Source of the DNA: Escherichia coli | GTDB lineage: Bacteria; Pseudomonadota; Gammaproteobacteria; Enterobacterales; Enterobacteriaceae | Length of the DNA stretch: 64,000 bases | Assembly (NCBI RefSeq): GCF_002854065.1 | Contig: NZ_CP024147.1 | Strand: one strand, 5' to 3' | Shown here: positions 1-64,000 of the stretch, in pieces | Position numbering within the stretch: position 1 is the first letter of the stretch | How the letters are laid out: every line of letters starts with the position of its first letter | The notes under the pieces: generated by a model | Seen by the model: only the letters and a program-made list of their open reading frames with translations | Database searches by the model: none | Told to the model about the DNA's origin: nothing | Program-made: the position numbers and the translations under genes

Positions 1-152
1 CTTTTTAGGGAGCAAGTAAGTCTAAGCAAACCTTAACAGCAGAGAATTCCGATATTAGATGTAAATATATGTCTATCTATTTGAAAACCCTTAAGTTGTT
101 AAGGGTAACTTTACATAAAAGTGTGAACAAGCTGGCACAAATTGTTTAATGT
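1..152 (-). promoter_or_regulatory. Intergenic region downstream of ogt, probably the upstream/promoter region of fnr (fnr itself lies beyond the window edge)
   Basis: Non-coding AT-rich sequence 3-prime of ogt; in the K-12 arrangement fnr follows ogt on the same strand. No specific binding site was confidently identified. Confidence 0.3.
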
Positions 153-668
153 TTACAGCAAAAGATAACCTTCGTGGCGCAATAACCACTCTTTTCGCTG
201 AACTCCGCCTGCATATCCGGTCATGGTGCCGTTTCGGCCAATAACCCGATGGCAAGGTACGACGATGCTGATGGGATTCGATCCGTTTGCCGCACCAACG
301 GCACGCGCCGCGCCAGGGCGGCCCAATTGTTCAGCCAGTTGGCCGTAATGCATTACCTGCCCGCAGGGAATGGTGCGTAGTGTTTTCCAGACTTCGCGCT
401 GAAATGGCGTCCCCCCTGTGGCAGTGGGAAGCGTATCAATAATGCTAAGATTACCGGCAAAATAATCACGAAGCTTGTCGCTTAAACCGCCTGGGTTGGT
501 GGCAGAAATGCGCTCATAGCCTTCTTTGCGATAATGGATGTCCAGAAGCTGCACCATGCGTTCGCTGTACTCTTCCCATTCAACCGCCCGCAGACGAAAT
601 TGCTCATCGCAAATCACCCACAGTGGACCCAGTGGCGTGGCAATTTTTTCTTCAAGTAATCTCAGCAT
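153..668 (-). CDS. ogt: O6-methylguanine-DNA methyltransferase
   Basis: 171-aa ORF with the PCHRV active-site cysteine motif; sequence recognised as Ogt. Confidence 0.92.
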
Positions 669-678
669 CCGTTCTCTC

Positions 679-747
679 TTAAGACAAACGTGGGTAAATC
701 CCCGGACCTATCGGCAGACCAACAAGATACCACGCCAGCAACATCAG
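679..747 (-). pseudogene. abgT: 3-prime remnant of abgT (aminobenzoyl-glutamate transporter) truncated by IS1
   Basis: Minus-strand reading ends ...[22 protein letters not shown]-stop a few bp upstream of the ogt start and runs directly into the IS1 end at 748; hydrophobic transporter-like C-terminus. Identity inferred from the K-12 neighbourhood. Confidence 0.55.
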
Positions 748-802
748 GGTGATGCTGCCAACTTACTGATTTAGTGTATGATGGTGTTTTTGAGGTGCTC
801 CA

Positions 803-1078
803 GTGGCTTCTGTTTCTATCAGCTGTCCCTCCTGTTCAGCTACTGACGGGGTGGTGCGTAACGGCAAAAGCACTGCCGGACATCAGCGCTATCTCTGCTC
901 TCACTGCCGTAAAACATGGCAACTGCAGTTCACTTACACCGCTTCTCAACCCGGTACGCACCAGAAAATCATTGATATGGCCATGAATGGCGTTGGATGC
1001 CGGGCAACCGCCCGCATTATGGGCGTTGGCCTCAACACGATTTTCCGCCATTTAAAAAACTCAGGCCGCAGTCGGTAA
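803..1078 (+). CDS. insA: IS1 InsA (transposition inhibitor / N-terminal part of transposase)
   Basis: 91-aa [43 protein letters not shown]..., recognised as InsA. Confidence 0.93.
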
Positions 1079-1500
1079 CCTCGCGCATACAGCCGGGCAG
1101 TGACGTCATCGTCTGCGCGGAAATGGACGAACAGTGGGGATACGTCGGGGCTAAATCGCGCCAGCGCTGGCTGTTTTACGCGTATGACAGGCTCCGGAAG
1201 ACGGTTGTTGCGCACGTATTCGGTGAACGCACTATGGCGACGCTGGGGCGTCTTATGAGCCTGCTGTCACCCTTTGACGTGGTGATATGGATGACGGATG
1301 GCTGGCCGCTGTATGAATCCCGCCTGAAGGGAAAGCTGCACGTAATCAGCAAGCGATATACGCAGCGAATTGAGCGGCATAACCTGAATCTGAGGCAGCA
1401 CCTGGCACGGCTGGGACGGAAGTCGCTGTCGTTCTCAAAATCGGTGGAGCTGCATGACAAAGTCATCGGGCATTATCTGAACATAAAACACTATCAATAA
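997..1500 (+). CDS. insB: IS1 InsB reading frame (expressed as InsAB' transposase by a -1 frameshift at A6C)
   Basis: 167-aa ORF in the -1 frame relative to insA, overlapping its 3-prime end; A6C slippery motif at 1054..1060. Confidence 0.9.
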
Positions 1501-1515
1501 GTTGGAGTCATTACC

Positions 1516-1656
1516 GGTTCGTAGCTGACTAAACGTGAGTTCTTGCATCAACAGTCGCGCCGCGCTATTGGCATAAATTAACTGTTCCTCAAAGGGCGAA
1601 ACGATCCAGACAGGACTGGTGAGTAAGTCCAGGGTATTGAAGTTGTGCGTAATCAT
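1516..1656 (-). pseudogene. dgcM: 5-prime remnant (47 codons) of diguanylate cyclase dgcM (ydaM) truncated by IS1
   Basis: Minus-strand reading MITHNFNTLDLLTSPVWIVSPFEEQLIYANSAARLLMQELTFSQLRT runs directly into the IS1 right end at 1515; divergent from zntB as in K-12. Identity is from memory of the DgcM N-terminus and gene context. Confidence 0.6.
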
Positions 1657-1889
1657 TGAGATCCCATTATTTTTATCAATTTTTGTTGCTATCCGATCGC
1701 AAAAAAGCCACATCATATGATCAGATAATTCTGATAATGATAGACGCTATTTAACACTTCACACGGTTTGTATACGGAAAAGCATTTTGCTTTTTGTATT
1801 CAATTTAGACAGAATTTTATTAATCATTTCAGGGTAATGGGGTGATGAGATGTTGCGTAACAGGGCCAGAAGGCTAGACTACAAAATAA

Positions 1890-2894
<1,005 letters not shown>

Positions 2895-2940
2895 CAAAAG
2901 CAATTTTTCCGGCTATCTGTATACAAAAACGCCGCAAAGT

Positions 2941-2954
2941 TTGAGCGAAGTCAA
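2941..2954 (+). promoter_or_regulatory. FNR-type box TTGAGCGAAGTCAA upstream of FnrS
   Basis: Matches TTGAT-N4-ATCAA at 8 of 10 positions; centred about 41 bp upstream of the proposed FnrS 5-prime end, as expected for a class II FNR promoter. Confidence 0.6.
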
Positions 2955-2989
2955 TAAACTCTCTACCCATTCAGGGCAATATCTCTCTT

Positions 2990-3111
2990 GCAGGTGAATG
3001 CAACGTCAAGCGATGGGCGTTGCGCTCCATATTGTCTTACTTCCTTTTTTGAATTACTGCATAGCACAATTGATTCGTACGACGCCGACTTTGATGAGTC
3101 GGCTTTTTTTT
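2990..3111 (+). ncRNA. fnrS: FnrS small regulatory RNA (FNR-activated, Hfq-dependent)
   Basis: Sequence GCAGGTGAATGCAACGTCAAGCGATGGGCG...CTTACTTCCTTTTTTGAATTACTGCATAGC... ending in hairpin GCCGACTttgatgAGTCGGC plus T8; lies in the zntB-dbpA intergenic region, where fnrS maps in K-12. Confidence 0.8.
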
Positions 3112-3168
3112 GCCTGTTATTTATCAGCGTCTACCCTTTAAGAGTCCACCCAATGACCGGAGGGAAAT

Positions 3169-3342
3169 ATGACGACACTTATTTATTTGCAAATTCCTGT
3201 CCCTGAACCGATTCCTGGCGATCCTGTTCCAGTTCCCGATCCGATCCCTCGCCCGCAACCCATGCCTGACCCACCACCCGATGAAGAACCGATTAAATTG
3301 TCGCATCGTGAGCGTAGATCTGCGAGGATACGCGCCTGCTAA
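3169..3342 (+). CDS. Small proline-rich protein (57 aa), possibly the K-12 small protein annotated in the zntB-dbpA gap
   Basis: ATG preceded by GGAGGG; translation MTTLIYLQIPVPEPIPGDPVPVPDPIPRPQPMPDPPPDEEPIKLSHRERRSARIRAC. Below the 60-aa cutoff of the ORF track. Coding status unverified. Confidence 0.4.
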   Translation: MTTLIYLQIPVPEPIPGDPVPVPDPIPRPQPMPDPPPDEEPIKLSHRERRSARIRAC

Positions 3343-3371
3343 CTTTGCGTCGATGACCACGAGAATAGATT

Positions 3372-4745
3372 GTGACCGCTTTTTCTACCCTGAATGTTTT
3401 GCCTCCCGCCCAACTCACGAACCTTAATGAGTTGGGTTATTTAACCATGACGCCGGTGCAGGCCGCCGCGCTTCCGGCGATCCTTGCCGGAAAAGATGTT
3501 CGCGTGCAGGCGAAAACTGGCAGCGGCAAAACGGCGGCTTTTGGCCTCGGCTTGTTACAGCAAATTGATGCGTCGCTATTTCAAACCCAGGCTTTAGTGC
3601 TGTGTCCTACGCGTGAACTGGCGGATCAGGTGGCAGGTGAATTGCGTCGGCTGGCGCGTTTTCTGCCAAATACCAAAATTTTGACGTTGTGCGGTGGTCA
3701 ACCGTTCGGTATGCAGCGTGATTCGTTGCAACATGCGCCGCATATTATCGTGGCAACGCCGGGCCGTTTGCTGGATCACCTGCAAAAAGGCACGGTATCA
3801 CTGGATGCGCTGAATACTTTGGTGATGGATGAGGCCGACCGCATGCTGGATATGGGATTTAGCGATGCCATTGATGATGTCATCCGTTTTGCGCCGGCAT
3901 CTCGACAGACGCTTCTGTTTTCGGCAACCTGGCCGGAAGCCATCGCCGCAATCAGCGGACGAGTGCAACGCGATCCTTTGGCGATTGAAATTGACTCAAC
4001 AGATGCTTTGCCACCCATTGAACAACAATTTTATGAGACATCCAGTAAAGGCAAAATTCCTCTGTTGCAACAGTTATTAAGCTTGCATCAGCCATCCTCT
4101 TGCGTGGTGTTTTGCAATACCAAAAAAGATTGCCAGGCTGTCTGCGACGCGCTGAATGAAGTAGGGCAAAGTGCATTGTCATTACACGGCGATTTGGAGC
4201 AACGCGATCGCGATCAGACCCTGGTACGTTTTGCTAACGGTAGCGCCCGTGTACTGGTCGCGACTGATGTTGCTGCGCGTGGTCTGGATATTAAATCGCT
4301 TGAGCTGGTGGTGAACTTTGAGCTGGCGTGGGACCCTGAAGTTCATGTACATCGCATCGGTCGTACAGCTCGTGCAGGAAATAGCGGTCTGGCGATCAGT
4401 TTCTGTGCTCCGGAAGAAGCACAGCGGGCCAATATCATTTCTGACATGTTGCAGATAAAACTTAACTGGCAAACGCCGCCAGCTAATAGTTCCATTGTGA
4501 CGCTGGAAGCAGAAATGGCAACGTTGTGTATCGATGGCGGGAAAAAAGCCAAAATGCGCCCGGGTGATGTATTAGGTGCACTGACAGGAGATATCGGGCT
4601 TGATGGCGCAGATATAGGCAAAATCGCCGTGCATCCGGCGCATGTCTATGTCGCGGTCCGTCAGGCTGTTGCTCATAAAGCATGGAAACAGTTACAGGGC
4701 GGGAAGATTAAAGGAAAAACGTGCCGGGTGCGGTTATTAAAATAA
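3372..4745 (+). CDS. dbpA: ATP-dependent RNA helicase DbpA (DEAD-box, 23S rRNA-specific)
   Basis: 457-aa ORF with GSGKT Walker A and DEAD (VMDEADRML) motifs; GTG start. Confidence 0.93.
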   Translation: MTAFSTLNVLPPAQLTNLNELGYLTMTPVQAAALPAILAGKDVRVQAKTGSGKTAAFGLGLLQQIDASLFQTQALVLCPTRELADQVAGELRRLARFLPNTKILTLCGGQPFGMQRDSLQHAPHIIVATPGRLLDHLQKGTVSLDALNTLVMDEADRMLDMGFSDAIDDVIRFAPASRQTLLFSATWPEAIAAISGRVQRDPLAIEIDSTDALPPIEQQFYETSSKGKIPLLQQLLSLHQPSSCVVFCNTKKDCQAVCDALNEVGQSALSLHGDLEQRDRDQTLVRFANGSARVLVATDVAARGLDIKSLELVVNFELAWDPEVHVHRIGRTARAGNSGLAISFCAPEEAQRANIISDMLQIKLNWQTPPANSSIVTLEAEMATLCIDGGKKAKMRPGDVLGALTGDIGLDGADIGKIAVHPAHVYVAVRQAVAHKAWKQLQGGKIKGKTCRVRLLK

Positions 4746-4782
4746 TGAAATGTTGAATTGCCGGGTGCAAGAGTAAACATCT

Positions 4783-4866
4783 TATTCGGGATTGCCGGAT
4801 GCGACGCTGGCCGCGTCTTATCCGGCCTCCATAAGAGTAGCCCGATACGCTTGCGCATCGGGCGCT
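4783..4866. repeat. REP/BIME-type extragenic palindromic elements
   Basis: GCCGGATGCGACGC...CTTATCCGGCC and GCCCGATACGCTTGCGCATCGGGC palindromic units between the convergent dbpA and ttcA. Confidence 0.7.
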
Positions 4867-4873
4867 ATCCTGG

Positions 4874-5809
4874 TTATTTCACTTCAACCACATTCAGCCG
4901 TAACTCATCCAACTGATTTTCATCTTCTTCTGGCTGCCAGCCCGCCGGTTGTAGTGGGATCTCTTCGCGATCAAACGCCAGATCACCCCCGTTAACCACT
5001 TCAGAACCGTGGGTGATGCCTTTGAAATCGAACAGGTTGGTATCGCACAGATGCGACGGCACCACATTCTGCATCGCGCTGAACATCGTCTCGATACGCC
5101 CTGGATAACGTTTATCCCAGTCACGCAACATGTCAGCAATCACCTGACGTTGCAGGTTAGGCTGTGAACCGCACAGGTTGCACGGAATAATGGGGAACGC
5201 TTTTGCATCGGCAAATCGCTGAATATCTTTCTCGCGGCAGTAGGCCAGCGGACGAATAACGATATGTTTGCCATCATCGCTCATCAGTTTCGGAGGCATA
5301 CCTTTCATCTTGCCGCCGTAGAACATATTTAAGAACAGCGTCTGCAGGATATCGTCACGATGGTGACCCAGCGCGATCTTCGTCGCCCCCAGTTCCGTTG
5401 CGGTACGATAAAGAATACCGCGACGAAGGCGAGAACACAGTGAGCAAGTGGTTTTGCCCTCTGGAATCTTCTCTTTCACGATACCGTAAGTGTTCTCTTC
5501 AACAATCTTGTACTCAACGCCCAGCTTTTCAAGATACTCGGGCAGAACGTGCTCCGGGAAGCCCGGTTGCTTTTGATCGAGGTTAACAGCCACCAGCGAA
5601 AAATTGATTGGCGCGCTTTGCTGCAAATTGCGCAGAATCTCCAGCATGGTATAGCTGTCTTTACCCCCGGAGAGGCAAACCATGATGCGATCGCCTTCTT
5701 CAATCATATTGAAGTCAGCAATGGCTTCGCCCACGTTACGACGCAGGCGTTTTTGTAATTTGTTCAGGTTGTATTGTTCTTTCTTGCTAATTTCTTGATT
5801 TTGCGACAT
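4874..5809 (-). CDS. ttcA: tRNA 2-thiocytidine(32) synthetase TtcA
   Basis: 311-aa ORF with PP-loop SGGKDS and Cys-X-X-Cys motifs. Confidence 0.92.
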
Positions 5810-5951
5810 TTAAAAGCGACTCAATTCGTTATATGGCATCAGAAGAGTATGCGTCATGCCGGAACGCCCAGCATAAGAAATCTGATATAAAAACTGTGGC
5901 GTGTATGGTACGGATTAGAGAGGAAAATGTCAGCACATTTGCGAAATGAAT

Positions 5952-5977
5952 CAAAAAGCCCGCAGCAATGTGCGGGC
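5952..5977 (-). terminator. Rho-independent terminator downstream of uspF
   Basis: GCCCGCA/TGCGGGC hairpin followed by a U-run on the minus strand, just 3-prime of the uspF stop. Confidence 0.7.
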
Positions 5978-5984
5978 GTTAGTG

Positions 5985-6500
<516 letters not shown>

Positions 6501-6525
6501 TTAGATCAAAGGAGGAATAATAAGC

Positions 6526-6551
6526 AGAAAAAGCCCGCCATAACAGCGGGC
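6526..6551 (-). terminator. Rho-independent terminator downstream of ompN
   Basis: GCCCGC...GCGGGC hairpin followed by a U-run on the minus strand immediately after the ompN stop. Confidence 0.7.
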
Positions 6552-6559
6552 AGGAGGAT

Positions 6560-7693
6560 TTAGAACTGATAAACCAGACCTAAAGCGACAATATCATCGG
6601 TAGAGATGCCGTTGGCAGCGTAGAAACTGTCATCTTCATCCAACAGGTTGATTTTATAGTCAACATAAGTGGACATGTTTTTATTGAAATAGTAAGTCGC
6701 GCCAACATCGGCGTATTTAACCAGATCTTTATCATCAACACCTGCCGGGTTGTCTGCACCACCGGCAGCGTGCAGGTCACGGCCTTTAGACATCAGGAAA
6801 GAGACTGCCGGACGCAGACCAAAATCAAACTGGTACTGTGCAGTGACTTCAAAGTTCTGGGTTTTGTTCGCAACTGCATAATCGCTGTCGCCAAACGGGG
6901 TCATATTACGCGTTTCTGAATACATGGTTGCCAGGTAAATATTGTTAGCATCGTATTTTAGCCCAGCAGTCCACGCGTCTGCTTTATCACCACCCGCCGC
7001 AGTATGGTTAACCTGGTCATTGGTGCGGTCAGAAGAGGTGTATGCCGCACCAGCGCTAAAGCCCATGCCTAAATCATATGTTGTGGAAAGACCCCAGCCG
7101 TCACCGTTTTCATGGCGAACATCACGTCCGTTGTTGGTGCCTTCCTGACCATTACTGGCACCTTCGTTGTTACCTTGATACTGCACCGCGAAGTTCAGAC
7201 CATTTACCAGACCGAAGAAATCAGTATTACGATAAGTCGCGACGCCATTGGCACGACCAGTCATAAAGTTGTCTGCATTGGTATAAGAGTCACCGCCAAA
7301 TTCAGGCAGCATATCGGTCCAGCCTTCGATGTCGTACATTACGCCATAATTACGTCCGTAATCGAAAGAACCGTAATCTGCAAATTTCAGTCCGGCAAAT
7401 GCCAGACGGGTCCATGACTGGTTTTTTGAAGATTCAGTGTTGTTTGCCTGAATATTGTATTCCCATTGACCGTAGCCAGTAAGTTGATCGTTAATTTGGG
7501 TTTCGCCTTTAAAACCCAGACGCGCATAGCTCTGGTCGCCATCTTTCGCTGAATTATCAGAAAAATAATGCAGGCCATCAACTTTGCCATACAGATCTAA
7601 TTTGTTGCCGTCTTTATTATAAACTTCGGCTGCATGTGCAGCACCTGCGGCGATCAGGGCAGGAATTAAAAGTGCCAGTACTTTGCTTTTCAT
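6560..7693 (-). CDS. ompN: Outer membrane porin OmpN
   Basis: 377-aa ORF with signal peptide [21 protein letters not shown], porin beta-barrel features and C-terminal ...LVYQF. Confidence 0.9.
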
Positions 7694-7920
7694 TGAATAA
7701 ATCCTTTAGTTATTTTATTTGCCTTTTATCCCCATTTCGGGGAGTGAAAACATCCTAAAGGAGAAGTTCAGTTAGCCGATAAATATCATTTGTTACGCCT
7801 TAAGTAAAACCTTAATCAAATAATTCCTCTGAAATGATAATAAGTCTGGTGAATGTATCGAAGATAATACATACAAAATAAAAATTATACTTTTTATTTT
7901 CTATACGTTATTCTGCGCGG

Positions 7921-8029
7921 GTTATATGCCTTTATTGTCACAGATTTTATTTTCTGTTGGGCCATTGCATTGCCACTGATTTTCCAACATATAAAAAGAC
8001 AAGCCCGAACAGTCGTCCGGGCTTTTTTT
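7921..8029 (+). ncRNA. micC: MicC small RNA (Hfq-dependent repressor of ompC)
   Basis: Sequence GTTATATGCCTTTATTGTCACAGATTTTATTTTCTGTTGGGCC... ending in GCCCGAACAGTCGTCCGGGC plus T7; sits in the ompN-pfo intergenic region, divergent from ompN. Confidence 0.85.
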
Positions 8030-8057
8030 AGAATTGGATAATCCTTATCCAGAGCAT

Positions 8058-11000
8058 TTAATCGGTGTTGCTTTTTTCCGCTTTTCCGGCCATTTGTGCC
8101 AGGAAGTCATAGCGTTTTTGCAAATCAGCTGCAGCATCTTTCCATAACTGTTCTGCCACTTCTGGCTGCTGCGAATTCAGACGACGGAAACGTTGCTCGT
8201 GAAGTAACGTTTCTTCCAGTGCTTCTGACGGCGGGCGTGAATCCAGCGCCAGCGGCAGTTTGCCTTCATCGGCACGACGCGGATCGAAGCGATATAGCGG
8301 CCAGAAGCCGGTAGCTGTGAGTTGGCGCATCTGGTCATGGCTGAGTGCCAGATCGTAACCATGCTCTTCACACGGGCTATAAGCAATGATCAGCGATGGT
8401 CCCGGATACGCTTCCGCTTCCTGAATCGCTTTCACCGTCTGGTTCAGTTGCGCGCCGAGAGAAATCTGCGCCACATAAACATGACCGTACATCATCATAC
8501 TGACGCCAAGATCTTTACGCGCTTTACGTTTGCCGTGCTCGCCAAATTTAGTTACTGCACCCAGCGGTGTCGCTTTCGACGCCTGACCACCGGTGTTGGA
8601 ATAGCATTGCGTATCCAGCACCAGAATGTTGACGTTTTCCGTCAAACTCAATACATGATCCAGACCGCCAAAGCCGATATCGTAAGCCCAGCCGTCGCCA
8701 CCAATCAGCCAGATTGATTTTTCTACCAGTGCATCTGCGTCACGCAGCAGTTCATGTGCTTCGGCAACATCGTTGAGTTGCTGGCGTAAAGCTGCGACCT
8801 GTTCTCGACGAACCTCTGGCGTAGCGTCTGATTTCAACGCCGTCAGTAATTCCGCCGGGATTTTATCGGCAAATTGATCCAGCAGACGCAGCACGCGGAC
8901 ACGGTGTTGATCGACCGTCAGGCGGAAACCAAGGCCAAATTCGGCATTATCTTCAAATAGAGAGTTCGCCCATGCCGGCCCACGACCGTTGGCATCGGTG
9001 GTATACGGTGTAGAGGGCAGGTTACCGCCATAAATTGAAGAACAGCCGGTGGCGTTAGCGATCAACATCCGGTCGCCATAGAGCTGAGTCAGCAATTTAA
9101 TATACGGCGTCTCGCCACAACCGGAGCAAGCACCGGAATATTCAAACAGCGGTGTAATCAGCTGCGATGTACGAATATCAATACGTTCCAGTTTGCTACG
9201 GTCTATTTCTGGCAGGTTGAGGAAGAAATCGTAATTGATTTTCTCTTCTTCGACATGTTCCAGGCGAGACATCATATTGATGGCTTTAATCTCTGGATTC
9301 TGACGGTCTTTCGCCGGGCAAACTTCGACGCACAGGTTACAACCGGTGCAATCTTCCGGTGCCACCTGCAAGACATATTTCTGCCCGCGCATATCACGCG
9401 ATTTCACATCCAGCGAATGCAGGCTGGCAGGGGCGTTTTCCATCGCTTCAGGCGGCACCACTTTTGCGCGAATAGCTGAGTGTGGGCAAGCGGCAACGCA
9501 GTGGTTACATTGGGTACAGAGTTCCTCTTTCCAGATGGGGATCTCTTCGGCGATATTGCGTTTTTCCCAGCGTGTAGTGCCCATCGGCCAGGTGCCGTCT
9601 GGCGGCAGCGCCGAAACGGGGAGGGCATCACCAAGCCCGGCGAGCATCGCAGCGGTTACGGTTTTCACGAAATCAGGGGCGGCATCGGAAACCACTGGCG
9701 GTCGATTGGCGCTGTGCGGATTTACCGGTTGCAACGGAACTTCTTCTACGGATTCACGCGCCAGCGCCAGAGCCTGCCAGTTGCGCTCCACCAGATCCTG
9801 GCCTTTGCTACTGTAACTTTTGGCAATCGCACCCTGCAATTCTGCGAGGGCGCTATCGCCAGGCAGAATTTGCGTCAGATGGAAAAAAGCCATCTGCATG
9901 ACGGTATTAATACGGGCCGCCAGGCCACATTCGCGGGCGATTTTCGCTGCGTTAATCACATAGAAGCACGCTTTTTTCTGGTTTAACACGGCCTGAACTT
10001 CTTGCGGCAAGCGCGACCACACTTCATCTGCGCTGTACGGCGTGTTGAGCAGGAAAATGCCGCCAGGTTTTAAACGCTCAGCCATCTGATATTTATCGAT
10101 AAACTGCAACTGGTGGCAGCCAACAAAATCAGCCTGGGAAATGAGATAAGCGGAACGAATCGGCTGTTCGCTCACTCGAAGGTGAGAAACCGTCAGACCG
10201 CCCGCCTTTTTGGAGTCGTAAACAAAATAGCCCTGTGCGTACCACGGCGTGGAATTACCGATAATCTTGATATTGTTTTTGGTCGCGGAAACGCTGCCAT
10301 CACTACCAAGGCCATAAAACAAGGCTTCCAGTTTCGCCGAGTTTGGCAGGGTGTTTTCCGGCAACGGCAGTGACAGATTGGTCACATCATCGTAAATACC
10401 AACCGTAAAGCGCGCTTTCGGTTTAGCCGCGTTGAGCTCGGCAAATACCGCCAGTACACAGTCCGGGCCAAATTCTTTGGATGAAAGACCATAGCGCCCA
10501 CCAATGACACGGGGCAGAGTTTCGCGCTCGCCATTATTAAAGGCTTCTGCCAGTGCGGTCATTACATCCAGATAGAGCGGTTCTGCCTGGGCACCGGGTT
10601 CTTTGGTTCTGTCCAGTACCGCTACGCTGCGTACGGATCCCGGCAGAGCTTGCAGCAAGTGTTTGGCGGAGAAGGGACGGTACAGGCGAACTTTCAGCAC
10701 GCCAACTTTTTCGCCACGGGTTAGCAATTCATCAACCACTTCTTCACAGGTGCCAATGGCAGAGCCCATCAGGATAATCACCCGTTCCGCTTGCGGATGC
10801 CCGTAATATTCAAACGGCTGATACTGACGACCTGTCGCGGCAGAGAAATCATTCATCGCCTGTTCAACATGGTCATAGACCGCGTTGTACCATGGGTTGG
10901 TGGCTTCGCGAGACTGGAAATAAGTGTCAGGATTGGCGGACGTACCGCGGATCACCGGATGTTCCGGGTTGAGCGCCCGGGCGCGATGAGCATCAATTTC

Positions 11001-11582
11001 GGCCTGCGGCATGAGATCAAGAATAGTGTCATCGGCCAGCGGGACAATTTTATTGATTTCGTGGGACGTACGGAAACCATCAAAGAAATGAATAAATGGC
11101 ACGCGGCTTTTCAGCGTCGCGATGTGCGAAATGAGAGCAAAGTCTTGCGCTTCCTGGACGTTTGCCGCACACAACATCGCGCAACCCGTCTGGCGCACCG
11201 CCATGACGTCGGAATGATCGCCAAAAATAGAGAGTGCATGTGTGGCAACGGTACGTGCCGCTACATGCAGGACAAACGGTGTGAGTTCGCCTGCCAGTTT
11301 GTACAGCGTCGGGATCATCAGCAGCAAACCCTGCGATGACGTAAACGATGTTGAAAGGGCACCCGTCTGCAAAGCGCCATGCACGGTAGCGATAGCACCC
11401 GCTTCCGACTGCATTTCAACCACGCGTGGTGTGTCTCCCCAAACGTTCTTCAAGCCGTTTCCGGCCCAGGCATCAGCCTGTTCTGCCATCGTGGAACTGG
11501 GGGTAATAGGGTAGATGGCGATAACTTCACTGGTGCGAAACGCCACCGAAGCAACCGCGCCATTACCGTCAATAGTAATCAT
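8058..11582 (-). CDS. pfo: Pyruvate:flavodoxin oxidoreductase (PFOR family)
   Basis: 1174-aa ORF with 4Fe-4S ferredoxin cysteine clusters (CTQCNHCVAACP, CTGCNLCVEVCP) and a TPP-binding domain; recognised as YdbK. Confidence 0.92.
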   Translation of the reverse strand: MITIDGNGAVASVAFRTSEVIAIYPITPSSTMAEQADAWAGNGLKNVWGDTPRVVEMQSEAGAIATVHGALQTGALSTSFTSSQGLLLMIPTLYKLAGELTPFVLHVAARTVATHALSIFGDHSDVMAVRQTGCAMLCAANVQEAQDFALISHIATLKSRVPFIHFFDGFRTSHEINKIVPLADDTILDLMPQAEIDAHRARALNPEHPVIRGTSANPDTYFQSREATNPWYNAVYDHVEQAMNDFSAATGRQYQPFEYYGHPQAERVIILMGSAIGTCEEVVDELLTRGEKVGVLKVRLYRPFSAKHLLQALPGSVRSVAVLDRTKEPGAQAEPLYLDVMTALAEAFNNGERETLPRVIGGRYGLSSKEFGPDCVLAVFAELNAAKPKARFTVGIYDDVTNLSLPLPENTLPNSAKLEALFYGLGSDGSVSATKNNIKIIGNSTPWYAQGYFVYDSKKAGGLTVSHLRVSEQPIRSAYLISQADFVGCHQLQFIDKYQMAERLKPGGIFLLNTPYSADEVWSRLPQEVQAVLNQKKACFYVINAAKIARECGLAARINTVMQMAFFHLTQILPGDSALAELQGAIAKSYSSKGQDLVERNWQALALARESVEEVPLQPVNPHSANRPPVVSDAAPDFVKTVTAAMLAGLGDALPVSALPPDGTWPMGTTRWEKRNIAEEIPIWKEELCTQCNHCVAACPHSAIRAKVVPPEAMENAPASLHSLDVKSRDMRGQKYVLQVAPEDCTGCNLCVEVCPAKDRQNPEIKAINMMSRLEHVEEEKINYDFFLNLPEIDRSKLERIDIRTSQLITPLFEYSGACSGCGETPYIKLLTQLYGDRMLIANATGCSSIYGGNLPSTPYTTDANGRGPAWANSLFEDNAEFGLGFRLTVDQHRVRVLRLLDQFADKIPAELLTALKSDATPEVRREQVAALRQQLNDVAEAHELLRDADALVEKSIWLIGGDGWAYDIGFGGLDHVLSLTENVNILVLDTQCYSNTGGQASKATPLGAVTKFGEHGKRKARKDLGVSMMMYGHVYVAQISLGAQLNQTVKAIQEAEAYPGPSLIIAYSPCEEHGYDLALSHDQMRQLTATGFWPLYRFDPRRADEGKLPLALDSRPPSEALEETLLHEQRFRRLNSQQPEVAEQLWKDAAADLQKRYDFLAQMAGKAEKSNTD

Positions 11583-11855
11583 ATGACACCCTTACATTGC
11601 GCAAATGAGGGGCGCACGAAATTGCTGCGCGCCCAGTAGTAATCTTTCAATTTTAGCAAATGGCTTTCTTCTGCATTTTCGCTTTTGTGTCCCCCACATC
11701 AGAGTAATGAATGTTTTGATCAAACAGAGGGCAAAAAAATAGCCATAAAAAAGTAAAAATGCGGGGCAACGCGCAGGACAGCTCTCGACGCCGCCCTCTG
11801 TGCTGCCTATTATTTATGGCGGTGTCGTTTGGCTTGAAGATCAGAGGAAGAAGAG

Positions 11856-12122
11856 ATGCGAGCAGCGTTTTGGGTAGGGTGTGCCGCTTTATTGTTGTCG
11901 GCGTGTAGTAGTGAGCCTGTTCAGCAGGCGACTGCGGCGCACGTAGCGCCAGGTTTAAAAGCGTCGATGTCCAGTAGTGGAGAAGCAAATTGTGCAATGA
12001 TCGGCGGTTCGCTTTCTGTTGCCCGTCAACTGGATGGTACGGCGATTGGGATGTGTGCATTACCCAACGGCAAACGCTGTAGCGAACAGTCACTTGCCGC
12101 CGGGAGCTGTGGCAGCTATTAA
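11856..12122 (+). CDS. ydbJ: Small lipoprotein YdbJ (DUF333)
   Basis: 88-aa ORF with lipobox LLSAC. Confidence 0.8.
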   Translation: MRAAFWVGCAALLLSACSSEPVQQATAAHVAPGLKASMSSSGEANCAMIGGSLSVARQLDGTAIGMCALPNGKRCSEQSLAAGSCGSY

Positions 12123-12541
12123 TTCATTAAATCCGCCAGCTTATAAGTTAATGTCTGTTTCGCGGTCGCCAGCGTTAACTGGTTCGCGGTCAGATCCACT
12201 TGTGCACCTTCTTTCAGCATTTCGCTAATGGTGTTATCGAGTTCATTAAGCTGCGGGTTAGCGCACATCATACGGGTCATTGCCAGCCCTTTGGCTGTCA
12301 GTTCACCATTAGACAGTTTGCCTTCACCGCTAAAGCGGTTACACATGCTGCCGGAAATCATCATTTTTTCACCAAAGCTGATTTCTGGCGGATTTTTATC
12401 GCTGGTCACGGGCTTACCGTTTACGCTTTCCAGCACAAAGCGATGATGCTGTAGCTGTTCTGGCGTAACAGCAATTTTGTCATTACTTACACATCCCGCC
12501 ATCAGCAGGCTTAGCGCAACAAACGCGGCTACTTTCTTCAT
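12119..12541 (-). CDS. hslJ: Heat-shock lipoprotein HslJ
   Basis: 140 aa from MKKVAAFVALSLLMAGC (lipobox). The ORF-track start at 12553 is a 4-codon extension. Confidence 0.88.
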   Translation of the reverse strand: MKKVAAFVALSLLMAGCVSNDKIAVTPEQLQHHRFVLESVNGKPVTSDKNPPEISFGEKMMISGSMCNRFSGEGKLSNGELTAKGLAMTRMMCANPQLNELDNTISEMLKEGAQVDLTANQLTLATAKQTLTYKLADLMN

Positions 12542-12651
12542 TGTGGTTCTCAATTACAGTTTCTGACTCAGGACTATTTTAAGAATAGAGAATGAAAGGT
12601 CATTGGGGATTATCTGAATCAGCTCCCCTGGATTGCAGGGGAGCGGCAAGA

Positions 12652-13641
12652 TTAAACCAGTTCGTTCGGGCAGGTTTCACCTTTTTCCAGATTGCTTAAG
12701 TTTTGCAGCGTAGTCTGAGAAATACTGGTCAGAGCTTCTGCTGTCAGGAATGCCTGGTGCCCGGTAAACAGCACGTTGTGGCAGGCGGACAGGCGACGGA
12801 ATACGTCATCCTGGATCACGTCGTTGGATTTATCTTCAAAGAACAGATCGCGTTCGTTCTCATACACGTCCATACCCAACGAACCAATTTTCTGATTTTT
12901 CAGCGCTTCAATTGCTGCCTGAGAATCAATCAATGCACCGCGACTGGTATTGACGATCATCACGCCATTTTTCATCTGATCGAAGGCGGCTTCGTTCAAC
13001 AGATGGTAGTTTTCCGGTGTCAGCGGGCAGTGCAGAGAGATAACGTCTGATTCAGAGAACAGGGTTGGCAGATCGACATACTCCACACCGAGTTCCAGCG
13101 CCGCTGCACTTGGATACGGATCGAACGCCAGCAGACGCATACCAAAACCTTTCAGAATGCGCAGCATCGCCACACCGATTTTACCGGTACCGATAACGCC
13201 TGCCGTTTTGCCATACATAGTAAAGCCAGTCAGACCTTCTAGAGAGAAGTTGGCGTCACGGGTACGCTGATACGCGCGGTGAATACGGCGGTTCAGCGTC
13301 ATCATCATACCGATGGCGTGTTCAGCAACGGCCTCTGGATCATAGGCTGGAACACGGACTACTTTCAGCCCCAGTTCTTTTGCCGCGTCAAGGTCGACGT
13401 TATTGAAACCGGCACAGCGCAGGGCGATATATTTAACGCCGTGCTTTTTCAGCTCTTCCAGCACCGGGCGGCTGCCGTCATCGTTTACGAAAATACATAC
13501 TGCTTCGCAGCCATTGGCAGTTTTAGCGGTTTTTTCCGTCAGCAGAAAGTCAAAAAATTCCAGCTCAAAGCCAAAGGACTCGTTCACCTGTTGCAGGTAC
13601 TTCTTGTCGTACTGTTTTGTGCTATAAACGGCGAGTTTCAT
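12652..13641 (-). CDS. ldhA: Fermentative D-lactate dehydrogenase (NAD-dependent)
   Basis: 329-aa ORF with D-isomer 2-hydroxyacid dehydrogenase NAD-binding motif GVIGTGKIG. Confidence 0.95.
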   Translation of the reverse strand: MKLAVYSTKQYDKKYLQQVNESFGFELEFFDFLLTEKTAKTANGCEAVCIFVNDDGSRPVLEELKKHGVKYIALRCAGFNNVDLDAAKELGLKVVRVPAYDPEAVAEHAIGMMMTLNRRIHRAYQRTRDANFSLEGLTGFTMYGKTAGVIGTGKIGVAMLRILKGFGMRLLAFDPYPSAAALELGVEYVDLPTLFSESDVISLHCPLTPENYHLLNEAAFDQMKNGVMIVNTSRGALIDSQAAIEALKNQKIGSLGMDVYENERDLFFEDKSNDVIQDDVFRRLSACHNVLFTGHQAFLTAEALTSISQTTLQNLSNLEKGETCPNELV

Positions 13642-13848
13642 AAGACTTTCTCCAGTGATGTTGAATCACATTTAAGCTACTAAAAATATTTTACAAAATT
13701 TCAAATTTAATTGAAAGCTATGGCGATATTGAAAAATTCATCAACAACTATGCTTAGTGTAGGCGCAACCTTCAACTGAACGGTTAAACATGCCACAATA
13801 CCCGTATTGAATGCTTAATTTTTCGCTAAATCAGGATATTAACTACCC

Positions 13849-16488
13849 ATGCTGGGTAAATATAAAGCCGTTCTCGCGCTGTTATTACTGATTATTCTTG
13901 TGCCGTTGACGCTGCTGATGACGCTCGGGCTGTGGGTTCCCACGCTGGCGGGCATCTGGCTACCGCTCGGGACACGTATTGCATTAGATGAAAGCCCACG
14001 CATTACGCGTAAAGGTTTAATCATTCCCGATCTCCGTTATCTGGTGGGAGATTGTCAGCTTGCGCATATCACCAACGCCAGCCTTTCACATCCCAGCCGC
14101 TGGTTATTGAACGTCGGCACGGTAGAACTTGATTCTGCTTGTCTGGCGAAATTGCCGCAGACGGAGCAATCGCCAGCTGCTCCAAAAACCCTCGCGCAAT
14201 GGCAGTCCATGCTGCCTAACACCTGGATCAATATTGATAAACTGATTTTTTCTCCCTGGCAGGAATGGCAGGGAAAACTCTCTCTCGCATTAACCTCCGA
14301 TATCCAGCAACTGCGTTATCAGGGCGAAAAAGTTAAATTTCAAGGCCAGCTGAAAGGGCAACAACTTACAGTCAGCGAACTGGATGTCGTCGCGTTTGAA
14401 AATCAGCCGCCGGTTAAACTGGTGGGGGAATTTACTATGCCGCTAGTGCCGGATGGACTTCCTGTAAGTGGTCATGCTACTGCGACGTTAAACTTGCCGC
14501 AGGAACCGTCACTGGTAGATGCCGAGCTGGACTGGCAGGAAAATAGCGGGCAATTGATTGTGCTGGCACGGGATAACGGCGATCCGTTGCTCGATTTGCC
14601 GTGGCAAATTACGCGTCAACAATTGACCGTAAGCGATGGTCGCTGGAGCTGGCCGTATGCAGATTTTCCTTTGAGTGGCCGACTGGGTGTCAAAGTCGAC
14701 AACTGGCAGGCAGGGCTTGAGAACGCTCTGGTCAGCGGACGACTGAGTGTGCTGACCCAGGGGCAAGCGGGTAAGGGCAACGCGGTGCTTAATTTTGGCC
14801 CAGGAAAATTAAGCATGGATAACAGCCAGCTGCCTCTGCAGCTGACCGGTGAAGCGAAACAGGCGGACCTCATTTTATATGCCCGTTTACCTGCGCAGGT
14901 AAGTGGAAGTCTGTCTGACCCAACGCTGACCTTTGAGCCAGGCGCGTTACTTCGTTCAAAGGGAAGAGTCATCGATTCGCTGGACATCGATGAAATCCGC
15001 TGGCCTTTAGCGGGTGTAAAAGTCACCCAACGTGGTGTTGACGGACGTTTGCAGGCCATTTTGCAGGCGCATGAAAATGAACTGGGCGATTTCGTGCTGC
15101 ATATGGATGGGCTGGCGAATGATTTTCTCCCTGACGCTGGCCGCTGGCAGTGGCGCTACTGGGGAAAAGGGAGTTTTACACCGATGAATGCCACCTGGGA
15201 TGTCGCAGGAAAAGGTGAGTGGCATGACAGCACGATTACGCTGACCGATCTCTCCACCGGTTTCGACCAGTTACAATACGGTACGATGACGGTAGAAAAG
15301 CCGCGATTAATTCTCGACAAGCCCGTCGTCTGGGTACGTGACGCACAGCATCCCTCCTTCAGCGGCACGCTGTCACTGGACGCCGGGCAAACGCTGTTCA
15401 CTGGCGGCAGTGTGTTACCGCCATCAACCTTAAAATTTAGCGTCGATGGGCGCGATCCGACGTATTTCCTCTTTAAAGGCGATTTACATGCTGGTGAGAT
15501 TGGCCCGGTTCGGGTAAATGGTCGCTGGGACGGTATTCGTCTGCGCGGTAATGCCTGGTGGCCTAAACAATCACTGACTGTATTCCAGCCGCTGGTGCCA
15601 CCCGACTGGAAGATGAACTTACGCGATGGTGAACTGTATGCTCAGGTTGCATTTTCTGCTGCGCCTGAACAAGGATTCCGCGCGGGAGGGCACGGCGTGT
15701 TGAAAGGCGGTAGTGCCTGGATGCCAGATAATCAGGTTAACGGTGTCGATTTTGTCCTGCCTTTCCGTTTTGCCGATGGAGCCTGGCATCTGGGGACTCG
15801 CGGCCCCGTTACGTTGCGAATTGCCGAAGTGATTAATCTGGTGACAGCGAAAAATATTACGGCTGATTTGCAAGGGCGTTATCCGTGGACTGAAGAAGAA
15901 CCATTGCTGTTGACTGATGTTAGCGTCGATGTGTTAGGCGGTAACGTGCTGATGAAACAATTACGTATGCCGCAACATGACCCGGCGCTGTTGCGGCTGA
16001 ATAATCTCTCATCCAGCGAACTGGTTAGCGCCGTCAATCCGAAACAATTTGCCATGTCCGGGGCATTTAGTGGTGCATTGCCGTTATGGCTGAACAATGA
16101 AAAATGGATTGTCAAAGAGGGCTGGTTGGCAAACGCGGGGCCGATGACGCTGCGTCTGGATAAAGACACTGCAGATGCGGTGGCCAAAGACAATATGACC
16201 GCTGGAACTGCCATCAACTGGTTGCGTTATATGGAAATCAGTCGCTCATCAACAAGGATTAATTTAGATAATCTCGGTGTGTTAACCATGCAGGCCAACA
16301 TTTCGGGCACCAGTCGCGTCGATGGTAAAAGCGGTACGGTAAACCTTAATTATCACCATGAAGAGAATATTTTTACGTTATGGCGCAGTTTACGCTTTGG
16401 CGATAATCTCCAGGTATGGCTGGAGCAGAATGCCCAGCTACCGGAAACTGGCTGCCCATCAGGAAAAGAGTGTGAGGAAAAACAATGA
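13849..16488 (+). CDS. ydbH: AsmA-like inner-membrane protein YdbH (TamB/YhdP paralogue)
   Basis: 879-aa ORF with N-terminal TM anchor and a long beta-rich periplasmic region. Confidence 0.88.
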   Translation: MLGKYKAVLALLLLIILVPLTLLMTLGLWVPTLAGIWLPLGTRIALDESPRITRKGLIIPDLRYLVGDCQLAHITNASLSHPSRWLLNVGTVELDSACLAKLPQTEQSPAAPKTLAQWQSMLPNTWINIDKLIFSPWQEWQGKLSLALTSDIQQLRYQGEKVKFQGQLKGQQLTVSELDVVAFENQPPVKLVGEFTMPLVPDGLPVSGHATATLNLPQEPSLVDAELDWQENSGQLIVLARDNGDPLLDLPWQITRQQLTVSDGRWSWPYADFPLSGRLGVKVDNWQAGLENALVSGRLSVLTQGQAGKGNAVLNFGPGKLSMDNSQLPLQLTGEAKQADLILYARLPAQVSGSLSDPTLTFEPGALLRSKGRVIDSLDIDEIRWPLAGVKVTQRGVDGRLQAILQAHENELGDFVLHMDGLANDFLPDAGRWQWRYWGKGSFTPMNATWDVAGKGEWHDSTITLTDLSTGFDQLQYGTMTVEKPRLILDKPVVWVRDAQHPSFSGTLSLDAGQTLFTGGSVLPPSTLKFSVDGRDPTYFLFKGDLHAGEIGPVRVNGRWDGIRLRGNAWWPKQSLTVFQPLVPPDWKMNLRDGELYAQVAFSAAPEQGFRAGGHGVLKGGSAWMPDNQVNGVDFVLPFRFADGAWHLGTRGPVTLRIAEVINLVTAKNITADLQGRYPWTEEEPLLLTDVSVDVLGGNVLMKQLRMPQHDPALLRLNNLSSSELVSAVNPKQFAMSGAFSGALPLWLNNEKWIVKEGWLANAGPMTLRLDKDTADAVAKDNMTAGTAINWLRYMEISRSSTRINLDNLGVLTMQANISGTSRVDGKSGTVNLNYHHEENIFTLWRSLRFGDNLQVWLEQNAQLPETGCPSGKECEEKQ

Positions 16489-16670
16489 AAATAGTGATAG
16501 CCGCGTTTGCGTCCTCTTTTATGTTGGTTGGTTGCACGCCTCGCATTGAAGTGGCTGCGCCGAAAGAGCCAATCACCATTAATATGAACGTTAAAATTGA
16601 GCATGAAATCATCATTAAAGCGGATAAGGACGTTGAAGACCTGCTCAAAACCCGTAGCGATCTATTTTGA
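16485..16670 (+). CDS. ynbE: Lipoprotein YnbE
   Basis: 61-aa ORF with lipobox MLVGC; 4-bp overlap (ATGA) with the ydbH stop. Confidence 0.85.
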   Translation: MKIVIAAFASSFMLVGCTPRIEVAAPKEPITINMNVKIEHEIIIKADKDVEDLLKTRSDLF

Positions 16671-16674
16671 GGTG

Positions 16675-17001
16675 ATGATGAAAAGAACATTACTCATAGC
16701 TGTATGGGCCATTGGCCTGATGAGCGACAGTGCAATGGCTTTAACCCTGAACGAAGCCAGAAGTCAGGGGCGGGTAGGTGAAACGCTTAACGGTTACCTG
16801 GTGGCGCTACAAACGGATGCCGAAACACAGGCATTAGTAAAAGATATTAATGAAGCTCGTAACCATAGTTATCAACAACTGGCAAAGCAAAATAATGTAT
16901 CCACTAAAGAGATAGCCAAACTGGCTGGACAAAAGCTTGTTGCTCGCGCGAAGTCGGGGCAATATGTTCAGGGAATTAATGGTAAATGGTTGCGCAAATA
17001 A
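16675..17001 (+). CDS. ydbL: Periplasmic protein YdbL (DUF1318)
   Basis: 108 aa from MMKRTLLIAVWAIGLMSDSAMA (signal peptide); start 5 bp after the ynbE stop. Confidence 0.82.
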   Translation: MMKRTLLIAVWAIGLMSDSAMALTLNEARSQGRVGETLNGYLVALQTDAETQALVKDINEARNHSYQQLAKQNNVSTKEIAKLAGQKLVARAKSGQYVQGINGKWLRK

Positions 17002-17408
17002 ATTATAGTTGGCTACAAAATGTATCTATTAATGATCTTTTACAGTATTTAAACTGACGTTAGCATGCTTAATTACCGTGGGTATTTCTACAAAAACCTT
17101 ATATATCCTTCCCTTAAATAACAAATCATTACCAATATATATGTAATCACAAAATATATATGCAGCGTCAATGAATTATTAGTGTGTTTTTGTTTTTTGT
17201 CGTTAATTTTTAGATTGAAGTGAGTTTTTTGTGGAATATAATTCCATCAACTGTTTTTTTGTATGCTTTTACTTGCCTGATTTTAATATTGATTTTGTGA
17301 ATTATATAAGCATTTCTTTATTGCTTATTTCACTATGAATATTTACTACGATTTATCTTCAAATTCTGCATGGCTTGTTACGCACGGTCTAGATCTAAGG
17401 AATTTTAT

Positions 17409-20400
17409 ATGCAAAGGAAAAAATTATTGTCTGTTTGTGTTGCCATGGCGTTAAGTAGCCAGACATGGGCTGCGGATACTTCAATACCCGACTCAACCGA
17501 AAAAACACGTAAGTCCAGTAAGATAACATGTCCGGCAAATATTCATTCCCTGAGCAAAGAGCAGCTAGAAAATTTATCCGCGGAGTGCAGAGAAAATAAA
17601 GATAGTGCAGTTTTACCATGGGCAGCTGCAGGTCTTGCTGCAGTAGCTACGGGAATTGCTATATATACCTTAAGTGACGATGACAATCACCACCATAATA
17701 ACTCCCCAGTTCCGGATGATGGCGGTGATACGCCAGTTCCGCCAGACGACGGCGGTGATACGCCGGTTCCGCCAGATGACGGCGGTGATACGCCGGTTCC
17801 GCCAGATGACGGCGGTGATACGCCAGTTCCGCCAGATGACGGCGGTGATACGCCAGTTCCGCCAGATGACGGCGATGATACGCCGGTTCCGCCAGATGAC
17901 GGCGGTGATACGCCAGTTCCGCCAGATGACGGCGGTGATACGCCAGTTCCGCCAGATGACGGCGGTGATACGCCGGTTCCACCAGATGATGGCGGTGATA
18001 CGCCAGTTCCAGACGACGGCGGTGATACGCCTGTTCCGCCAGACGATGGTGGCGATACCCCGGTTAAACACGATCCTGTCGTCTATAAAAATGACGTAAC
18101 CTGGGATCAGGACGCGAAAACCGTCAAAATTCGCGAAACCACCTTTACCTACAGCCAAAATGCCGATGGGAGTTACACCTTAACCGCGCCTGATGGCCTG
18201 ACGACGATAGTCAAGGGCTGGACAGTCCATGACGACAGCAACACCGTCATCTTTGATGGCGTAAATACGGCAGGTGGCATCACCTGGAGCTACGACGATG
18301 ATGGGCTCATCCATATCACTAAAGAGGCCGGTGTCGTTGTTGATGGCACAACCGGAACTGCGATTGATTTTGGTAATGCGATCATCACCGATCAGGGCGG
18401 CAATACGGCGCTGAATGGCGGTACTGTCATGACGGTTGAGGGTGACAACATCACCCTCAACAACGACGGTAAAACGACCGCCATCGGCGAGGGTTCGGTC
18501 GTTGGTATCCTTACTGGTGACGATATCACTATCAATAACAACGGCGAGACGGAAGTTGACGGCGGTACCGCAGTAATCATCAATGGCGATAATGCTACGC
18601 TGAACACTGCGGGCGACTCGACCATCACCAATGGTGGTACGGGTAGCCTTATCAATGGCGATAATGCGCGGGTCGATAATCAAGGTACCATGAGCGTTGA
18701 CGGTGAGAATTCCACTGGCTCGAAAATTGTCGGTGACGGTGCCACCATCAAACAGGAAGGCGACTTATACGTAAGCGGTGGTGCGCACGGTATTGACGTT
18801 GACGGCAATGATACGTTCGTTAGCAACAAAGGTAATATTACGGTCATCGAAGATAACTCTATTGGCATGCTGCTTGATGGTGATGGCGTCAGCGTGATCA
18901 ACATGGGCGACCTCAATGTTGGTCAGGCCGCAGCGGGTGAAAATGCCATTGGCATTCAGATCGACGGTGATAATGCGACATTTGTTAACGTTGGTGATAT
19001 TTCCGCGACCAATGCCGGAACCGGTGTCAGCGTTGCTGGGGATAAAGCTAATATTTCACTCGCGGGTGGGTTAGACGTTGGGGATTTCTCCACCGGTCTT
19101 GATGTCTCTGGCAATAATAACAACATGACGCTGGCGACTTATGAGCTGAATGTGACAGGGCAAAAAGCGACGGGTGTTAATGTTTCGGGTGATGGCAATA
19201 CGATTGAAATCGCAGGCAGCATTCTGGTTGATAAAGATCAGAAAGCCGATAATGCGCAACCTTACTTCTTTAATCCCTCAACCGGCGTAAATATCAGCGG
19301 TAATAACAATGACGTCACGCTGGATGGTCAGTTAACCGTTGTTGCTGATAGCGAAACCACTACGCGTTCCTATGCAAGTTACGACGGTGCTCAGGAGCAC
19401 ATTGCGGGTATTGTTATTGCTGGCGATGACAATACCTTCACGCTTAATGGCGGTGTCCATTTTGTCGGTGAAAAAAATGTCATGGATGATGGCTCAAAAC
19501 CTGCCGCATCTCGTCGTGGTATCGGAGATACACCGCTTATGAGCGTTGATGGGCATTCCTCAGTCTACCTCAATGGTGAGTCAACCATCAGCGGTGAGTT
19601 CCCGCTGGGTTTCGAAAATCTCATTCAACTGAGTAATGGCGCGGAGCTGGAGATTGGCGCTGACGCAACGTTTGATATGAGTGATGTGGATTCTTTCACT
19701 TATTATTATCGTGTAGCGTTATCCACTATTAGTATTGATTATGGTGCGAAGGCGACAAACAACGGTGAAGTGGAACTGAAAAATATCGGTTTTGCGGCTG
19801 CCTGGAATAAAGATTCAACGGTAATCAATAACGGATCCATTGGCCTGGCGATGTACGATTTTGGTACCGACCCGGCACCAAAAGTCTTTGACGTTGAATA
19901 CGGTGGGATTGGCGTTAACAATGGTACCATGACCACCAAAATGATGAATCAGCACAGTGTGCTGAATTATCCGGCAGAGTGGAACTTGTCTGATGGTACC
20001 TCTTTCAATAACAAGGCATTAGGGCTGACAGGTATGCTTGCCAGCTACTCGTCATCCATTCTGAACGGCGAAACGGGCATTATTGATATGTATGGCCGTG
20101 GCAGTGTAGGGATGCTAGCCATCGATAAATCAACCGCGGATAACGAAGGGCAAATCACCCTGGATACGCTGTGGGTTGATGAAAATGATGAAACATCGCT
20201 GCGTAATAATGTTGCAAATAGCACGGCGAAAGATTTCGGTGTGGGAATGGCTTCAGGTACCGATGCCTATAATGGGGCATTAACTAAAGCCACGGCAACC
20301 AACCACGAGAATGGTGTGATTACTGTCTACAACGCCGGTGCGGGGATGGCGGCGTATGGGAATACTAATACGGTCATTAACCAGGGAACCATCAACCTGG

Positions 20401-23273
20401 AGAAAAATGAAAATTACAACGATTCTCTCGGTGTGAATAAACTCGTCGGCATGGCGGTTTATCACGAAGGCACCGCCATTAATGACCAGACAGGCGTAAT
20501 CAACATTAACGCGGAAAATGGTCAGGCATTCTATAACGATGGCACTGGGCTTATTATCAACTATGGCACAATTTGTACCTTTGGCGTTTGCCAGGGGGCC
20601 GATGAATATAATCCAACGGATAATTATATTGCCGATTTATATGATCATGGCGATGTATTAAGTTCTGCGGGTGAGACCGTATTATTATCGTCAGGTGCGA
20701 TTATCAACGGGGATGTCACCAGTGCGGGTGCTGTTAAAAATGGAACGATCAGGATACTCGAAAATGGTGCGCTGGTTAACGAGTCGAGCGGAACCATTAG
20801 CTCAGCCATCGTCGTGAATGAAGGCGGTGCGTTAACCAATGAAGGTGTATTGAACACGGTGACTCTGGAAGGAGGAACCTTCAATAACAACGGAACGCTT
20901 AATGACGTCGTAAAAATTGAGAAAAACAGCAACGCGGTAATTAATAACACCGGTTCCCTGTCAACTTTACAACTTCACGATGGTACGGTGAATAACAGCG
21001 GTATTGCGTCGGCGCGCGTTAACGCTCAGGGCGATGCGGTATTCAATAACCTTGCAGGCGGCGAGGCGCGTAAAGGCGCGATTCTCTATAACTCTGCGGT
21101 AGTGAATAACGCGGGTACCTGGAAAATGGGTTATCAGGATGAAAACAACAATGCCGGGACGCTGGATATTGACGATAAGTCAACGTTCAACAACAGCGGC
21201 AAACTCATCCTTGATAACAGCAAAAACGCCATTCGCTTCCAGGGCAGCAATGCTAACGCCACGTTATATAACACCGGTGAAATGACGCTGGATGCCGCAT
21301 TAGGTGCGGGCGCTATTCACTACGACGATGGCGCCAGCCAGTTTATTAACAAGGGCGTGGTGGATGCGAAAGTCACCGTGGCGGTAAGTACTGCCGGTGC
21401 GACAGAAAGCGATGCCTTCTTGTGGAACCAGGATGGCGGGGTAATTAACTTCGATAAAGACAACGCCAGCGCGGTTAAATTCACCCACAACAACTATGTT
21501 GCTCTCAACGATGGTGTAATGAACATCAGCGGCAACAACGCCGTGGCGATGGAAGGCGATAAAAACGCACAGCTGGTTAACAACGGTGTTATCAATCTCG
21601 GTACCGAAGGCACCACCGATACCGGATTGACTGGTATGCAACTGGATGCCAATGCCACCGCCGATGCGGTAATTGAGAACAACGGCACGATCAATATTTT
21701 TGCTAACGACTCGTTTGCGTTCAGCGTACTGGGCACAGAAGGTCATATCGTTAACAACGGTACGGTGGTGATTGCCGACGGCGTGACTGGTTCGGGGTTG
21801 ATTAAGCAGGGCGACAGCGTGAATGTGGAAGGGGTGAACGGCAACAGCGGTAACAATACCGAAGTGCATTACACCGACTACACGTTGCCGGACATGCCAA
21901 GCTCTTACACCACTTCACCTTTCAGTGAAACGACTGATAGCGGTAGTAGCGATGGCAGCAGTAACAATCTTAACGGCTATATCGTCGGTACCAACGTTGA
22001 TGGCAGCGCCGGTAAACTGAAGGTCAACAACGCCAGCATGAATGGTGTCGGGATCAACACCGGTTTCGCCGCCGGTACGGCAGACACCACGGTCAGTTTC
22101 GACAACGTGGTGGAAGGCATCAACCTGACCGACGCCGATGCCATCACCTCAACGTCCGTGGTATGGACCGCCAAAGGCAGCACCGATGCCAGCGGCAACG
22201 TTGACGTCATCATGAGCAAAAACGCCTACACCGATGTGGCGACCGATGCTTCGGTGAACGATGTGGCGAAGGTACTGGATGCGGGTTACACCAATAACGA
22301 GCTGTATACCAGCCTGAACGTGGGCACCACTGCTGAACTGAATAGCGCCCTGAAGCAGGTGAGCGGTAGCCAGGCGACCACGGTATTCCGTGAAGCGCGT
22401 GTGTTAAGCAACCGCTTCAGCATGCTGGCGGATGCCGCGCCGAAGGTGGGTAACGGTCTGGCGTTCAACGTTGTTGCGAAAGGCGATCCACGTGCCGAGT
22501 TAGGTAATAATACCGAATACGACATGCTGGCATTGCGTAAAACCATCGACCTGAGCGAAAGCCAGACGATGAGTCTGGAGTACGGTATCGCTCGTCTCGA
22601 TGGTGATGGTGCGCAGAAAGCGGGTGGTAATGGCGTCACAGGTGGTTATAGCCAGTTCTTTGGCCTGAAACATCAGATGTCCTTCGACAACGGCATGAAC
22701 TGGAATAACGCATTGCGTTATGACGTTCACAACCTTGACAGTAGCCGTTCGATTGCATTTAGCAACACAAACAAAACGGCTGATACCGACGTGAAGCAGC
22801 AGTACCTGGAGTTCCGCAGCGAAGGGGCGAAGACTTTCGAACCGAGCGAAGGACTGAAGGTTACGCCATATGCGGGTGTAAAACTGCGTCACTCGCTGGA
22901 AGGCGGCTATCAGGAGCGCAATGCCGGAGACTTTAACCTGAGCATGAACAGCGGCAGCGAAACGGCGGTGGACAGCATCGTCGGGCTGAAACTGGACTAC
23001 GCAGGGAAAGGCGGCTGGAGCGCGAATGCGACGCTGGAAGGCGGGCCGAACCTGAGCTACAGCAAGAGCCAGCGCACGGCAAGCCTTGCAGGGGCAGGCA
23101 GCCAGCACTTTAACGTCGATGACGGTCAGAAGGGCGGCGGTATCAACAGCCTGGCGAGCGTCGGCGTGAAGTACAGTAGCAAAGAAAGTTCGCTGAATCT
23201 GGATGCGTATCACTGGAAAGAGGACGGCATCAGCGACAAAGGCGTGATGCTGAACTTTAAGAAAACGTTCTAA
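17409..23273 (+). CDS. ydbA: Autotransporter (type Va) adhesin-like protein YdbA, apparently intact
   Basis: About 1954 aa: signal peptide MQRKKLLSVCVAMALSSQTWA, PPDDGGDTPV tandem repeats, long Gly/Asn/Thr-rich beta-helix passenger, C-terminal beta-barrel ending ...MLNFKKTF. Confidence 0.85.
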   Translation: MQRKKLLSVCVAMALSSQTWAADTSIPDSTEKTRKSSKITCPANIHSLSKEQLENLSAECRENKDSAVLPWAAAGLAAVATGIAIYTLSDDDNHHHNNSPVPDDGGDTPVPPDDGGDTPVPPDDGGDTPVPPDDGGDTPVPPDDGGDTPVPPDDGDDTPVPPDDGGDTPVPPDDGGDTPVPPDDGGDTPVPPDDGGDTPVPDDGGDTPVPPDDGGDTPVKHDPVVYKNDVTWDQDAKTVKIRETTFTYSQNADGSYTLTAPDGLTTIVKGWTVHDDSNTVIFDGVNTAGGITWSYDDDGLIHITKEAGVVVDGTTGTAIDFGNAIITDQGGNTALNGGTVMTVEGDNITLNNDGKTTAIGEGSVVGILTGDDITINNNGETEVDGGTAVIINGDNATLNTAGDSTITNGGTGSLINGDNARVDNQGTMSVDGENSTGSKIVGDGATIKQEGDLYVSGGAHGIDVDGNDTFVSNKGNITVIEDNSIGMLLDGDGVSVINMGDLNVGQAAAGENAIGIQIDGDNATFVNVGDISATNAGTGVSVAGDKANISLAGGLDVGDFSTGLDVSGNNNNMTLATYELNVTGQKATGVNVSGDGNTIEIAGSILVDKDQKADNAQPYFFNPSTGVNISGNNNDVTLDGQLTVVADSETTTRSYASYDGAQEHIAGIVIAGDDNTFTLNGGVHFVGEKNVMDDGSKPAASRRGIGDTPLMSVDGHSSVYLNGESTISGEFPLGFENLIQLSNGAELEIGADATFDMSDVDSFTYYYRVALSTISIDYGAKATNNGEVELKNIGFAAAWNKDSTVINNGSIGLAMYDFGTDPAPKVFDVEYGGIGVNNGTMTTKMMNQHSVLNYPAEWNLSDGTSFNNKALGLTGMLASYSSSILNGETGIIDMYGRGSVGMLAIDKSTADNEGQITLDTLWVDENDETSLRNNVANSTAKDFGVGMASGTDAYNGALTKATATNHENGVITVYNAGAGMAAYGNTNTVINQGTINLEKNENYNDSLGVNKLVGMAVYHEGTAINDQTGVININAENGQAFYNDGTGLIINYGTICTFGVCQGADEYNPTDNYIADLYDHGDVLSSAGETVLLSSGAIINGDVTSAGAVKNGTIRILENGALVNESSGTISSAIVVNEGGALTNEGVLNTVTLEGGTFNNNGTLNDVVKIEKNSNAVINNTGSLSTLQLHDGTVNNSGIASARVNAQGDAVFNNLAGGEARKGAILYNSAVVNNAGTWKMGYQDENNNAGTLDIDDKSTFNNSGKLILDNSKNAIRFQGSNANATLYNTGEMTLDAALGAGAIHYDDGASQFINKGVVDAKVTVAVSTAGATESDAFLWNQDGGVINFDKDNASAVKFTHNNYVALNDGVMNISGNNAVAMEGDKNAQLVNNGVINLGTEGTTDTGLTGMQLDANATADAVIENNGTINIFANDSFAFSVLGTEGHIVNNGTVVIADGVTGSGLIKQGDSVNVEGVNGNSGNNTEVHYTDYTLPDMPSSYTTSPFSETTDSGSSDGSSNNLNGYIVGTNVDGSAGKLKVNNASMNGVGINTGFAAGTADTTVSFDNVVEGINLTDADAITSTSVVWTAKGSTDASGNVDVIMSKNAYTDVATDASVNDVAKVLDAGYTNNELYTSLNVGTTAELNSALKQVSGSQATTVFREARVLSNRFSMLADAAPKVGNGLAFNVVAKGDPRAELGNNTEYDMLALRKTIDLSESQTMSLEYGIARLDGDGAQKAGGNGVTGGYSQFFGLKHQMSFDNGMNWNNALRYDVHNLDSSRSIAFSNTNKTADTDVKQQYLEFRSEGAKTFEPSEGLKVTPYAGVKLRHSLEGGYQERNAGDFNLSMNSGSETAVDSIVGLKLDYAGKGGWSANATLEGGPNLSYSKSQRTASLAGAGSQHFNVDDGQKGGGINSLASVGVKYSSKESSLNLDAYHWKEDGISDKGVMLNFKKTF
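17706..18064 (+). repeat. About 12 tandem copies of a 30-bp repeat (one 27-bp unit) encoding PPDDGGDTPV within ydbA
   Basis: Near-identical head-to-tail units GATGACGGCGGTGATACGCCAGTTCCGCCA with occasional wobble changes; one unit encodes GDDTPV. The mirror-image ORFs in the track here are repeat artefacts. Confidence 0.9.
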
Positions 23274-23294
23274 TTTTTAGCATGTGATACACAA

Positions 23295-23326
23295 ACCGCA
23301 ACGCTGATACAGGTTGCGGTTTTTTA
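23295..23326 (+). terminator. Rho-independent terminator downstream of ydbA
   Basis: ACCGCAAC...GTTGCGGT hairpin followed by TTTTT; a partial REP-like GCCGGATGCGACGC follows. Confidence 0.8.
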
Positions 23327-23492
23327 TTGCCGGATGCGACGCTTGACTTATCTTTTGCTGTCTAATGTTTTGGTGTCTTTCAGGACAATAGTGCTACTCA
23401 TCCAGAAATCTTGTTTACGCCTTCGCATTATTTATCTCTTTTCGTTTCTATACTGATTTTTCTTAATCCGTTTTATTACAGGGCAGGGTGCG

Positions 23493-24353
23493 ATGAGCAG
23501 CAATACATTTACTCTCGGTACAAAATCCGTTAACCGTCTTGGTTATGGCGCGATGCAACTGGCAGGTCCTGGGGTTTTTGGCCCCCCAAGAGATCGCCAC
23601 GTCGCTATAACTGTGCTGCGCGAGGCGCTGGCATTGGGCGTCAATCACATTGATACCAGCGACTTTTATGGTCCGCACGTCACCAATCAGATTATCCGCG
23701 AAGCGCTTTATCCTTACTCTGACGACCTGACAATTGTCACTAAAATTGGTGCGCGGCGTGGAGAGGACGCTTCCTGGTTGCCCGCCTTTTCTCCGGCAGA
23801 GCTGCAAAAAGCGGTACACGATAATCTACGTAATCTCGGCCTGGACGTACTGGATGTGGTTAACCTGCGCGTGATGATGGGGGATGGTCATGGCCCGGCG
23901 GAAGGATCGATTGAAGCCAGCCTGACCGTGCTGGCAGAGATGCAACAACAAGGCCTGGTAAAACATATTGGCCTAAGCAACGTCACACCGACGCAGGTTG
24001 CAGAGGCGCGCAAGATTGCCGAAATCGTCTGTGTGCAGAACGAATACAACATTGCTCATCGTGCTGATGACGCAATGATTGAAGCTTTGGCTCGTGACGG
24101 CATTGCCTACGTGCCGTTCTTTCCGCTCGGGGGCTTTACGCCGCTGCAATCTTCCACGCTTTCCGATGTTGCTGCGAGCTTGGGTGCAACACCAATGCAG
24201 GTGGCGCTGGCGTGGCTGTTACAACGTTCACCGAATATTTTGCTGATCCCAGGGACGTCTTCTGTTGCGCATTTACGGGAGAATATGGCTGCTGAAAAAT
24301 TGCATCTTTCTGAGGAAGTGTTGTCTACGTTGGATGGTATTTCGCGAGAATAA
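23493..24353 (+). CDS. pdxI: Aldo-keto reductase, pyridoxine 4-dehydrogenase PdxI (YdbC)
   Basis: 286-aa ORF with AKR-family motifs (IDTSDFYG, GLSNV). Confidence 0.88.
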   Translation: MSSNTFTLGTKSVNRLGYGAMQLAGPGVFGPPRDRHVAITVLREALALGVNHIDTSDFYGPHVTNQIIREALYPYSDDLTIVTKIGARRGEDASWLPAFSPAELQKAVHDNLRNLGLDVLDVVNLRVMMGDGHGPAEGSIEASLTVLAEMQQQGLVKHIGLSNVTPTQVAEARKIAEIVCVQNEYNIAHRADDAMIEALARDGIAYVPFFPLGGFTPLQSSTLSDVAASLGATPMQVALAWLLQRSPNILLIPGTSSVAHLRENMAAEKLHLSEEVLSTLDGISRE

Positions 24354-24362
24354 CGAATATAC

Positions 24363-24399
24363 AAAAGGGAAAGATGCATTTCCCTTTTGTTTCTTTTTT
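24363..24399 (+). terminator. Rho-independent terminator downstream of pdxI
   Basis: AAAAGGGAAA...TTCCCTTTT hairpin followed by a T-rich run. Confidence 0.75.
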
Positions 24400-24416
24400 A
24401 ATGGCATGGAGTGCAT

Positions 24417-25715
24417 ATGTTTAAGCCCAGGATTTGCAGCTGGATAGGTTTACTTCCCCTGTTTATGCTGAGTCTTCCAGTACAGGCGGAACTTCGATGC
24501 GTTGCAAATGCAGTTGATATTGAACCTTTTTTTTCTGCGGCTACCGCTGAAGATAAACAACAAGTTGAACAAGCTATCAACAGTAGCGTGAATCTTGTCC
24601 CCTTCGGTTTATCTGCATCGGACTGGAAAGTGCATCGTGGCGATTTAGTGGTAGAAGGTAATATAGAGAGTAATCAAAAATTGATTGTTCTTGGCAATTT
24701 GACAGTCAAAGGTAATATTTCCACTTTCTCTCTTTCTAATCCATGGGTTATTCTCGGTAACGTGACGGCAACGAATATAGTTACGGATTCACCACTGTTA
24801 ATTACCGGTTCGATAAATGCAAGTGGACTGGTATTTATCGACTCATATTACGATAATCCGTCTACGATTAAGGGGAGTATTAATGCGCGCGGGATATTTA
24901 TCAATGACATAATTGCACCTGTTGTTGCGTCTTCGACAAATAGTGAATTCATGGTCCGTGCGAGTGACAAAAATGACACTGAAAATGTCAAAAAAGCGCT
25001 GATGATAATAAATCCTGATGCATATTATTGGGGTCTAATAAATGATGAAGATGCTCTGAAAGAAATTTTTAAGCGAAGCAATATTCGCATGGCAGGGAAT
25101 GTCTGTAATCAGATGAAAAAAGAAGCGCTGTTTCGCCCTAAGCCTTCTCCTGAGTTAGTGCAGGAATTGCAAATGCTGGATGAAGGCAACGTTGCTGCAT
25201 TTGAAGGACGAGATATTGCGACATTTGATCTTGCCATAATGCGAACTCTCCCAAGGCTTAAAGGAATTTCAGCTAACCTACGCAAACAACTTATTAATAG
25301 CAATGATGGACAAACGATTGCAAGTATGGCGAGATATATGCCTGACAATGAGATTCTGGAGTTGACCGATCAGCAATTGGGTTACCAGCCTGTTGTTCTG
25401 GGGTTGCTCGACCGTGAACCGCTCTCTGTCGAAATAATGACGCGAATGAGTCATCTACCTGATGGTGTCGGTCCGTTGAATCTTGCGCTACGTGAAAATC
25501 TCCCTCTGGATATCGTCATGACTCTGGCGAAAAGAGATTGGGATATGATCATTCAGGAGCTTTATAAAGATGCGTGGTTATTGCCCGAATCCATTATTGA
25601 TGGCTATATCCGCAGTGATGATTCCTCTATTCGTCAGGTCGGTGCTGGAGGACAACTCACCTACAATCAGGCAATGCAGTTGGCGAACGATTCATCAAAC
25701 GATGTTGTCACAAGC
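24417..25715 (+). pseudogene. ydbD: ydbD N-terminal fragment (disrupted by IS1)
   Basis: Signal-peptide ORF MFKPRICSWIGLLPLFMLSLPVQA... runs into IS1 at 25716 and stops 27 nt inside it; the two halves total about 770 codons, matching the K-12 YdbD length as I recall it. Confidence 0.8.
25707..25715. repeat. Left 9-bp target-site duplication GTCACAAGC of IS1 copy 2
   Basis: Identical 9-mer immediately flanks both ends of the IS1 (25707..25715 and 26484..26492). Confidence 0.9.
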
Positions 25716-25770
25716 GGTGATGCTGCCAACTTACTGATTTAGTGTATGATGGTGTTTTTGAGGTGCTCCA

Positions 25771-26046
25771 GTGGCTTCTGTTTCTATCAGCTGTCCCTCC
25801 TGTTCAGCTACTGACGGGGTGGTGCGTAACGGCAAAAGCACTGCCGGACATCAGCGCTATCTCTGCTCTCACTGCCGTAAAACATGGCAACTGCAGTTCA
25901 CTTACACCGCTTCTCAACCCGGTACGCACCAGAAAATCATTGATATGGCCATGAATGGCGTTGGATGCCGGGCAACCGCCCGCATTATGGGCGTTGGCCT
26001 CAACACGATTTTCCGCCATTTAAAAAACTCAGGCCGCAGTCGGTAA
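25771..26046 (+). CDS. insA: IS1 InsA
   Basis: 91-aa ORF identical to insA of copy 1. Confidence 0.93.
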
Positions 26047-26468
26047 CCTCGCGCATACAGCCGGGCAGTGACGTCATCGTCTGCGCGGAAATGGACGAAC
26101 AGTGGGGATACGTCGGGGCTAAATCGCGCCAGCGCTGGCTGTTTTACGCGTATGACAGTCTCCGGAAGACGGTTGTTGCGCACGTATTCGGTGAACGCAC
26201 TATGGCGACGCTGGGGCGTCTTATGAGCCTGCTGTCACCCTTTGACGTGGTGATATGGATGACGGATGGCTGGCCGCTGTATGAATCCCGCCTGAAGGGA
26301 AAGCTGCACGTAATCAGCAAGCGATATACGCAGCGAATTGAGCGGCATAACCTGAATCTGAGGCAGCACCTGGCACGGCTGGGACGGAAGTCGCTGTCGT
26401 TCTCAAAATCGGTGGAGCTGCATGACAAAGTCATCGGGCATTATCTGAACATAAAACACTATCAATAA
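25965..26468 (+). CDS. insB: IS1 InsB reading frame (InsAB' by -1 frameshift)
   Basis: 167-aa ORF; differs from copy 1 by one residue (S vs R). Confidence 0.9.
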
Positions 26469-26483
26469 GTTGGAGTCATTACC

Positions 26484-26492
26484 GTCACAAGC
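26484..26492. repeat. Right 9-bp target-site duplication GTCACAAGC of IS1 copy 2
   Basis: Direct repeat of 25707..25715. Confidence 0.9.
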
Positions 26493-27500
26493 TTAGCGTT
26501 AAAGCTGGCAGAGATGAAACACCATGGTCAATTGTTGCGGATGACGCCACAAGAGAGTGACAAAATAGCAGTATATTTATACCAAAAATTCGAGAATGAC
26601 GATGATCTAATAGGTGCGTTATTTTTAGCGTTGCCAGATAACTTACAGTTTAATTTTGTTAAAAGGATGGAGAAAAAATCCCCTGCCTACTTTTGCTGTC
26701 GGGATATGCAGATAATTCACTCTGACGCTGCTTTACAACGGTTATTGACACGTTTCAACGATCCTGAGGGGTGGAGTAATCTGGCGAAAAATCAGTATCT
26801 GAGCACGTCGATGAAACAAAAAATTTGGCAACGTGCTTTATCGCATCGGAAAAATAATCCCAAAGCAGATTCAGATGCATATGAAACCAGCGCTGATATG
26901 ATTTTGTCTGAGCTTATCAGCTACGGTGAAGTTGATGACCAGATGCTATTAAATGCCACCTCTCTGATACGTTCGGACGACTGGGACTTTTTAGAGAGAG
27001 CATTAATTAGTTGGGATAATTTACCCGCTGTTGTTCTCAAGGAATTACAGCAAAACACGCCACGCAATGATATTTGGGCGAAGTTTTTTCTGAGGCAGGA
27101 AAACAGTTCCCGTGCGCAGGTTAACGAAGCGTTACGTGTTTATTATGCACTAGACCCCGATGCGTTAGCACAACTGGATGTACTGGCAAAACAACCGGAT
27201 CGTATATGGTGGAGTACACTGGCGAAAAGCAATCTCACATTTTTCAAGTTCGGCGCACTTAACAACCGCCACACACCGCCTGCGGTACTGGCGGCAGAAA
27301 TTGATCCCGAGTGGTGGATTGTGGCGATGAATAATCCCCGTTTTCCAGTTGATGTATTAAAGGCGAGGCTGAAACGTGATCCTTTGCTGGCGTTAGAGCT
27401 TGTTAACCCTGAACTGGATTTAGTTCGCCAGCTGGCGCTTAACGGTAAGACGCGCGCAATACGGGAACAAGCGATGAGAAAACTTGATGAGTTGTATTGA
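26484..27500 (+). pseudogene. ydbD: ydbD C-terminal fragment (disrupted by IS1)
   Basis: Open frame continues from the duplicated target site to the stop at 27500 (ORF track shows it from an internal Met at 26514). Confidence 0.8.
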
Positions 27501-27669
27501 ATAACAGCGTAATAATTTTTAACCACTTGATTTATTGGGATAATCATTCCTGACAGTGAGTCCCCAATACCTTGATATATTCTGAATTTTTAATGAAGCG
27601 TCGTGTTGCGATATCTCCGTCAGGGGAATTGATGCACCATAGCGCAAACCGAATTATCAAGGATTGATA

Positions 27670-28275
27670 ATGACGCTCTACCAGATAAAACCGCTCTTTC
27701 AGTCGCTGTTAAGGCCGACGATGTTTTGGCTTTATAAGCACCATGTTACAGCGAATCACATCACTCTTGCTGCACTGGCGCTTTCTCTTATTACCGGATT
27801 GCTGTTGATGTTGGTCGCACAACCCATCCTCTTTTTGCTATTGCCCATCGTGCTTTTTATCCGTATGGCACTCAATGCGCTGGATGGCATGTTGGCGCGT
27901 GAGTGCAATCTGCAAACACGTCTGGGGGCGATTTTGAATGAAACTGGCGATGTTATTTCCGATATTGCGCTCTATTTACCGTTTTTATTTTTACCAGAAA
28001 GTAACGCATCACTCGTAATACTCATGTTATTTTTCACCATATTGACTGAGTTTTGCGGTTTACTCGCGCAGACGATTAACAGTATTCGCAGTTATGCCGG
28101 TCCATTCGGCAAAAGCGATCGTGCGTTAATATTTGGGTTGTGGGGGCTGGCCGTTGCCATTTATCCACAGTGGATGCAATGGAATAATCTTTTATGGGGC
28201 ATTGCTTCAATTCTGCTTATCTGGACTGCGATTAATCGTTGTCGGAGTGTGCTCCTGATGAGTGCTGAAAGATAA
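27670..28275 (+). CDS. ynbA: CDP-alcohol phosphatidyltransferase family inner-membrane protein YnbA
   Basis: About 201 aa, multi-TM, with a D-G-x2-A-R...G-x3-D-x3-D type motif (ALDGMLARE...GDVISD). Confidence 0.8.
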   Translation: MTLYQIKPLFQSLLRPTMFWLYKHHVTANHITLAALALSLITGLLLMLVAQPILFLLLPIVLFIRMALNALDGMLARECNLQTRLGAILNETGDVISDIALYLPFLFLPESNASLVILMLFFTILTEFCGLLAQTINSIRSYAGPFGKSDRALIFGLWGLAVAIYPQWMQWNNLLWGIASILLIWTAINRCRSVLLMSAER

Positions 28276-29171
28276 TGCTGGAAAAATCTCTGGCAACACT
28301 TTTCGCGTTGTTAATTTTAGCAACGCTGATAAACCGTTTTCGGGTATGGCGGTTACCGGAGAGAAAAGAGGATGAAGTTACATTACGTATTCGTACCTGG
28401 TGGGGTATCGTCATTTGTTTTTCACTGGTGATTTCAGGTCCACGCTGGATGACGTTGACGTTTTTTGCGCTGATAAGTTTTCTGGCATTGAAAGAATATT
28501 GTACGCTTATATCCGTACATTTTCCGCGTTGGTTATATTGGGTTATTCCTCTTAACTATTTGCTTATCGGTTTTAATTGCTTTGAGCTGTTTCTGTTATT
28601 TATACCTTTGGCTGGGGTTCTGATATTAACCACCTGGCGAGTTTTAGTAGGTGATACCTCCGGTTTTCTGCATACCGTGAGCGCCATTTTTTGGGGCTGG
28701 ATAATGACCGTTTTCGCCTTGAGTCATGCCGCCTGGTTATTAATGTTGCCAACCACAAATACCCAGGGCGGGGCGTTACTGGTGTTATTTCTTTTGGCGT
28801 TAACAGAGTCAAACGATATTGCACAGTATTTATGGGGGAAATCCTGCGGCAGAAGAAAAGTGGTCCCCAAAGTCAGCCCGGGAAAAACGCTGGAAGGTCT
28901 GGTGGGGGGCGTAATCACCACCATGATTGCGTCACTGATTATTGGGCCGTTGCTGACACCGCTAAATACATTACAGGCATTATTAGCGGGTTTGTTAATT
29001 GGTATTAGTGGTTTTTGCGGCGATGTAGTGATGTCAGCCATCAAACGAGATATTGGTGTTAAAGATAGCGGAAAACTATTACCAGGACATGGCGGACTCC
29101 TTGACAGGATTGACTCATTAATTTTCACCGCTCCGGTATTTTTTTATTTTATTCGCTACTGCTGTTACTGA
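28275..29171 (+). CDS. ynbB: CDP-diglyceride synthetase (CdsA)-like membrane protein YnbB
   Basis: 298-aa multi-TM ORF; C-terminal region resembles the CdsA cytidylyltransferase signature (...LPGHGGLLDRIDSL); overlaps the ynbA stop (TAATG). Confidence 0.8.
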   Translation: MLEKSLATLFALLILATLINRFRVWRLPERKEDEVTLRIRTWWGIVICFSLVISGPRWMTLTFFALISFLALKEYCTLISVHFPRWLYWVIPLNYLLIGFNCFELFLLFIPLAGVLILTTWRVLVGDTSGFLHTVSAIFWGWIMTVFALSHAAWLLMLPTTNTQGGALLVLFLLALTESNDIAQYLWGKSCGRRKVVPKVSPGKTLEGLVGGVITTMIASLIIGPLLTPLNTLQALLAGLLIGISGFCGDVVMSAIKRDIGVKDSGKLLPGHGGLLDRIDSLIFTAPVFFYFIRYCCY

Positions 29172-29186
29172 AGGAAAATAGAGAAA

Positions 29187-32250
<3,064 letters not shown>

Positions 32251-32303
32251 GTGGATTGAGATGTGGACTGAATATCTACAGTCCACATCAAGACTGTGTC
32301 CGG

Positions 32304-32918
<615 letters not shown>

Positions 32919-33109
32919 TTATAGATGTTTGAATGGGCGATGCCCCGTTGCTTGCTGACACTTTATTCACAATCCTGCCACAGAGATAGCGCAATAAATC
33001 GAAGCCTATGTTCGAATTTATTGAACAACGCATAGAAAGCCGCGATATGGTACTCTATATCTATCATTTAAAAGAAAATTAATCAGGCAGCCTACTGCCC
33101 TCTAACGTT

Positions 33110-36100
33110 ATGACAGAACAACAAAAATTGACCTTTACAGCCTTGCAGCAGCGGCTGGATTCGCTGATGCTGCGTGACAGACTGCGTTTTTCTCGCCGTC
33201 TGCACGGCGTGAAGAAGGTTAAAAATCCTGATGCACAACAGGCCATTTTCCAGGAGATGGCGAAAGAGATTGACCAGGCGGCAGGGAAAGTCCTGCTGCG
33301 TGAAGCGGCACGACCGGAAATTACTTATCCTGACAATTTGCCGGTTAGTCAGAAAAAACAGGACATTCTCGAAGCGATTCGTGATCACCAGGTGGTAATC
33401 GTCGCCGGGGAAACGGGTTCTGGTAAAACGACTCAGTTACCGAAAATCTGTATGGAGCTGGGGCGCGGGATTAAAGGGCTGATCGGCCATACCCAGCCGC
33501 GTCGCCTGGCGGCAAGAACGGTGGCGAACCGTATTGCGGAAGAGCTGAAAACGGAGCCGGGCGGTTGCATCGGTTACAAAGTGCGTTTCAGCGATCACGT
33601 AAGTGATAACACGATGGTCAAGCTGATGACCGACGGTATCCTGCTGGCGGAGATCCAGCAAGACCGCCTGCTGATGCAGTACGACACCATCATTATCGAT
33701 GAAGCGCACGAACGTAGCCTGAATATCGATTTTCTGCTCGGTTATTTGAAAGAGTTGCTGCCGCGGCGTCCTGACCTAAAAATCATTATCACTTCCGCGA
33801 CTATCGACCCGGAACGCTTTTCGCGCCACTTTAATAATGCGCCGATTATCGAAGTCTCCGGTCGGACCTATCCGGTGGAAGTGCGCTATCGCCCGATTGT
33901 TGAAGAAGCCGATGACACCGAGCGCGATCAGTTGCAGGCGATTTTTGACGCCGTAGACGAACTAAGCCAGGAAAGCCCCGGCGACATTCTGATCTTTATG
34001 AGCGGCGAGCGGGAAATTCGTGATACCGCCGATGCGCTGAACAAGCTGAACTTACGCCATACCGAAATCTTGCCGCTTTATGCGCGGCTTTCGAATAGCG
34101 AACAGAACCGCGTGTTCCAGTCGCACAGCGGGCGACGCATTGTGCTGGCGACCAACGTCGCGGAAACCTCGCTGACCGTACCGGGGATTAAATACGTTAT
34201 CGACCCCGGTACGGCGCGTATCAGCCGCTACAGCTATCGCACCAAAGTGCAGCGTTTGCCGATTGAGCCGATTTCCCAGGCGTCTGCCAATCAGCGTAAA
34301 GGCCGCTGTGGTCGTGTGTCCGAAGGGATCTGTATTCGTCTCTATTCCGAAGACGATTTCCTCTCGCGCCCGGAGTTTACCGATCCGGAGATTCTGCGTA
34401 CCAACCTGGCCTCGGTTATTTTGCAGATGACCGCGCTGGGGCTGGGCGATATCGCTGCGTTCCCGTTTGTCGAAGCACCGGATAAACGCAATATCCAGGA
34501 TGGCGTGCGTCTGCTCGAAGAACTGGGCGCGATCACCACGGATGAACAGGCCAGCGCCTATAAACTGACGCCGCTCGGTCGCCAGCTCTCGCAGTTGCCT
34601 GTCGACCCACGTCTGGCGCGTATGGTGCTGGAAGCGCAAAAACATGGCTGCGTGCGTGAGGCGATGATTATCACGTCTGCGCTCTCCATTCAGGATCCGC
34701 GCGAACGTCCGATGGACAAACAGCAGGCATCGGACGAAAAACATCGTCGCTTCCACGACAAAGAGTCTGACTTCCTCGCGTTTGTGAATCTGTGGAATTA
34801 TCTTGGCGAGCAGCAAAAGGCGCTTTCTTCCAACGCCTTCCGTCGCCTGTGTCGTACCGATTATCTCAACTATCTGCGCGTGCGCGAATGGCAGGATATC
34901 TACACCCAGTTGCGCCAGGTGGTGAAAGAACTCGGCATTCCGGTGAACAGCGAACCGGCGGAATATCGCGAAATTCACATTGCGTTGCTGACGGGTTTGC
35001 TTTCCCATATCGGCATGAAAGATGCCGATAAACAAGAATATACCGGCGCACGTAACGCGCGTTTCTCTATCTTCCCCGGTTCTGGTTTATTCAAAAAACC
35101 GCCGAAATGGGTAATGGTGGCGGAACTGGTAGAAACCAGCCGCCTGTGGGGGCGCATTGCTGCGCGTATCGACCCGGAATGGGTGGAGCCTGTCGCTCAG
35201 CATTTGATTAAACGTACCTACAGCGAACCGCACTGGGAACGGGCGCAGGGCGCGGTGATGGCAACGGAAAAAGTCACTGTTTATGGTTTGCCGATTGTTG
35301 CCGCGCGCAAGGTCAACTACAGCCAGATCGATCCGGCGTTATGCCGTGAACTCTTTATTCGCCATGCGCTGGTGGAAGGTGACTGGCAGACGCGTCACGC
35401 ATTCTTCCGTGAAAACCTGAAACTACGGGCGGAAGTAGAAGAGCTGGAACACAAATCACGTCGCCGCGATATTCTGGTTGATGACGAAACGCTGTTTGAG
35501 TTCTACGACCAGCGCATCAGCCACGATGTAATCTCCGCTCGTCACTTCGACAGCTGGTGGAAAAAAGTCAGCCGCGAAACGCCTGATTTGCTCAACTTTG
35601 AAAAGAGCATGTTGATCAAAGAAGGGGCGGAAAAAATCAGCAAGCTGGATTACCCGAACTTCTGGCATCAGGGCAATCTCAAGCTGCGTTTGAGCTATCA
35701 GTTTGAGCCCGGCGCGGATGCTGACGGTGTGACCGTACATATTCCGCTGCCGTTACTTAACCAGGTTGAGGAAAGCGGGTTTGAATGGCAGATCCCCGGT
35801 CTGCGCCGCGAACTGGTGATTGCTCTGATTAAATCGTTGCCGAAACCGGTACGCCGTAATTTTGTACCCGCGCCAAACTACGCCGAAGCGTTTTTAGGCC
35901 GCGTCACACCGCTGGAGTTACCGTTGCTTGACAGCCTTGAGCGCGAGTTACGGCGGATGACCGGCGTTACCGTTGACCGCGAAGACTGGCACTGGGATCA
36001 GGTGCCCGATCACCTGAAAATCACCTTCCGCGTGGTGGATGACAAAAACAAGAAGCTAAAAGAAGGGCGCTCGCTACAAGATCTGAAAGATGCGCTGAAA

Positions 36101-37012
36101 GGCAAAGTGCAGGAAACGCTGTCTGCGGTGGCGGATGACGGTATCGAGCAGAGCGGCTTACATATCTGGAGTTTTGGTCAGTTGCCGGAAAGCTACGAAC
36201 AGAAGCGTGGTAACTACAAAGTGAAGGCGTGGCCGGCGCTGGTGGATGAGCGCGACAGTGTGGCGATCAAACTGTTTGATAACCCGCTGGAGCAAAAACA
36301 GGCAATGTGGAACGGTCTTCGCCGTCTACTGCTGCTGAATATTCCCTCGCCGATCAAGTATTTACATGAGAAGTTACCAAACAAAGCCAAGCTTGGACTG
36401 TACTTTAACCCGTATGGCAAAGTGCTGGAGCTGATCGACGACTGTATCTCCTGCGGTGTGGATAAATTGATCGACGCCAATGGTGGCCCGGTCTGGACGG
36501 AAGAAGGCTTTGCTGCGCTGCATGAAAAAGTGCGTGCCGAACTGAACGACACGGTGGTGGATATTGCGAAGCAGGTCGAGCAAATCCTTACGGCAGTGTT
36601 CAATATCAACAAGCGTCTGAAAGGGCGGGTGGATATGACCATGGCGCTGGGGCTTTCTGACATTAAAGCGCAGATGGGCGGGTTGGTATATCGCGGTTTT
36701 GTCACTGGTAACGGCTTCAAACGGCTGGGCGACACGCTGCGTTATTTGCAGGCGATTGAAAAACGGCTGGAAAAACTGGCGGTTGATCCACATCGCGATC
36801 GTGCACAGATGCTGAAAGTCGAAAACGTCCAGCAGGCGTGGCAGCAATGGATCAACAAACTGCCGCCTGCACGTCGTGAGGATGAAGACGTGAAAGAGAT
36901 CCGTTGGATGATAGAAGAGCTGCGCGTTAGTTACTTCGCTCAACAACTTGGTACGCCTTATCCGATTTCAGATAAGCGTATTTTGCAGGCGATGGAGCAG
37001 ATTAGCGGTTAA
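33110..37012 (+). CDS. hrpA: ATP-dependent RNA helicase HrpA (DEAH-box)
   Basis: 1300-aa ORF with GETGSGKTTQ Walker A and DEAH motif (IIDEAHERS). Confidence 0.93.
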   Translation: MTEQQKLTFTALQQRLDSLMLRDRLRFSRRLHGVKKVKNPDAQQAIFQEMAKEIDQAAGKVLLREAARPEITYPDNLPVSQKKQDILEAIRDHQVVIVAGETGSGKTTQLPKICMELGRGIKGLIGHTQPRRLAARTVANRIAEELKTEPGGCIGYKVRFSDHVSDNTMVKLMTDGILLAEIQQDRLLMQYDTIIIDEAHERSLNIDFLLGYLKELLPRRPDLKIIITSATIDPERFSRHFNNAPIIEVSGRTYPVEVRYRPIVEEADDTERDQLQAIFDAVDELSQESPGDILIFMSGEREIRDTADALNKLNLRHTEILPLYARLSNSEQNRVFQSHSGRRIVLATNVAETSLTVPGIKYVIDPGTARISRYSYRTKVQRLPIEPISQASANQRKGRCGRVSEGICIRLYSEDDFLSRPEFTDPEILRTNLASVILQMTALGLGDIAAFPFVEAPDKRNIQDGVRLLEELGAITTDEQASAYKLTPLGRQLSQLPVDPRLARMVLEAQKHGCVREAMIITSALSIQDPRERPMDKQQASDEKHRRFHDKESDFLAFVNLWNYLGEQQKALSSNAFRRLCRTDYLNYLRVREWQDIYTQLRQVVKELGIPVNSEPAEYREIHIALLTGLLSHIGMKDADKQEYTGARNARFSIFPGSGLFKKPPKWVMVAELVETSRLWGRIAARIDPEWVEPVAQHLIKRTYSEPHWERAQGAVMATEKVTVYGLPIVAARKVNYSQIDPALCRELFIRHALVEGDWQTRHAFFRENLKLRAEVEELEHKSRRRDILVDDETLFEFYDQRISHDVISARHFDSWWKKVSRETPDLLNFEKSMLIKEGAEKISKLDYPNFWHQGNLKLRLSYQFEPGADADGVTVHIPLPLLNQVEESGFEWQIPGLRRELVIALIKSLPKPVRRNFVPAPNYAEAFLGRVTPLELPLLDSLERELRRMTGVTVDREDWHWDQVPDHLKITFRVVDDKNKKLKEGRSLQDLKDALKGKVQETLSAVADDGIEQSGLHIWSFGQLPESYEQKRGNYKVKAWPALVDERDSVAIKLFDNPLEQKQAMWNGLRRLLLLNIPSPIKYLHEKLPNKAKLGLYFNPYGKVLELIDDCISCGVDKLIDANGGPVWTEEGFAALHEKVRAELNDTVVDIAKQVEQILTAVFNINKRLKGRVDMTMALGLSDIKAQMGGLVYRGFVTGNGFKRLGDTLRYLQAIEKRLEKLAVDPHRDRAQMLKVENVQQAWQQWINKLPPARREDEDVKEIRWMIEELRVSYFAQQLGTPYPISDKRILQAMEQISG

Positions 37013-37036
37013 CCCTGCTATTTGCCTGATAAATCT

Positions 37037-37069
37037 AAAACCCGGTAAGCATTTAGCGCCGGGTTTTTT
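37037..37069 (+). terminator. Rho-independent terminator downstream of hrpA
   Basis: AAAACCCGG...CCGGGTTTT hairpin followed by a T-run. Confidence 0.7.
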
Positions 37070-37283
37070 ATTAATTCTAAAACGGTAAGGGCAAAAATTC
37101 AGGAATTCAGAAAAATACAATTCTCTGCTGCAAGATGAATAATGTTTATCTACAGCATTTCCTTAAAAGATATGTCAGGCTTGCGGAGTGGCGGTTAAGG
37201 AAATACGACTTCCTCCTTTCAGAGTGCTCCGCTTCTCACTATTATCTCACGCAGTATTCTTAAGGGAACGATAAGGAGGAACC

Positions 37284-38084
37284 ATGAACATTACCCCGTT
37301 TCCGACGCTTTCGACGGCAACTATAGATGCCATAAATGTTATCGGACAGTGGCTGGCGCAGGATGATTTCTCCGGTGAGGTGCCGTATCAGGCTGATTGC
37401 GTCATACTTGCAGGAAATGCGGTTATGCCGACTATCGATGCGGCATGTAATATTGCTCGCGATCAGCAAATTCCTTTACTGATTAGTGGTGGTATCGGTC
37501 ACTCGACAACTTTTTTGTATAGCGCCATCGCACAGCATCCGCACTACAACACTATCCGCACCACTGGCAGAGCAGAAGCGACCATCCTGGCGGATATCGC
37601 TCATCAGTTCTGGCATATTCCGCATGAAAAAATCTGGATTGAAGACCAGTCAACAAACTGCGGTGAAAACGCACGCTTTAGCATCGCGCTATTGAATCAG
37701 GCCGTAGAACGAGTTCATACGGCTATCGTTGTACAGGACCCCACCATGCAGCGGCGCACGATGGCAACGTTCCGCCGTATGACCGGGGACAATCCCGATG
37801 CACCCCGCTGGTTGAGTTATCCCGGATTCGTTCCTCAGTTAGGAAAGAACGCAGACAGTGTAATCTTTATTAATCAGTTACAAGGATTATGGCCGGTTGA
37901 GCGTTATCTCTCACTACTCACTGGCGAGCTGCCGCGTTTACGCGATGATAGCGATGGCTACGGTCCCCGCGGGCGAGATTTTATCGTTCACGTTGATTTT
38001 CCGGCAGAAGTCATTCAGGCATGGCAAACGCTGAAACACGATGCGGTGCTCATCGAGGCGATGGAAAGTCGCTCGTTACGTTAA
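37284..38084 (+). CDS. ydcF: DUF218-domain protein YdcF
   Basis: 266-aa ORF; recognised as YdcF. Confidence 0.82.
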
Positions 38085-38280
38085 AAATTGCCCGTTTGTG
38101 AACCACTTGTTTGCAAACGGGCATGACTCCTGACTTTTATTTCTGCCTTTTATTCCTTTTACACTTGTTTTTATGAAGCCCTTCACAGAATTGTCTTTTC
38201 ACGATGCCGTCTCTATGATGATTGATGTTAATTAACAATGTATTTACCAAAAACAAACATATAAATCACAGGAGTCGCCC

Positions 38281-39720
38281 ATGTCAGTACCCGTTCAACA
38301 TCCTATGTATATTGATGGACAGTTTGTTACCTGGCGTGGAGACGCATGGATTGATGTGGTAAACCCTGCTACAGAGGCTGTCATTTCCCGCATTCCCGAT
38401 GGTCAGGCCGAGGATGCCCGTAAGGCAATCGATGCAGCAGAACGTGCACAACCTGAATGGGAAGCGTTGCCTGCCATTGAACGCGCCAGTTGGTTGCGCA
38501 AAATCTCCGCCGGGATCCGCGAATGCGCCAGTGAAATCAGTGCGCTGATTGTTGAAGAAGGGGGCAAGATCCAGCAGCTGGCTGAAGTCGAAGTGGCTTT
38601 TACTGCGGACTATATCGATTACATGGCTGAGTGGGCACGGCGTTATGAAGGCGAGATTATTCAAAGCGATCGTCCAGGAGAAAATATTCTACTATTTAAA
38701 CGTGCACTTGGCGTGACTACCGGCATTCTGCCGTGGAACTTCCCGTTCTTCCTCATTGCCCGCAAAATGGCTCCCGCTCTTTTGACCGGTAATACCATCG
38801 TCATTAAACCCAGTGAATTTACGCCAAACAATGCGATTGCATTCGCCAAAATCGTCGATGAAATAGGCCTTCCGCGCGGCGTGTTTAACCTTGTTCTGGG
38901 GCGTGGTGAAACCGTTGGGCAAGAACTGGCGGGTAACCCAAAGGTCGCAATGGTCAGTATGACAGGCAGCGTCTCTGCAGGTGAGAAGATCATGGCGACT
39001 GCGGCGAAAAACATCACCAAAGTGTGCCTGGAACTGGGGGGTAAAGCACCAGCTATCGTAATGGACGATGCCGATCTTGAACTGGCAGTCAAAGCCATCG
39101 TTGATTCACGCGTCATTAATAGTGGGCAAGTGTGTAACTGTGCAGAACGTGTTTATGTACAGAAAGGCATTTATGATCAGTTCGTCAATCGGCTGGGTGA
39201 AGCGATGCAGGCGGTTCAATTTGGTAACCCCGCTGAACGCAACGACATTGCGATGGGGCCGTTGATTAACGCCGCGGCGCTGGAAAGGGTCGAGCAAAAA
39301 GTGGCGCGCGCAGTAGAAGAAGGGGCGAGAGTGGCGTTGGGTGGCAAAGCGGTAGAGGGGAAAGGATATTATTATCCGCCGACATTGCTGCTGGATGTTC
39401 GCCAGGAAATGTCGATTATGCATGAGGAAACCTTTGGCCCGATGCTGCCGGTGGTCGCATTTGACACGCTGGAAGATGCTATCTCAATGGCTAATGACAG
39501 TGATTACGGCCTGACCTCATCAATCTATACCCAAAATCTGAACGTCGCGATGAAAGCCATTAAAGGGCTGAAGTTTGGTGAAACTTACATCAACCGTGAA
39601 AACTTCGAAGCTATGCAAGGCTTCCACGCCGGATGGCGTAAATCCGGTATTGGCGGCGCAGATGGTAAACATGGCCTGCATGAATATCTGCAGACCCAGG
39701 TGGTTTATTTACAGTCTTAA
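38281..39720 (+). CDS. aldA: Lactaldehyde dehydrogenase (NAD-dependent aldehyde dehydrogenase A)
   Basis: 479-aa ORF with ALDH catalytic Cys and Glu motifs (GQVCNCAERV, LELGGKAP). Confidence 0.93.
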   Translation: MSVPVQHPMYIDGQFVTWRGDAWIDVVNPATEAVISRIPDGQAEDARKAIDAAERAQPEWEALPAIERASWLRKISAGIRECASEISALIVEEGGKIQQLAEVEVAFTADYIDYMAEWARRYEGEIIQSDRPGENILLFKRALGVTTGILPWNFPFFLIARKMAPALLTGNTIVIKPSEFTPNNAIAFAKIVDEIGLPRGVFNLVLGRGETVGQELAGNPKVAMVSMTGSVSAGEKIMATAAKNITKVCLELGGKAPAIVMDDADLELAVKAIVDSRVINSGQVCNCAERVYVQKGIYDQFVNRLGEAMQAVQFGNPAERNDIAMGPLINAAALERVEQKVARAVEEGARVALGGKAVEGKGYYYPPTLLLDVRQEMSIMHEETFGPMLPVVAFDTLEDAISMANDSDYGLTSSIYTQNLNVAMKAIKGLKFGETYINRENFEAMQGFHAGWRKSGIGGADGKHGLHEYLQTQVVYLQS

Positions 39721-39726
39721 TGAGTG

Positions 39727-39756
39727 AAAGAGGCGGAGGTTTTTTCCCTCCGCCTG
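39727..39756. terminator. Hairpin between the convergent aldA and gapC (possible bidirectional terminator)
   Basis: AGGCGGAGG-ttttttc-CCTCCGCCT perfect 9-bp stem; the U-tract context is atypical, so function is uncertain. Confidence 0.4.
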
Positions 39757-39762
39757 TGCGCG

Positions 39763-40764
39763 TCAGAGTTTAGCGAATTTTTCGAGGGTGCGAATAAGCT
39801 GCGTGACGAAGCCATATTCGTTATCGTACCAGGCGACCGTTTTCACCAGTTGTAAATCGCCCACGGCGGTAATTTCCGTTTGCGTGGCATCAAACACTGA
39901 ACCGAAATGGCTGCCAATGATATCGGAAGAGACTATTTCTTCATCGGTATAACCAAATGACTCGTTATTGGTGGTTGCTTGTTTAAGTGCGTTATTCACC
40001 TCTTCGGCAGTCACTTTTTTTCCGAGAATGGACACCAGCTCAGTGACCGAACCTGTTTTCACCGGTACGCGTTGCGCATGACCTTTCAGTTTGCCGCTCA
40101 GTTCCGGTATCACCAGACCAATGGCTTTTGCCGCCCCCGTAGTGTGGGGAATGATATTTTCTGCCGCGGCGCGTGAAGCACGTAAATCTTTACCACGCGG
40201 GCCATCCACCAGTGACTGGGTGCCAGTATAGGCATGAATGGTCGTCATCGTGCCGACTTCTATCCCGAAACTGTCATGCAAGGCTTTGGCCATCGGCGCA
40301 AGACAGTTAGTAGTGCATGATGCCACGGAAACAATGGTGTCGTTGCCATCCAGAGTGTCGTCATTGACGTTATAAACGATAGTTTTCATTTCACCGGCAG
40401 GGGCGGAAATCAACACCTTCTTCGCGCCAGCATCAAGATGCGCCTGCGATTTCTCGGCGGAGGTATAAAAGCCAGTACATTCGACAATGATTTCTGTACC
40501 TTTCGCTTTCCACGGAATATTTTTAGCCTCTTTTTCGGCGTAAACCGCGATACTTTTCCCATTAACGATAAGTGAATCTTCCGTAAAATCAACGCTCCAG
40601 GGGAACGGTCCGTAGTTTGAATCATGTTTCAGCAGGTAGGCGAGAATTTTTGGAGAAGTGAGATCATTAATAGCGACAACGTCTATGTTGCTTTTGACTT
40701 CAAGTAATCGACGCAACACCAGTCGACCGATACGACCAAAACCGTTAATACCAACTTTACTCAT
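39763..40764 (-). CDS. gapC: Glyceraldehyde-3-phosphate dehydrogenase GapC, intact reading frame
   Basis: 333-aa uninterrupted ORF with NAD-binding NGFGRIGR and catalytic [10 protein letters not shown] motifs. Confidence 0.85.
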
Positions 40765-40952
40765 GGTTTTCTCCTGTCAGGAACGTTCGGATGAAAATTG
40801 ATCCTTTCCAGGCTTAGACCAGGATGGCGGGATGGGCAATCTCCATTCTTACAGTGAAACGTAACGTACTGAAAACGGGTGAACAATATTTAATGAAATT
40901 TTGAGAAAAGCCCGTTATGTTAACGGAAAATTATGTTAAAGCAGGAAATGTT

Positions 40953-41483
40953 ATGAAAAATAAATACTCAAGGTTACAAATCAGCATTCACTGGCTGGTC
41001 TTTTTGCTGGTTATCGCAGCGTATTGCGCAATGGAGTTTCGGGGTTTCTTCCCACGTAGCGATCGGCCGCTCATCAACATGATTCATGTTTCCTGTGGCA
41101 TCTCAATTCTCGTGCTGATGGTGGTTCGTCTTTTGTTAAGACTGAAATACCCAACCCCGCCGATTATACCTAAGCCGAAACCGATGATGACGGGACTGGC
41201 GCATTTGGGACATTTGGTGATTTATCTCCTGTTTTTTGCGCTGCCAGTGATTGGTTTGGTGATGATGTATAACCGGGGCAACCCGTGGTTTGCGTTTGGT
41301 TTGACGATGCCTTACGCTTCAGAGGCCAATTTCGAACGGGTAGATAGCTTAAAGTCGTGGCATGAAACGCTGGCGAATCTGGGATATTTTGTCATCGGTT
41401 TGCACGCTGCGGCTGCACTGGCACACCACTATTTCTGGAAGGACAACACACTTCTACGCATGATGCCGCGTAAACGTTCCTGA
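40953..41483 (+). CDS. cybB: Cytochrome b561
   Basis: 176 aa from MKNKYSRLQISIHWLVFLLV..., four-TM haem-binding protein. The ORF-track start at 40917 is a 12-codon extension. Confidence 0.85.
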   Translation: MKNKYSRLQISIHWLVFLLVIAAYCAMEFRGFFPRSDRPLINMIHVSCGISILVLMVVRLLLRLKYPTPPIIPKPKPMMTGLAHLGHLVIYLLFFALPVIGLVMMYNRGNPWFAFGLTMPYASEANFERVDSLKSWHETLANLGYFVIGLHAAAALAHHYFWKDNTLLRMMPRKRS

Positions 41484-41492
41484 AGGATATTT

Positions 41493-41557
41493 AAAGAAAA
41501 CGCCTGTACTAAAACCGACCCGTGGTACAGGCGAAGAATACGGGTCTACATCGGAAG
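41493..41557 (-). ncRNA. rydC: RydC small RNA (Hfq-binding)
   Basis: Minus strand reads CTTCCGATGTAGACCCGTATTCTTCGCCTGTACCACGGGTCGGTTTTAGTACAGGCGTTTTCTTT, recalled as RydC with its pseudoknot-forming repeats; lies between cybB and ydcA. Confidence 0.75.
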
Positions 41558-41727
41558 CGCCTATTATATTTATTTGTATGACAAATAAAACCATAATCCT
41601 TGCCCATACGTCCATCTGGCTTATTTTTAATCAATTCACCCGATCTTTGATCTCATCAACGGTATCAAAATAAACCAGCGTATAACGTTCAAATCGAACA
41701 TAAGATTCGATAAACCATGGAGGTTAT

Positions 41728-41901
41728 ATGAAAAAACTGGCACTTATTTTGTTTATGGGAACGCTTGTTTCCTTTTATGCCGATGCTGGGCGCAAACCCT
41801 GTTCTGGTTCGAAAGGGGGGATCTCACACTGTACGGCAGGCGGCAAATTTGTCTGTAATGATGGTTCTATTAGTGCCTCGAAAAAAACATGCACTAACTG
41901 A
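41728..41901 (+). CDS. ydcA: Small secreted protein YdcA
   Basis: 57-aa ORF MKKLALILFMGTLVSFYADAGRKPCSGSKGG... with signal peptide, preceded by GGAGG. Below the ORF-track cutoff. Confidence 0.75.
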   Translation: MKKLALILFMGTLVSFYADAGRKPCSGSKGGISHCTAGGKFVCNDGSISASKKTCTN

Positions 41902-41972
41902 AGTGTAAAAGGGGTGCCATGAGAAAATGAATCTGCTAGTCAGATGCGCGGGGAAAATCCCCGCGCTTGCCC

Positions 41973-42122
<150 letters not shown>

Positions 42123-42520
42123 AGCCTTTCTCCTTGCCGGATGGCGGGTAAGAGGCTAACATCTGAATTGCTTGGTTCATTCGTTGGCCTCGGTTGATAG
42201 AAATATCGGTCGGGGCCTTCGTCTTTCTGATTCCCGGTTAGCCTGAAAACAGAAAGTCTCAGGCACCCGTGAGCATCCTATGTGGTTTCCTTAGGGACGA
42301 AAATAATCACCTGACGAAATTGCGTGCTGTTTTCCAGAATTTTTCGTCATTCGGGTTAGCCAGTTTAACCATTCGTTACTCTCTTCATTCCAATGGCATT
42401 AATCTTCTCTGCAATAATTGTTGTAAAAATGTGACGCAAAGAGGCTTTTAGTCGTAAGTAATTACCGTCAAATGCCGATGACTATCTATCAGGAGTAAAC
42501 CTGGACGAGAGACAACGGTA

Positions 42521-44161
42521 ATGAATACAACTCCCTCACAGCGATTAGGTTTTTTGCATCACATCAGGTTGGTTCCGTTATTTGCCTGCATTCTAGGCGG
42601 TATCTTAGTTCTATTCGCATTAAGTTCAGCCCTGGCTGGCTATTTCCTCTGGCAGGCCGATCGCGATCAGCGTGATGTTACTGCGGAGATTGAGATTCGG
42701 ACCGGGTTAGCGAACAGTTCAGATTTTTTGCGTTCAGCCCGGATCAATATGATTCAGGCCGGGGCTGCGAGTCGTATTGCGGAAATGGAAGCAATGAAGC
42801 GAAATATTGCGCAAGCCGAATCGGAGATTAAACAGTCGCAGCAAGGTTATCGTGCTTATCAGAATCGGCCGGTGAAAACACCTGCTGATGAAGCCCTCGA
42901 CACTGAATTAAATCAACGCTTTCAGGCTTATATCACGGGTATGCAACCTATGTTGAAATATGCCAAAAATGGTATGTTTGAAGCAATTATCAATCATGAA
43001 AGTGAGCAGATCCGAACGCTGGATAATGCTTATACCGATATTTTGAACAAAGCCGTTAAGATACGTAGCATCAGAGCCAACCAACTGGCGGAACTGGCCC
43101 ATCAGCGCACCCGCGTGGGTGGGATGTTCATGATTGGCGCGTTTGTGCTTGCCCTGGTCATGACGCTGATAACATTTATGGTGCTACGACAGATCGTCAT
43201 TCGTCCACTGCAACATGCCGCACAACGGATTGAAAAAATCGCCAGTGGCGATCTGACGATGAATGATGAACCGGCGGGTCGTAATGAAATCGGTCGCTTA
43301 AGTCGTCATTTACAGCAAATGCAGCATTCACTGGGGATGACAGTAGGGACTGTTCGACAGGGCGCGGAAGAGATTTATCGTGGCACCAGCGAAATTTCCG
43401 CTGGCAATGCGGACCTTTCATCTCGCACCGAAGAACAAGCGGCGGCAATTGAACAAACTGCCGCCAGCATGGAGCAACTCACTGCGACGGTGAAACAGAA
43501 TGCGGATAACGCGCATTATGCCAGTAAACTGGCGCAAGAGGCTTCTATTAAAGCCAGCGATGGTGGGCAGACGGTTTCCGGTGTAGTAAAAACGATGGGC
43601 GCTATCTCCACGAGTTCGAAGAAAATTTCTGAGATCACCGCCGTCATCAACAGTATTGCTTTCCAGACGAATATTCTGGCACTGAATGCTGCCGTTGAAG
43701 CTGCGCGAGCGGGTGAGCAAGGGCGTGGATTTGCCGTTGTCGCCAGCGAAGTACGGACACTCGCAAGCCGCAGCGCTCAGGCGGCGAAAGAGATTGAAGG
43801 CTTGATCAGTGAATCAGTCAGGTTAATTGACCTGGGGTCGGATGAGGTGGCAACGGCAGGGAAAACCATGAGCACTATTGTTGATGCCGTCGCGAGTGTC
43901 ACACATATCATGCAGGAAATCGCCGCTGCCTCGGATGAACAAAGTAGAGGCATAACTCAGGTTAGCCAGGCGATTTCTGAAATGGATAAGGTGACGCAAC
44001 AGAATGCTTCTCTGGTAGAAGAGGCCTCAGCAGCGGCGGTGTCCCTTGAAGAACAGGCGGCACGATTAACTGAGGCGGTGGACGTATTCCGTCTGAACAA
44101 ACATTCTGTGTCGGCAGAACCTCGCGGAGCGGGTGAACAAGTTAGTTTCGCTACGGTGTGA
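42521..44161 (+). CDS. trg: Methyl-accepting chemotaxis protein III (ribose/galactose sensor)
   Basis: 546-aa ORF with two TM segments, HAMP domain and conserved MCP signalling domain. Confidence 0.92.
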
Positions 44162-44198
44162 AAATGTTCAAGGAGGGATCGACAGATCCCTTCACCTT

Positions 44199-45122
44199 TC
44201 AGAACGGCATTGATTTTCGAATAGCGTTAATCATCAACTGGCAACCAGAAGAGAACGTCGCATCTACGCGGGTCAGTATTCCAATCGGTTCGCCTGCACC
44301 ATGTCCCGGAACAGGCAGGGCCACCAGCGTGGCATGACGCAGGTCGTCTTTTACAGCGCCAGAAGGGACAAACCACACGTAATCGTATTCAACCGTAAGT
44401 TGACGGGATAGCGAAGCAGACAGCGTTTCGATACAACCCGAAGGAATTTTACATCCCTGGCTCTGCACTAATGCATCTGAATGCTGGCGTGGCGCAGTGC
44501 CTTCTGGTGATACAACGACCGGCCATTCCAGCACCCGGCTTAGCGTTACGTTCTCCTGAAGTAGCGGATGATTAGGGCGGACAACCAGCTTCAGCGATTC
44601 AAGAAACAGCAGTTCGTAATTAAGCCCGGTCATCAGTTCAGGATCTGACATCCGACCAATGCCGATATCGATTTCCCCGGTTTTCAAACCCGCCAGAATC
44701 ATAGGGTTACTCATTGTCGCAACTTGCAAGGTCGTCTCTTTTTGTTGCTGATGAAACTGACCTATAACCGAAGGTAATATCCCCAGTGCCGCAGTAGGTA
44801 GTGCACCAACCCTGACGACATCATTATTAGGACCTTCTTTACGATGAAGCGACTGTCCGGCAGTGTTGATGGCGTCAAGTACTCTGACTGCATGCGTTAA
44901 AAATTGTTCGCCGGGTAAGGTAAGTTGCGCCCCCTGACGACCACGCTCAAACAAGCGAGCGCCCGTCAGCTGCTCCAGTTCATTTAATGTCTTAGAGAGC
45001 GCAGGTTGACTCAAATTAAGGGTTTCAGCCGCGCGCCCCAAAGTTCCTTGTTGTGCGACAGCTACGAATGTATGAAGGTGGCGCAAACGGATGCGCTGAC
45101 TAAACAGACTATTTTTTTCCAT
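44199..45122 (-). CDS. ydcI: LysR-family transcriptional regulator YdcI
   Basis: 307 aa from MEKNSLFSQRIRLRHLHTFVAVAQQGTLGRAAETLNLSQ (LysR HTH). The ORF-track start at 45263 is an extension. Confidence 0.88.
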   Translation of the reverse strand: MEKNSLFSQRIRLRHLHTFVAVAQQGTLGRAAETLNLSQPALSKTLNELEQLTGARLFERGRQGAQLTLPGEQFLTHAVRVLDAINTAGQSLHRKEGPNNDVVRVGALPTAALGILPSVIGQFHQQQKETTLQVATMSNPMILAGLKTGEIDIGIGRMSDPELMTGLNYELLFLESLKLVVRPNHPLLQENVTLSRVLEWPVVVSPEGTAPRQHSDALVQSQGCKIPSGCIETLSASLSRQLTVEYDYVWFVPSGAVKDDLRHATLVALPVPGHGAGEPIGILTRVDATFSSGCQLMINAIRKSMPF

Positions 45123-45338
45123 AAGCGATGTTAAAAACGAAGCGGTGTCGCTGACAAGTGAAGTTGTTTGCTTATGATAACTTGATTGCAAAATATTATT
45201 AACAATTAAAGCAATTATGTTACAGCAAAATGGATAATATTGATGTTTTCGCGGCGAGATCACAGTTTGTAAATTCTTCCCGCCAGAGTGAATGCGGTTA
45301 CCTACACTCCAGATTACTGACCACTGGAGGCAGACACT

Positions 45339-46682
45339 ATGGCGAACAGCATCACGGCGGATGAGATTCGGGAACAGTTTTCGCAGGCAATGTCAGCCAT
45401 GTACCAGCAAGAAGTTCCGCAATATGGCACGCTGCTGGAACTGGTAGCTGATGTGAATCTGGCTGTGCTGGAAAACAATCCTCAACTGCACGAAAAAATG
45501 GTAAATGCAGACGAGCTGGCGCGACTGAATGTTGAACGTCATGGGGCGATTCGCGTTGGGACTGCACAAGAGCTTGCTACTCTTCGGCGGATGTTTGCCA
45601 TTATGGGGATGTACCCGGTGAGCTATTACGATCTCTCGCAGGCAGGGGTGCCGGTACATTCGACAGCATTTCGGCCCATTGATGATTCTTCTCTGGCGCG
45701 TAATCCCTTCCGCGTTTTTACCTCCTTACTCCGCCTTGAGCTTATCGAGGACGAAATTTTGCGCCAGAAAGCGGCGGAGATTCTGCGTCAGCGCGATATC
45801 TTCACCCCACGTTGTCGACAACTGTTAGAGGAGTATGACCAGCGGGGCGGTTTTAACGAAACACAGGCACAGGAGTTTGTGCAGGAAGCCCTGGAAACGT
45901 TTCGCTGGCACCAGTCAGCAACGGTAGATGAAGAAACCTATCGCGCCTTGCACAACGAACATCGGTTGATTGCTGATGTGGTCTGTTTTCCTGGATGCCA
46001 TATCAACCATCTGACGCCACGTACGCTGGATATTGACCGGGTGCAGTCGATGATGCCTGAATGCGGAATTGAACCAAAAATTCTGATCGAAGGGCCGCCG
46101 CGCCGCGAGGTACCGATTTTACTACGCCAGACCAGCTTTAAAGCACTGGAAGAGACGGTGTTGTTTGCGGGGCAGAAACAGGGCACGCATACTGCGCGCT
46201 TTGGTGAAATTGAGCAGCGTGGCGTGGCATTAACGCCGAAAGGGCGACAACTGTATGATGATCTTCTGCGTAACGCTGGAACCGGGCAGGATAATCTCAC
46301 TCACCAAATGCATTTACAGGAAACCTTCCGCACTTTTCCTGACAGTGAGTTTTTAATGCGTCAGCAAGGGCTGGCATGGTTCCGGTACCGTCTGACGCCT
46401 TCAGGTGAGGCGCATCGTCAGGCGATTCATCCCGGAGACGATCCACAGCCCTTAATTGAACGTGGTTGGGTCGCGGCGCAACCCATTACCTATGAAGATT
46501 TCTTGCCCGTTAGCGCGGCGGGGATCTTCCAGTCAAATCTGGGTAATGAAACGCAGGCGCGCAGCCACGGTAATGCCAGTCGCGAAGCATTTGAGCAGGC
46601 GTTGGGTTGTCCGGTTTTGGATGAGTTCCAGCTTTATCAGGAAGCGGAAGAACGCAGTAAACGTCGCTGTGGTTTGCTTTAA
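45339..46682 (+). CDS. ydcJ: DUF1338-family protein YdcJ
   Basis: 447-aa ORF divergent from ydcI. Confidence 0.82.
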   Translation: MANSITADEIREQFSQAMSAMYQQEVPQYGTLLELVADVNLAVLENNPQLHEKMVNADELARLNVERHGAIRVGTAQELATLRRMFAIMGMYPVSYYDLSQAGVPVHSTAFRPIDDSSLARNPFRVFTSLLRLELIEDEILRQKAAEILRQRDIFTPRCRQLLEEYDQRGGFNETQAQEFVQEALETFRWHQSATVDEETYRALHNEHRLIADVVCFPGCHINHLTPRTLDIDRVQSMMPECGIEPKILIEGPPRREVPILLRQTSFKALEETVLFAGQKQGTHTARFGEIEQRGVALTPKGRQLYDDLLRNAGTGQDNLTHQMHLQETFRTFPDSEFLMRQQGLAWFRYRLTPSGEAHRQAIHPGDDPQPLIERGWVAAQPITYEDFLPVSAAGIFQSNLGNETQARSHGNASREAFEQALGCPVLDEFQLYQEAEERSKRRCGLL

Positions 46683-46906
46683 ATTCTGACCATCCGCCTT
46701 TGCAAAAATTTGCCTGATTTTACAAACGAATCAGGCTCATCCCATCGACATAAAAAAATTCCCGATTTATGCATATTCTCTCAGTTCAACAATTGGATTA
46801 TTAATAAATATTGTCTAGAGTGAGCGGTCATAAATAAGCACTTTCTTGCCGCTGAAAACGACCAGCGCGGGACCATTCACAACACCAGAAGGACTCACTT
46901 TCAGGT

Positions 46907-48562
46907 ATGGATCGTAGACGATTTATTAAAGGTTCAATGGCTATGGCCGCCGTGTGCGGTACCAGCGGCATTGCTTCTCTTTTTTCTCAGGCGGCATTCG
47001 CGGCAGATTCTGATATTGCCGACGGGCAAACCCAGCGTTTTGACTTCTCCATTCTTCAGTCAATGGCGCATGACTTAGCGCAAACAGCGTGGCGTGGTGC
47101 GCCTCGTCCGTTACCTGACACTCTGGCGACAATGACGCCGCAGGCTTATAACAGTATTCAATACGACGCCGAGAAATCGCTCTGGCATAACGTTGAGAAC
47201 CGTCAACTGGACGCTCAGTTCTTCCATATGGGAATGGGATTCCGTCGCCGCGTTCGTATGTTTTCTGTAGATCCAGCAACACATCTGGCGCGTGAAATTC
47301 ACTTTCGCCCGGAGTTGTTCAAATACAACGATGCAGGTGTTGATACCAAACAATTAGAAGGGCAAAGCGATCTCGGCTTTGCCGGTTTTCGCGTGTTTAA
47401 AGCCCCCGAACTGGCGCGCCGTGATGTAGTATCATTCCTCGGCGCGAGTTATTTCCGCGCCGTTGATGATACATATCAATACGGTTTGTCGGCCCGCGGC
47501 CTGGCGATCGACACTTACACCGACAGTAAAGAAGAGTTCCCCGACTTTACCGCCTTCTGGTTTGATACGGTAAAACCGGGGGCAACTACCTTTACCGTTT
47601 ATGCGTTGCTCGATAGTGCCAGCATTACTGGTGCCTATAAGTTCACTATCCATTGTGAGAAAAGTCAGGTGATTATGGATGTGGAAAATCACCTGTATGC
47701 GCGCAAAGACATTAAACAGCTGGGCATTGCGCCGATGACCAGTATGTTCAGCTGCGGTACTAATGAACGTCGGATGTGCGACACCATTCATCCGCAAATT
47801 CATGACTCTGATCGTCTGTCCATGTGGCGGGGCAACGGCGAGTGGATTTGCCGTCCGCTGAATAATCCGCAAAAATTGCAGTTCAATGCTTACACCGACA
47901 ACAACCCGAAAGGGTTTGGTTTATTGCAACTGGATCGTGACTTCTCCCATTATCAGGACATTATGGGCTGGTATAACAAACGCCCAAGTCTGTGGGTGGA
48001 ACCGCGTAACAAGTGGGGTAAGGGCACCATCGGCCTGATGGAAATCCCAACAACGGGCGAAACGCTGGATAACATTGTCTGCTTCTGGCAGCCAGAAAAA
48101 GCTGTAAAGGCGGGTGATGAGTTTGCATTCCAGTATCGTCTGTACTGGAGTGCGCAACCGCCTGTTCATTGCCCATTAGCGCGCGTTATGGCGACGCGTA
48201 CCGGCATGGGCGGTTTCCCGGAAGGTTGGGCGCCAGGTGAACACTATCCCGAAAAATGGGCGCGTCGTTTTGCCGTCGATTTCGTTGGTGGTGATCTGAA
48301 AGCTGCCGCACCAAAAGGCATTGAGCCGGTGATTACGCTTTCCAGTGGGGAAGCGAAGCAAATCGAAATTCTTTATATTGAACCCATTGATGGTTATCGT
48401 ATTCAGTTTGACTGGTATCCGACGTCGGACTCCACTGATCCGGTCGATATGCGGATGTATCTGCGTTGTCAGGGCGACGCTATCAGTGAAACATGGCTGT
48501 ATCAGTATTTCCCGCCAGCGCCGGATAAACGTCAGTATGTTGACGACCGCGTGATGAGTTAA
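46907..48562 (+). CDS. opgD: Glucans biosynthesis protein D (periplasmic, Tat-exported)
   Basis: 551-aa ORF with twin-arginine signal [16 protein letters not shown]...AFA. Confidence 0.92.
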
Positions 48563-48701
48563 TCGTTTTTTCTTCGGCACCTTCTTCGGGAGGTGCCGTC
48601 TGGTTAAACACGATCCCGCTCGCATTTTTCCCTAAGTTAAATGAGTAATCTGATGGTGTGTATTTCAGATACACCTTGTCAGCCACTAACAGGGAGTGCG
48701 T

Positions 48702-48926
48702 ATGTTTCCAGAATATCGAGATTTAATATCCCGTCTGAAAAACGAAAATCCTCGCTTTATGTCCTTGTTCGATAAACACAATAAACTTGATCATGAAATT
48801 GCCAGAAAGGAAGGTTCCGACGGTCGAGGGTACAATGCGGAAGTGGTCCGCATGAAAAAACAAAAGCTACAGTTAAAAGATGAGATGCTCAAAATCCTGC
48901 AGCAGGAGAGCGTCAAAGAGGTGTAA
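48702..48926 (+). CDS. ydcH: Small DUF465-family protein YdcH
   Basis: 74 aa from MFPEYRDLISRLKNENPRF... Confidence 0.8.
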   Translation: MFPEYRDLISRLKNENPRFMSLFDKHNKLDHEIARKEGSDGRGYNAEVVRMKKQKLQLKDEMLKILQQESVKEV

Positions 48927-48933
48927 ACTTTCC

Positions 48934-48958
48934 TAAGCCGCCAGCCAGGCGGCTTTTT
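48934..48958 (+). terminator. Rho-independent terminator downstream of ydcH
   Basis: AAGCCGCC-agccag-GCGGCTT hairpin followed by TTTTTT. Confidence 0.8.
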
Positions 48959-48985
48959 TAACAACTGCATGGATTGACTGGAGAT

Positions 48986-49525
48986 AAGATGACTGAAACG
49001 ATAAAAGTAAGCGAATCACTTGAATTACATGCTGTTGCAGAAAATCACGTCACTCCTCTTTATCAGTTAATCTGTAAAAATAAAACCTGGTTACAGCAGT
49101 CGCTAAACTGGCCGCAGTTCGTTCAGAGTGAAGAGGACACGCGAAAAACGGTGCAGGGTAATGTGATGTTGCATCAACGCGGCTATGCCAAAATGTTCAT
49201 GATTTTCAAAGAAGATGAACTTATCGGCGTTATCTCGTTTAATCGTATTGAACCACTGAATAAAACCGCTGAAATAGGCTACTGGCTGGACGAATCTCAT
49301 CAGGGGCAGGGGATCATTTCTCAGGCGCTGCAGGCACTGATTCATCATTACGCCCAGTCTGGTGAACTTAGACGCTTCGTGATCAAATGTCGGGTGGACA
49401 ATCCGCAAAGCAACCAGGTCGCTTTGCGCAATGGTTTTATCCTTGAAGGTTGCCTGAAACAGGCTGAGTTTCTGAATGATGCCTATGATGATGTGAACTT
49501 ATACGCGCGTATTATCGATTCATAA
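48986..49525 (+). CDS. rimL: Ribosomal protein L7/L12 serine N-acetyltransferase
   Basis: 179 aa from [16 protein letters not shown]...; GNAT fold. Confidence 0.88.
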
Positions 49526-50500
49526 TAACCCTGCCAGCGGCGTTCGCGTAATGCGCTCCTCGCCGTTAATGACTTTTGGACCACGGACATGAACCGTGTC
49601 GCCATCAAAGGCTTCAACGACGGCGTGGTCGGTTAACTCCACATGGTTTTCAATTATCACCGCACCTGTAATACGGCTCTCACCTTGTATTACAACCTGC
49701 TCGTCGAGCAGAATCGGTCCACCACGTACCACGGCATTTCCGCCAATCAAGACATGATGTTTTAACACACAATTACCTTCCACAATGGCATATTCCGCCA
49801 CCTGCGAACTGTAATGAATCGTTGGAATGGCATCTTCTTCTATGCCAGCTTTCACCTGCGCGTGACCGTAGACTTTAGCGCAATCGCATAGCCAGACGTT
49901 GTTCTCTTTATTACCTTCAATACTGGCAAAATCAAAAACTTCGGCGCGATGTTCAATAAAAGCATACCGGACGACGGCATCGCCATAAATTTGTGCCTGG
50001 TGGACAATACGCGAGGCGCTAATCCTTGCGCGATCATAAATTTGGAGCAGGAGTTGATGGTCGGGCGTTAAGCCTTGTGCTGCGACGATCATAGAATGTT
50101 GATTAATTAAGGCGTGACCAAATATTCTACATTGCCCGCAAACCAGTGAGTCATGAATGGTGACACTGTCACTTATATATGCACCCTGGCTGATTTCACT
50201 ATTATCGATCCAGACATTATCCGTTGCGTAAACCTCTCCCCACAGCACGCTGGTGCCGGTGATGCGCGTATTACCGGAAATCACCGCTCCGCCGAACGCA
50301 ATAGCATTCTGGTCGTAAATCCAGCAATTTCCTTCCTGTGCTAACACCGTTTCGCGATCGATCCAGCCGCCAGCGGTTCCTGCTATCACATCGTTAAAAT
50401 CGCTCATGGCGATAATCTGCCGTAATAACACACTTTTTTTAGTGCCATCATCCTGATAACTAAAGGCTCGCTGGTCTTCACTTAGACGATATTTGCGCAT
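49520..50500 (-). CDS. ydcK: Hexapeptide-repeat (left-handed beta-helix) protein YdcK
   Basis: 326-aa ORF with repeated [LIV]-G-x4 hexapeptide motifs; 3-prime end overlaps rimL by 6 bp (convergent). Confidence 0.85.
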
Positions 50501-50623
50501 AGCGTTTTCCCACAGGTGACTTACTATAACCGTAGCAAATTCTGCGGCTCTGGCTATGCTCGAGAAAATTCCATAAAATGCATTTCAAATATACTTTATA
50601 AATTAAACAAAATGAGTAAGAAG

Positions 50624-51616
50624 ATGCAGAGCGATAAAGTGCTCAATTTGCCGGCAGGCTACTTTGGTATTGTGTTGGGGACGATAGGAATGGGATTTGC
50701 CTGGCGCTATGCCAGTCAGGTTTGGCAGGTCAGCCACTGGTTAGGGGATGGGCTGGTGATTCTGGCGATGATCATCTGGGGATTATTGACTAGCGCATTT
50801 ATTACCCGACTCATACGCTTTCCGCATAGCGTGCTGGCGGAAGTTCGCCATCCAGTGCTGAGCAGTTTTGTGAGTTTGTTTCCGGCAACGACGATGCTGG
50901 TGGCGATTGGTTTTGTTCCGTGGTTTCGCCCACTGGCGGTGTGCCTGTTCAGTTTTGGTGTCGTGGTTCAGTTGGCTTATGCCGCCTGGCAAACTGCGGG
51001 ATTATGGCGCGGATCTCACCCTGAAGAAGCTACCACGCCTGGACTGTATCTGCCGACAGTTGCCAACAACTTTATCAGCGCAATGGCCTGTGGTGCGTTG
51101 GGCTACACCGACGCCGGTCTGGTGTTTTTAGGCGCAGGCGTTTTCTCATGGCTAAGCCTTGAACCGGTGATCTTGCAGCGTCTGCGCAGTTCGGGAGAAT
51201 TACCCACGGCACTGCGGACATCTCTCGGCATTCAACTCGCTCCTGCGCTGGTGGCCTGTAGTGCCTGGCTGAGCGTCAACGGCGGCGAGGGTGACACGCT
51301 GGCGAAAATGCTTTTCGGTTATGGACTGCTGCAACTGCTGTTTATGCTACGTCTGATGCCATGGTATCTCTCCCAGCCATTTAATGCTTCATTCTGGAGT
51401 TTCTCGTTCGGCGTATCTGCACTGGCAACCACCGGTTTGCATCTGGGGAGTGGCAGCGATAATGGATTTTTCCATACGCTGGCGGTGCCGCTGTTTATCT
51501 TTACCAATTTTATTATTGCAATACTGCTCATCCGTACTTTTGCGCTTCTGATGCAGGGAAAATTGTTAGTCAGAACCGAGCGCGCCGTTTTAATGAAAGC
51601 AGAGGACAAAGAATGA
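50624..51616 (+). CDS. tehA: Tellurite resistance protein TehA (ion channel/efflux family)
   Basis: 330 aa from [30 protein letters not shown]; ten-TM protein. Confidence 0.9.
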
Positions 51617-52206
51617 TTATTCGTGACGAAAACTATTTTACTGATAAATATGAATTAACCCGCACACACTCTGAAGTACTGGAAGCGGTGAAAGTGGTTA
51701 AACCGGGTAAAACGCTGGATCTGGGCTGTGGCAATGGTCGTAACAGTCTTTACCTGGCAGCCAATGGTTATGATGTTGACGCATGGGATAAAAATGCCAT
51801 GAGTATCGCCAACGTCGAGCGCATTAAATCTATTGAAAATCTGGATAATTTACACACTCGGGTCGTTGATCTGAATAACCTCACATTTGCTGGACAGTAC
51901 GATTTTATTCTTTCGACTGTGGTGCTGATGTTCCTTGAGGCTAAAACCATCCCAGGGCTGATTGCTAATATGCAACGTTGCACTAAACCTGGCGGTTACA
52001 ACCTGATTGTGGCGGCGATGGATACCGCTGATTATCCATGTACCGTCGGCTTCCCGTTTGCCTTCAAAGAGGGAGAATTACGTCGATATTACGAAGGCTG
52101 GGAGAGGGTGAAATACAATGAAGACGTCGGCGAGCTGCACCGCACCGACGCCAACGGTAATCGTATTAAACTGCGTTTCGCCACGATGCTGGCACGTAAA
52201 AAATGA
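51613..52206 (+). CDS. tehB: Tellurite methyltransferase TehB (SAM-dependent)
   Basis: 197-aa ORF with methyltransferase motif [11 protein letters not shown]; 4-bp overlap with the tehA stop. Confidence 0.92.
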
Positions 52207-52509
52207 CCCGGTAAGAACAAAGCGCGTGAAAATTCCCCACGCTGAGATGGTTTACTGTCCTTCTTTTCGGTAAGCATATTTTTTATCGAAGGGATGTGAA
52301 ATTAATCACAGTAGTCGAAGTTTTTTAGCAGCTTAACTTACTGAAATTTAACTACTGATGATTGACTTAGCCCCTTTTGCGGCATTGACTATGTCGTCTG
52401 AAAAGGGGCTAAAAAAATTTATTTTCACCAACACTTTTTTTGCCACAACACGAAGCGGCGCTTTTTGCTATAACTTAAAAAGTAATATAATCATCTCAGG
52501 AAACTATTC

Positions 52510-53178
52510 ATGCGTACCACATCATTTGCGAAAGTTGCAGCTTTATGCGGCTTGTTGGCTCTGTCTGGTTGTGCCTCTAAAATCACCCAGCCAGATAAAT
52601 ATTCTGGTTTTTTAAACAATTACTCTGATTTAAAAGAAACAACCTCGGCTACAGGTAAACCGGTTTTACGTTGGGTAGACCCGAGTTTTGATCAAAGCAA
52701 ATATGACAGCATCGTCTGGAACCCAATCACTTATTATCCGGTACCGAAACCTTCGACCCAGGTAGGGCAGAAAGTTCTGGGTAAAATTTTGAACTATACC
52801 AACACCGAAATGAAAGAAGCGATAGCGCAGCGTAAACCACTGGTTACCACCGCGGGGCCGCGTAGTCTGATTTTCCGTGGGGCCATTACCGGTGTAGATA
52901 CCAGTAAAGAAGGGCTGCAATTCTATGAAGTGGTTCCTGTTGCATTAGTGGTTGCGGGGACGCAAATGGCTACAGGCCACCGTACCATGGATACACGCTT
53001 GTATTTTGAAGGTGAGCTGATTGATGCAGCGACTAATAAACCGGTTATCAAAGTCGTTCGTCAGGGCGAAGGTAAAGACCTGAATAACGAAAGTACGCCA
53101 ATGGCTTTCGAAAATATTAAACAAGTTATTGATGACATGGCGACCGATGCCACCATGTTTGACGTTAACAAAAAGTAG
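52510..53178 (+). CDS. ydcL: Lipoprotein YdcL (DUF3313)
   Basis: 222-aa ORF with lipobox LALSGC. Confidence 0.85.
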   Translation: MRTTSFAKVAALCGLLALSGCASKITQPDKYSGFLNNYSDLKETTSATGKPVLRWVDPSFDQSKYDSIVWNPITYYPVPKPSTQVGQKVLGKILNYTNTEMKEAIAQRKPLVTTAGPRSLIFRGAITGVDTSKEGLQFYEVVPVALVVAGTQMATGHRTMDTRLYFEGELIDAATNKPVIKVVRQGEGKDLNNESTPMAFENIKQVIDDMATDATMFDVNKK

Positions 53179-53186
53179 TTCCAGAC

Positions 53187-53211
53187 GCGCCATCGTTAGA
53201 TGGCGCTTTTT
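53187..53211 (+). terminator. Rho-independent terminator between the convergent ydcL and ydcO
   Basis: GCGCCATC-gtta-GATGGCGC perfect 8-bp stem followed by TTTTT. Confidence 0.8.
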
Positions 53212-53212
53212 A

Positions 53213-54391
53213 TTATCGGTTTCTGTCAGCGATTAAATTCAACACCACGTAACAAACGCCTCCGGCAATTAATCCCCAAAACGCAGAACCAATCCCGACC
53301 AGCGTCAATCCACTTGCCGTTACCAGAAATGCCACCACCGCCGCGTCGCGCTCACGCTCACGCTCATTATGCAGCGCCTGATACAAACTGCCGCCAATGG
53401 TACTCAACAGCGCCAGACCTGCCAGCATCTGGATCCAACTTACGGGCAGGGCAGCCATCATCCCGGTAATGGCACTACCAAACAGACCTGCGAGCAAATA
53501 GAAAATGCCTGCAACGGCAGCTGCCAGCCAACGTTGGTCTTTATCCGGATGCGCTTCCGGGCTTTGGCAAATAGCCGCGGTGATTGCCGCAATACCGACG
53601 GAATAAACGCCGAAAGGGGAAAAAACCAGTGCCAGCAATCCAGTAAATACAATTAATGGCGAAACAGGAGCCGAATATCCGGCTGCTTTCATTGCTGCGA
53701 TACCCGGTGCGTTTTGCGATGCCATCGTCACCAGAAAAAGGGGGAGTGCAACGCTCAGGCTGTGAGCAAACGAAAAATCAGGGGTAATATAAGTGGGGAG
53801 AACGGGTTTAAAGACAACATCAGTTGTGACAACGTCACCTTGCGCGATAACGATCACGATCCCAATAATCATCGCGGCAATTACCGCATAGCGCGGCGCA
53901 ACGGCCTTGGTTGCCAGCCATACCAGCAACATACTTCCACACAACGTAAATTGACCGTCCAGACTGGCAAACGCCTGTAAACCAAAGCGTAATAAAATCC
54001 CGGCAAGCATTGCCGCCGCAAGCGAGTGCGGAATAATGCGCATCAGACGAGCAAAGAGTCCCGTTATGCCGCAGAGGACTATTAACGCGTTGGTGACAAT
54101 AAAAACGCCGATGGCTTCGTTAAGTGTTAGTCCCTGCAATCCGGTGACCAACAAAGCCGCGCCAGGCGTTGACCATGCGGTGAGAACAGGTACGCGATAC
54201 CATAATGTCAGAGTCAGCGTACTGACGCCCATTGCCAGCCCCAGCGCCGTCATCCAGCCAGAGATTTGTGCAGTGGTGGCTCCGGCGACAATCGCTGCTT
54301 GCCAGATTATTGCCGCTGAACTGGCGTAGCCAATTAATACCGCCAGAAACCCCGCCAGTAGCGTGGGTGGAGGAACAGAAAACAGACGCAT
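53213..54391 (-). CDS. ydcO: BenE-family inner-membrane transporter YdcO
   Basis: About 392 aa from MRLFSVPPPTLLAGFLAVLIGY..., highly hydrophobic multi-TM protein. The ORF-track start at 54514 is an extension. Confidence 0.85.
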   Translation of the reverse strand: MRLFSVPPPTLLAGFLAVLIGYASSAAIIWQAAIVAGATTAQISGWMTALGLAMGVSTLTLTLWYRVPVLTAWSTPGAALLVTGLQGLTLNEAIGVFIVTNALIVLCGITGLFARLMRIIPHSLAAAMLAGILLRFGLQAFASLDGQFTLCGSMLLVWLATKAVAPRYAVIAAMIIGIVIVIAQGDVVTTDVVFKPVLPTYITPDFSFAHSLSVALPLFLVTMASQNAPGIAAMKAAGYSAPVSPLIVFTGLLALVFSPFGVYSVGIAAITAAICQSPEAHPDKDQRWLAAAVAGIFYLLAGLFGSAITGMMAALPVSWIQMLAGLALLSTIGGSLYQALHNERERERDAAVVAFLVTASGLTLVGIGSAFWGLIAGGVCYVVLNLIADRNR

Positions 54392-54482
54392 AGTCACCTC
54401 GTGCGTTATAGCGTACAGGCACCGTAGCATTTGTCCGTTATAACGCACAAGTGATAAACTTCCGTTTTGCCGGAGGAGTCGC

Positions 54483-55019
54483 ATGGAAAATCTCGCTCGC
54501 TTTTTATCCACCACACTTAAACAACTACGTCAGCAGCGCGGCTGGAGTCTTTCGCGACTGGCAGAAGCGACGGGCGTTTCTAAAGCAATGTTAGGACAGA
54601 TTGAGCGTAATGAGTCCAGCCCGACGGTCGCGACATTATGGAAAATTGCCACTGGGTTGAACGTGCCCTTTTCGACATTTATTTCTCCGCCACAGTCCGC
54701 TACGCCTTCAGTTTATGATCCACAACAGCAGGCGATGGTGATCACTTCGCTGTTTCCTTATGATCCACAACTCTGCTTTGAACACTTCTCGATTCAGATG
54801 GCACCCGGTGCAATAAGCGAATCGACGCCCCATGAGAAGGGGGTAATCGAACATGTCGTCGTCATTGATGGACAACTTGATCTGTGCGTTGATGGTGAAT
54901 GGCAGACCCTTAATTGTGGGGAAGGCGTTCGATTTGCTGCAGACGTCACGCATATCTATCGTAATGGTGGGGAGCAAACCGTACATTTTCATTCCCTCAT
55001 CCATTACCCGCGCAGTTAA
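54483..55019 (+). CDS. sutR: XRE-family HTH regulator with cupin domain (sulfur-utilisation regulator)
   Basis: 178-aa ORF with N-terminal HTH (LSRLAEATGVSKAMLGQIERNESSPT) and C-terminal cupin; divergent from ydcO. Confidence 0.85.
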   Translation: MENLARFLSTTLKQLRQQRGWSLSRLAEATGVSKAMLGQIERNESSPTVATLWKIATGLNVPFSTFISPPQSATPSVYDPQQQAMVITSLFPYDPQLCFEHFSIQMAPGAISESTPHEKGVIEHVVVIDGQLDLCVDGEWQTLNCGEGVRFAADVTHIYRNGGEQTVHFHSLIHYPRS

Positions 55020-55091
55020 GCGGGAAAACTATTTCGCAACGTCGCGCTTGTGGCTAAAATAGCCGCCATTTTTCAGCTACTGGATAAGAAT

Positions 55092-57053
55092 GTGACCGTA
55101 TCTTCTCATCGACTTGAACTGTTAAGCCCGGCACGCGATGCCGCCATTGCCCGCGAAGCTATTTTGCACGGTGCCGATGCTGTTTATATCGGCGGCCCTG
55201 GTTTTGGTGCCCGTCATAATGCCAGTAATAGCCTGAAAGATATTGCCGAGTTGGTGCCGTTTGCCCATCGTTATGGTGCAAAAATTTTCGTCACGCTTAA
55301 CACCATTTTGCATGATGATGAGCTGGAACCCGCGCAACGGCTGATTACTGACCTCTACCAGACCGGTGTCGATGCGCTGATTGTTCAGGATATGGGGATT
55401 CTGGAACTTGATATTCCGCCGATTGAACTGCACGCCAGTACGCAGTGCGACATTCGTACAGTAGAAAAAGCGAAGTTCCTCTCTGATGTTGGCTTCACGC
55501 AGATTGTGCTGGCGCGAGAGCTGAATCTTGATCAGATCCGCGCGATTCACCAGGCCACGGACGCGACCATTGAATTCTTTATTCATGGCGCACTGTGCGT
55601 GGCCTATTCGGGTCAGTGCTACATTTCTCATGCGCAAACAGGGCGTAGCGCCAACCGTGGCGATTGCTCACAGGCGTGCCGTTTGCCATACACATTGAAA
55701 GACGATCAGGGGCGGGTGGTTTCCTATGAAAAACATCTGCTGTCGATGAAAGATAACGATCAGACTGCCAACCTCGGCGCGCTGATTGATGCTGGCGTAC
55801 GCTCCTTCAAGATTGAAGGGCGTTACAAAGATATGAGCTACGTGAAGAATATCACCGCCCATTATCGCCAGATGCTGGATGCCATTATTGAAGAACGTGG
55901 TGATCTGACGCGCGCTTCATCAGGTCGTACTGAACATTTCTTTGTTCCATCGACGGAAAAGACTTTCCATCGTGGTAGCACAGATTATTTTGTGAATGCC
56001 CGTAAAGGCGATATTGGCGCGTTCGATTCGCCGAAATTTATCGGCCTGCCGGTGGGTGAAGTATTGAAAGTGGCGAAAGATCATCTCGATGTTGCCGTTA
56101 CCGATCCACTGGCAAATGGCGATGGCCTGAACGTGTTGATTAAACGTGAAGTCGTCGGTTTTCGTGCCAATACGGTCGAGAAAACCGGAGAAAATCAGTA
56201 CCGCGTCTGGCCCAATGAAATGCCAGCAGATTTGCACAAAATTCGCCCGCATCACCCACTAAACCGTAATCTTGATCATAACTGGCAGCAGGCACTGACA
56301 AAAACCTCCAGCGAACGTCGGGTGGCGGTAGACATTGAACTGGGCGGTTGGCAGGAACAATTGATTCTGACCCTCACCAGTGAAGAGGGGGTCAGCATCA
56401 CGCATACGCTGGATGGGCAGTTCGACGAAGCCAATAACGCCGAAAAAGCAATGAACAATCTGAAGGATGGTCTGGCAAAACTGGGGCAAACCATCTATTA
56501 CGCCCGCGATGTGCAAATTAATTTGCCGGGGGCACTGTTTGTACCAAACAGTCTGTTAAACCAGTTCCGCCGTGAAGCTGCTGACATGCTGGATGCTGCG
56601 CGTCTTGCCAGTTACCAGCGCGGCAGCCGTAAACCGGTTGCTGATCCTGCGCCGGTTTATCCGCAAACGCATCTGAGTTTCCTCGCGAACGTTTACAACC
56701 AGAAAGCGCGTGAATTTTATCATCGCTATGGTGTGCAGCTGATTGACGCGGCGTATGAGGCACATGAAGAGAAGGGCGAAGTCCCGGTGATGATCACCAA
56801 GCATTGTCTGCGCTTTGCCTTTAATTTGTGCCCGAAACAGGCGAAAGGCCATATCAAAAGCTGGAAGGCTACGCCAATGCAACTGGTTAACGGCGATGAA
56901 GTATTAACGCTAAAGTTTGATTGCCGCCCATGCGAGATGCACGTTATTGGCAAAATCAAAAATCACATACTGAAAATGCCGTTACCGGGAAGCGTAGTGG
57001 CATCCGTAAGTCCGGATGAGCTGCTGAAAACATTGCCGAAGCGAAAAGGGTAA
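55092..57053 (+). CDS. ydcP: Peptidase U32-family protein YdcP (RlhA, needed for 23S rRNA 5-hydroxycytidine)
   Basis: 653 aa if started at the in-frame GTG at 55092 (MTVSSHRLELLSPARD...); U32 collagenase-like fold. The ORF track begins at an upstream GTG (55050). Confidence 0.82.
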   Translation: MTVSSHRLELLSPARDAAIAREAILHGADAVYIGGPGFGARHNASNSLKDIAELVPFAHRYGAKIFVTLNTILHDDELEPAQRLITDLYQTGVDALIVQDMGILELDIPPIELHASTQCDIRTVEKAKFLSDVGFTQIVLARELNLDQIRAIHQATDATIEFFIHGALCVAYSGQCYISHAQTGRSANRGDCSQACRLPYTLKDDQGRVVSYEKHLLSMKDNDQTANLGALIDAGVRSFKIEGRYKDMSYVKNITAHYRQMLDAIIEERGDLTRASSGRTEHFFVPSTEKTFHRGSTDYFVNARKGDIGAFDSPKFIGLPVGEVLKVAKDHLDVAVTDPLANGDGLNVLIKREVVGFRANTVEKTGENQYRVWPNEMPADLHKIRPHHPLNRNLDHNWQQALTKTSSERRVAVDIELGGWQEQLILTLTSEEGVSITHTLDGQFDEANNAEKAMNNLKDGLAKLGQTIYYARDVQINLPGALFVPNSLLNQFRREAADMLDAARLASYQRGSRKPVADPAPVYPQTHLSFLANVYNQKAREFYHRYGVQLIDAAYEAHEEKGEVPVMITKHCLRFAFNLCPKQAKGHIKSWKATPMQLVNGDEVLTLKFDCRPCEMHVIGKIKNHILKMPLPGSVVASVSPDELLKTLPKRKG

Positions 57054-57103
57054 AACGCCAGTTTTCTGGTTACTCACAACTTATTGAATCTGCATGATAT
57101 TGC

Positions 57104-57139
57104 CTGCCGGGTAAGGCGTTACGCCGCATCCGGCATCAA
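57104..57139. repeat. REP element
   Basis: GCCTGCCGGGTAAGGCGTTACGCCGCATCCGGCA palindromic unit between ydcP and yncJ. Confidence 0.7.
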
Positions 57140-57144
57140 ACGAC

Positions 57145-57375
57145 TCAACGTTGTCCCGCTTCTGGTTTGCGCGATTTTTGCCAGTAAAAATGCTCGCGCA
57201 AACCTTCCGCCGACTCTTCCGCCACAGCACGCAATTCATCGCTGTCCGCTTCATGACGCAGCTGATGATCCACATTCTTTACCCACACAAATTCATGTCC
57301 TTTGTGCCCTGCCATGAGTTGTCCTGAGAACAGCGCACACGTTAATAAGACAACCGATAACGCCTTCGTAAACAT
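57145..57375 (-). CDS. yncJ: Small secreted protein YncJ (DUF2554)
   Basis: 76-aa ORF with signal peptide MFTKALSVVLLTCALFSGQLMA. Confidence 0.82.
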   Translation of the reverse strand: MFTKALSVVLLTCALFSGQLMAGHKGHEFVWVKNVDHQLRHEADSDELRAVAEESAEGLREHFYWQKSRKPEAGQR

Positions 57376-57546
57376 CCTGCCACCTTTTTCTTACCTTTTG
57401 CCGCTATGATGCCGATCGTTTCTTGAGGTTATTATTCAGTTTTGCAAATTAGCGCAAAGAAATTCTGGAATCTTCCTTCCTGATTTTGCATTGCATTCTG
57501 CCGTTGCGGCGATTTAGTGCTATTTTCGAGCAAATTACACACGGAG

Positions 57547-57564
57547 GTAAACACTAATGTTTAC
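57547..57564. promoter_or_regulatory. Inverted repeat GTAAACA-ctaa-TGTTTAC in the hicA promoter region (candidate HicB operator)
   Basis: Perfect 7-bp arms directly upstream of a TATACT -10-like hexamer and the hicA start. Function is inferred, not demonstrated. Confidence 0.45.
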
Positions 57565-57596
57565 TTTGTTGATATACTCAGCGGCAGGGAGGCGAT

Positions 57597-57773
57597 GTGA
57601 AACAAAGCGAGTTCAGACGTTGGCTCGAATCTCAGGGCGTCGATGTAGCGAATGGCAGCAACCATTTGAAACTCAGGTTTCATGGGATGCGCAGTGTCAT
57701 GCCGCGTCACCCCTGCGATGAGATTAAAGAACCATTGCGTAAAGCAATCCTGAAACAACTCGGTTTGAGTTAA
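57597..57773 (+). CDS. hicA: HicA mRNA-interferase toxin (type II toxin-antitoxin)
   Basis: 58-codon ORF with GTG start, MKQSEFRRWLESQGVDVANGSNHLKLRFHGMRSVMPRHP...; below the ORF-track cutoff. Confidence 0.85.
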   Translation: MKQSEFRRWLESQGVDVANGSNHLKLRFHGMRSVMPRHPCDEIKEPLRKAILKQLGLS

Positions 57774-57797
57774 TCGCCAATTAAAAAGGTTAATGAC

Positions 57798-58235
<438 letters not shown>

Positions 58236-58313
58236 TTACAGTTAACGAAAAGTTGTCATTTTTAACAACTGATATAGACTGCCGAATCATCTGCACATAA
58301 TTACGATTCGATA

Positions 58314-59720
58314 ATGAAAAAATACCAGCAGCTTGCAGAACAATTACGCGAGCAGATTGCGTCGGGTATCTGGCAACCCGGCGATCGTTTGCCTTCGTTG
58401 CGTGACCAGGTGGCGCTTTCTGGCATGAGCTTTATGACTGTCAGCCATGCCTATCAGTTGCTCGAAAGTCAGGGATATATTATCGCACGACCGCAGTCGG
58501 GTTATTACGTTGCGCCACAGGCAATAAAAATGCCGAAAGTGCCAGTCATTCCAGTCACTCGAGATGAAGCAGTCGATATCAACACTTATATTTTTGATAT
58601 GTTGCAGGCCAGTCGCGATCCGTCGGTCGTTCCGTTTGCCTCGGCCTTTCCCGACCCGCGACTTTTCCCCCTCCAACAACTAAACCGCTCGCTGGCGCAG
58701 GTAAGCAAAACCGCCACAGCGATGAGTGTGATTGAAAACTTACCGCCAGGAAACGCAGAACTGCGTCAGGCTATTGCTCGTCGCTATGCCTTACAGGGCA
58801 TCACCATTTCTCCTGATGAAATTGTCATCACTGCCGGGGCGTTAGAAGCATTAAACCTCAGTTTGCAAGCGGTAACTGAACCGGGCGATTGGGTGATAGT
58901 AGAGAATCCTTGTTTCTATGGCGCGTTGCAGGCGCTGGAACGGCTACGGCTGAAAGCGTTATCGGTAGCGACGGATGTTAAAGAAGGGATCGATCTTCAG
59001 GCGCTGGAACTGGCGTTGCAGGAGTATCCGGTGAAAGCGTGCTGGCTGATGACTAATAGCCAGAATCCACTCGGATTTACCTTAACGCCGCAAAAAAAAG
59101 CACAACTGGTGGCGTTGCTCAATCAGTACAACGTAACGCTGATTGAAGATGACGTTTACAGCGAACTTTATTTTGGACGGGAAAAACCGCTGCCTGCGAA
59201 AGCGTGGGATCGCCACGATGGCGTTTTGCATTGCTCTTCGTTTTCGAAATGTCTGGTGCCTGGTTTTCGTATTGGTTGGGTCGCCGCCGGAAAACATGCA
59301 CGTAAAATTCAACGCTTGCAGCTGATGAGTACGCTTTCCACCAGCTCACCGATGCAGCTTGCGCTGGTGGATTACCTTTCCACGCGCCGATATGACGCCC
59401 ATCTTCGTCGCCTGCGTCGCCAGCTTGCGGAACGTAAACAACGTGCCTGGCAGGCACTGCTGCGTTATCTGCCTGCGGAAGTGAAAATTCATCATAATGA
59501 CAGCGGTTATTTTCTCTGGCTGGAGCTCCCCGAGCCGTTAGATGCCGGCGAATTGAGCCTGGCGGGACTGACGCATCATATCAGTATTGCGCCGGGTAAA
59601 ATGTTTTCTACCGGTGAAAACTGGTCACGTTTTTTTCGTTTTAATACCGCGTGGCAGTGGGGAGAACGTGAAGAACAGGCGGTAAAACAATTAGGCAAAC
59701 TTATTCAAGAACGGCTGTAA
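58314..59720 (+). CDS. ydcR: MocR/GntR-family regulator with aminotransferase-like (PLP) domain
   Basis: 468-aa ORF with N-terminal GntR HTH and C-terminal class I aminotransferase fold. Confidence 0.88.
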   Translation: MKKYQQLAEQLREQIASGIWQPGDRLPSLRDQVALSGMSFMTVSHAYQLLESQGYIIARPQSGYYVAPQAIKMPKVPVIPVTRDEAVDINTYIFDMLQASRDPSVVPFASAFPDPRLFPLQQLNRSLAQVSKTATAMSVIENLPPGNAELRQAIARRYALQGITISPDEIVITAGALEALNLSLQAVTEPGDWVIVENPCFYGALQALERLRLKALSVATDVKEGIDLQALELALQEYPVKACWLMTNSQNPLGFTLTPQKKAQLVALLNQYNVTLIEDDVYSELYFGREKPLPAKAWDRHDGVLHCSSFSKCLVPGFRIGWVAAGKHARKIQRLQLMSTLSTSSPMQLALVDYLSTRRYDAHLRRLRRQLAERKQRAWQALLRYLPAEVKIHHNDSGYFLWLELPEPLDAGELSLAGLTHHISIAPGKMFSTGENWSRFFRFNTAWQWGEREEQAVKQLGKLIQERL

Positions 59721-59964
59721 TAGCGTTTAATTTAATTCCTCTTAGATTGGGTAATATGAATTTCGAATAGCAGTCATATTTCCTAACTCCTTGTCTATAC
59801 TCCAGAAGATAACCTTACAGAAGGCATAATGCGCGGTAGCTCACAACCTGATTAAATTTTCTCAGGGGCGAAGGTGTGCCTGCAAGCCGCCGTCTATGGT
59901 TAAACAAGGAGATATTTTTACGGCACGGCGGCTGAACAATTAATTACGACAGGAGTAAGACCTT

Positions 59965-61110
59965 ATGAGCAAGACATTTGCCCGCAGCAGCCTGTGTGCG
60001 CTCAGCATGACAATAATGACCGCTCACGCCGCCGAACCGCCTACCAATTTAGATAAACCGGAAGGGCGACTGGATATTATCGCTTGGCCGGGATATATCG
60101 AACGCGGACAAACTGATAAACAATACGACTGGGTAACGCAATTCGAAAAAGAGACAGGCTGCGCGGTGAATGTTAAAACCGCCGCGACTTCCGATGAAAT
60201 GGTCAGTCTGATGACCAAAGGGGGTTACGATCTGGTTACGGCATCCGGCGATGCCTCGCTGCGTTTGATTATGGGTAAACGCGTGCAGCCGATTAATACC
60301 GCATTGATTCCCAACTGGAAAACGCTCGATCCGCGCGTGGTTAAAGGCGACTGGTTTAACGTGGGCGGCAAAGTTTACGGCACACCTTACCAATGGGGGC
60401 CGAACCTGCTGATGTACAACACTAAAACCTTCCCGACGCCGCCGGATAGCTGGCAAGTGGTTTTTATTGAGCAAAATCTGCCGGACGGCAAGAGCAATAA
60501 AGGCCGCGTTCAGGCTTATGATGGCCCTATCTATATTGCGGACGCTGCGTTGTTCGTTAAAGCCACTCAGCCGCAGTTGGGCATCAGCGATCCGTATCAA
60601 CTCACCGAAGAACAGTACCAGGCGGTGCTGAAAGTGCTGCGCGCTCAACACAGTTTGATCCATCGCTACTGGCATGACACTACCGTGCAAATGAGCGATT
60701 TCAAAAACGAGGGTGTGGTTGCTTCCAGTGCCTGGCCCTATCAGGCCAACGCCCTGAAAGCCGAAGGCCAGCCTGTCGCTACCGTATTTCCGAAAGAGGG
60801 CGTTACCGGTTGGGCTGACACTACCATGCTACATAGCGAAGCGAAACATCCGGTTTGCGCCTACAAATGGATGAACTGGTCATTAACGCCAAAAGTGCAG
60901 GGCGATGTGGCGGCCTGGTTTGGCTCGTTACCAGTCGTGCCGGAAGGGTGTAAAGCCAGTCCGTTATTAGGCGAAAAAGGTTGTGAAACCAACGGTTTTA
61001 ACTATTTCGACAAAATCGCCTTCTGGAAAACGCCTATAGCAGAAGGGGGCAAGTTTGTTCCCTACAGTCGCTGGACGCAGGATTACATTGCCATTATGGG
61101 CGGTCGCTAA
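59965..61110 (+). CDS. ydcS: Periplasmic polyamine-type ABC substrate-binding protein YdcS
   Basis: 381-aa ORF with signal peptide; PotD/PotF-like. Confidence 0.88.
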   Translation: MSKTFARSSLCALSMTIMTAHAAEPPTNLDKPEGRLDIIAWPGYIERGQTDKQYDWVTQFEKETGCAVNVKTAATSDEMVSLMTKGGYDLVTASGDASLRLIMGKRVQPINTALIPNWKTLDPRVVKGDWFNVGGKVYGTPYQWGPNLLMYNTKTFPTPPDSWQVVFIEQNLPDGKSNKGRVQAYDGPIYIADAALFVKATQPQLGISDPYQLTEEQYQAVLKVLRAQHSLIHRYWHDTTVQMSDFKNEGVVASSAWPYQANALKAEGQPVATVFPKEGVTGWADTTMLHSEAKHPVCAYKWMNWSLTPKVQGDVAAWFGSLPVVPEGCKASPLLGEKGCETNGFNYFDKIAFWKTPIAEGGKFVPYSRWTQDYIAIMGGR

Positions 61111-61127
61111 CTTCGCTGGGGTGCTTT

Positions 61128-62141
61128 ATGACGTACGCAGTGGAGTTTGACAACGTCTCGCGGTTGTACGGCGACGTGCGCGCAGCAGATGGCGTCAGTA
61201 TTGCGATAAAAGATGGTGAGTTCTTCTCTATGCTGGGGCCGTCCGGCTCCGGCAAAACCACCTGCCTGCGCCTGATTGCTGGCTTCGAACAGCTTTCCGG
61301 CGGGGCTATCTCTATCTTTGGTAAACCCGCCAGCAATCTGCCACCGTGGGAGCGGGACGTGAATACTGTCTTTCAGGACTACGCGCTATTTCCGCATATG
61401 TCGATTCTTGACAATGTCGCCTATGGGCTGATGGTCAAAGGCGTGAATAAAAAGCAGCGGCACGCAATGGCGCAAGAGGCGCTGGAGAAAGTGGCGTTGG
61501 GGTTTGTACAGCAACGTAAACCGTCACAACTTTCTGGTGGTCAGCGCCAGCGGGTTGCTATCGCCAGAGCATTGGTGAATGAACCGCGCGTATTGCTGTT
61601 GGATGAACCGCTCGGCGCACTGGATCTCAAATTGCGTGAGCAGATGCAGCTGGAACTGAAAAAACTGCAACAGTCTCTCGGTATCACTTTTATCTTCGTT
61701 ACCCACGATCAGGGCGAAGCGTTATCGATGTCCGATCGTGTGGCGGTTTTCAATAATGGACGCATTGAGCAGGTCGATTCCCCGCGCGATCTCTATATGC
61801 GCCCGCGCACGCCGTTTGTTGCCGGGTTCGTTGGTACATCGAATGTTTTTGATGGACTGATGGCAGAGAAACTTTGTGGCATGACGGGAAGCTTCGCCCT
61901 GCGACCGGAACATATCCGCCTCAACACTCCTGGTGAACTGCAGGCCAATGGCACGATCCAGGCGGTGCAATATCAGGGCGCGGCAACTCGTTTTGAACTG
62001 AAATTGAACGGCGGTGAAAAACTGCTTGTGAGTCAGGCTAATATGACAGGCGAAGAACTGCCTGCCACGCTCACGCCCGGACAACAGGTGATGGTTTCCT
62101 GGTCGCGTGATGTGATGGTGCCGCTGGTCGAGGAGAGGTGA
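61128..62141 (+). CDS. ydcT: ABC transporter ATP-binding protein YdcT
   Basis: 337-aa ORF with Walker A GPSGSGKTT, ABC signature LSGGQRQR and Walker B LLLDEP. Confidence 0.9.
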   Translation: MTYAVEFDNVSRLYGDVRAADGVSIAIKDGEFFSMLGPSGSGKTTCLRLIAGFEQLSGGAISIFGKPASNLPPWERDVNTVFQDYALFPHMSILDNVAYGLMVKGVNKKQRHAMAQEALEKVALGFVQQRKPSQLSGGQRQRVAIARALVNEPRVLLLDEPLGALDLKLREQMQLELKKLQQSLGITFIFVTHDQGEALSMSDRVAVFNNGRIEQVDSPRDLYMRPRTPFVAGFVGTSNVFDGLMAEKLCGMTGSFALRPEHIRLNTPGELQANGTIQAVQYQGAATRFELKLNGGEKLLVSQANMTGEELPATLTPGQQVMVSWSRDVMVPLVEER

Positions 62142-63083
62142 ATGGCGATGAATGTATTGCAATCACCTTCACGTCCAGGTCTGGGTAAGGTGTCCGGTTT
62201 CTTCTGGCGGAATCCGGGACTGGGGCTGTTTTTGCTGCTGCTTGGCCCGCTAATGTGGTTTGGCATTGTCTATTTCGGCTCGCTGCTAACACTGCTATGG
62301 CAGGGCTTTTATACCTTTGACGATTTCACCATGTCGGTAACGCCGGAACTGACGTTGGCGAATATCCGTGCGCTGTTTAATCCGGCGAATTACGACATCA
62401 TTCTCCGCACGCTGACTATGGCTGTGGCAGTCACTATCGCCAGCGCCATTCTGGCTTTTCCAATGGCGTGGTATATGGCGCGCTATACCAGTGGAAAAAT
62501 GAAAGCGTTTTTTTATATCGCGGTAATGTTGCCGATGTGGGCGAGCTACATTGTTAAAGCCTATGCCTGGACGTTATTGCTGGCAAAAGATGGCGTGGCT
62601 CAGTGGTTTTTACAACATCTGGGGCTGGAACCACTGCTGACTGCGTTCCTTACATTACCTGCGGTGGGCGGCAATACGCTGTCAACTTCCGGGCTGGGGC
62701 GCTTTCTGGTGTTTCTCTATATCTGGCTGCCGTTCATGATCCTGCCCGTGCAGGCGGCGCTTGAGCGTTTGCCGCCGTCATTGTTGCAGGCGTCAGCTGA
62801 TCTCGGCGCACGTCCACGACAAACCTTTCGCTATGTGGTGCTGCCGCTGGCGATCCCGGGTATTGCCGCTGGCTCTATCTTTACCTTCTCACTCACACTG
62901 GGTGATTTTATCGTCCCGCAACTGGTTGGCCCTCCAGGATATTTTATCGGCAATATGGTTTATTCCCAGCAGGGGGCGATTGGCAATATGCCGATGGCGG
63001 CGGCATTCACCCTGGTGCCGATTGTTCTCATCGCACTGTACCTGGCGTTCGTGAAACGTCTGGGAGCGTTCGATGCACTCTGA
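62142..63083 (+). CDS. ydcU: ABC transporter permease YdcU
   Basis: 313-aa multi-TM ORF directly after ydcT. Confidence 0.88.
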
Positions 63084-63867
63084 ACGCGCACCGTTTTTCC
63101 TCAAACTGGCGGCCTGGGGCGGCGTAGTTTTCCTACATTTTCCTATCCTGATTATCGCCGCCTATGCGTTTAACACTGAAGATGCGGCGTTTAGTTTTCC
63201 ACCGCAAGGCCTGACGCTGCGCTGGTTTAGCGTGGCAGCACAGCGTAGTGATATTCTTGATGCCGTGACACTGTCACTTAAAGTGGCGGCGCTGGCGACA
63301 TTAATCGCGCTGGTGTTAGGGACGCTTGCAGCTGCCGCGCTGTGGCGACGAGACTTTTTCGGCAAAAACGCCATTTCGCTGTTACTGCTGCTGCCCATTG
63401 CGCTGCCGGGCATTGTCACTGGTCTGGCGCTATTAACCGCTTTTAAAACCATCAATCTGGAGCCGGGATTTTTCACCATCGTGGTCGGCCATGCGACTTT
63501 TTGCGTAGTGGTGGTGTTTAACAATGTCATCGCCCGTTTTCGCCGCACCTCGTGGAGTCTGGTTGAGGCGTCAATGGATCTTGGGGCCAATGGCTGGCAA
63601 ACCTTCCGCTACGTAGTGTTGCCGAATCTCAGTTCGGCGTTACTGGCAGGAGGAATGCTGGCGTTTGCCTTGTCGTTCGATGAAATCATCGTTACGACCT
63701 TTACGGCAGGTCATGAACGAACGTTACCGTTGTGGTTGCTCAATCAGCTTGGGCGACCGCGTGATGTACCGGTAACTAACGTGGTGGCACTGCTGGTTAT
63801 GTTGGTAACAACCTTGCCGATCCTGGGGGCCTGGTGGCTAACCCGCGAAGGCGACAATGGTCAATAA
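63073..63867 (+). CDS. ydcV: ABC transporter permease YdcV
   Basis: 264-aa multi-TM ORF overlapping the ydcU stop. Confidence 0.88.
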
Positions 63868-63888
63868 CCACTGATACAGGAATATGCT

Positions 63889-64000
63889 ATGCAACATAAG
63901 TTACTGATTAACGGAGAACTGGTTAGCGGCGAAGGGGAAAAACAGCCTGTCTATAATCCGGCAACGGGGGACGTTTTACTGGAGATTGCCGAGGCATCCG
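63889..64000 (+). CDS. patD: Gamma-aminobutyraldehyde dehydrogenase PatD (YdcW), 5-prime end only; continues beyond the window
   Basis: ATG after an AGGA ribosome-binding site; translation MQHKLLINGELVSGEGEKQPVYNPATGDVLLEIAEAS. Confidence 0.8.
   Translation, partial: MQHKLLINGELVSGEGEKQPVYNPATGDVLLEIAEAS

What the first reader, a model, noticed from the sequence alone, without database searches (positions are those of the whole stretch)
53179..53212. ydcL and ydcO are separated by only 34 bp containing a single terminator
In K-12 I recall an IS-derived transposase-like gene (insQ/ydcM) between ydcL and ydcO. Here the two converge on one GCGCCATC-gtta-GATGGCGC hairpin and no mobile element is present. 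This may be the ancestral, uninterrupted junction.
Basis: partly seen in the sequence, partly recalled or inferred. Interest (0 to 1): 0.25.

Follow-up and report, generated by a model that had tools for sequence, protein, structure and literature searches.

The report
Empty IS609 insertion site, ydcL–ydcO
This E. coli strain has the plain 34-base junction between ydcL and ydcO, where K-12 and about 60% of sequenced E. coli carry a 1.75-kb IS609 insertion sequence; this is an ordinary, already documented strain difference.

Summary
ydcL (52510..53178, +) and ydcO (53213..54391, −) converge. They are separated by 34 bp that hold one strong hairpin, GCGCCATC-gtta-GATGGCGC (53187..53206), followed by TTTTTAT.

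K-12 MG1655 has a 1,748-bp IS609 (IS200/IS605 family: decayed tnpA plus intact insQ/tnpB) inserted exactly between window bases 53213 and 53214. It lies 3′ of TTAT and has no target duplication. The insertion splits the ydcO stop codon.

Among 5,426 complete E. coli genomes:
- 2,043 have the empty junction.
- 3,260 have IS609.
- 93 have an IS200C in the same T-tract.
- One has a different IS609-like element at the identical point.

Three outgroup Escherichia clades have the same empty 34-bp junction with diverged spacers, so the empty state is ancestral for the genus. Two caveats apply:
- IS200/IS605 excision is scarless, and this window's flanking haplotype groups with occupied alleles. Secondary loss in this lineage therefore cannot be excluded.
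- Most other Enterobacteriaceae have two more genes (an EamA transporter and an AraC regulator) between ydcL and ydcO.

The hairpin is a canonical terminator only for ydcL. Overall this is an ordinary, known IS polymorphism of low interest.

The parts
52510..53178 (+). ydcL CDS (DUF3313 lipoprotein-like protein, 222 aa)
   Evidence: ORF; Pfam DUF3313, E 2.8e-62; RefSeq annotation of the identical strain 100416.
53179..53212 (.). 34-bp ydcL-ydcO intergenic spacer
   Evidence: The contiguous junction is present in 2,043 of 5,426 complete E. coli genomes.
53187..53206 (+). ydcL intrinsic-terminator hairpin GCGCCATC-GTTA-GATGGCGC (8-bp stem, 4-nt loop)
   Evidence: Terminator scan; fold z = −3.3; stem covariation at 3 of 8 pairs with 100% pairing in 19 distinct homologous hairpins; a hairpin plus T-run follows ydcL in nearly all 80 Enterobacteriaceae loci.
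53207..53213 (+). Terminator T-tract TTTTTAT. Its last four bases TTAT (53210..53213) are the IS609 target / transposon-adjacent motif.
   Evidence: In K-12 the IS609 left end abuts ...TTTTTAT|. Five independent IS609 copies all have TTAT 5' of the left end. IS200C in 93 genomes sits in the same T-run.
53213..53214 (.). Exact IS609 insertion point: the K-12 1,748-bp insert lies between these two bases, with no target-site duplication and no ambiguity
   Evidence: Base-by-base extension of the flanks. The megablast split at query 314|315 is seen in thousands of genomes.
53213..54391 (-). ydcO CDS (BenE-family transporter, 392 aa here; stop codon TAA at 53215..53213)
   Evidence: K-12 YdcO ends ...ADRNRY* because the IS right end supplies Tyr plus TGA; the window's ends ...ADRNR*.
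53214..53233 (+). Sequence that would match the guide of the omega-RNA read out of an IS609 sitting at this site (TATCGGTTTCTGTCAGCGAT), directly 3' of the TTAT motif. Together these form the 'donor joint' target. This is an inference.
   Evidence: The K-12 right end ...GGAGGATGTCAA is followed by TATCGGTTTCTG.... The mechanism comes from PMC8612924 and PMC10055086. It was not tested here.
53349..53366 (-). In-frame hexamer repeat (CGCTCA)x3 inside ydcO. Other E. coli have x2. It adds Glu-Arg (…NERERERD…).
   Evidence: Read. The 6-bp length difference appears. In the alignment only the window and strain 100416 carry the extra copy.

Best explanation
The 34-bp interval is the intact convergent junction of ydcL and ydcO. 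It holds the Rho-independent terminator of ydcL: a conserved GC-rich hairpin plus a T-tract.

It is also the unoccupied allele of a polymorphic insertion site. In K-12 and about 60% of complete E. coli genomes, a 1,748-bp IS609 has been pasted immediately 3' of the TTAT that ends the terminator's T-tract, between window 53213 and 53214. IS609 belongs to the IS200/IS605 family. It carries a Y1 transposase gene tnpA, divergent from the RNA-guided nuclease gene insQ/tnpB, and has subterminal hairpins and no inverted repeats. The insertion made no target duplication. It replaced the ydcO stop codon with Tyr plus TGA from the element.

The empty state is ancestral for the genus Escherichia. The IS609 insertion is old: tnpA was intact at arrival and later decayed differently in different lineages.

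Shown here: the coordinates, the breakpoints, the TTAT/TCAA end rules, the population frequencies and the outgroup states.

Inferred: the single-strand 'peel-and-paste' mechanism, and that this strain's own lineage was never occupied. I put that last point at about 60% against 35-40% for scarless loss or recombinational replacement.
For: - Sequence and ORFs; terminator scan and fold; hairpin covariation.
- K-12 locus annotation: tnpA pseudogene and insQ between ydcL and ydcO. Exact breakpoints, 1,748 bp, no duplication.
- Protein families: InsQ has HTH_OrfB_IS605, OrfB_IS605 and Cas12f1-like_TNB. The intact IS609 TnpA is Y1_Tnp, E 1.8e-41. InsQ is homologous to ISDra2 TnpB structures, E 1.9e-54, with the RuvC motifs GLDAG, IEDL and NADVNG and both CxxC pairs present.
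- Five independent IS609 insertion sites all read TTAT|CCGGTGCGCC...GGAGGATGTCAA|.
- Population counts: 2,043 empty, 3,260 IS609-occupied, 93 with IS200C.
- Outgroup Escherichia L005-L007 are empty with diverged spacers and no insQ.
- tnpA lesions differ among lineages: L96* in K-12 and UMNK88, Y76* in O111 and UCPROB-002, none internal in O121.
- IS divergence of 0.2-1.2% is comparable to flank divergence of 0.6-1.4%.
- Literature: K-12 has one IS609 copy that never transposed in mutation-accumulation lines (PMC5009759). TTAT and TCAA are common left- and right-end cleavage motifs (PMC9956272).
Against: - Local neighbour-joining trees and informative-site patterns place the window, strain 100416 and an O157-like empty allele next to IS-bearing haplotypes (UCPROB-002, K-12, O121, O111). 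They do not group with the divergent empty haplotypes that sit apart from the occupied alleles. A single old gain followed by scarless loss in this lineage is a live alternative.
- The locus is visibly mosaic from recombination, so the local trees are weak.
- An Escherichia lineage 94-96% identical to the window (L004) carries an IS609-like remnant at the same TTAT. The site has therefore been hit more than once, or the polymorphism is older than E. coli.
Confidence: 0.9

Rival explanations
1. Secondary emptiness. The window's lineage once carried IS609 at this site and lost it. Loss was either by TnpA-catalysed scarless excision, which rejoins the flanks exactly, or by homologous recombination with an empty allele from another strain.
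For: - The window's flanks group with occupied haplotypes. UCPROB-002 (occupied) is the closest non-identical haplotype, with 0.79% flank divergence against 1.3-1.4% to K-12.
- tnpA was intact when the element arrived, and O121 still has no internal stop.
- O157:H7, which is empty at this site, carries an intact IS609 tnpA elsewhere that could act in trans.
- Scarless excision is documented for the family (PMC10055086).
Against: - No sequence trace is expected, so there is no positive evidence.
- The rows sampled from the >=99%-identity band to the window are all empty (four rows, H81-H84).
- The IS-bearing UCPROB-002 haplotype is rare (about 11 genomes) and could itself be a recombinant.
- An intact TnpB/omega-RNA would be expected to select against excision products.
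Confidence: 0.35
2. The compact junction is the primitive gene order of the whole family, and nothing was ever between ydcL and ydcO.
For: Short gaps are also seen in Salmonella enterica subsp. diarizonae and arizonae, two Citrobacter, Atlantibacter and Franconibacter.
Against: In 66 of 80 species-representative loci, an EamA-family transporter gene and an AraC-family regulator gene (about 2.0 kb) lie between ydcL and ydcO. These loci include Citrobacter, Enterobacter, Klebsiella, Raoultella, Kluyvera, Leclercia, Lelliottia, Buttiauxella and Cedecea. Scattered loss is more parsimonious than many gains.
Confidence: 0.2
3. Assembly artefact: the IS was collapsed or dropped from this assembly.
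For: None.
Against: The identical contiguous junction occurs in 2,043 complete genomes, including O157:H7 references. Two genomes are 100% identical to the window over 3.4 kb.
Confidence: 0.01

Closest known systems
IS609 of E. coli K-12 (insQ/ydcM, b1432), IS200/IS605 family
   Same: The window contains the exact unoccupied target of this element: TTAT followed by TATCGGTTTCTG.... The K-12 copy lies between the same two genes, and its flanks match the window base for base up to the breakpoints.
   Different: The window itself has no IS609 sequence. It is the empty allele, not a member of the family.
IS608 (Helicobacter pylori) and ISDra2 (Deinococcus radiodurans): single-strand 'peel-and-paste' transposons with TnpB/omega-RNA
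   Same: - Insertion 3' of a fixed tetra- or pentanucleotide (TTAC and TTGAT there, TTAT here).
- Right end finishing in TCAA, as in IS608.
- Subterminal hairpins and no target duplication.
- TnpB homologous to the ISDra2 TnpB structures 8EXA/8H1J.
   Different: tnpA and tnpB are divergent in IS609, as in IS605, rather than co-oriented. No activity of the E. coli element has been tested here, and the K-12 copy never moved in mutation-accumulation lines (PMC5009759).
'Donor joint' targets of TnpB homing (PMC10055086, PMC8612924)
   Same: The window's sequence TTAT + TATCGGTTTCTGTCAG... is what scarless excision of the K-12 copy would regenerate. It is therefore the predicted target of that copy's omega-RNA.
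   Different: This is only a prediction. Rfam gives just a sub-threshold HgcC-like hit over the insQ 3' end and right end (E 0.022, 22 bits against a 50-bit gathering score). No cleavage data exist for InsQ in the material I could search.
Rho-independent (intrinsic) terminators
   Same: An 8-bp GC-rich stem, a 4-nt loop and a T-run immediately 3' on the ydcL strand, with structure conserved by compensatory changes.
   Different: On the ydcO strand the hairpin is followed by GUCUGGAACUAC before any U-run. It is not a canonical bidirectional terminator, unlike the homologous hairpins in Citrobacter and Enterobacter, which are flanked by A-runs and T-runs.

Membership tests
IS200/IS605 family (applied to the K-12 insert that is absent from the window) | Encodes a Y1 (HUH) TnpA transposase | tested here: met
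   The intact IS609 TnpA from O157:H7 is Pfam Y1_Tnp, E 1.8e-41. The K-12 copy aligns over 143 aa with one internal stop.
IS200/IS605 family (applied to the K-12 insert that is absent from the window) | Accessory TnpB (OrfB) RNA-guided nuclease with a RuvC D-E-D triad and a zinc finger | tested here: met
   Pfam HTH_OrfB_IS605, OrfB_IS605 and Cas12f1-like_TNB. Homology to ISDra2 TnpB structures, E 1.9e-54. Motifs GLDAG, IEDL, NADVNG, CAYCG and CQVCG are present, and the ORF is intact in 9 of 9 copies.
IS200/IS605 family (applied to the K-12 insert that is absent from the window) | No terminal inverted repeats; subterminal imperfect hairpins at both ends | tested here: met
   Left end CCCCATCCTTCAGGGCGGGG and right end CCACGTCCTTCAGGGCGTGG. 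The right-end fold is z = −3.2. The left-end fold alone is not significant (z = −0.6).
IS200/IS605 family (applied to the K-12 insert that is absent from the window) | Insertion 3' of a specific short motif, without target-site duplication | tested here: met
   TTAT lies 5' of the left end at 5 of 5 independent sites and the right end always finishes in TCAA. The empty and occupied alleles differ by exactly the 1,748-bp insert.
IS200/IS605 family (applied to the K-12 insert that is absent from the window) | Top strand on the lagging-strand template | tested here: inconclusive
   The window's + strand has GC skew +0.047. That strand is therefore the leading-strand sequence, meaning the lagging-strand template, and the IS609 top strand is + here. 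This is consistent, but it is a single site and the rule is recalled from the literature rather than tested.
Intrinsic terminator (the window's hairpin) | GC-rich stem-loop directly followed by a U-tract on the transcribed strand | tested here: met
   Met for ydcL on the + strand. Not met for ydcO on the − strand, where no U-run follows the stem.
Intrinsic terminator (the window's hairpin) | Terminates transcription in vivo | not testable with these tools
   This needs 3'-end mapping (Term-seq) or reporter assays.
TnpB 'donor joint' target | The transposon-adjacent motif abuts a sequence identical to the omega-RNA guide of the cognate element | tested here: met
   The window reads TTAT|TATCGGTTTCTGTCAGCGAT. 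The K-12 right end is followed by the same 20 nt.
TnpB 'donor joint' target | Cleaved by the cognate TnpB-omega-RNA complex | not testable with these tools
   No InsQ activity data were found. The Rfam hit is only sub-threshold.

The most novel reading that the evidence does not exclude
The T-tract of the ydcL terminator may be a recurrent landing pad for IS200/IS605 elements. Four separate occupancy states were seen within four bases of each other:
- IS609.
- A 16%-divergent IS609-like element in strain HS-02.
- IS200C in 93 genomes.
- A remnant in a non-coli Escherichia lineage.

The empty allele, as in this window, would then be a natural target (TTAT plus a guide match) for the still-intact InsQ/omega-RNA of occupied alleles. 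When occupied and empty alleles meet through recombination, RNA-guided cleavage of the empty allele would bias inheritance toward the IS. This would help explain its 60% prevalence and the preservation of insQ long after tnpA decayed.
Probability: 0.15. Interest if true: 0.45.

Novelty: already known. Interest (0 to 1): 0.15.

Why it matters
It matters little in itself. IS609 (insQ/ydcM) between ydcL and ydcO is a catalogued K-12 feature, and its absence in other strains is routine strain variation.

The modest value lies in three things:
- It gives a clean natural pair of empty and occupied alleles that defines the IS609 ends, the TTAT target and the predicted omega-RNA target.
- It shows that K-12 YdcO has an IS-derived C-terminal residue and stop codon.
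- It flags a terminator T-tract hit repeatedly by IS200/IS605 elements.

This could serve as a natural test bed for TnpB homing in E. coli.

Tried and rejected
- **Rfam scan of the K-12 insert.** No family reached its gathering score. There were only weak HgcC (E 0.022) and RAGATH-18 (E 0.07) hits over the insQ 3' end and right end. This is suggestive of an omega-RNA but is not evidence.
- **Literature searches.** Searches for insQ, ydcO and IS609 with TnpB found nothing specific on this junction or on InsQ activity.
- **First tblastn with YdcO.** This used a wrong frame through my own coordinate slip. It was redone correctly.
- **Ancestral versus excised from local trees.** Neighbour-joining trees of the left, right and proximal flanks, and informative-site patterns, show a mosaic locus. 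The result is not decisive.
- **One search's count of 2,135 'uninterrupted' genomes.** This was an overcount, because the 709-bp IS200C insert is bridged by the tool's piece-joining. A 140-bp query corrected it to 2,043.
- **Assembly artefact and 'K-12 has the same junction'.** Both were considered and rejected.

Full report
**1. The observation**

The window is E. coli DNA with the gene order tehA-tehB-ydcL-ydcO-sutR(ydcN)-rlhA(ydcP).
- ydcL is the + strand ORF 52510..53178.
- ydcO is the − strand ORF whose stop codon TAA occupies 53215..53213 and whose ATG lies at 54391..54389.
- The spacer 53179..53212 is 34 bp.

Pfam gives DUF3313 for YdcL and BenE for YdcO. RefSeq annotation of a strain identical over this stretch (strain 100416, Gambia) uses the same names.

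The hairpin GCGCCATC-GTTA-GATGGCGC lies at 53187..53206 and is followed by TTTTTATTAT. It is the best terminator-like site in the region. It folds far better than shuffled sequence: −16.7 kcal/mol, z = −3.3, 0 of 200 shuffles as good.

**2. The hairpin is a real, conserved terminator, but only for ydcL**

In nearly all of 80 species-representative Enterobacteriaceae loci, a GC-rich hairpin plus T-run follows the ydcL stop codon, with very different sequences.

I collected 19 distinct versions of the 8-4-8 type. Every stem cell pairs. Three of the eight pairs show compensatory double changes:
- G-C to A-U, six times.
- A-U to G-C, three times.
- U-A to C-G, once.

The loop varies freely, and 0 of 500 shuffles reach the observed covariation score.

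On the ydcO strand the stem is followed by GUCUGGAACUAC, not a U-run. No terminator is called there. 'One shared terminator' is therefore an overstatement.

**3. Comparison with K-12**

In MG1655 a tnpA pseudogene (−) and insQ (+, 'RNA-guided endonuclease InsQ/TnpB') lie between ydcL and ydcO.

Extending exact matches from both flanks shows where K-12 and the window diverge. They are identical up to window 53213 on the left and from 53214 on the right. K-12 has 1,748 extra bases between them. There is no duplicated target and no positional ambiguity:
- K-12: ...GATGGCGCTTTTTAT|CCGGTGCGCC...GGAGGATGTCAA|TATCGGTTTCTG...
- Window: ...GATGGCGCTTTTTAT|TATCGGTTTCTG...

The breakpoint falls one base into the ydcO stop codon. 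As a result K-12 YdcO ends ...ADRNRY*, with the Tyr and the TGA supplied by the element, whereas the window's ends ...ADRNR*.

**4. What the insert is**

It meets the defining features of the IS200/IS605 family:
- A Y1_Tnp transposase (Pfam E 1.8e-41 for the intact copy).
- A TnpB with HTH_OrfB_IS605, OrfB_IS605 and Cas12f1-like_TNB domains. It is homologous to the ISDra2 TnpB structures (E 1.9e-54). The RuvC motifs and both CxxC pairs are present.
- Similar subterminal hairpins at both ends.
- No target duplication.

At five independent chromosomal sites (ydcL/ydcO, yedK, a DUF3251 gene, gltX/yfeD, and a TetR gene next to ytfB), the left end is preceded by TTAT and the right end finishes in TCAA. 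This matches the commonest cleavage motifs reported for such elements (PMC9956272).

RefSeq names the intact transposase 'IS609 family'. K-12 is reported to have a single IS609 copy that never transposed in mutation-accumulation lines (PMC5009759).

**5. How common each state is**

Among 5,426 complete E. coli genomes:

| State at the ydcL-ydcO junction | Genomes |
|---|---|
| Contiguous empty junction | 2,043 |
| IS609 at this site | 3,260 |
| 709-bp IS200C in the same T-run, 1-4 bases upstream of the IS609 point | 93 |
| 1,441-bp element, exactly at TTTAT\|TATCGG, about 16% diverged from IS609 and lacking tnpA (strain HS-02) | 1 |

My first figure of 2,135 included the IS200C genomes, because the tool bridges gaps of that size.

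**6. Is the empty state ancestral?**

At the level of the genus, yes. Three Escherichia lineages that are only 87-89% identical to the window over the left flank (L005, L006, L007; the right flank of L007 is 92%) have the same 34-bp spacing and the same hairpin (loop GTAA). They have no insQ. Their spacers have drifted to TTCGGAT, TTCTGAT and TTCTTAT, and two of these do not even contain TTAT.

Within E. coli the insertion is old. Copies at this site differ by 0.2-1.2%, similar to their flanks at 0.6-1.4%. The tnpA lesions are lineage-specific:
- L96* in K-12 and UMNK88.
- Y76* in O111 and UCPROB-002.
- No internal stop in O121.

The transposase gene was therefore intact on arrival and decayed in place.

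**7. Why 'never occupied' is not proven for this strain**

Trees of the left and right flanks, and the raw informative-site patterns, put three empty alleles beside IS-bearing haplotypes: the window, strain 100416 and an O157-like allele. The IS-bearing haplotypes are UCPROB-002, K-12, O121 and O111. These three empty alleles do not group with the more divergent empty haplotypes or the outgroups. The occupied UCPROB-002 haplotype is the window's nearest non-identical relative (0.79% flank divergence).

IS200/IS605 excision regenerates the original sequence without a scar (PMC10055086), so the sequence cannot discriminate between the two histories. O157:H7, which is also empty here, carries an intact IS609 tnpA elsewhere. 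The locus is clearly mosaic, so recombination could equally have moved the IS into, or out of, a window-like background.

I estimate about 60% for never occupied and 35-40% for secondary loss or replacement.

A further complication is L004, an Escherichia sp. 94-96% identical to the window. It has a 46-bp remnant that looks like fused left and right ends at the same TTTTTAT, together with deletion of ydcO. The site has therefore been used repeatedly.

**8. Deeper history**

In 66 of the 80 species loci, a divergent pair of genes fills about 2.0 kb between ydcL and ydcO. One encodes an EamA-family transporter and the other an AraC-family regulator. The pair is absent from all five Escherichia loci, two Salmonella subspecies, two Citrobacter, Atlantibacter, Franconibacter and two Kluyvera loci. 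The compact junction is therefore most likely itself the product of an older deletion. It is ancestral only relative to the IS.

**9. Mechanistic reading (inference from established work)**

The window's TTAT + TATCGGTTTCTGTCAG... is exactly the 'donor joint' that excision of the K-12 copy would regenerate. By the rules shown for ISDra2 and Geobacillus elements (PMC8612924, PMC10055086), it is the target of that copy's omega-RNA.

Several observations bear on this:
- insQ is an intact 402-codon ORF in 9 of 9 copies examined, with roughly equal counts of synonymous and non-synonymous codon differences. That implies moderate purifying selection. Meanwhile tnpA is broken in most copies.
- Rfam gives only a sub-threshold HgcC-like hit over the right end.
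- The + strand has positive GC skew. This places the element's top strand on the lagging-strand template, as expected for the family.

None of this was tested functionally.

**10. Verdict**

The 'ancestral junction' reading is right for the genus, but it is not demonstrable for this lineage and is not true at family depth. This is a known, ordinary IS presence/absence polymorphism. The recurrent use of the terminator T-tract by IS200/IS605 elements is a small extra.

Noticed in passing
L009 4708..6670 (and 65 other loci among L009-L083); absent at window 53179..53212: Most Enterobacteriaceae have an EamA-family transporter gene (−) and an AraC-family regulator gene (+), about 2.0 kb in total, between ydcL and ydcO. 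All Escherichia loci lack both, as do some Salmonella, Citrobacter, Atlantibacter, Franconibacter and Kluyvera loci.
   Followed up: partly
window 53349..53366 (inside ydcO): There is an in-frame hexamer repeat (CGCTCA)x3, where other E. coli have x2. It adds Glu-Arg to YdcO (…NERERERD…). Only the window and strain 100416 share it among the sampled alleles.
   Followed up: partly
L084 3099..3807 (strain 405); equivalent to window about 53209..53212: A 709-bp IS200C sits in the same terminator T-run, 1-4 bases upstream of the IS609 point. It is present in 93 complete genomes that each carry about 20 IS200C copies.
   Followed up: partly
L085 3101..4541 (strain HS-02): A unique 1,441-bp element sits exactly at TTTAT|TATCGG. 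Its TnpB-like part is frameshifted and about 16% diverged from IS609. It has no tnpA and no recognisable IS609 left end. The origin of its first 320 bp or so is unknown.
   Followed up: partly
L004 4705..4750 (Escherichia sp. MOD1-EC7003): A 46-bp fusion-like remnant of left and right ends (CCAGTGCGCCTTATATCCCCGTCCTTCAGTGCGTGGAGGATGCCAA) lies at the same TTTTTAT. It is accompanied by deletion of almost all of ydcO and part of sutR.
   Followed up: partly
L001 5559..5565 (K-12); window 53213..53215: In K-12 the IS609 right end supplies the last codon (Tyr) and the stop (TGA) of ydcO. The reference YdcO is therefore one IS-derived residue longer than the uninterrupted form.
   Followed up: yes
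L001 4311..5519 and eight other IS609 copies (L002, L086, L087, L089, L090, L097-L099): insQ/tnpB is a full-length ORF with the RuvC D-E-D motifs and zinc-finger motifs in 9 of 9 copies. The adjacent tnpA carries stops or frameshifts in most copies.
   Followed up: partly
L008 4669..4800 (Escherichia albertii): ydcL keeps its terminator, with a compensatory stem change to GCGCCGTC/GACGGCGC. However, ydcO and sutR are not found within 4 kb downstream.
   Followed up: no
L001 5456..5572 (+): There is a sub-threshold Rfam hit to HgcC (E 0.022, 22 bits against a 50-bit gathering score). It spans the insQ 3' end, the right-end hairpin and the first bases of the flank, which is where an omega-RNA would lie.
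   Followed up: no
L097 (O91 RM7190, IS609 next to yedK) vs L086 (UCPROB-002, ydcO site): The yedK-site copy differs from the UCPROB-002 ydcO-site copy by only two codons in insQ. This suggests relatively recent transposition between these sites.
   Followed up: no

Follow-up and report, generated by a model that had tools for sequence, protein, structure and literature searches.

The ydcSTUV-patD locus of Escherichia coli: an ABC importer of the PotD/PotF lineage linked to an aminobutyraldehyde dehydrogenase gene and its probable role in amine uptake and oxidation

The ydcSTUV-patD locus of Escherichia coli probably encodes a module in which a substrate is imported by the ABC transporter YdcSTUV and subsequently oxidized through PatD, a general logic in which we have good confidence. 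As for the cargo, a short diamine, namely putrescine or cadaverine, or 1,3-diaminopropane in species containing the spermidine dehydrogenase SpdH, is slightly favoured, and this assignment is tentative and held at somewhat less than even confidence. The operon is already known, since it is a core E. coli locus, annotated in RefSeq and named as an operon in published papers. New here are the linkage of patD after ydcV across two bacterial orders, a larger cluster in Serratia and Pseudomonas, replacements in the binding pocket of YdcS, and evidence that YdcR is probably not the operon regulator.

Organization and conservation of the locus

The window, i.e., the whole 64,000-nucleotide stretch of E. 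coli DNA that was analysed, ends within another allele of the catalogued K-12 operon b1440-b1444 (Table 1), with RefSeq gene names identical to those of K-12 ydcSTUV-patD, and the name "ydcSTUV-patD operon" is in published use (PMC11052181). The first-pass annotation had described a complete ABC importer with overlapping ydcU and ydcV, followed 21 bp later by patD, and the reading frames agree with this description. Read from the sequence, 17 nt separate ydcS from ydcT, the ATG of ydcU directly abuts the TGA stop codon of ydcT with a gap of 0, the start of ydcV overlaps the end of ydcU by 11 nt, and the ATG of patD at 63889 follows the TAA of ydcV, ending at 63867, after a gap of 21 nt. From these spacings, and with no terminator-like site found in any of the junctions from ydcS to patD, including the last one, we infer that ydcSTUV and patD are co-transcribed.

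Nearly every complete E. coli genome (5405 of 5426) carries the locus. The allele in the window is diverged by about 1% in nucleotides from most E. coli, and identity over positions 59700-64000 reaches at least 99% in only 2 of 5414 genomes; one genome is 100% identical over this interval and supplies the full-length patD, of which the window holds only 37 codons (MQHKLLINGELVSGEGEKQPVYNPATGDVLLEIAEAS). Among the species-level genomes of Enterobacterales and Pseudomonas with enough flanking DNA, patD lies directly 3' of ydcV in 67 of 68. Given this linkage and the prevalence in E. coli, the ydcSTUV-patD arrangement is beyond chance.

Table 1. Coordinates of the genes and candidate regulatory elements at the ydcSTUV-patD locus (positions in the window).
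Feature	Position	Strand	Length	Description
ydcR	58314..59720	+		MocR-type regulator, neighbour gene; Pfam GntR HTH and Aminotran_1_2
Candidate sigma-S-type extended -10 element TGTCTATACT	59792..59801	+		Pattern match and conservation
Conserved upstream/leader block AATGCGCGG..TCACAACCTGATTAAATTT	59829..59859	+		Conservation in 16 genera
Conserved block with 9-bp inverted repeat	59885..59933	+		AGCCGCCGT / ACGGCGGCT around AAGGAGATATTTTT
ydcS	59965..61110	+	381 aa	Periplasmic substrate-binding protein; signal peptide residues 1-22 (59965-60030)
ydcT	61128..62141	+	337 aa	ABC ATPase with C-terminal TOBE_2 domain
ydcU	62142..63083	+	313 aa	Permease subunit, PotB/PotH-like
ydcV	63073..63867	+	264 aa	Permease subunit, PotC/PotI-like
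patD (ydcW), 5' end	63889..64000	+		Cytoplasmic NAD-dependent gamma-aminobutyraldehyde dehydrogenase; gene cut by the window end

The YdcSTUV transporter

Domain content and motifs identify YdcSTUV as a complete binding-protein-dependent (type I) ABC importer of the PotD/PotF lineage. YdcS carries an N-terminal signal peptide (MSKTFARSSLCALSMTIMTAHA/AE), contains only the Pfam domains SBP_bac_1/8/6, and matches the equivalog NF041888 over residues 3-381 with 813.1 bits (cutoff 725). Moreover, PDB entry 6NLP, named a solute-binding family protein by its depositors, corresponds to YdcS residues 23-381 with one substitution and begins at residue 23. YdcT combines the Pfam domains ABC_tran and TOBE_2 with a Walker A motif (GPSGSGKT at 37), an ABC signature (LSGGQ at 135) and a Walker B motif (VLLLDE at 155). 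Both permeases are BPD_transp_1 proteins, with five hydrophobic segments in YdcU and six in YdcV according to a crude scan, and with EAA-type loops that read QASADLGA in the translation of YdcU and EASMDLGA at 165 in YdcV.

Among characterised systems, PotABCD and PotFGHI supply the closest relatives of each of the four proteins. By its profile scores, YdcSTUV is a relative of these systems and not an equivalog, since the equivalog cutoffs are not reached: YdcS scores 61.9 bits against PotF (cutoff 636) and 46.1 bits against PotD (cutoff 582), YdcT has PotA as its best NCBIfam match with 357 bits (cutoff 482), YdcU scores 120 bits against PotB (cutoff 348) and 115 bits, also below cutoff, against PotH, and YdcV scores 146 bits against PotC (cutoff 326). 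With a family profile, PotD, SpuE, and PotF are the top-ranking solved structures apart from that of YdcS (E ~1e-29).

PatD and the proposed uptake and oxidation pathway

Full-length PatD, taken from the identical genome, matches the aminobutyraldehyde dehydrogenase family TIGR03374 with 1035.6 bits (cutoff 909.3) and PDB entries 1WNB/1WND with 1061 bits. In vitro, putrescine and cadaverine are converted by PatA and PatD (PMC6265302). In the proposed pathway, YdcS would be exported via its Sec signal peptide to the periplasm, where it would capture a small cationic aliphatic amine, and the YdcT ATPase dimer would power the passage of this amine through the YdcU/YdcV channel into the cell. There, the carbon skeleton would be converted to an omega-aminoaldehyde, which PatD would oxidize with NAD+ to an omega-amino acid, i.e., GABA from C4 and 5-aminovalerate from C5 substrates. 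An imported diamine would become a substrate of PatD through the unlinked transaminase PatA, a step that, like the identity of the cargo, we infer. The earlier suggestion of an amine or aminoaldehyde uptake-and-oxidation unit is, thus, supported by the importer motifs, by the characterised PatD, and by the linkage across two orders.

Growth of E. coli on putrescine requires PuuP, which speaks against an efficient role of YdcSTUV in putrescine uptake. "Putrescine importer" and "putative putrescine transporter" are the labels used for YdcSTUV in papers that report neither uptake nor binding measurements (PMC8674398, PMC10936423), and the transporter classification database is one of the sources that one of these papers cites.

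The binding pocket of YdcS

The key ligand-binding residues are reportedly W37, S85, E185, W244, D247, and D278 in PotF and E171, W255, and D257 in PotD, in work attributed to Vassylyev in 1998 and Kashiwagi in 1996. The pocket of YdcS was mapped onto these proteins with MAFFT, and profile alignments with PotD and SpuE gave a consistent result; the mapping comes from alignments at 23-25% identity to PotF and PotD and not from coordinates. Four of the six crucial PotF residues are kept in YdcS (W41, S94, W257, and D285), and the wider set W41, Y44, S94, W257, W283, and D285 corresponds to PotF W37, Y40, S85, W244, F276, and D278. The acidic residues E185 and D247 of PotF are replaced by Y190 and Q260, and PotF D39 and Y314 by G43 and S321, while PotD E36, D168, and E171 correspond to G43, G187, and, again, Y190. 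The Y190 and Q260 replacements are invariant in YdcS orthologues of five other genera. Moreover, 7 residues are inserted after Y44 in YdcS, four of its cysteines are invariant across the family, and the net charge of the mature protein is -1.8, versus -5.7 for PotF and -9.2 for PotD.

The retained amine-binding core may support a diamine as the cargo, together with the additional invariant residue D96, which may leave YdcS with a pair of acidic residues able to clamp such a molecule. Against a diamine count the replaced equivalents of PotF E185 and D247 and the lack of a transaminase gene in the annotated flanks. The caution in the first-pass annotation that the substrate is not settled by sequence is, thus, borne out, as YdcS lacks two of the six putrescine-binding residues of PotF.

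Larger clusters in Serratia and Pseudomonas

In Serratia and some Pseudomonas, the transporter belongs to a larger cluster containing genes for a LysR regulator and a second aminobutyraldehyde dehydrogenase, ydcSTUV, patD, and a gene for SpdH. The transporter is orthologous to that of E. coli (YdcS is 73-85% identical) and patD occupies the same position, whereas the LysR gene replaces the neighbouring ydcR and an extra dehydrogenase gene lies upstream; the E. coli locus corresponds to the transporter-patD core only. Among loci with enough room downstream of patD, an SpdH homologue follows patD in every Serratia locus and in 5 of 28 LysR-type loci of the Pseudomonas/Rahnella group, i.e., in 10 of 33 LysR-type loci overall, versus none of the 21 YdcR-type loci, E. 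coli included. The SpdH of the cluster matches spermidine dehydrogenase (PDB 7D9F) with E = 1e-245, the products of this enzyme being delta-1-pyrroline and 1,3-diaminopropane (PMC12564564).

Every SpdH carries the twin-arginine motif ITRRDFLNG, a Tat export signal, at its N-terminus, and in Serratia the next gene encodes a cytochrome c bearing a Sec signal peptide. Both dehydrogenases flanking ydcSTUV are without signal peptides. Therefore, if SpdH is periplasmic, as assumed from its Tat signal, its aldehyde product would arise in the periplasm. In a survey of 80 loci, one or two aminoaldehyde dehydrogenase genes always adjoin the cluster; no transaminase gene was seen in the annotated flanks, the survey having been run without a PatA query.

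Alternative cargoes

These clusters lend support to the aminoaldehyde option of the earlier interpretation, according to which YdcS would bind 4-aminobutanal/delta-1-pyrroline, 3-aminopropanal, or 5-aminopentanal/piperideine. Such aldehydes would be formed by extracytoplasmic amine oxidases or dehydrogenases, and PatD would oxidize the imported cargo directly, without a transaminase. We regard this as a serious alternative that is nonetheless rather unlikely. It agrees with the continuation of the cluster by a Tat-signal SpdH and, in Serratia, by an exported cytochrome c, with a cluster that has dehydrogenases and, in its annotated flanks, no transaminase, and with a YdcS that lacks the acid clamp of the E185/D247 type, retains the aromatic box and D285, and is far less acidic than PotF or PotD. 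However, SpdH linkage is confined to fewer than a third of the LysR-type loci and is absent from the YdcR-type loci, and we know of no aminoaldehyde-binding transport protein described so far. Moreover, delta-1-pyrroline might cross membranes unaided, D96 could provide the second diamine clamp, 1,3-diaminopropane, the other product of SpdH, is an equally logical cargo, and the mapped pocket depends on alignments of low identity. Should an aminoaldehyde prove to be the cargo, which we doubt on balance, YdcSTUV would be the first dedicated importer of omega-aminoaldehydes or cyclic imines (delta-1-pyrroline/4-aminobutanal, 3-aminopropanal) and the missing membrane step between periplasmic, host-derived or plant-derived polyamine oxidation and cytoplasmic PatD. 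The aldehydes would then come from the Tat-signal SpdH in Serratia and Pseudomonas and from extracellular amine oxidases elsewhere, and E. coli would have kept, from a larger spermidine-oxidation cluster, the core that serves scavenging.

Another explanation, which we consider improbable, is that the cargo does not enter the PatD route but is some other small molecule (e.g., GABA, beta-alanine, a monoamine, or a phosphonate), and that the transporter and patD are linked through common regulation in stationary phase or under nitrogen limitation and not through a common pathway. Detectable relatives do include GABA-binding proteins (the 6DGV sensor scaffold, 4EQ7/4EUO) and components of 2-aminoethylphosphonate transporters, and the YdcS pocket differs in its make-up from those of PotF and PotD and varies at its positions in the wider YdcS-like family (30-60% identity). 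However, relatives that bind such ligands score far lower than PotD and PotF, the import of GABA beside a GABA-making enzyme would be illogical, and the nearly constant linkage to patD, often with a second aminobutyraldehyde dehydrogenase gene opposite, is hard to explain non-metabolically.

Published roles of YdcS and YdcV

Two further roles have been published, and neither finds support in the sequence. YdcS and YdcV have been proposed to form an inner-membrane route for double-stranded plasmid DNA in natural transformation on agar plates (Sun 2016), which we consider very improbable. Transformation is reduced 6.7-fold by deletion of ydcS and 9.5-fold by deletion of ydcV, both RpoS-dependent genes (PMC6135910), and the effect was observed again in 2025 (PMC12455589). 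However, the solute-binding fold and the two permeases, with five to six hydrophobic segments each, are those of an ordinary small-molecule type I importer, Pfam found only SBP, ABC, and BPD_transp_1 domains and no DNA-binding or competence-channel domain in YdcSTUV, mature YdcS is slightly acidic (pI 6.27), and the conserved partner gene encodes an aldehyde dehydrogenase. Moreover, deletion of ydcT, encoding the ATPase, has only a minor effect, and the effect of ydcS and ydcV is lost in an hns mutant (PMC6135910, PMC12455589). The phenotype fits better with an indirect effect, e.g., via polyamine or envelope physiology.

It is just as improbable that YdcS is, possibly as a second activity, a periplasmic synthase of short-chain poly-3-hydroxybutyrate (cPHB) of the alpha/beta-hydrolase type (Dai and Reusch 2008), since, despite the reported activity and the approximately 30% lower cPHB content of ydcS mutant outer membranes (PMC3709699), YdcS has solute-binding-protein domains and no alpha/beta-hydrolase Pfam domain, lacks a G-x-S/C-x-G lipase or PHA-synthase box in its entire sequence, and was deposited as a solute-binding protein in 6NLP. 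Its invariant cysteines suggest disulfides rather than a catalytic thiol.

Comparison with known systems

Like YdcSTUV, the putrescine transporter PotFGHI and the spermidine-preferential PotABCD comprise a substrate-binding protein, an ATPase with a regulatory C-terminal domain, and two BPD_transp_1 permeases, and both the aromatic box and an Asp at the position of PotF D278 and PotD D257 are retained in YdcS. In contrast to ydcSTUV-patD, the pot operons have no gene for a catabolic enzyme attached. The spu operon of Pseudomonas aeruginosa encodes the transaminase SpuC and glutamylation enzymes and not an aldehyde dehydrogenase, and the binding residues of SpuD and SpuE are described as PotF-like. 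Similarly to ydcSTUV-patD, spuABCDEFGH unites a PotF-type ABC importer with polyamine catabolic enzymes (table in PMC9397018). SpuE is, moreover, among the closest solved relatives of YdcS. In E. coli, the periplasmic amine oxidase TynA is followed by the cytoplasmic aldehyde dehydrogenase FeaB, a topology of periplasmic oxidation and cytoplasmic aldehyde oxidation identical to that envisaged for an aminoaldehyde importer coupled to PatD, but without a transporter, because phenylacetaldehyde is uncharged and hydrophobic.

Regulation and the upstream region

YdcR is probably neither the regulator of the operon nor part of the unit. In a published reconstruction of its regulon, YdcR is paired with cydAB-like oxidase genes and ylaC, and not with ydcS (PMC5320631 supplement), and the ydcR-ydcS fragment served as the negative control in electrophoretic mobility shift assays in which YdcR bound its own promoter fragment (PMC9321722). 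Moreover, the position of ydcR is occupied by the LysR regulator gene in Serratia and Pseudomonas. On these three grounds, YdcR is unlikely to act as a local MocR/GabR-type regulator of the operon.

The first-pass annotation started at 59965 and left out the promoter and leader region (59721-59964). No sigma-70 consensus promoter was found in the ydcR-ydcS intergenic region. The candidate -10 element TGTCTATACT, which we take to fit the sigma-S consensus, would place the start of transcription near 59807, giving a leader of about 158 nt. Two occurrences of the pattern TGNCTATACT were counted in the window, versus 0.22 expected, and TTGTCTATA[C/A]T is conserved in 11 of 16 Enterobacteriaceae genera. 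Deletion of rpoS reduces the expression of ydcS and ydcT (PMC13339887), in line with a sigma-S-dependent transcription unit.

Downstream of the candidate promoter, TCACA, AAA, and adjoining columns of the 59829..59859 block are invariant across 16 genera, and this block may be a regulator-binding site. Within the 59885..59933 block, GGAGATATTTTTACGGCACGGC is almost invariant in the 16 genera; the 16-genus alignment contains no covariation indicative of RNA structure in this block, and the ydcS leader folds no better than shuffled sequences (z = 0.21). CsrA pull-down targets are reported to include ydcT (PMC11052181). The 59885..59933 block might hold a CsrA site; GGA motifs occur in it and in the Shine-Dalgarno sequence of ydcS, where AGGAG lies 9 nt ahead of the ATG.

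Organization and conservation of the ydcSTUV-patD locus

The genes ydcS, ydcT, ydcU, ydcV and patD, named the ydcSTUV-patD operon in the literature (PMC11052181), constitute the known b1440–b1444 operon of E. coli, which is already catalogued, annotated and core. Bases 59700–64000 are E. coli chromosome and share 100% identity with strain CUWW06 by genome comparison. Among the 5426 complete genomes of the species, 5405 carry at least 80% of this stretch. The RefSeq gene names in the identical genome are ydcR, ydcS, ydcT, ydcU, ydcV and patD. Reading of the junctions gives a gap of 17 nt between ydcS and ydcT, a TGA stop of ydcT that directly abuts the ATG of ydcU, an overlap of 11 nt between ydcU and ydcV, and 21 nt between ydcV and patD. 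The window holds only 37 codons of patD; the full-length gene, taken from the identical genome, reaches 1035.6 bits with TIGR03374, the equivalog for aminobutyraldehyde dehydrogenase (cutoff 909.3), and its product matches the solved YdcW/PatD structures 1WNB and 1WND. Every element of the first-pass annotation was thus correct, namely the ORFs, the ydcU/ydcV overlap, the 21-nt ydcV–patD gap and the identity of patD. Since the operon is core and already annotated, this reading, though correct, adds nothing to the catalogue.

Coordinates of the operon genes, the candidate promoter element and the conserved YdcS cysteine codons
Feature	Position	Source or location
Candidate sigma-S extended -10 element TGTCTATACT	59792-59801	ydcR-ydcS spacer
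ydcS	59965-61110	ORF table
YdcS C66 codon	60160-60162	
YdcS C298 codon	60856-60858	
YdcS C329 codon	60949-60951	
YdcS C340 codon	60982-60984	
ydcT	61128-62141	ORF table
ydcU	62142-63083	ORF table
ydcV	63073-63867	ORF table
patD ATG	63889	junction read from sequence

Together, ydcSTUV encode every component of a type I ABC importer. YdcS carries a Sec-type signal peptide with cleavage after AHA (residue 22), and its crystal structure (6NLP), regarded in one paper as showing the closed state (PMC11930149), begins at residue 23; a domain search finds solute-binding-protein domains only, and the protein passes the curated YdcS equivalog (813 bits, cutoff 725). YdcT contains Walker A, signature and Walker B motifs together with a TOBE_2 domain, while the permeases YdcU and YdcV each have a BPD_transp_1 domain and an EAA-type loop. 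The earlier claim of a complete importer is borne out by the signal peptide and domains of YdcS, the ATPase motifs and the two permeases. Among curated families, the polyamine systems PotABCD and PotFGHI come closest to each of the four proteins, but every score lies below the family cutoff. YdcSTUV works like these systems and yet is an equivalog of neither: its scores miss these cutoffs, and of six key residues in PotF two are lacking.

Among matching E. coli genomes, identity over bases 59700–64000 reaches at least 99% in only 2 of 5414 and lies between 95 and 99% in 5398, so the lineage of the window is sparsely sampled. Records labelled as plasmids account for five matches. Just past the window end, the identical genome (L001, 11824–12633) carries a gene for a CatB-related O-acetyltransferase after patD, which is not known from that position in K-12 and may be accessory.

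Genomic neighborhood and the extended SpdH cluster

YdcS is unusually conserved, its orthologues showing 84–94% identity in other enterobacterial genera and 73–78% in Pseudomonas. The survey of its neighborhood took one genome per species, used a 9-sequence alignment as query and tblastn to find the neighbors, and kept 80 loci; more distant YdcS relatives (P0121, P0131 and P0138; 35–60% identity) lie on short contigs with uninformative neighborhoods. In 67 of the 68 surveyed loci with enough flank, patD is located directly downstream of ydcV. The only exception is L083 (Pseudomonas sp. CFBP 13711), where an opposite-strand Oxidored_FMN gene stands in its place (13153–15842). Upstream of ydcS, 23 loci, from Enterobacteriaceae, contain ydcR, and 44 contain a LysR regulator with a second aminobutyraldehyde dehydrogenase paralogue, this type being carried by Serratia, Rahnella, Hafnia, Lonsdalea and most Pseudomonas; eight loci have neither arrangement.

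Right after patD, 10 of the 33 LysR-type loci with room encode a flavoprotein of 620–636 aa similar to the spermidine dehydrogenase SpdH of P. aeruginosa (PDB 7D9F; E = 1e-245), followed in Serratia by a cytochrome c that bears a Sec signal peptide. The extended cluster runs LysR, dehydrogenase, ydcSTUV, patD and spdH. Every SpdH copy bears the twin-arginine motif ITRRDFLNG at its N-terminus, and both dehydrogenases flanking the importer have no signal peptide. From this Tat signal we infer a periplasmic SpdH, so that an aminoaldehyde would be formed outside the inner membrane and oxidized inside, with the importer encoded between both. No description of this cluster or of the remodeling of the YdcS pocket was found in the papers searched, of which only one, on a metagenome, names both ydcS and spdH.

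Several loci depart from these arrangements. In the YdcR-type locus of Cronobacter sakazakii (L006), an SpdH homologue whose Tat motif is intact starts some 4 kb downstream of patD (~18300–19146). A second tblastn segment lies in another frame, suggesting a frameshift or pseudogene, and the gene runs past the locus end. In Citrobacter amalonaticus (L091, 11145–14000), ydcS, ydcV and patD show 89–96% identity, the ydcT match is 69% and ydcU is undetected at >60% coverage, which may reflect frameshifts or assembly errors. In two Pseudomonas loci, L067 (16197–17891) and L070, an APC-family amino-acid/amine permease gene (AA_permease_2) between patD and spdH provides a second transporter, unrelated to YdcSTUV. 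Finally, Pseudomonas nitroreducens (L002, 17524–18681) has, immediately behind its SpdH and SnoaL genes, an ORF resembling a chemoreceptor, with Cache/PDC sensor domains (dCache_1 at 44.7 bits, just under the Pfam cutoff of 45 bits), a hint that the cluster substrate may also be a chemoattractant.

The YdcS binding pocket

The pocket was mapped by aligning YdcS with PotF and PotD of E. coli in MAFFT, and independent profile alignments to the PotD and SpuE structures gave the same positions; this mapping rests on alignment at 23–25% identity rather than on the 6NLP coordinates. YdcS keeps W41, Y44, S94, W257, W283 and D285 at the positions of PotF W37, Y40, S85, W244, F276 and D278, whereas PotF D39, E185, D247 and Y314 are replaced by G43, Y190, Q260 and S321, and PotD E36, D168 and E171 by G43, G187 and Y190. 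An extra acid, D96, aligns to PotF S87 and PotD Y85. The YdcS orthologues of five other genera show no variation at these residues, and the net charge of mature YdcS is -1.8, versus -5.7 for PotF and -9.2 for PotD. Judging from the residues kept, replaced and gained, and from the charge, the predicted pocket is still an amine pocket, but differs from the putrescine geometry of PotF. Moreover, C66, C298, C329 and C340 are invariant in a 30-member family alignment reaching down to 28% identity (C298 in 29 of 30). PotD and PotF have no cysteines at these positions, and the four cysteines probably form two disulfides that mark the YdcS subfamily.

Proposed transport mechanism and candidate substrates

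YdcSTUV is an orphan transporter with three conflicting labels: putrescine importer, DNA-uptake channel and cPHB synthase. A sigma-S-dependent uptake-and-oxidation module, in which import precedes PatD, is the best-supported account, and we consider its general logic likely. YdcS would capture a small cationic amine, YdcUV and YdcT would pump it into the cell, and its carbon skeleton would pass through PatD as an omega-aminoaldehyde.

As to the cargo, a short diamine (putrescine, cadaverine or 1,3-diaminopropane) is tentatively put forward because of the Pot family membership and the two pocket acids. This requires the unlinked transaminase PatA, which together with PatD converts putrescine into GABA and cadaverine into 5-aminovalerate (PMC6265302). 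E. coli patA puuA mutants are unable to form the aldehyde from putrescine. Two papers name YdcSTUV as an importer or putative transporter of putrescine and report neither uptake nor binding measurements (PMC8674398, PMC10936423). Direct import of an aminoaldehyde or cyclic imine is somewhat less likely; in its favor, dehydrogenases always adjoin the transporter, a transaminase was not seen in the annotated flanks and the topology suits the SpdH-containing clusters. Were the cargo an aminoaldehyde or pyrroline, ABC importers would gain a new class of substrate, and it would become clear how carbon and nitrogen are recovered by bacteria from polyamines oxidized outside the cell. An unrelated small molecule is improbable as cargo. 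The near-invariant link to aminobutyraldehyde dehydrogenase, the Tat-signal SpdH cluster and the remodeled pocket narrow the choice to a few ligands, which can be tested with purified YdcS in a day, a cheap route to de-orphanization.

A dsDNA channel has been proposed from plate transformation falling 6.7-fold in a ydcS and 9.5-fold in a ydcV mutant (PMC6135910, PMC12455589), and a periplasmic cPHB synthase role has been reported for YdcS (PMC3709699), but each is highly improbable, being unsupported by domain content, motifs or charge and having a dehydrogenase as the conserved partner. A clinical study counts the genes among those for efflux pumps but offers no functional evidence (PMC7531082).

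Candidate promoter region and the role of YdcR

The ydcR–ydcS spacer of 244 nt yields no predicted sigma-70-like promoter, and the gene junctions of ydcSTUV-patD contain no terminator-like sites. Internal terminators were rejected, since the 14 terminator-like matches (7.2 ± 3.3 expected) all lie within coding sequence and have weak stems. The spacer contains the candidate element TGTCTATACT, which matches the sigma-S extended -10 consensus and predicts a transcription start near 59807. Its pattern occurs twice in the window versus 0.22 expected, and TTGTCTATA[C/A]T is conserved in 11 of 16 Enterobacteriaceae genera. A second exact match to TGNCTATACT, on the minus strand at 40225–40234, falls within the coding sequence of gap (gapC) and is probably due to chance; gapC, a pseudogene in K-12, is annotated in the strain of the window as an intact gene for type I GAPDH. 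A 2026 study reports that expression of ydcS and ydcT falls upon rpoS deletion (PMC13339887).

Two blocks upstream of ydcS (59829–59859 and 59885–59933) are nearly invariant between genera. A riboswitch-like or structured leader was rejected, as the ~158 nt before ydcS fold no better than shuffles (z = 0.21); four pairs predicted in the 16-genus alignment show zero compensatory changes, and Rfam gives no match over 59700–64000. DNA or protein-binding sites are a more likely explanation of the conserved blocks. The sole Rfam match in 57000–64000 is a sub-threshold hit to naRNA4, a REP-derived nucleoid-associated RNA (57105–57141; 28.8 bits, gathering score 59.5); located just downstream of rlhA, it probably represents a REP element.

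YdcR (ydcR, 58314–59720) was rejected as regulator of ydcSTUV-patD on published EMSA and regulon data and on synteny. The protein binds PLP and its own promoter fragment in an EMSA in which the ydcR–ydcS fragment is the negative control (PMC9321722), and a comparative regulon study assigns it cydAB-like oxidase genes and ylaC as targets (PMC5320631 supplement). In agreement with that prediction, cytochrome bd-type oxidase genes and a DUF2474 gene are divergent from ydcR in Cronobacter (L006, 4436–6992) and Klebsiella aerogenes (L011, 3285–5817). On this evidence, YdcR is probably a bystander at this operon. In the window, the position divergent from ydcR holds hicAB and yncJ instead of oxidase genes, and the main target of YdcR may have been lost in E. 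coli. In the annotation of the identical genome, the type II toxin–antitoxin pair hicA/hicB (57597–57773 and 57819–58235) is located between yncJ (57145–57375, minus strand) and ydcR.
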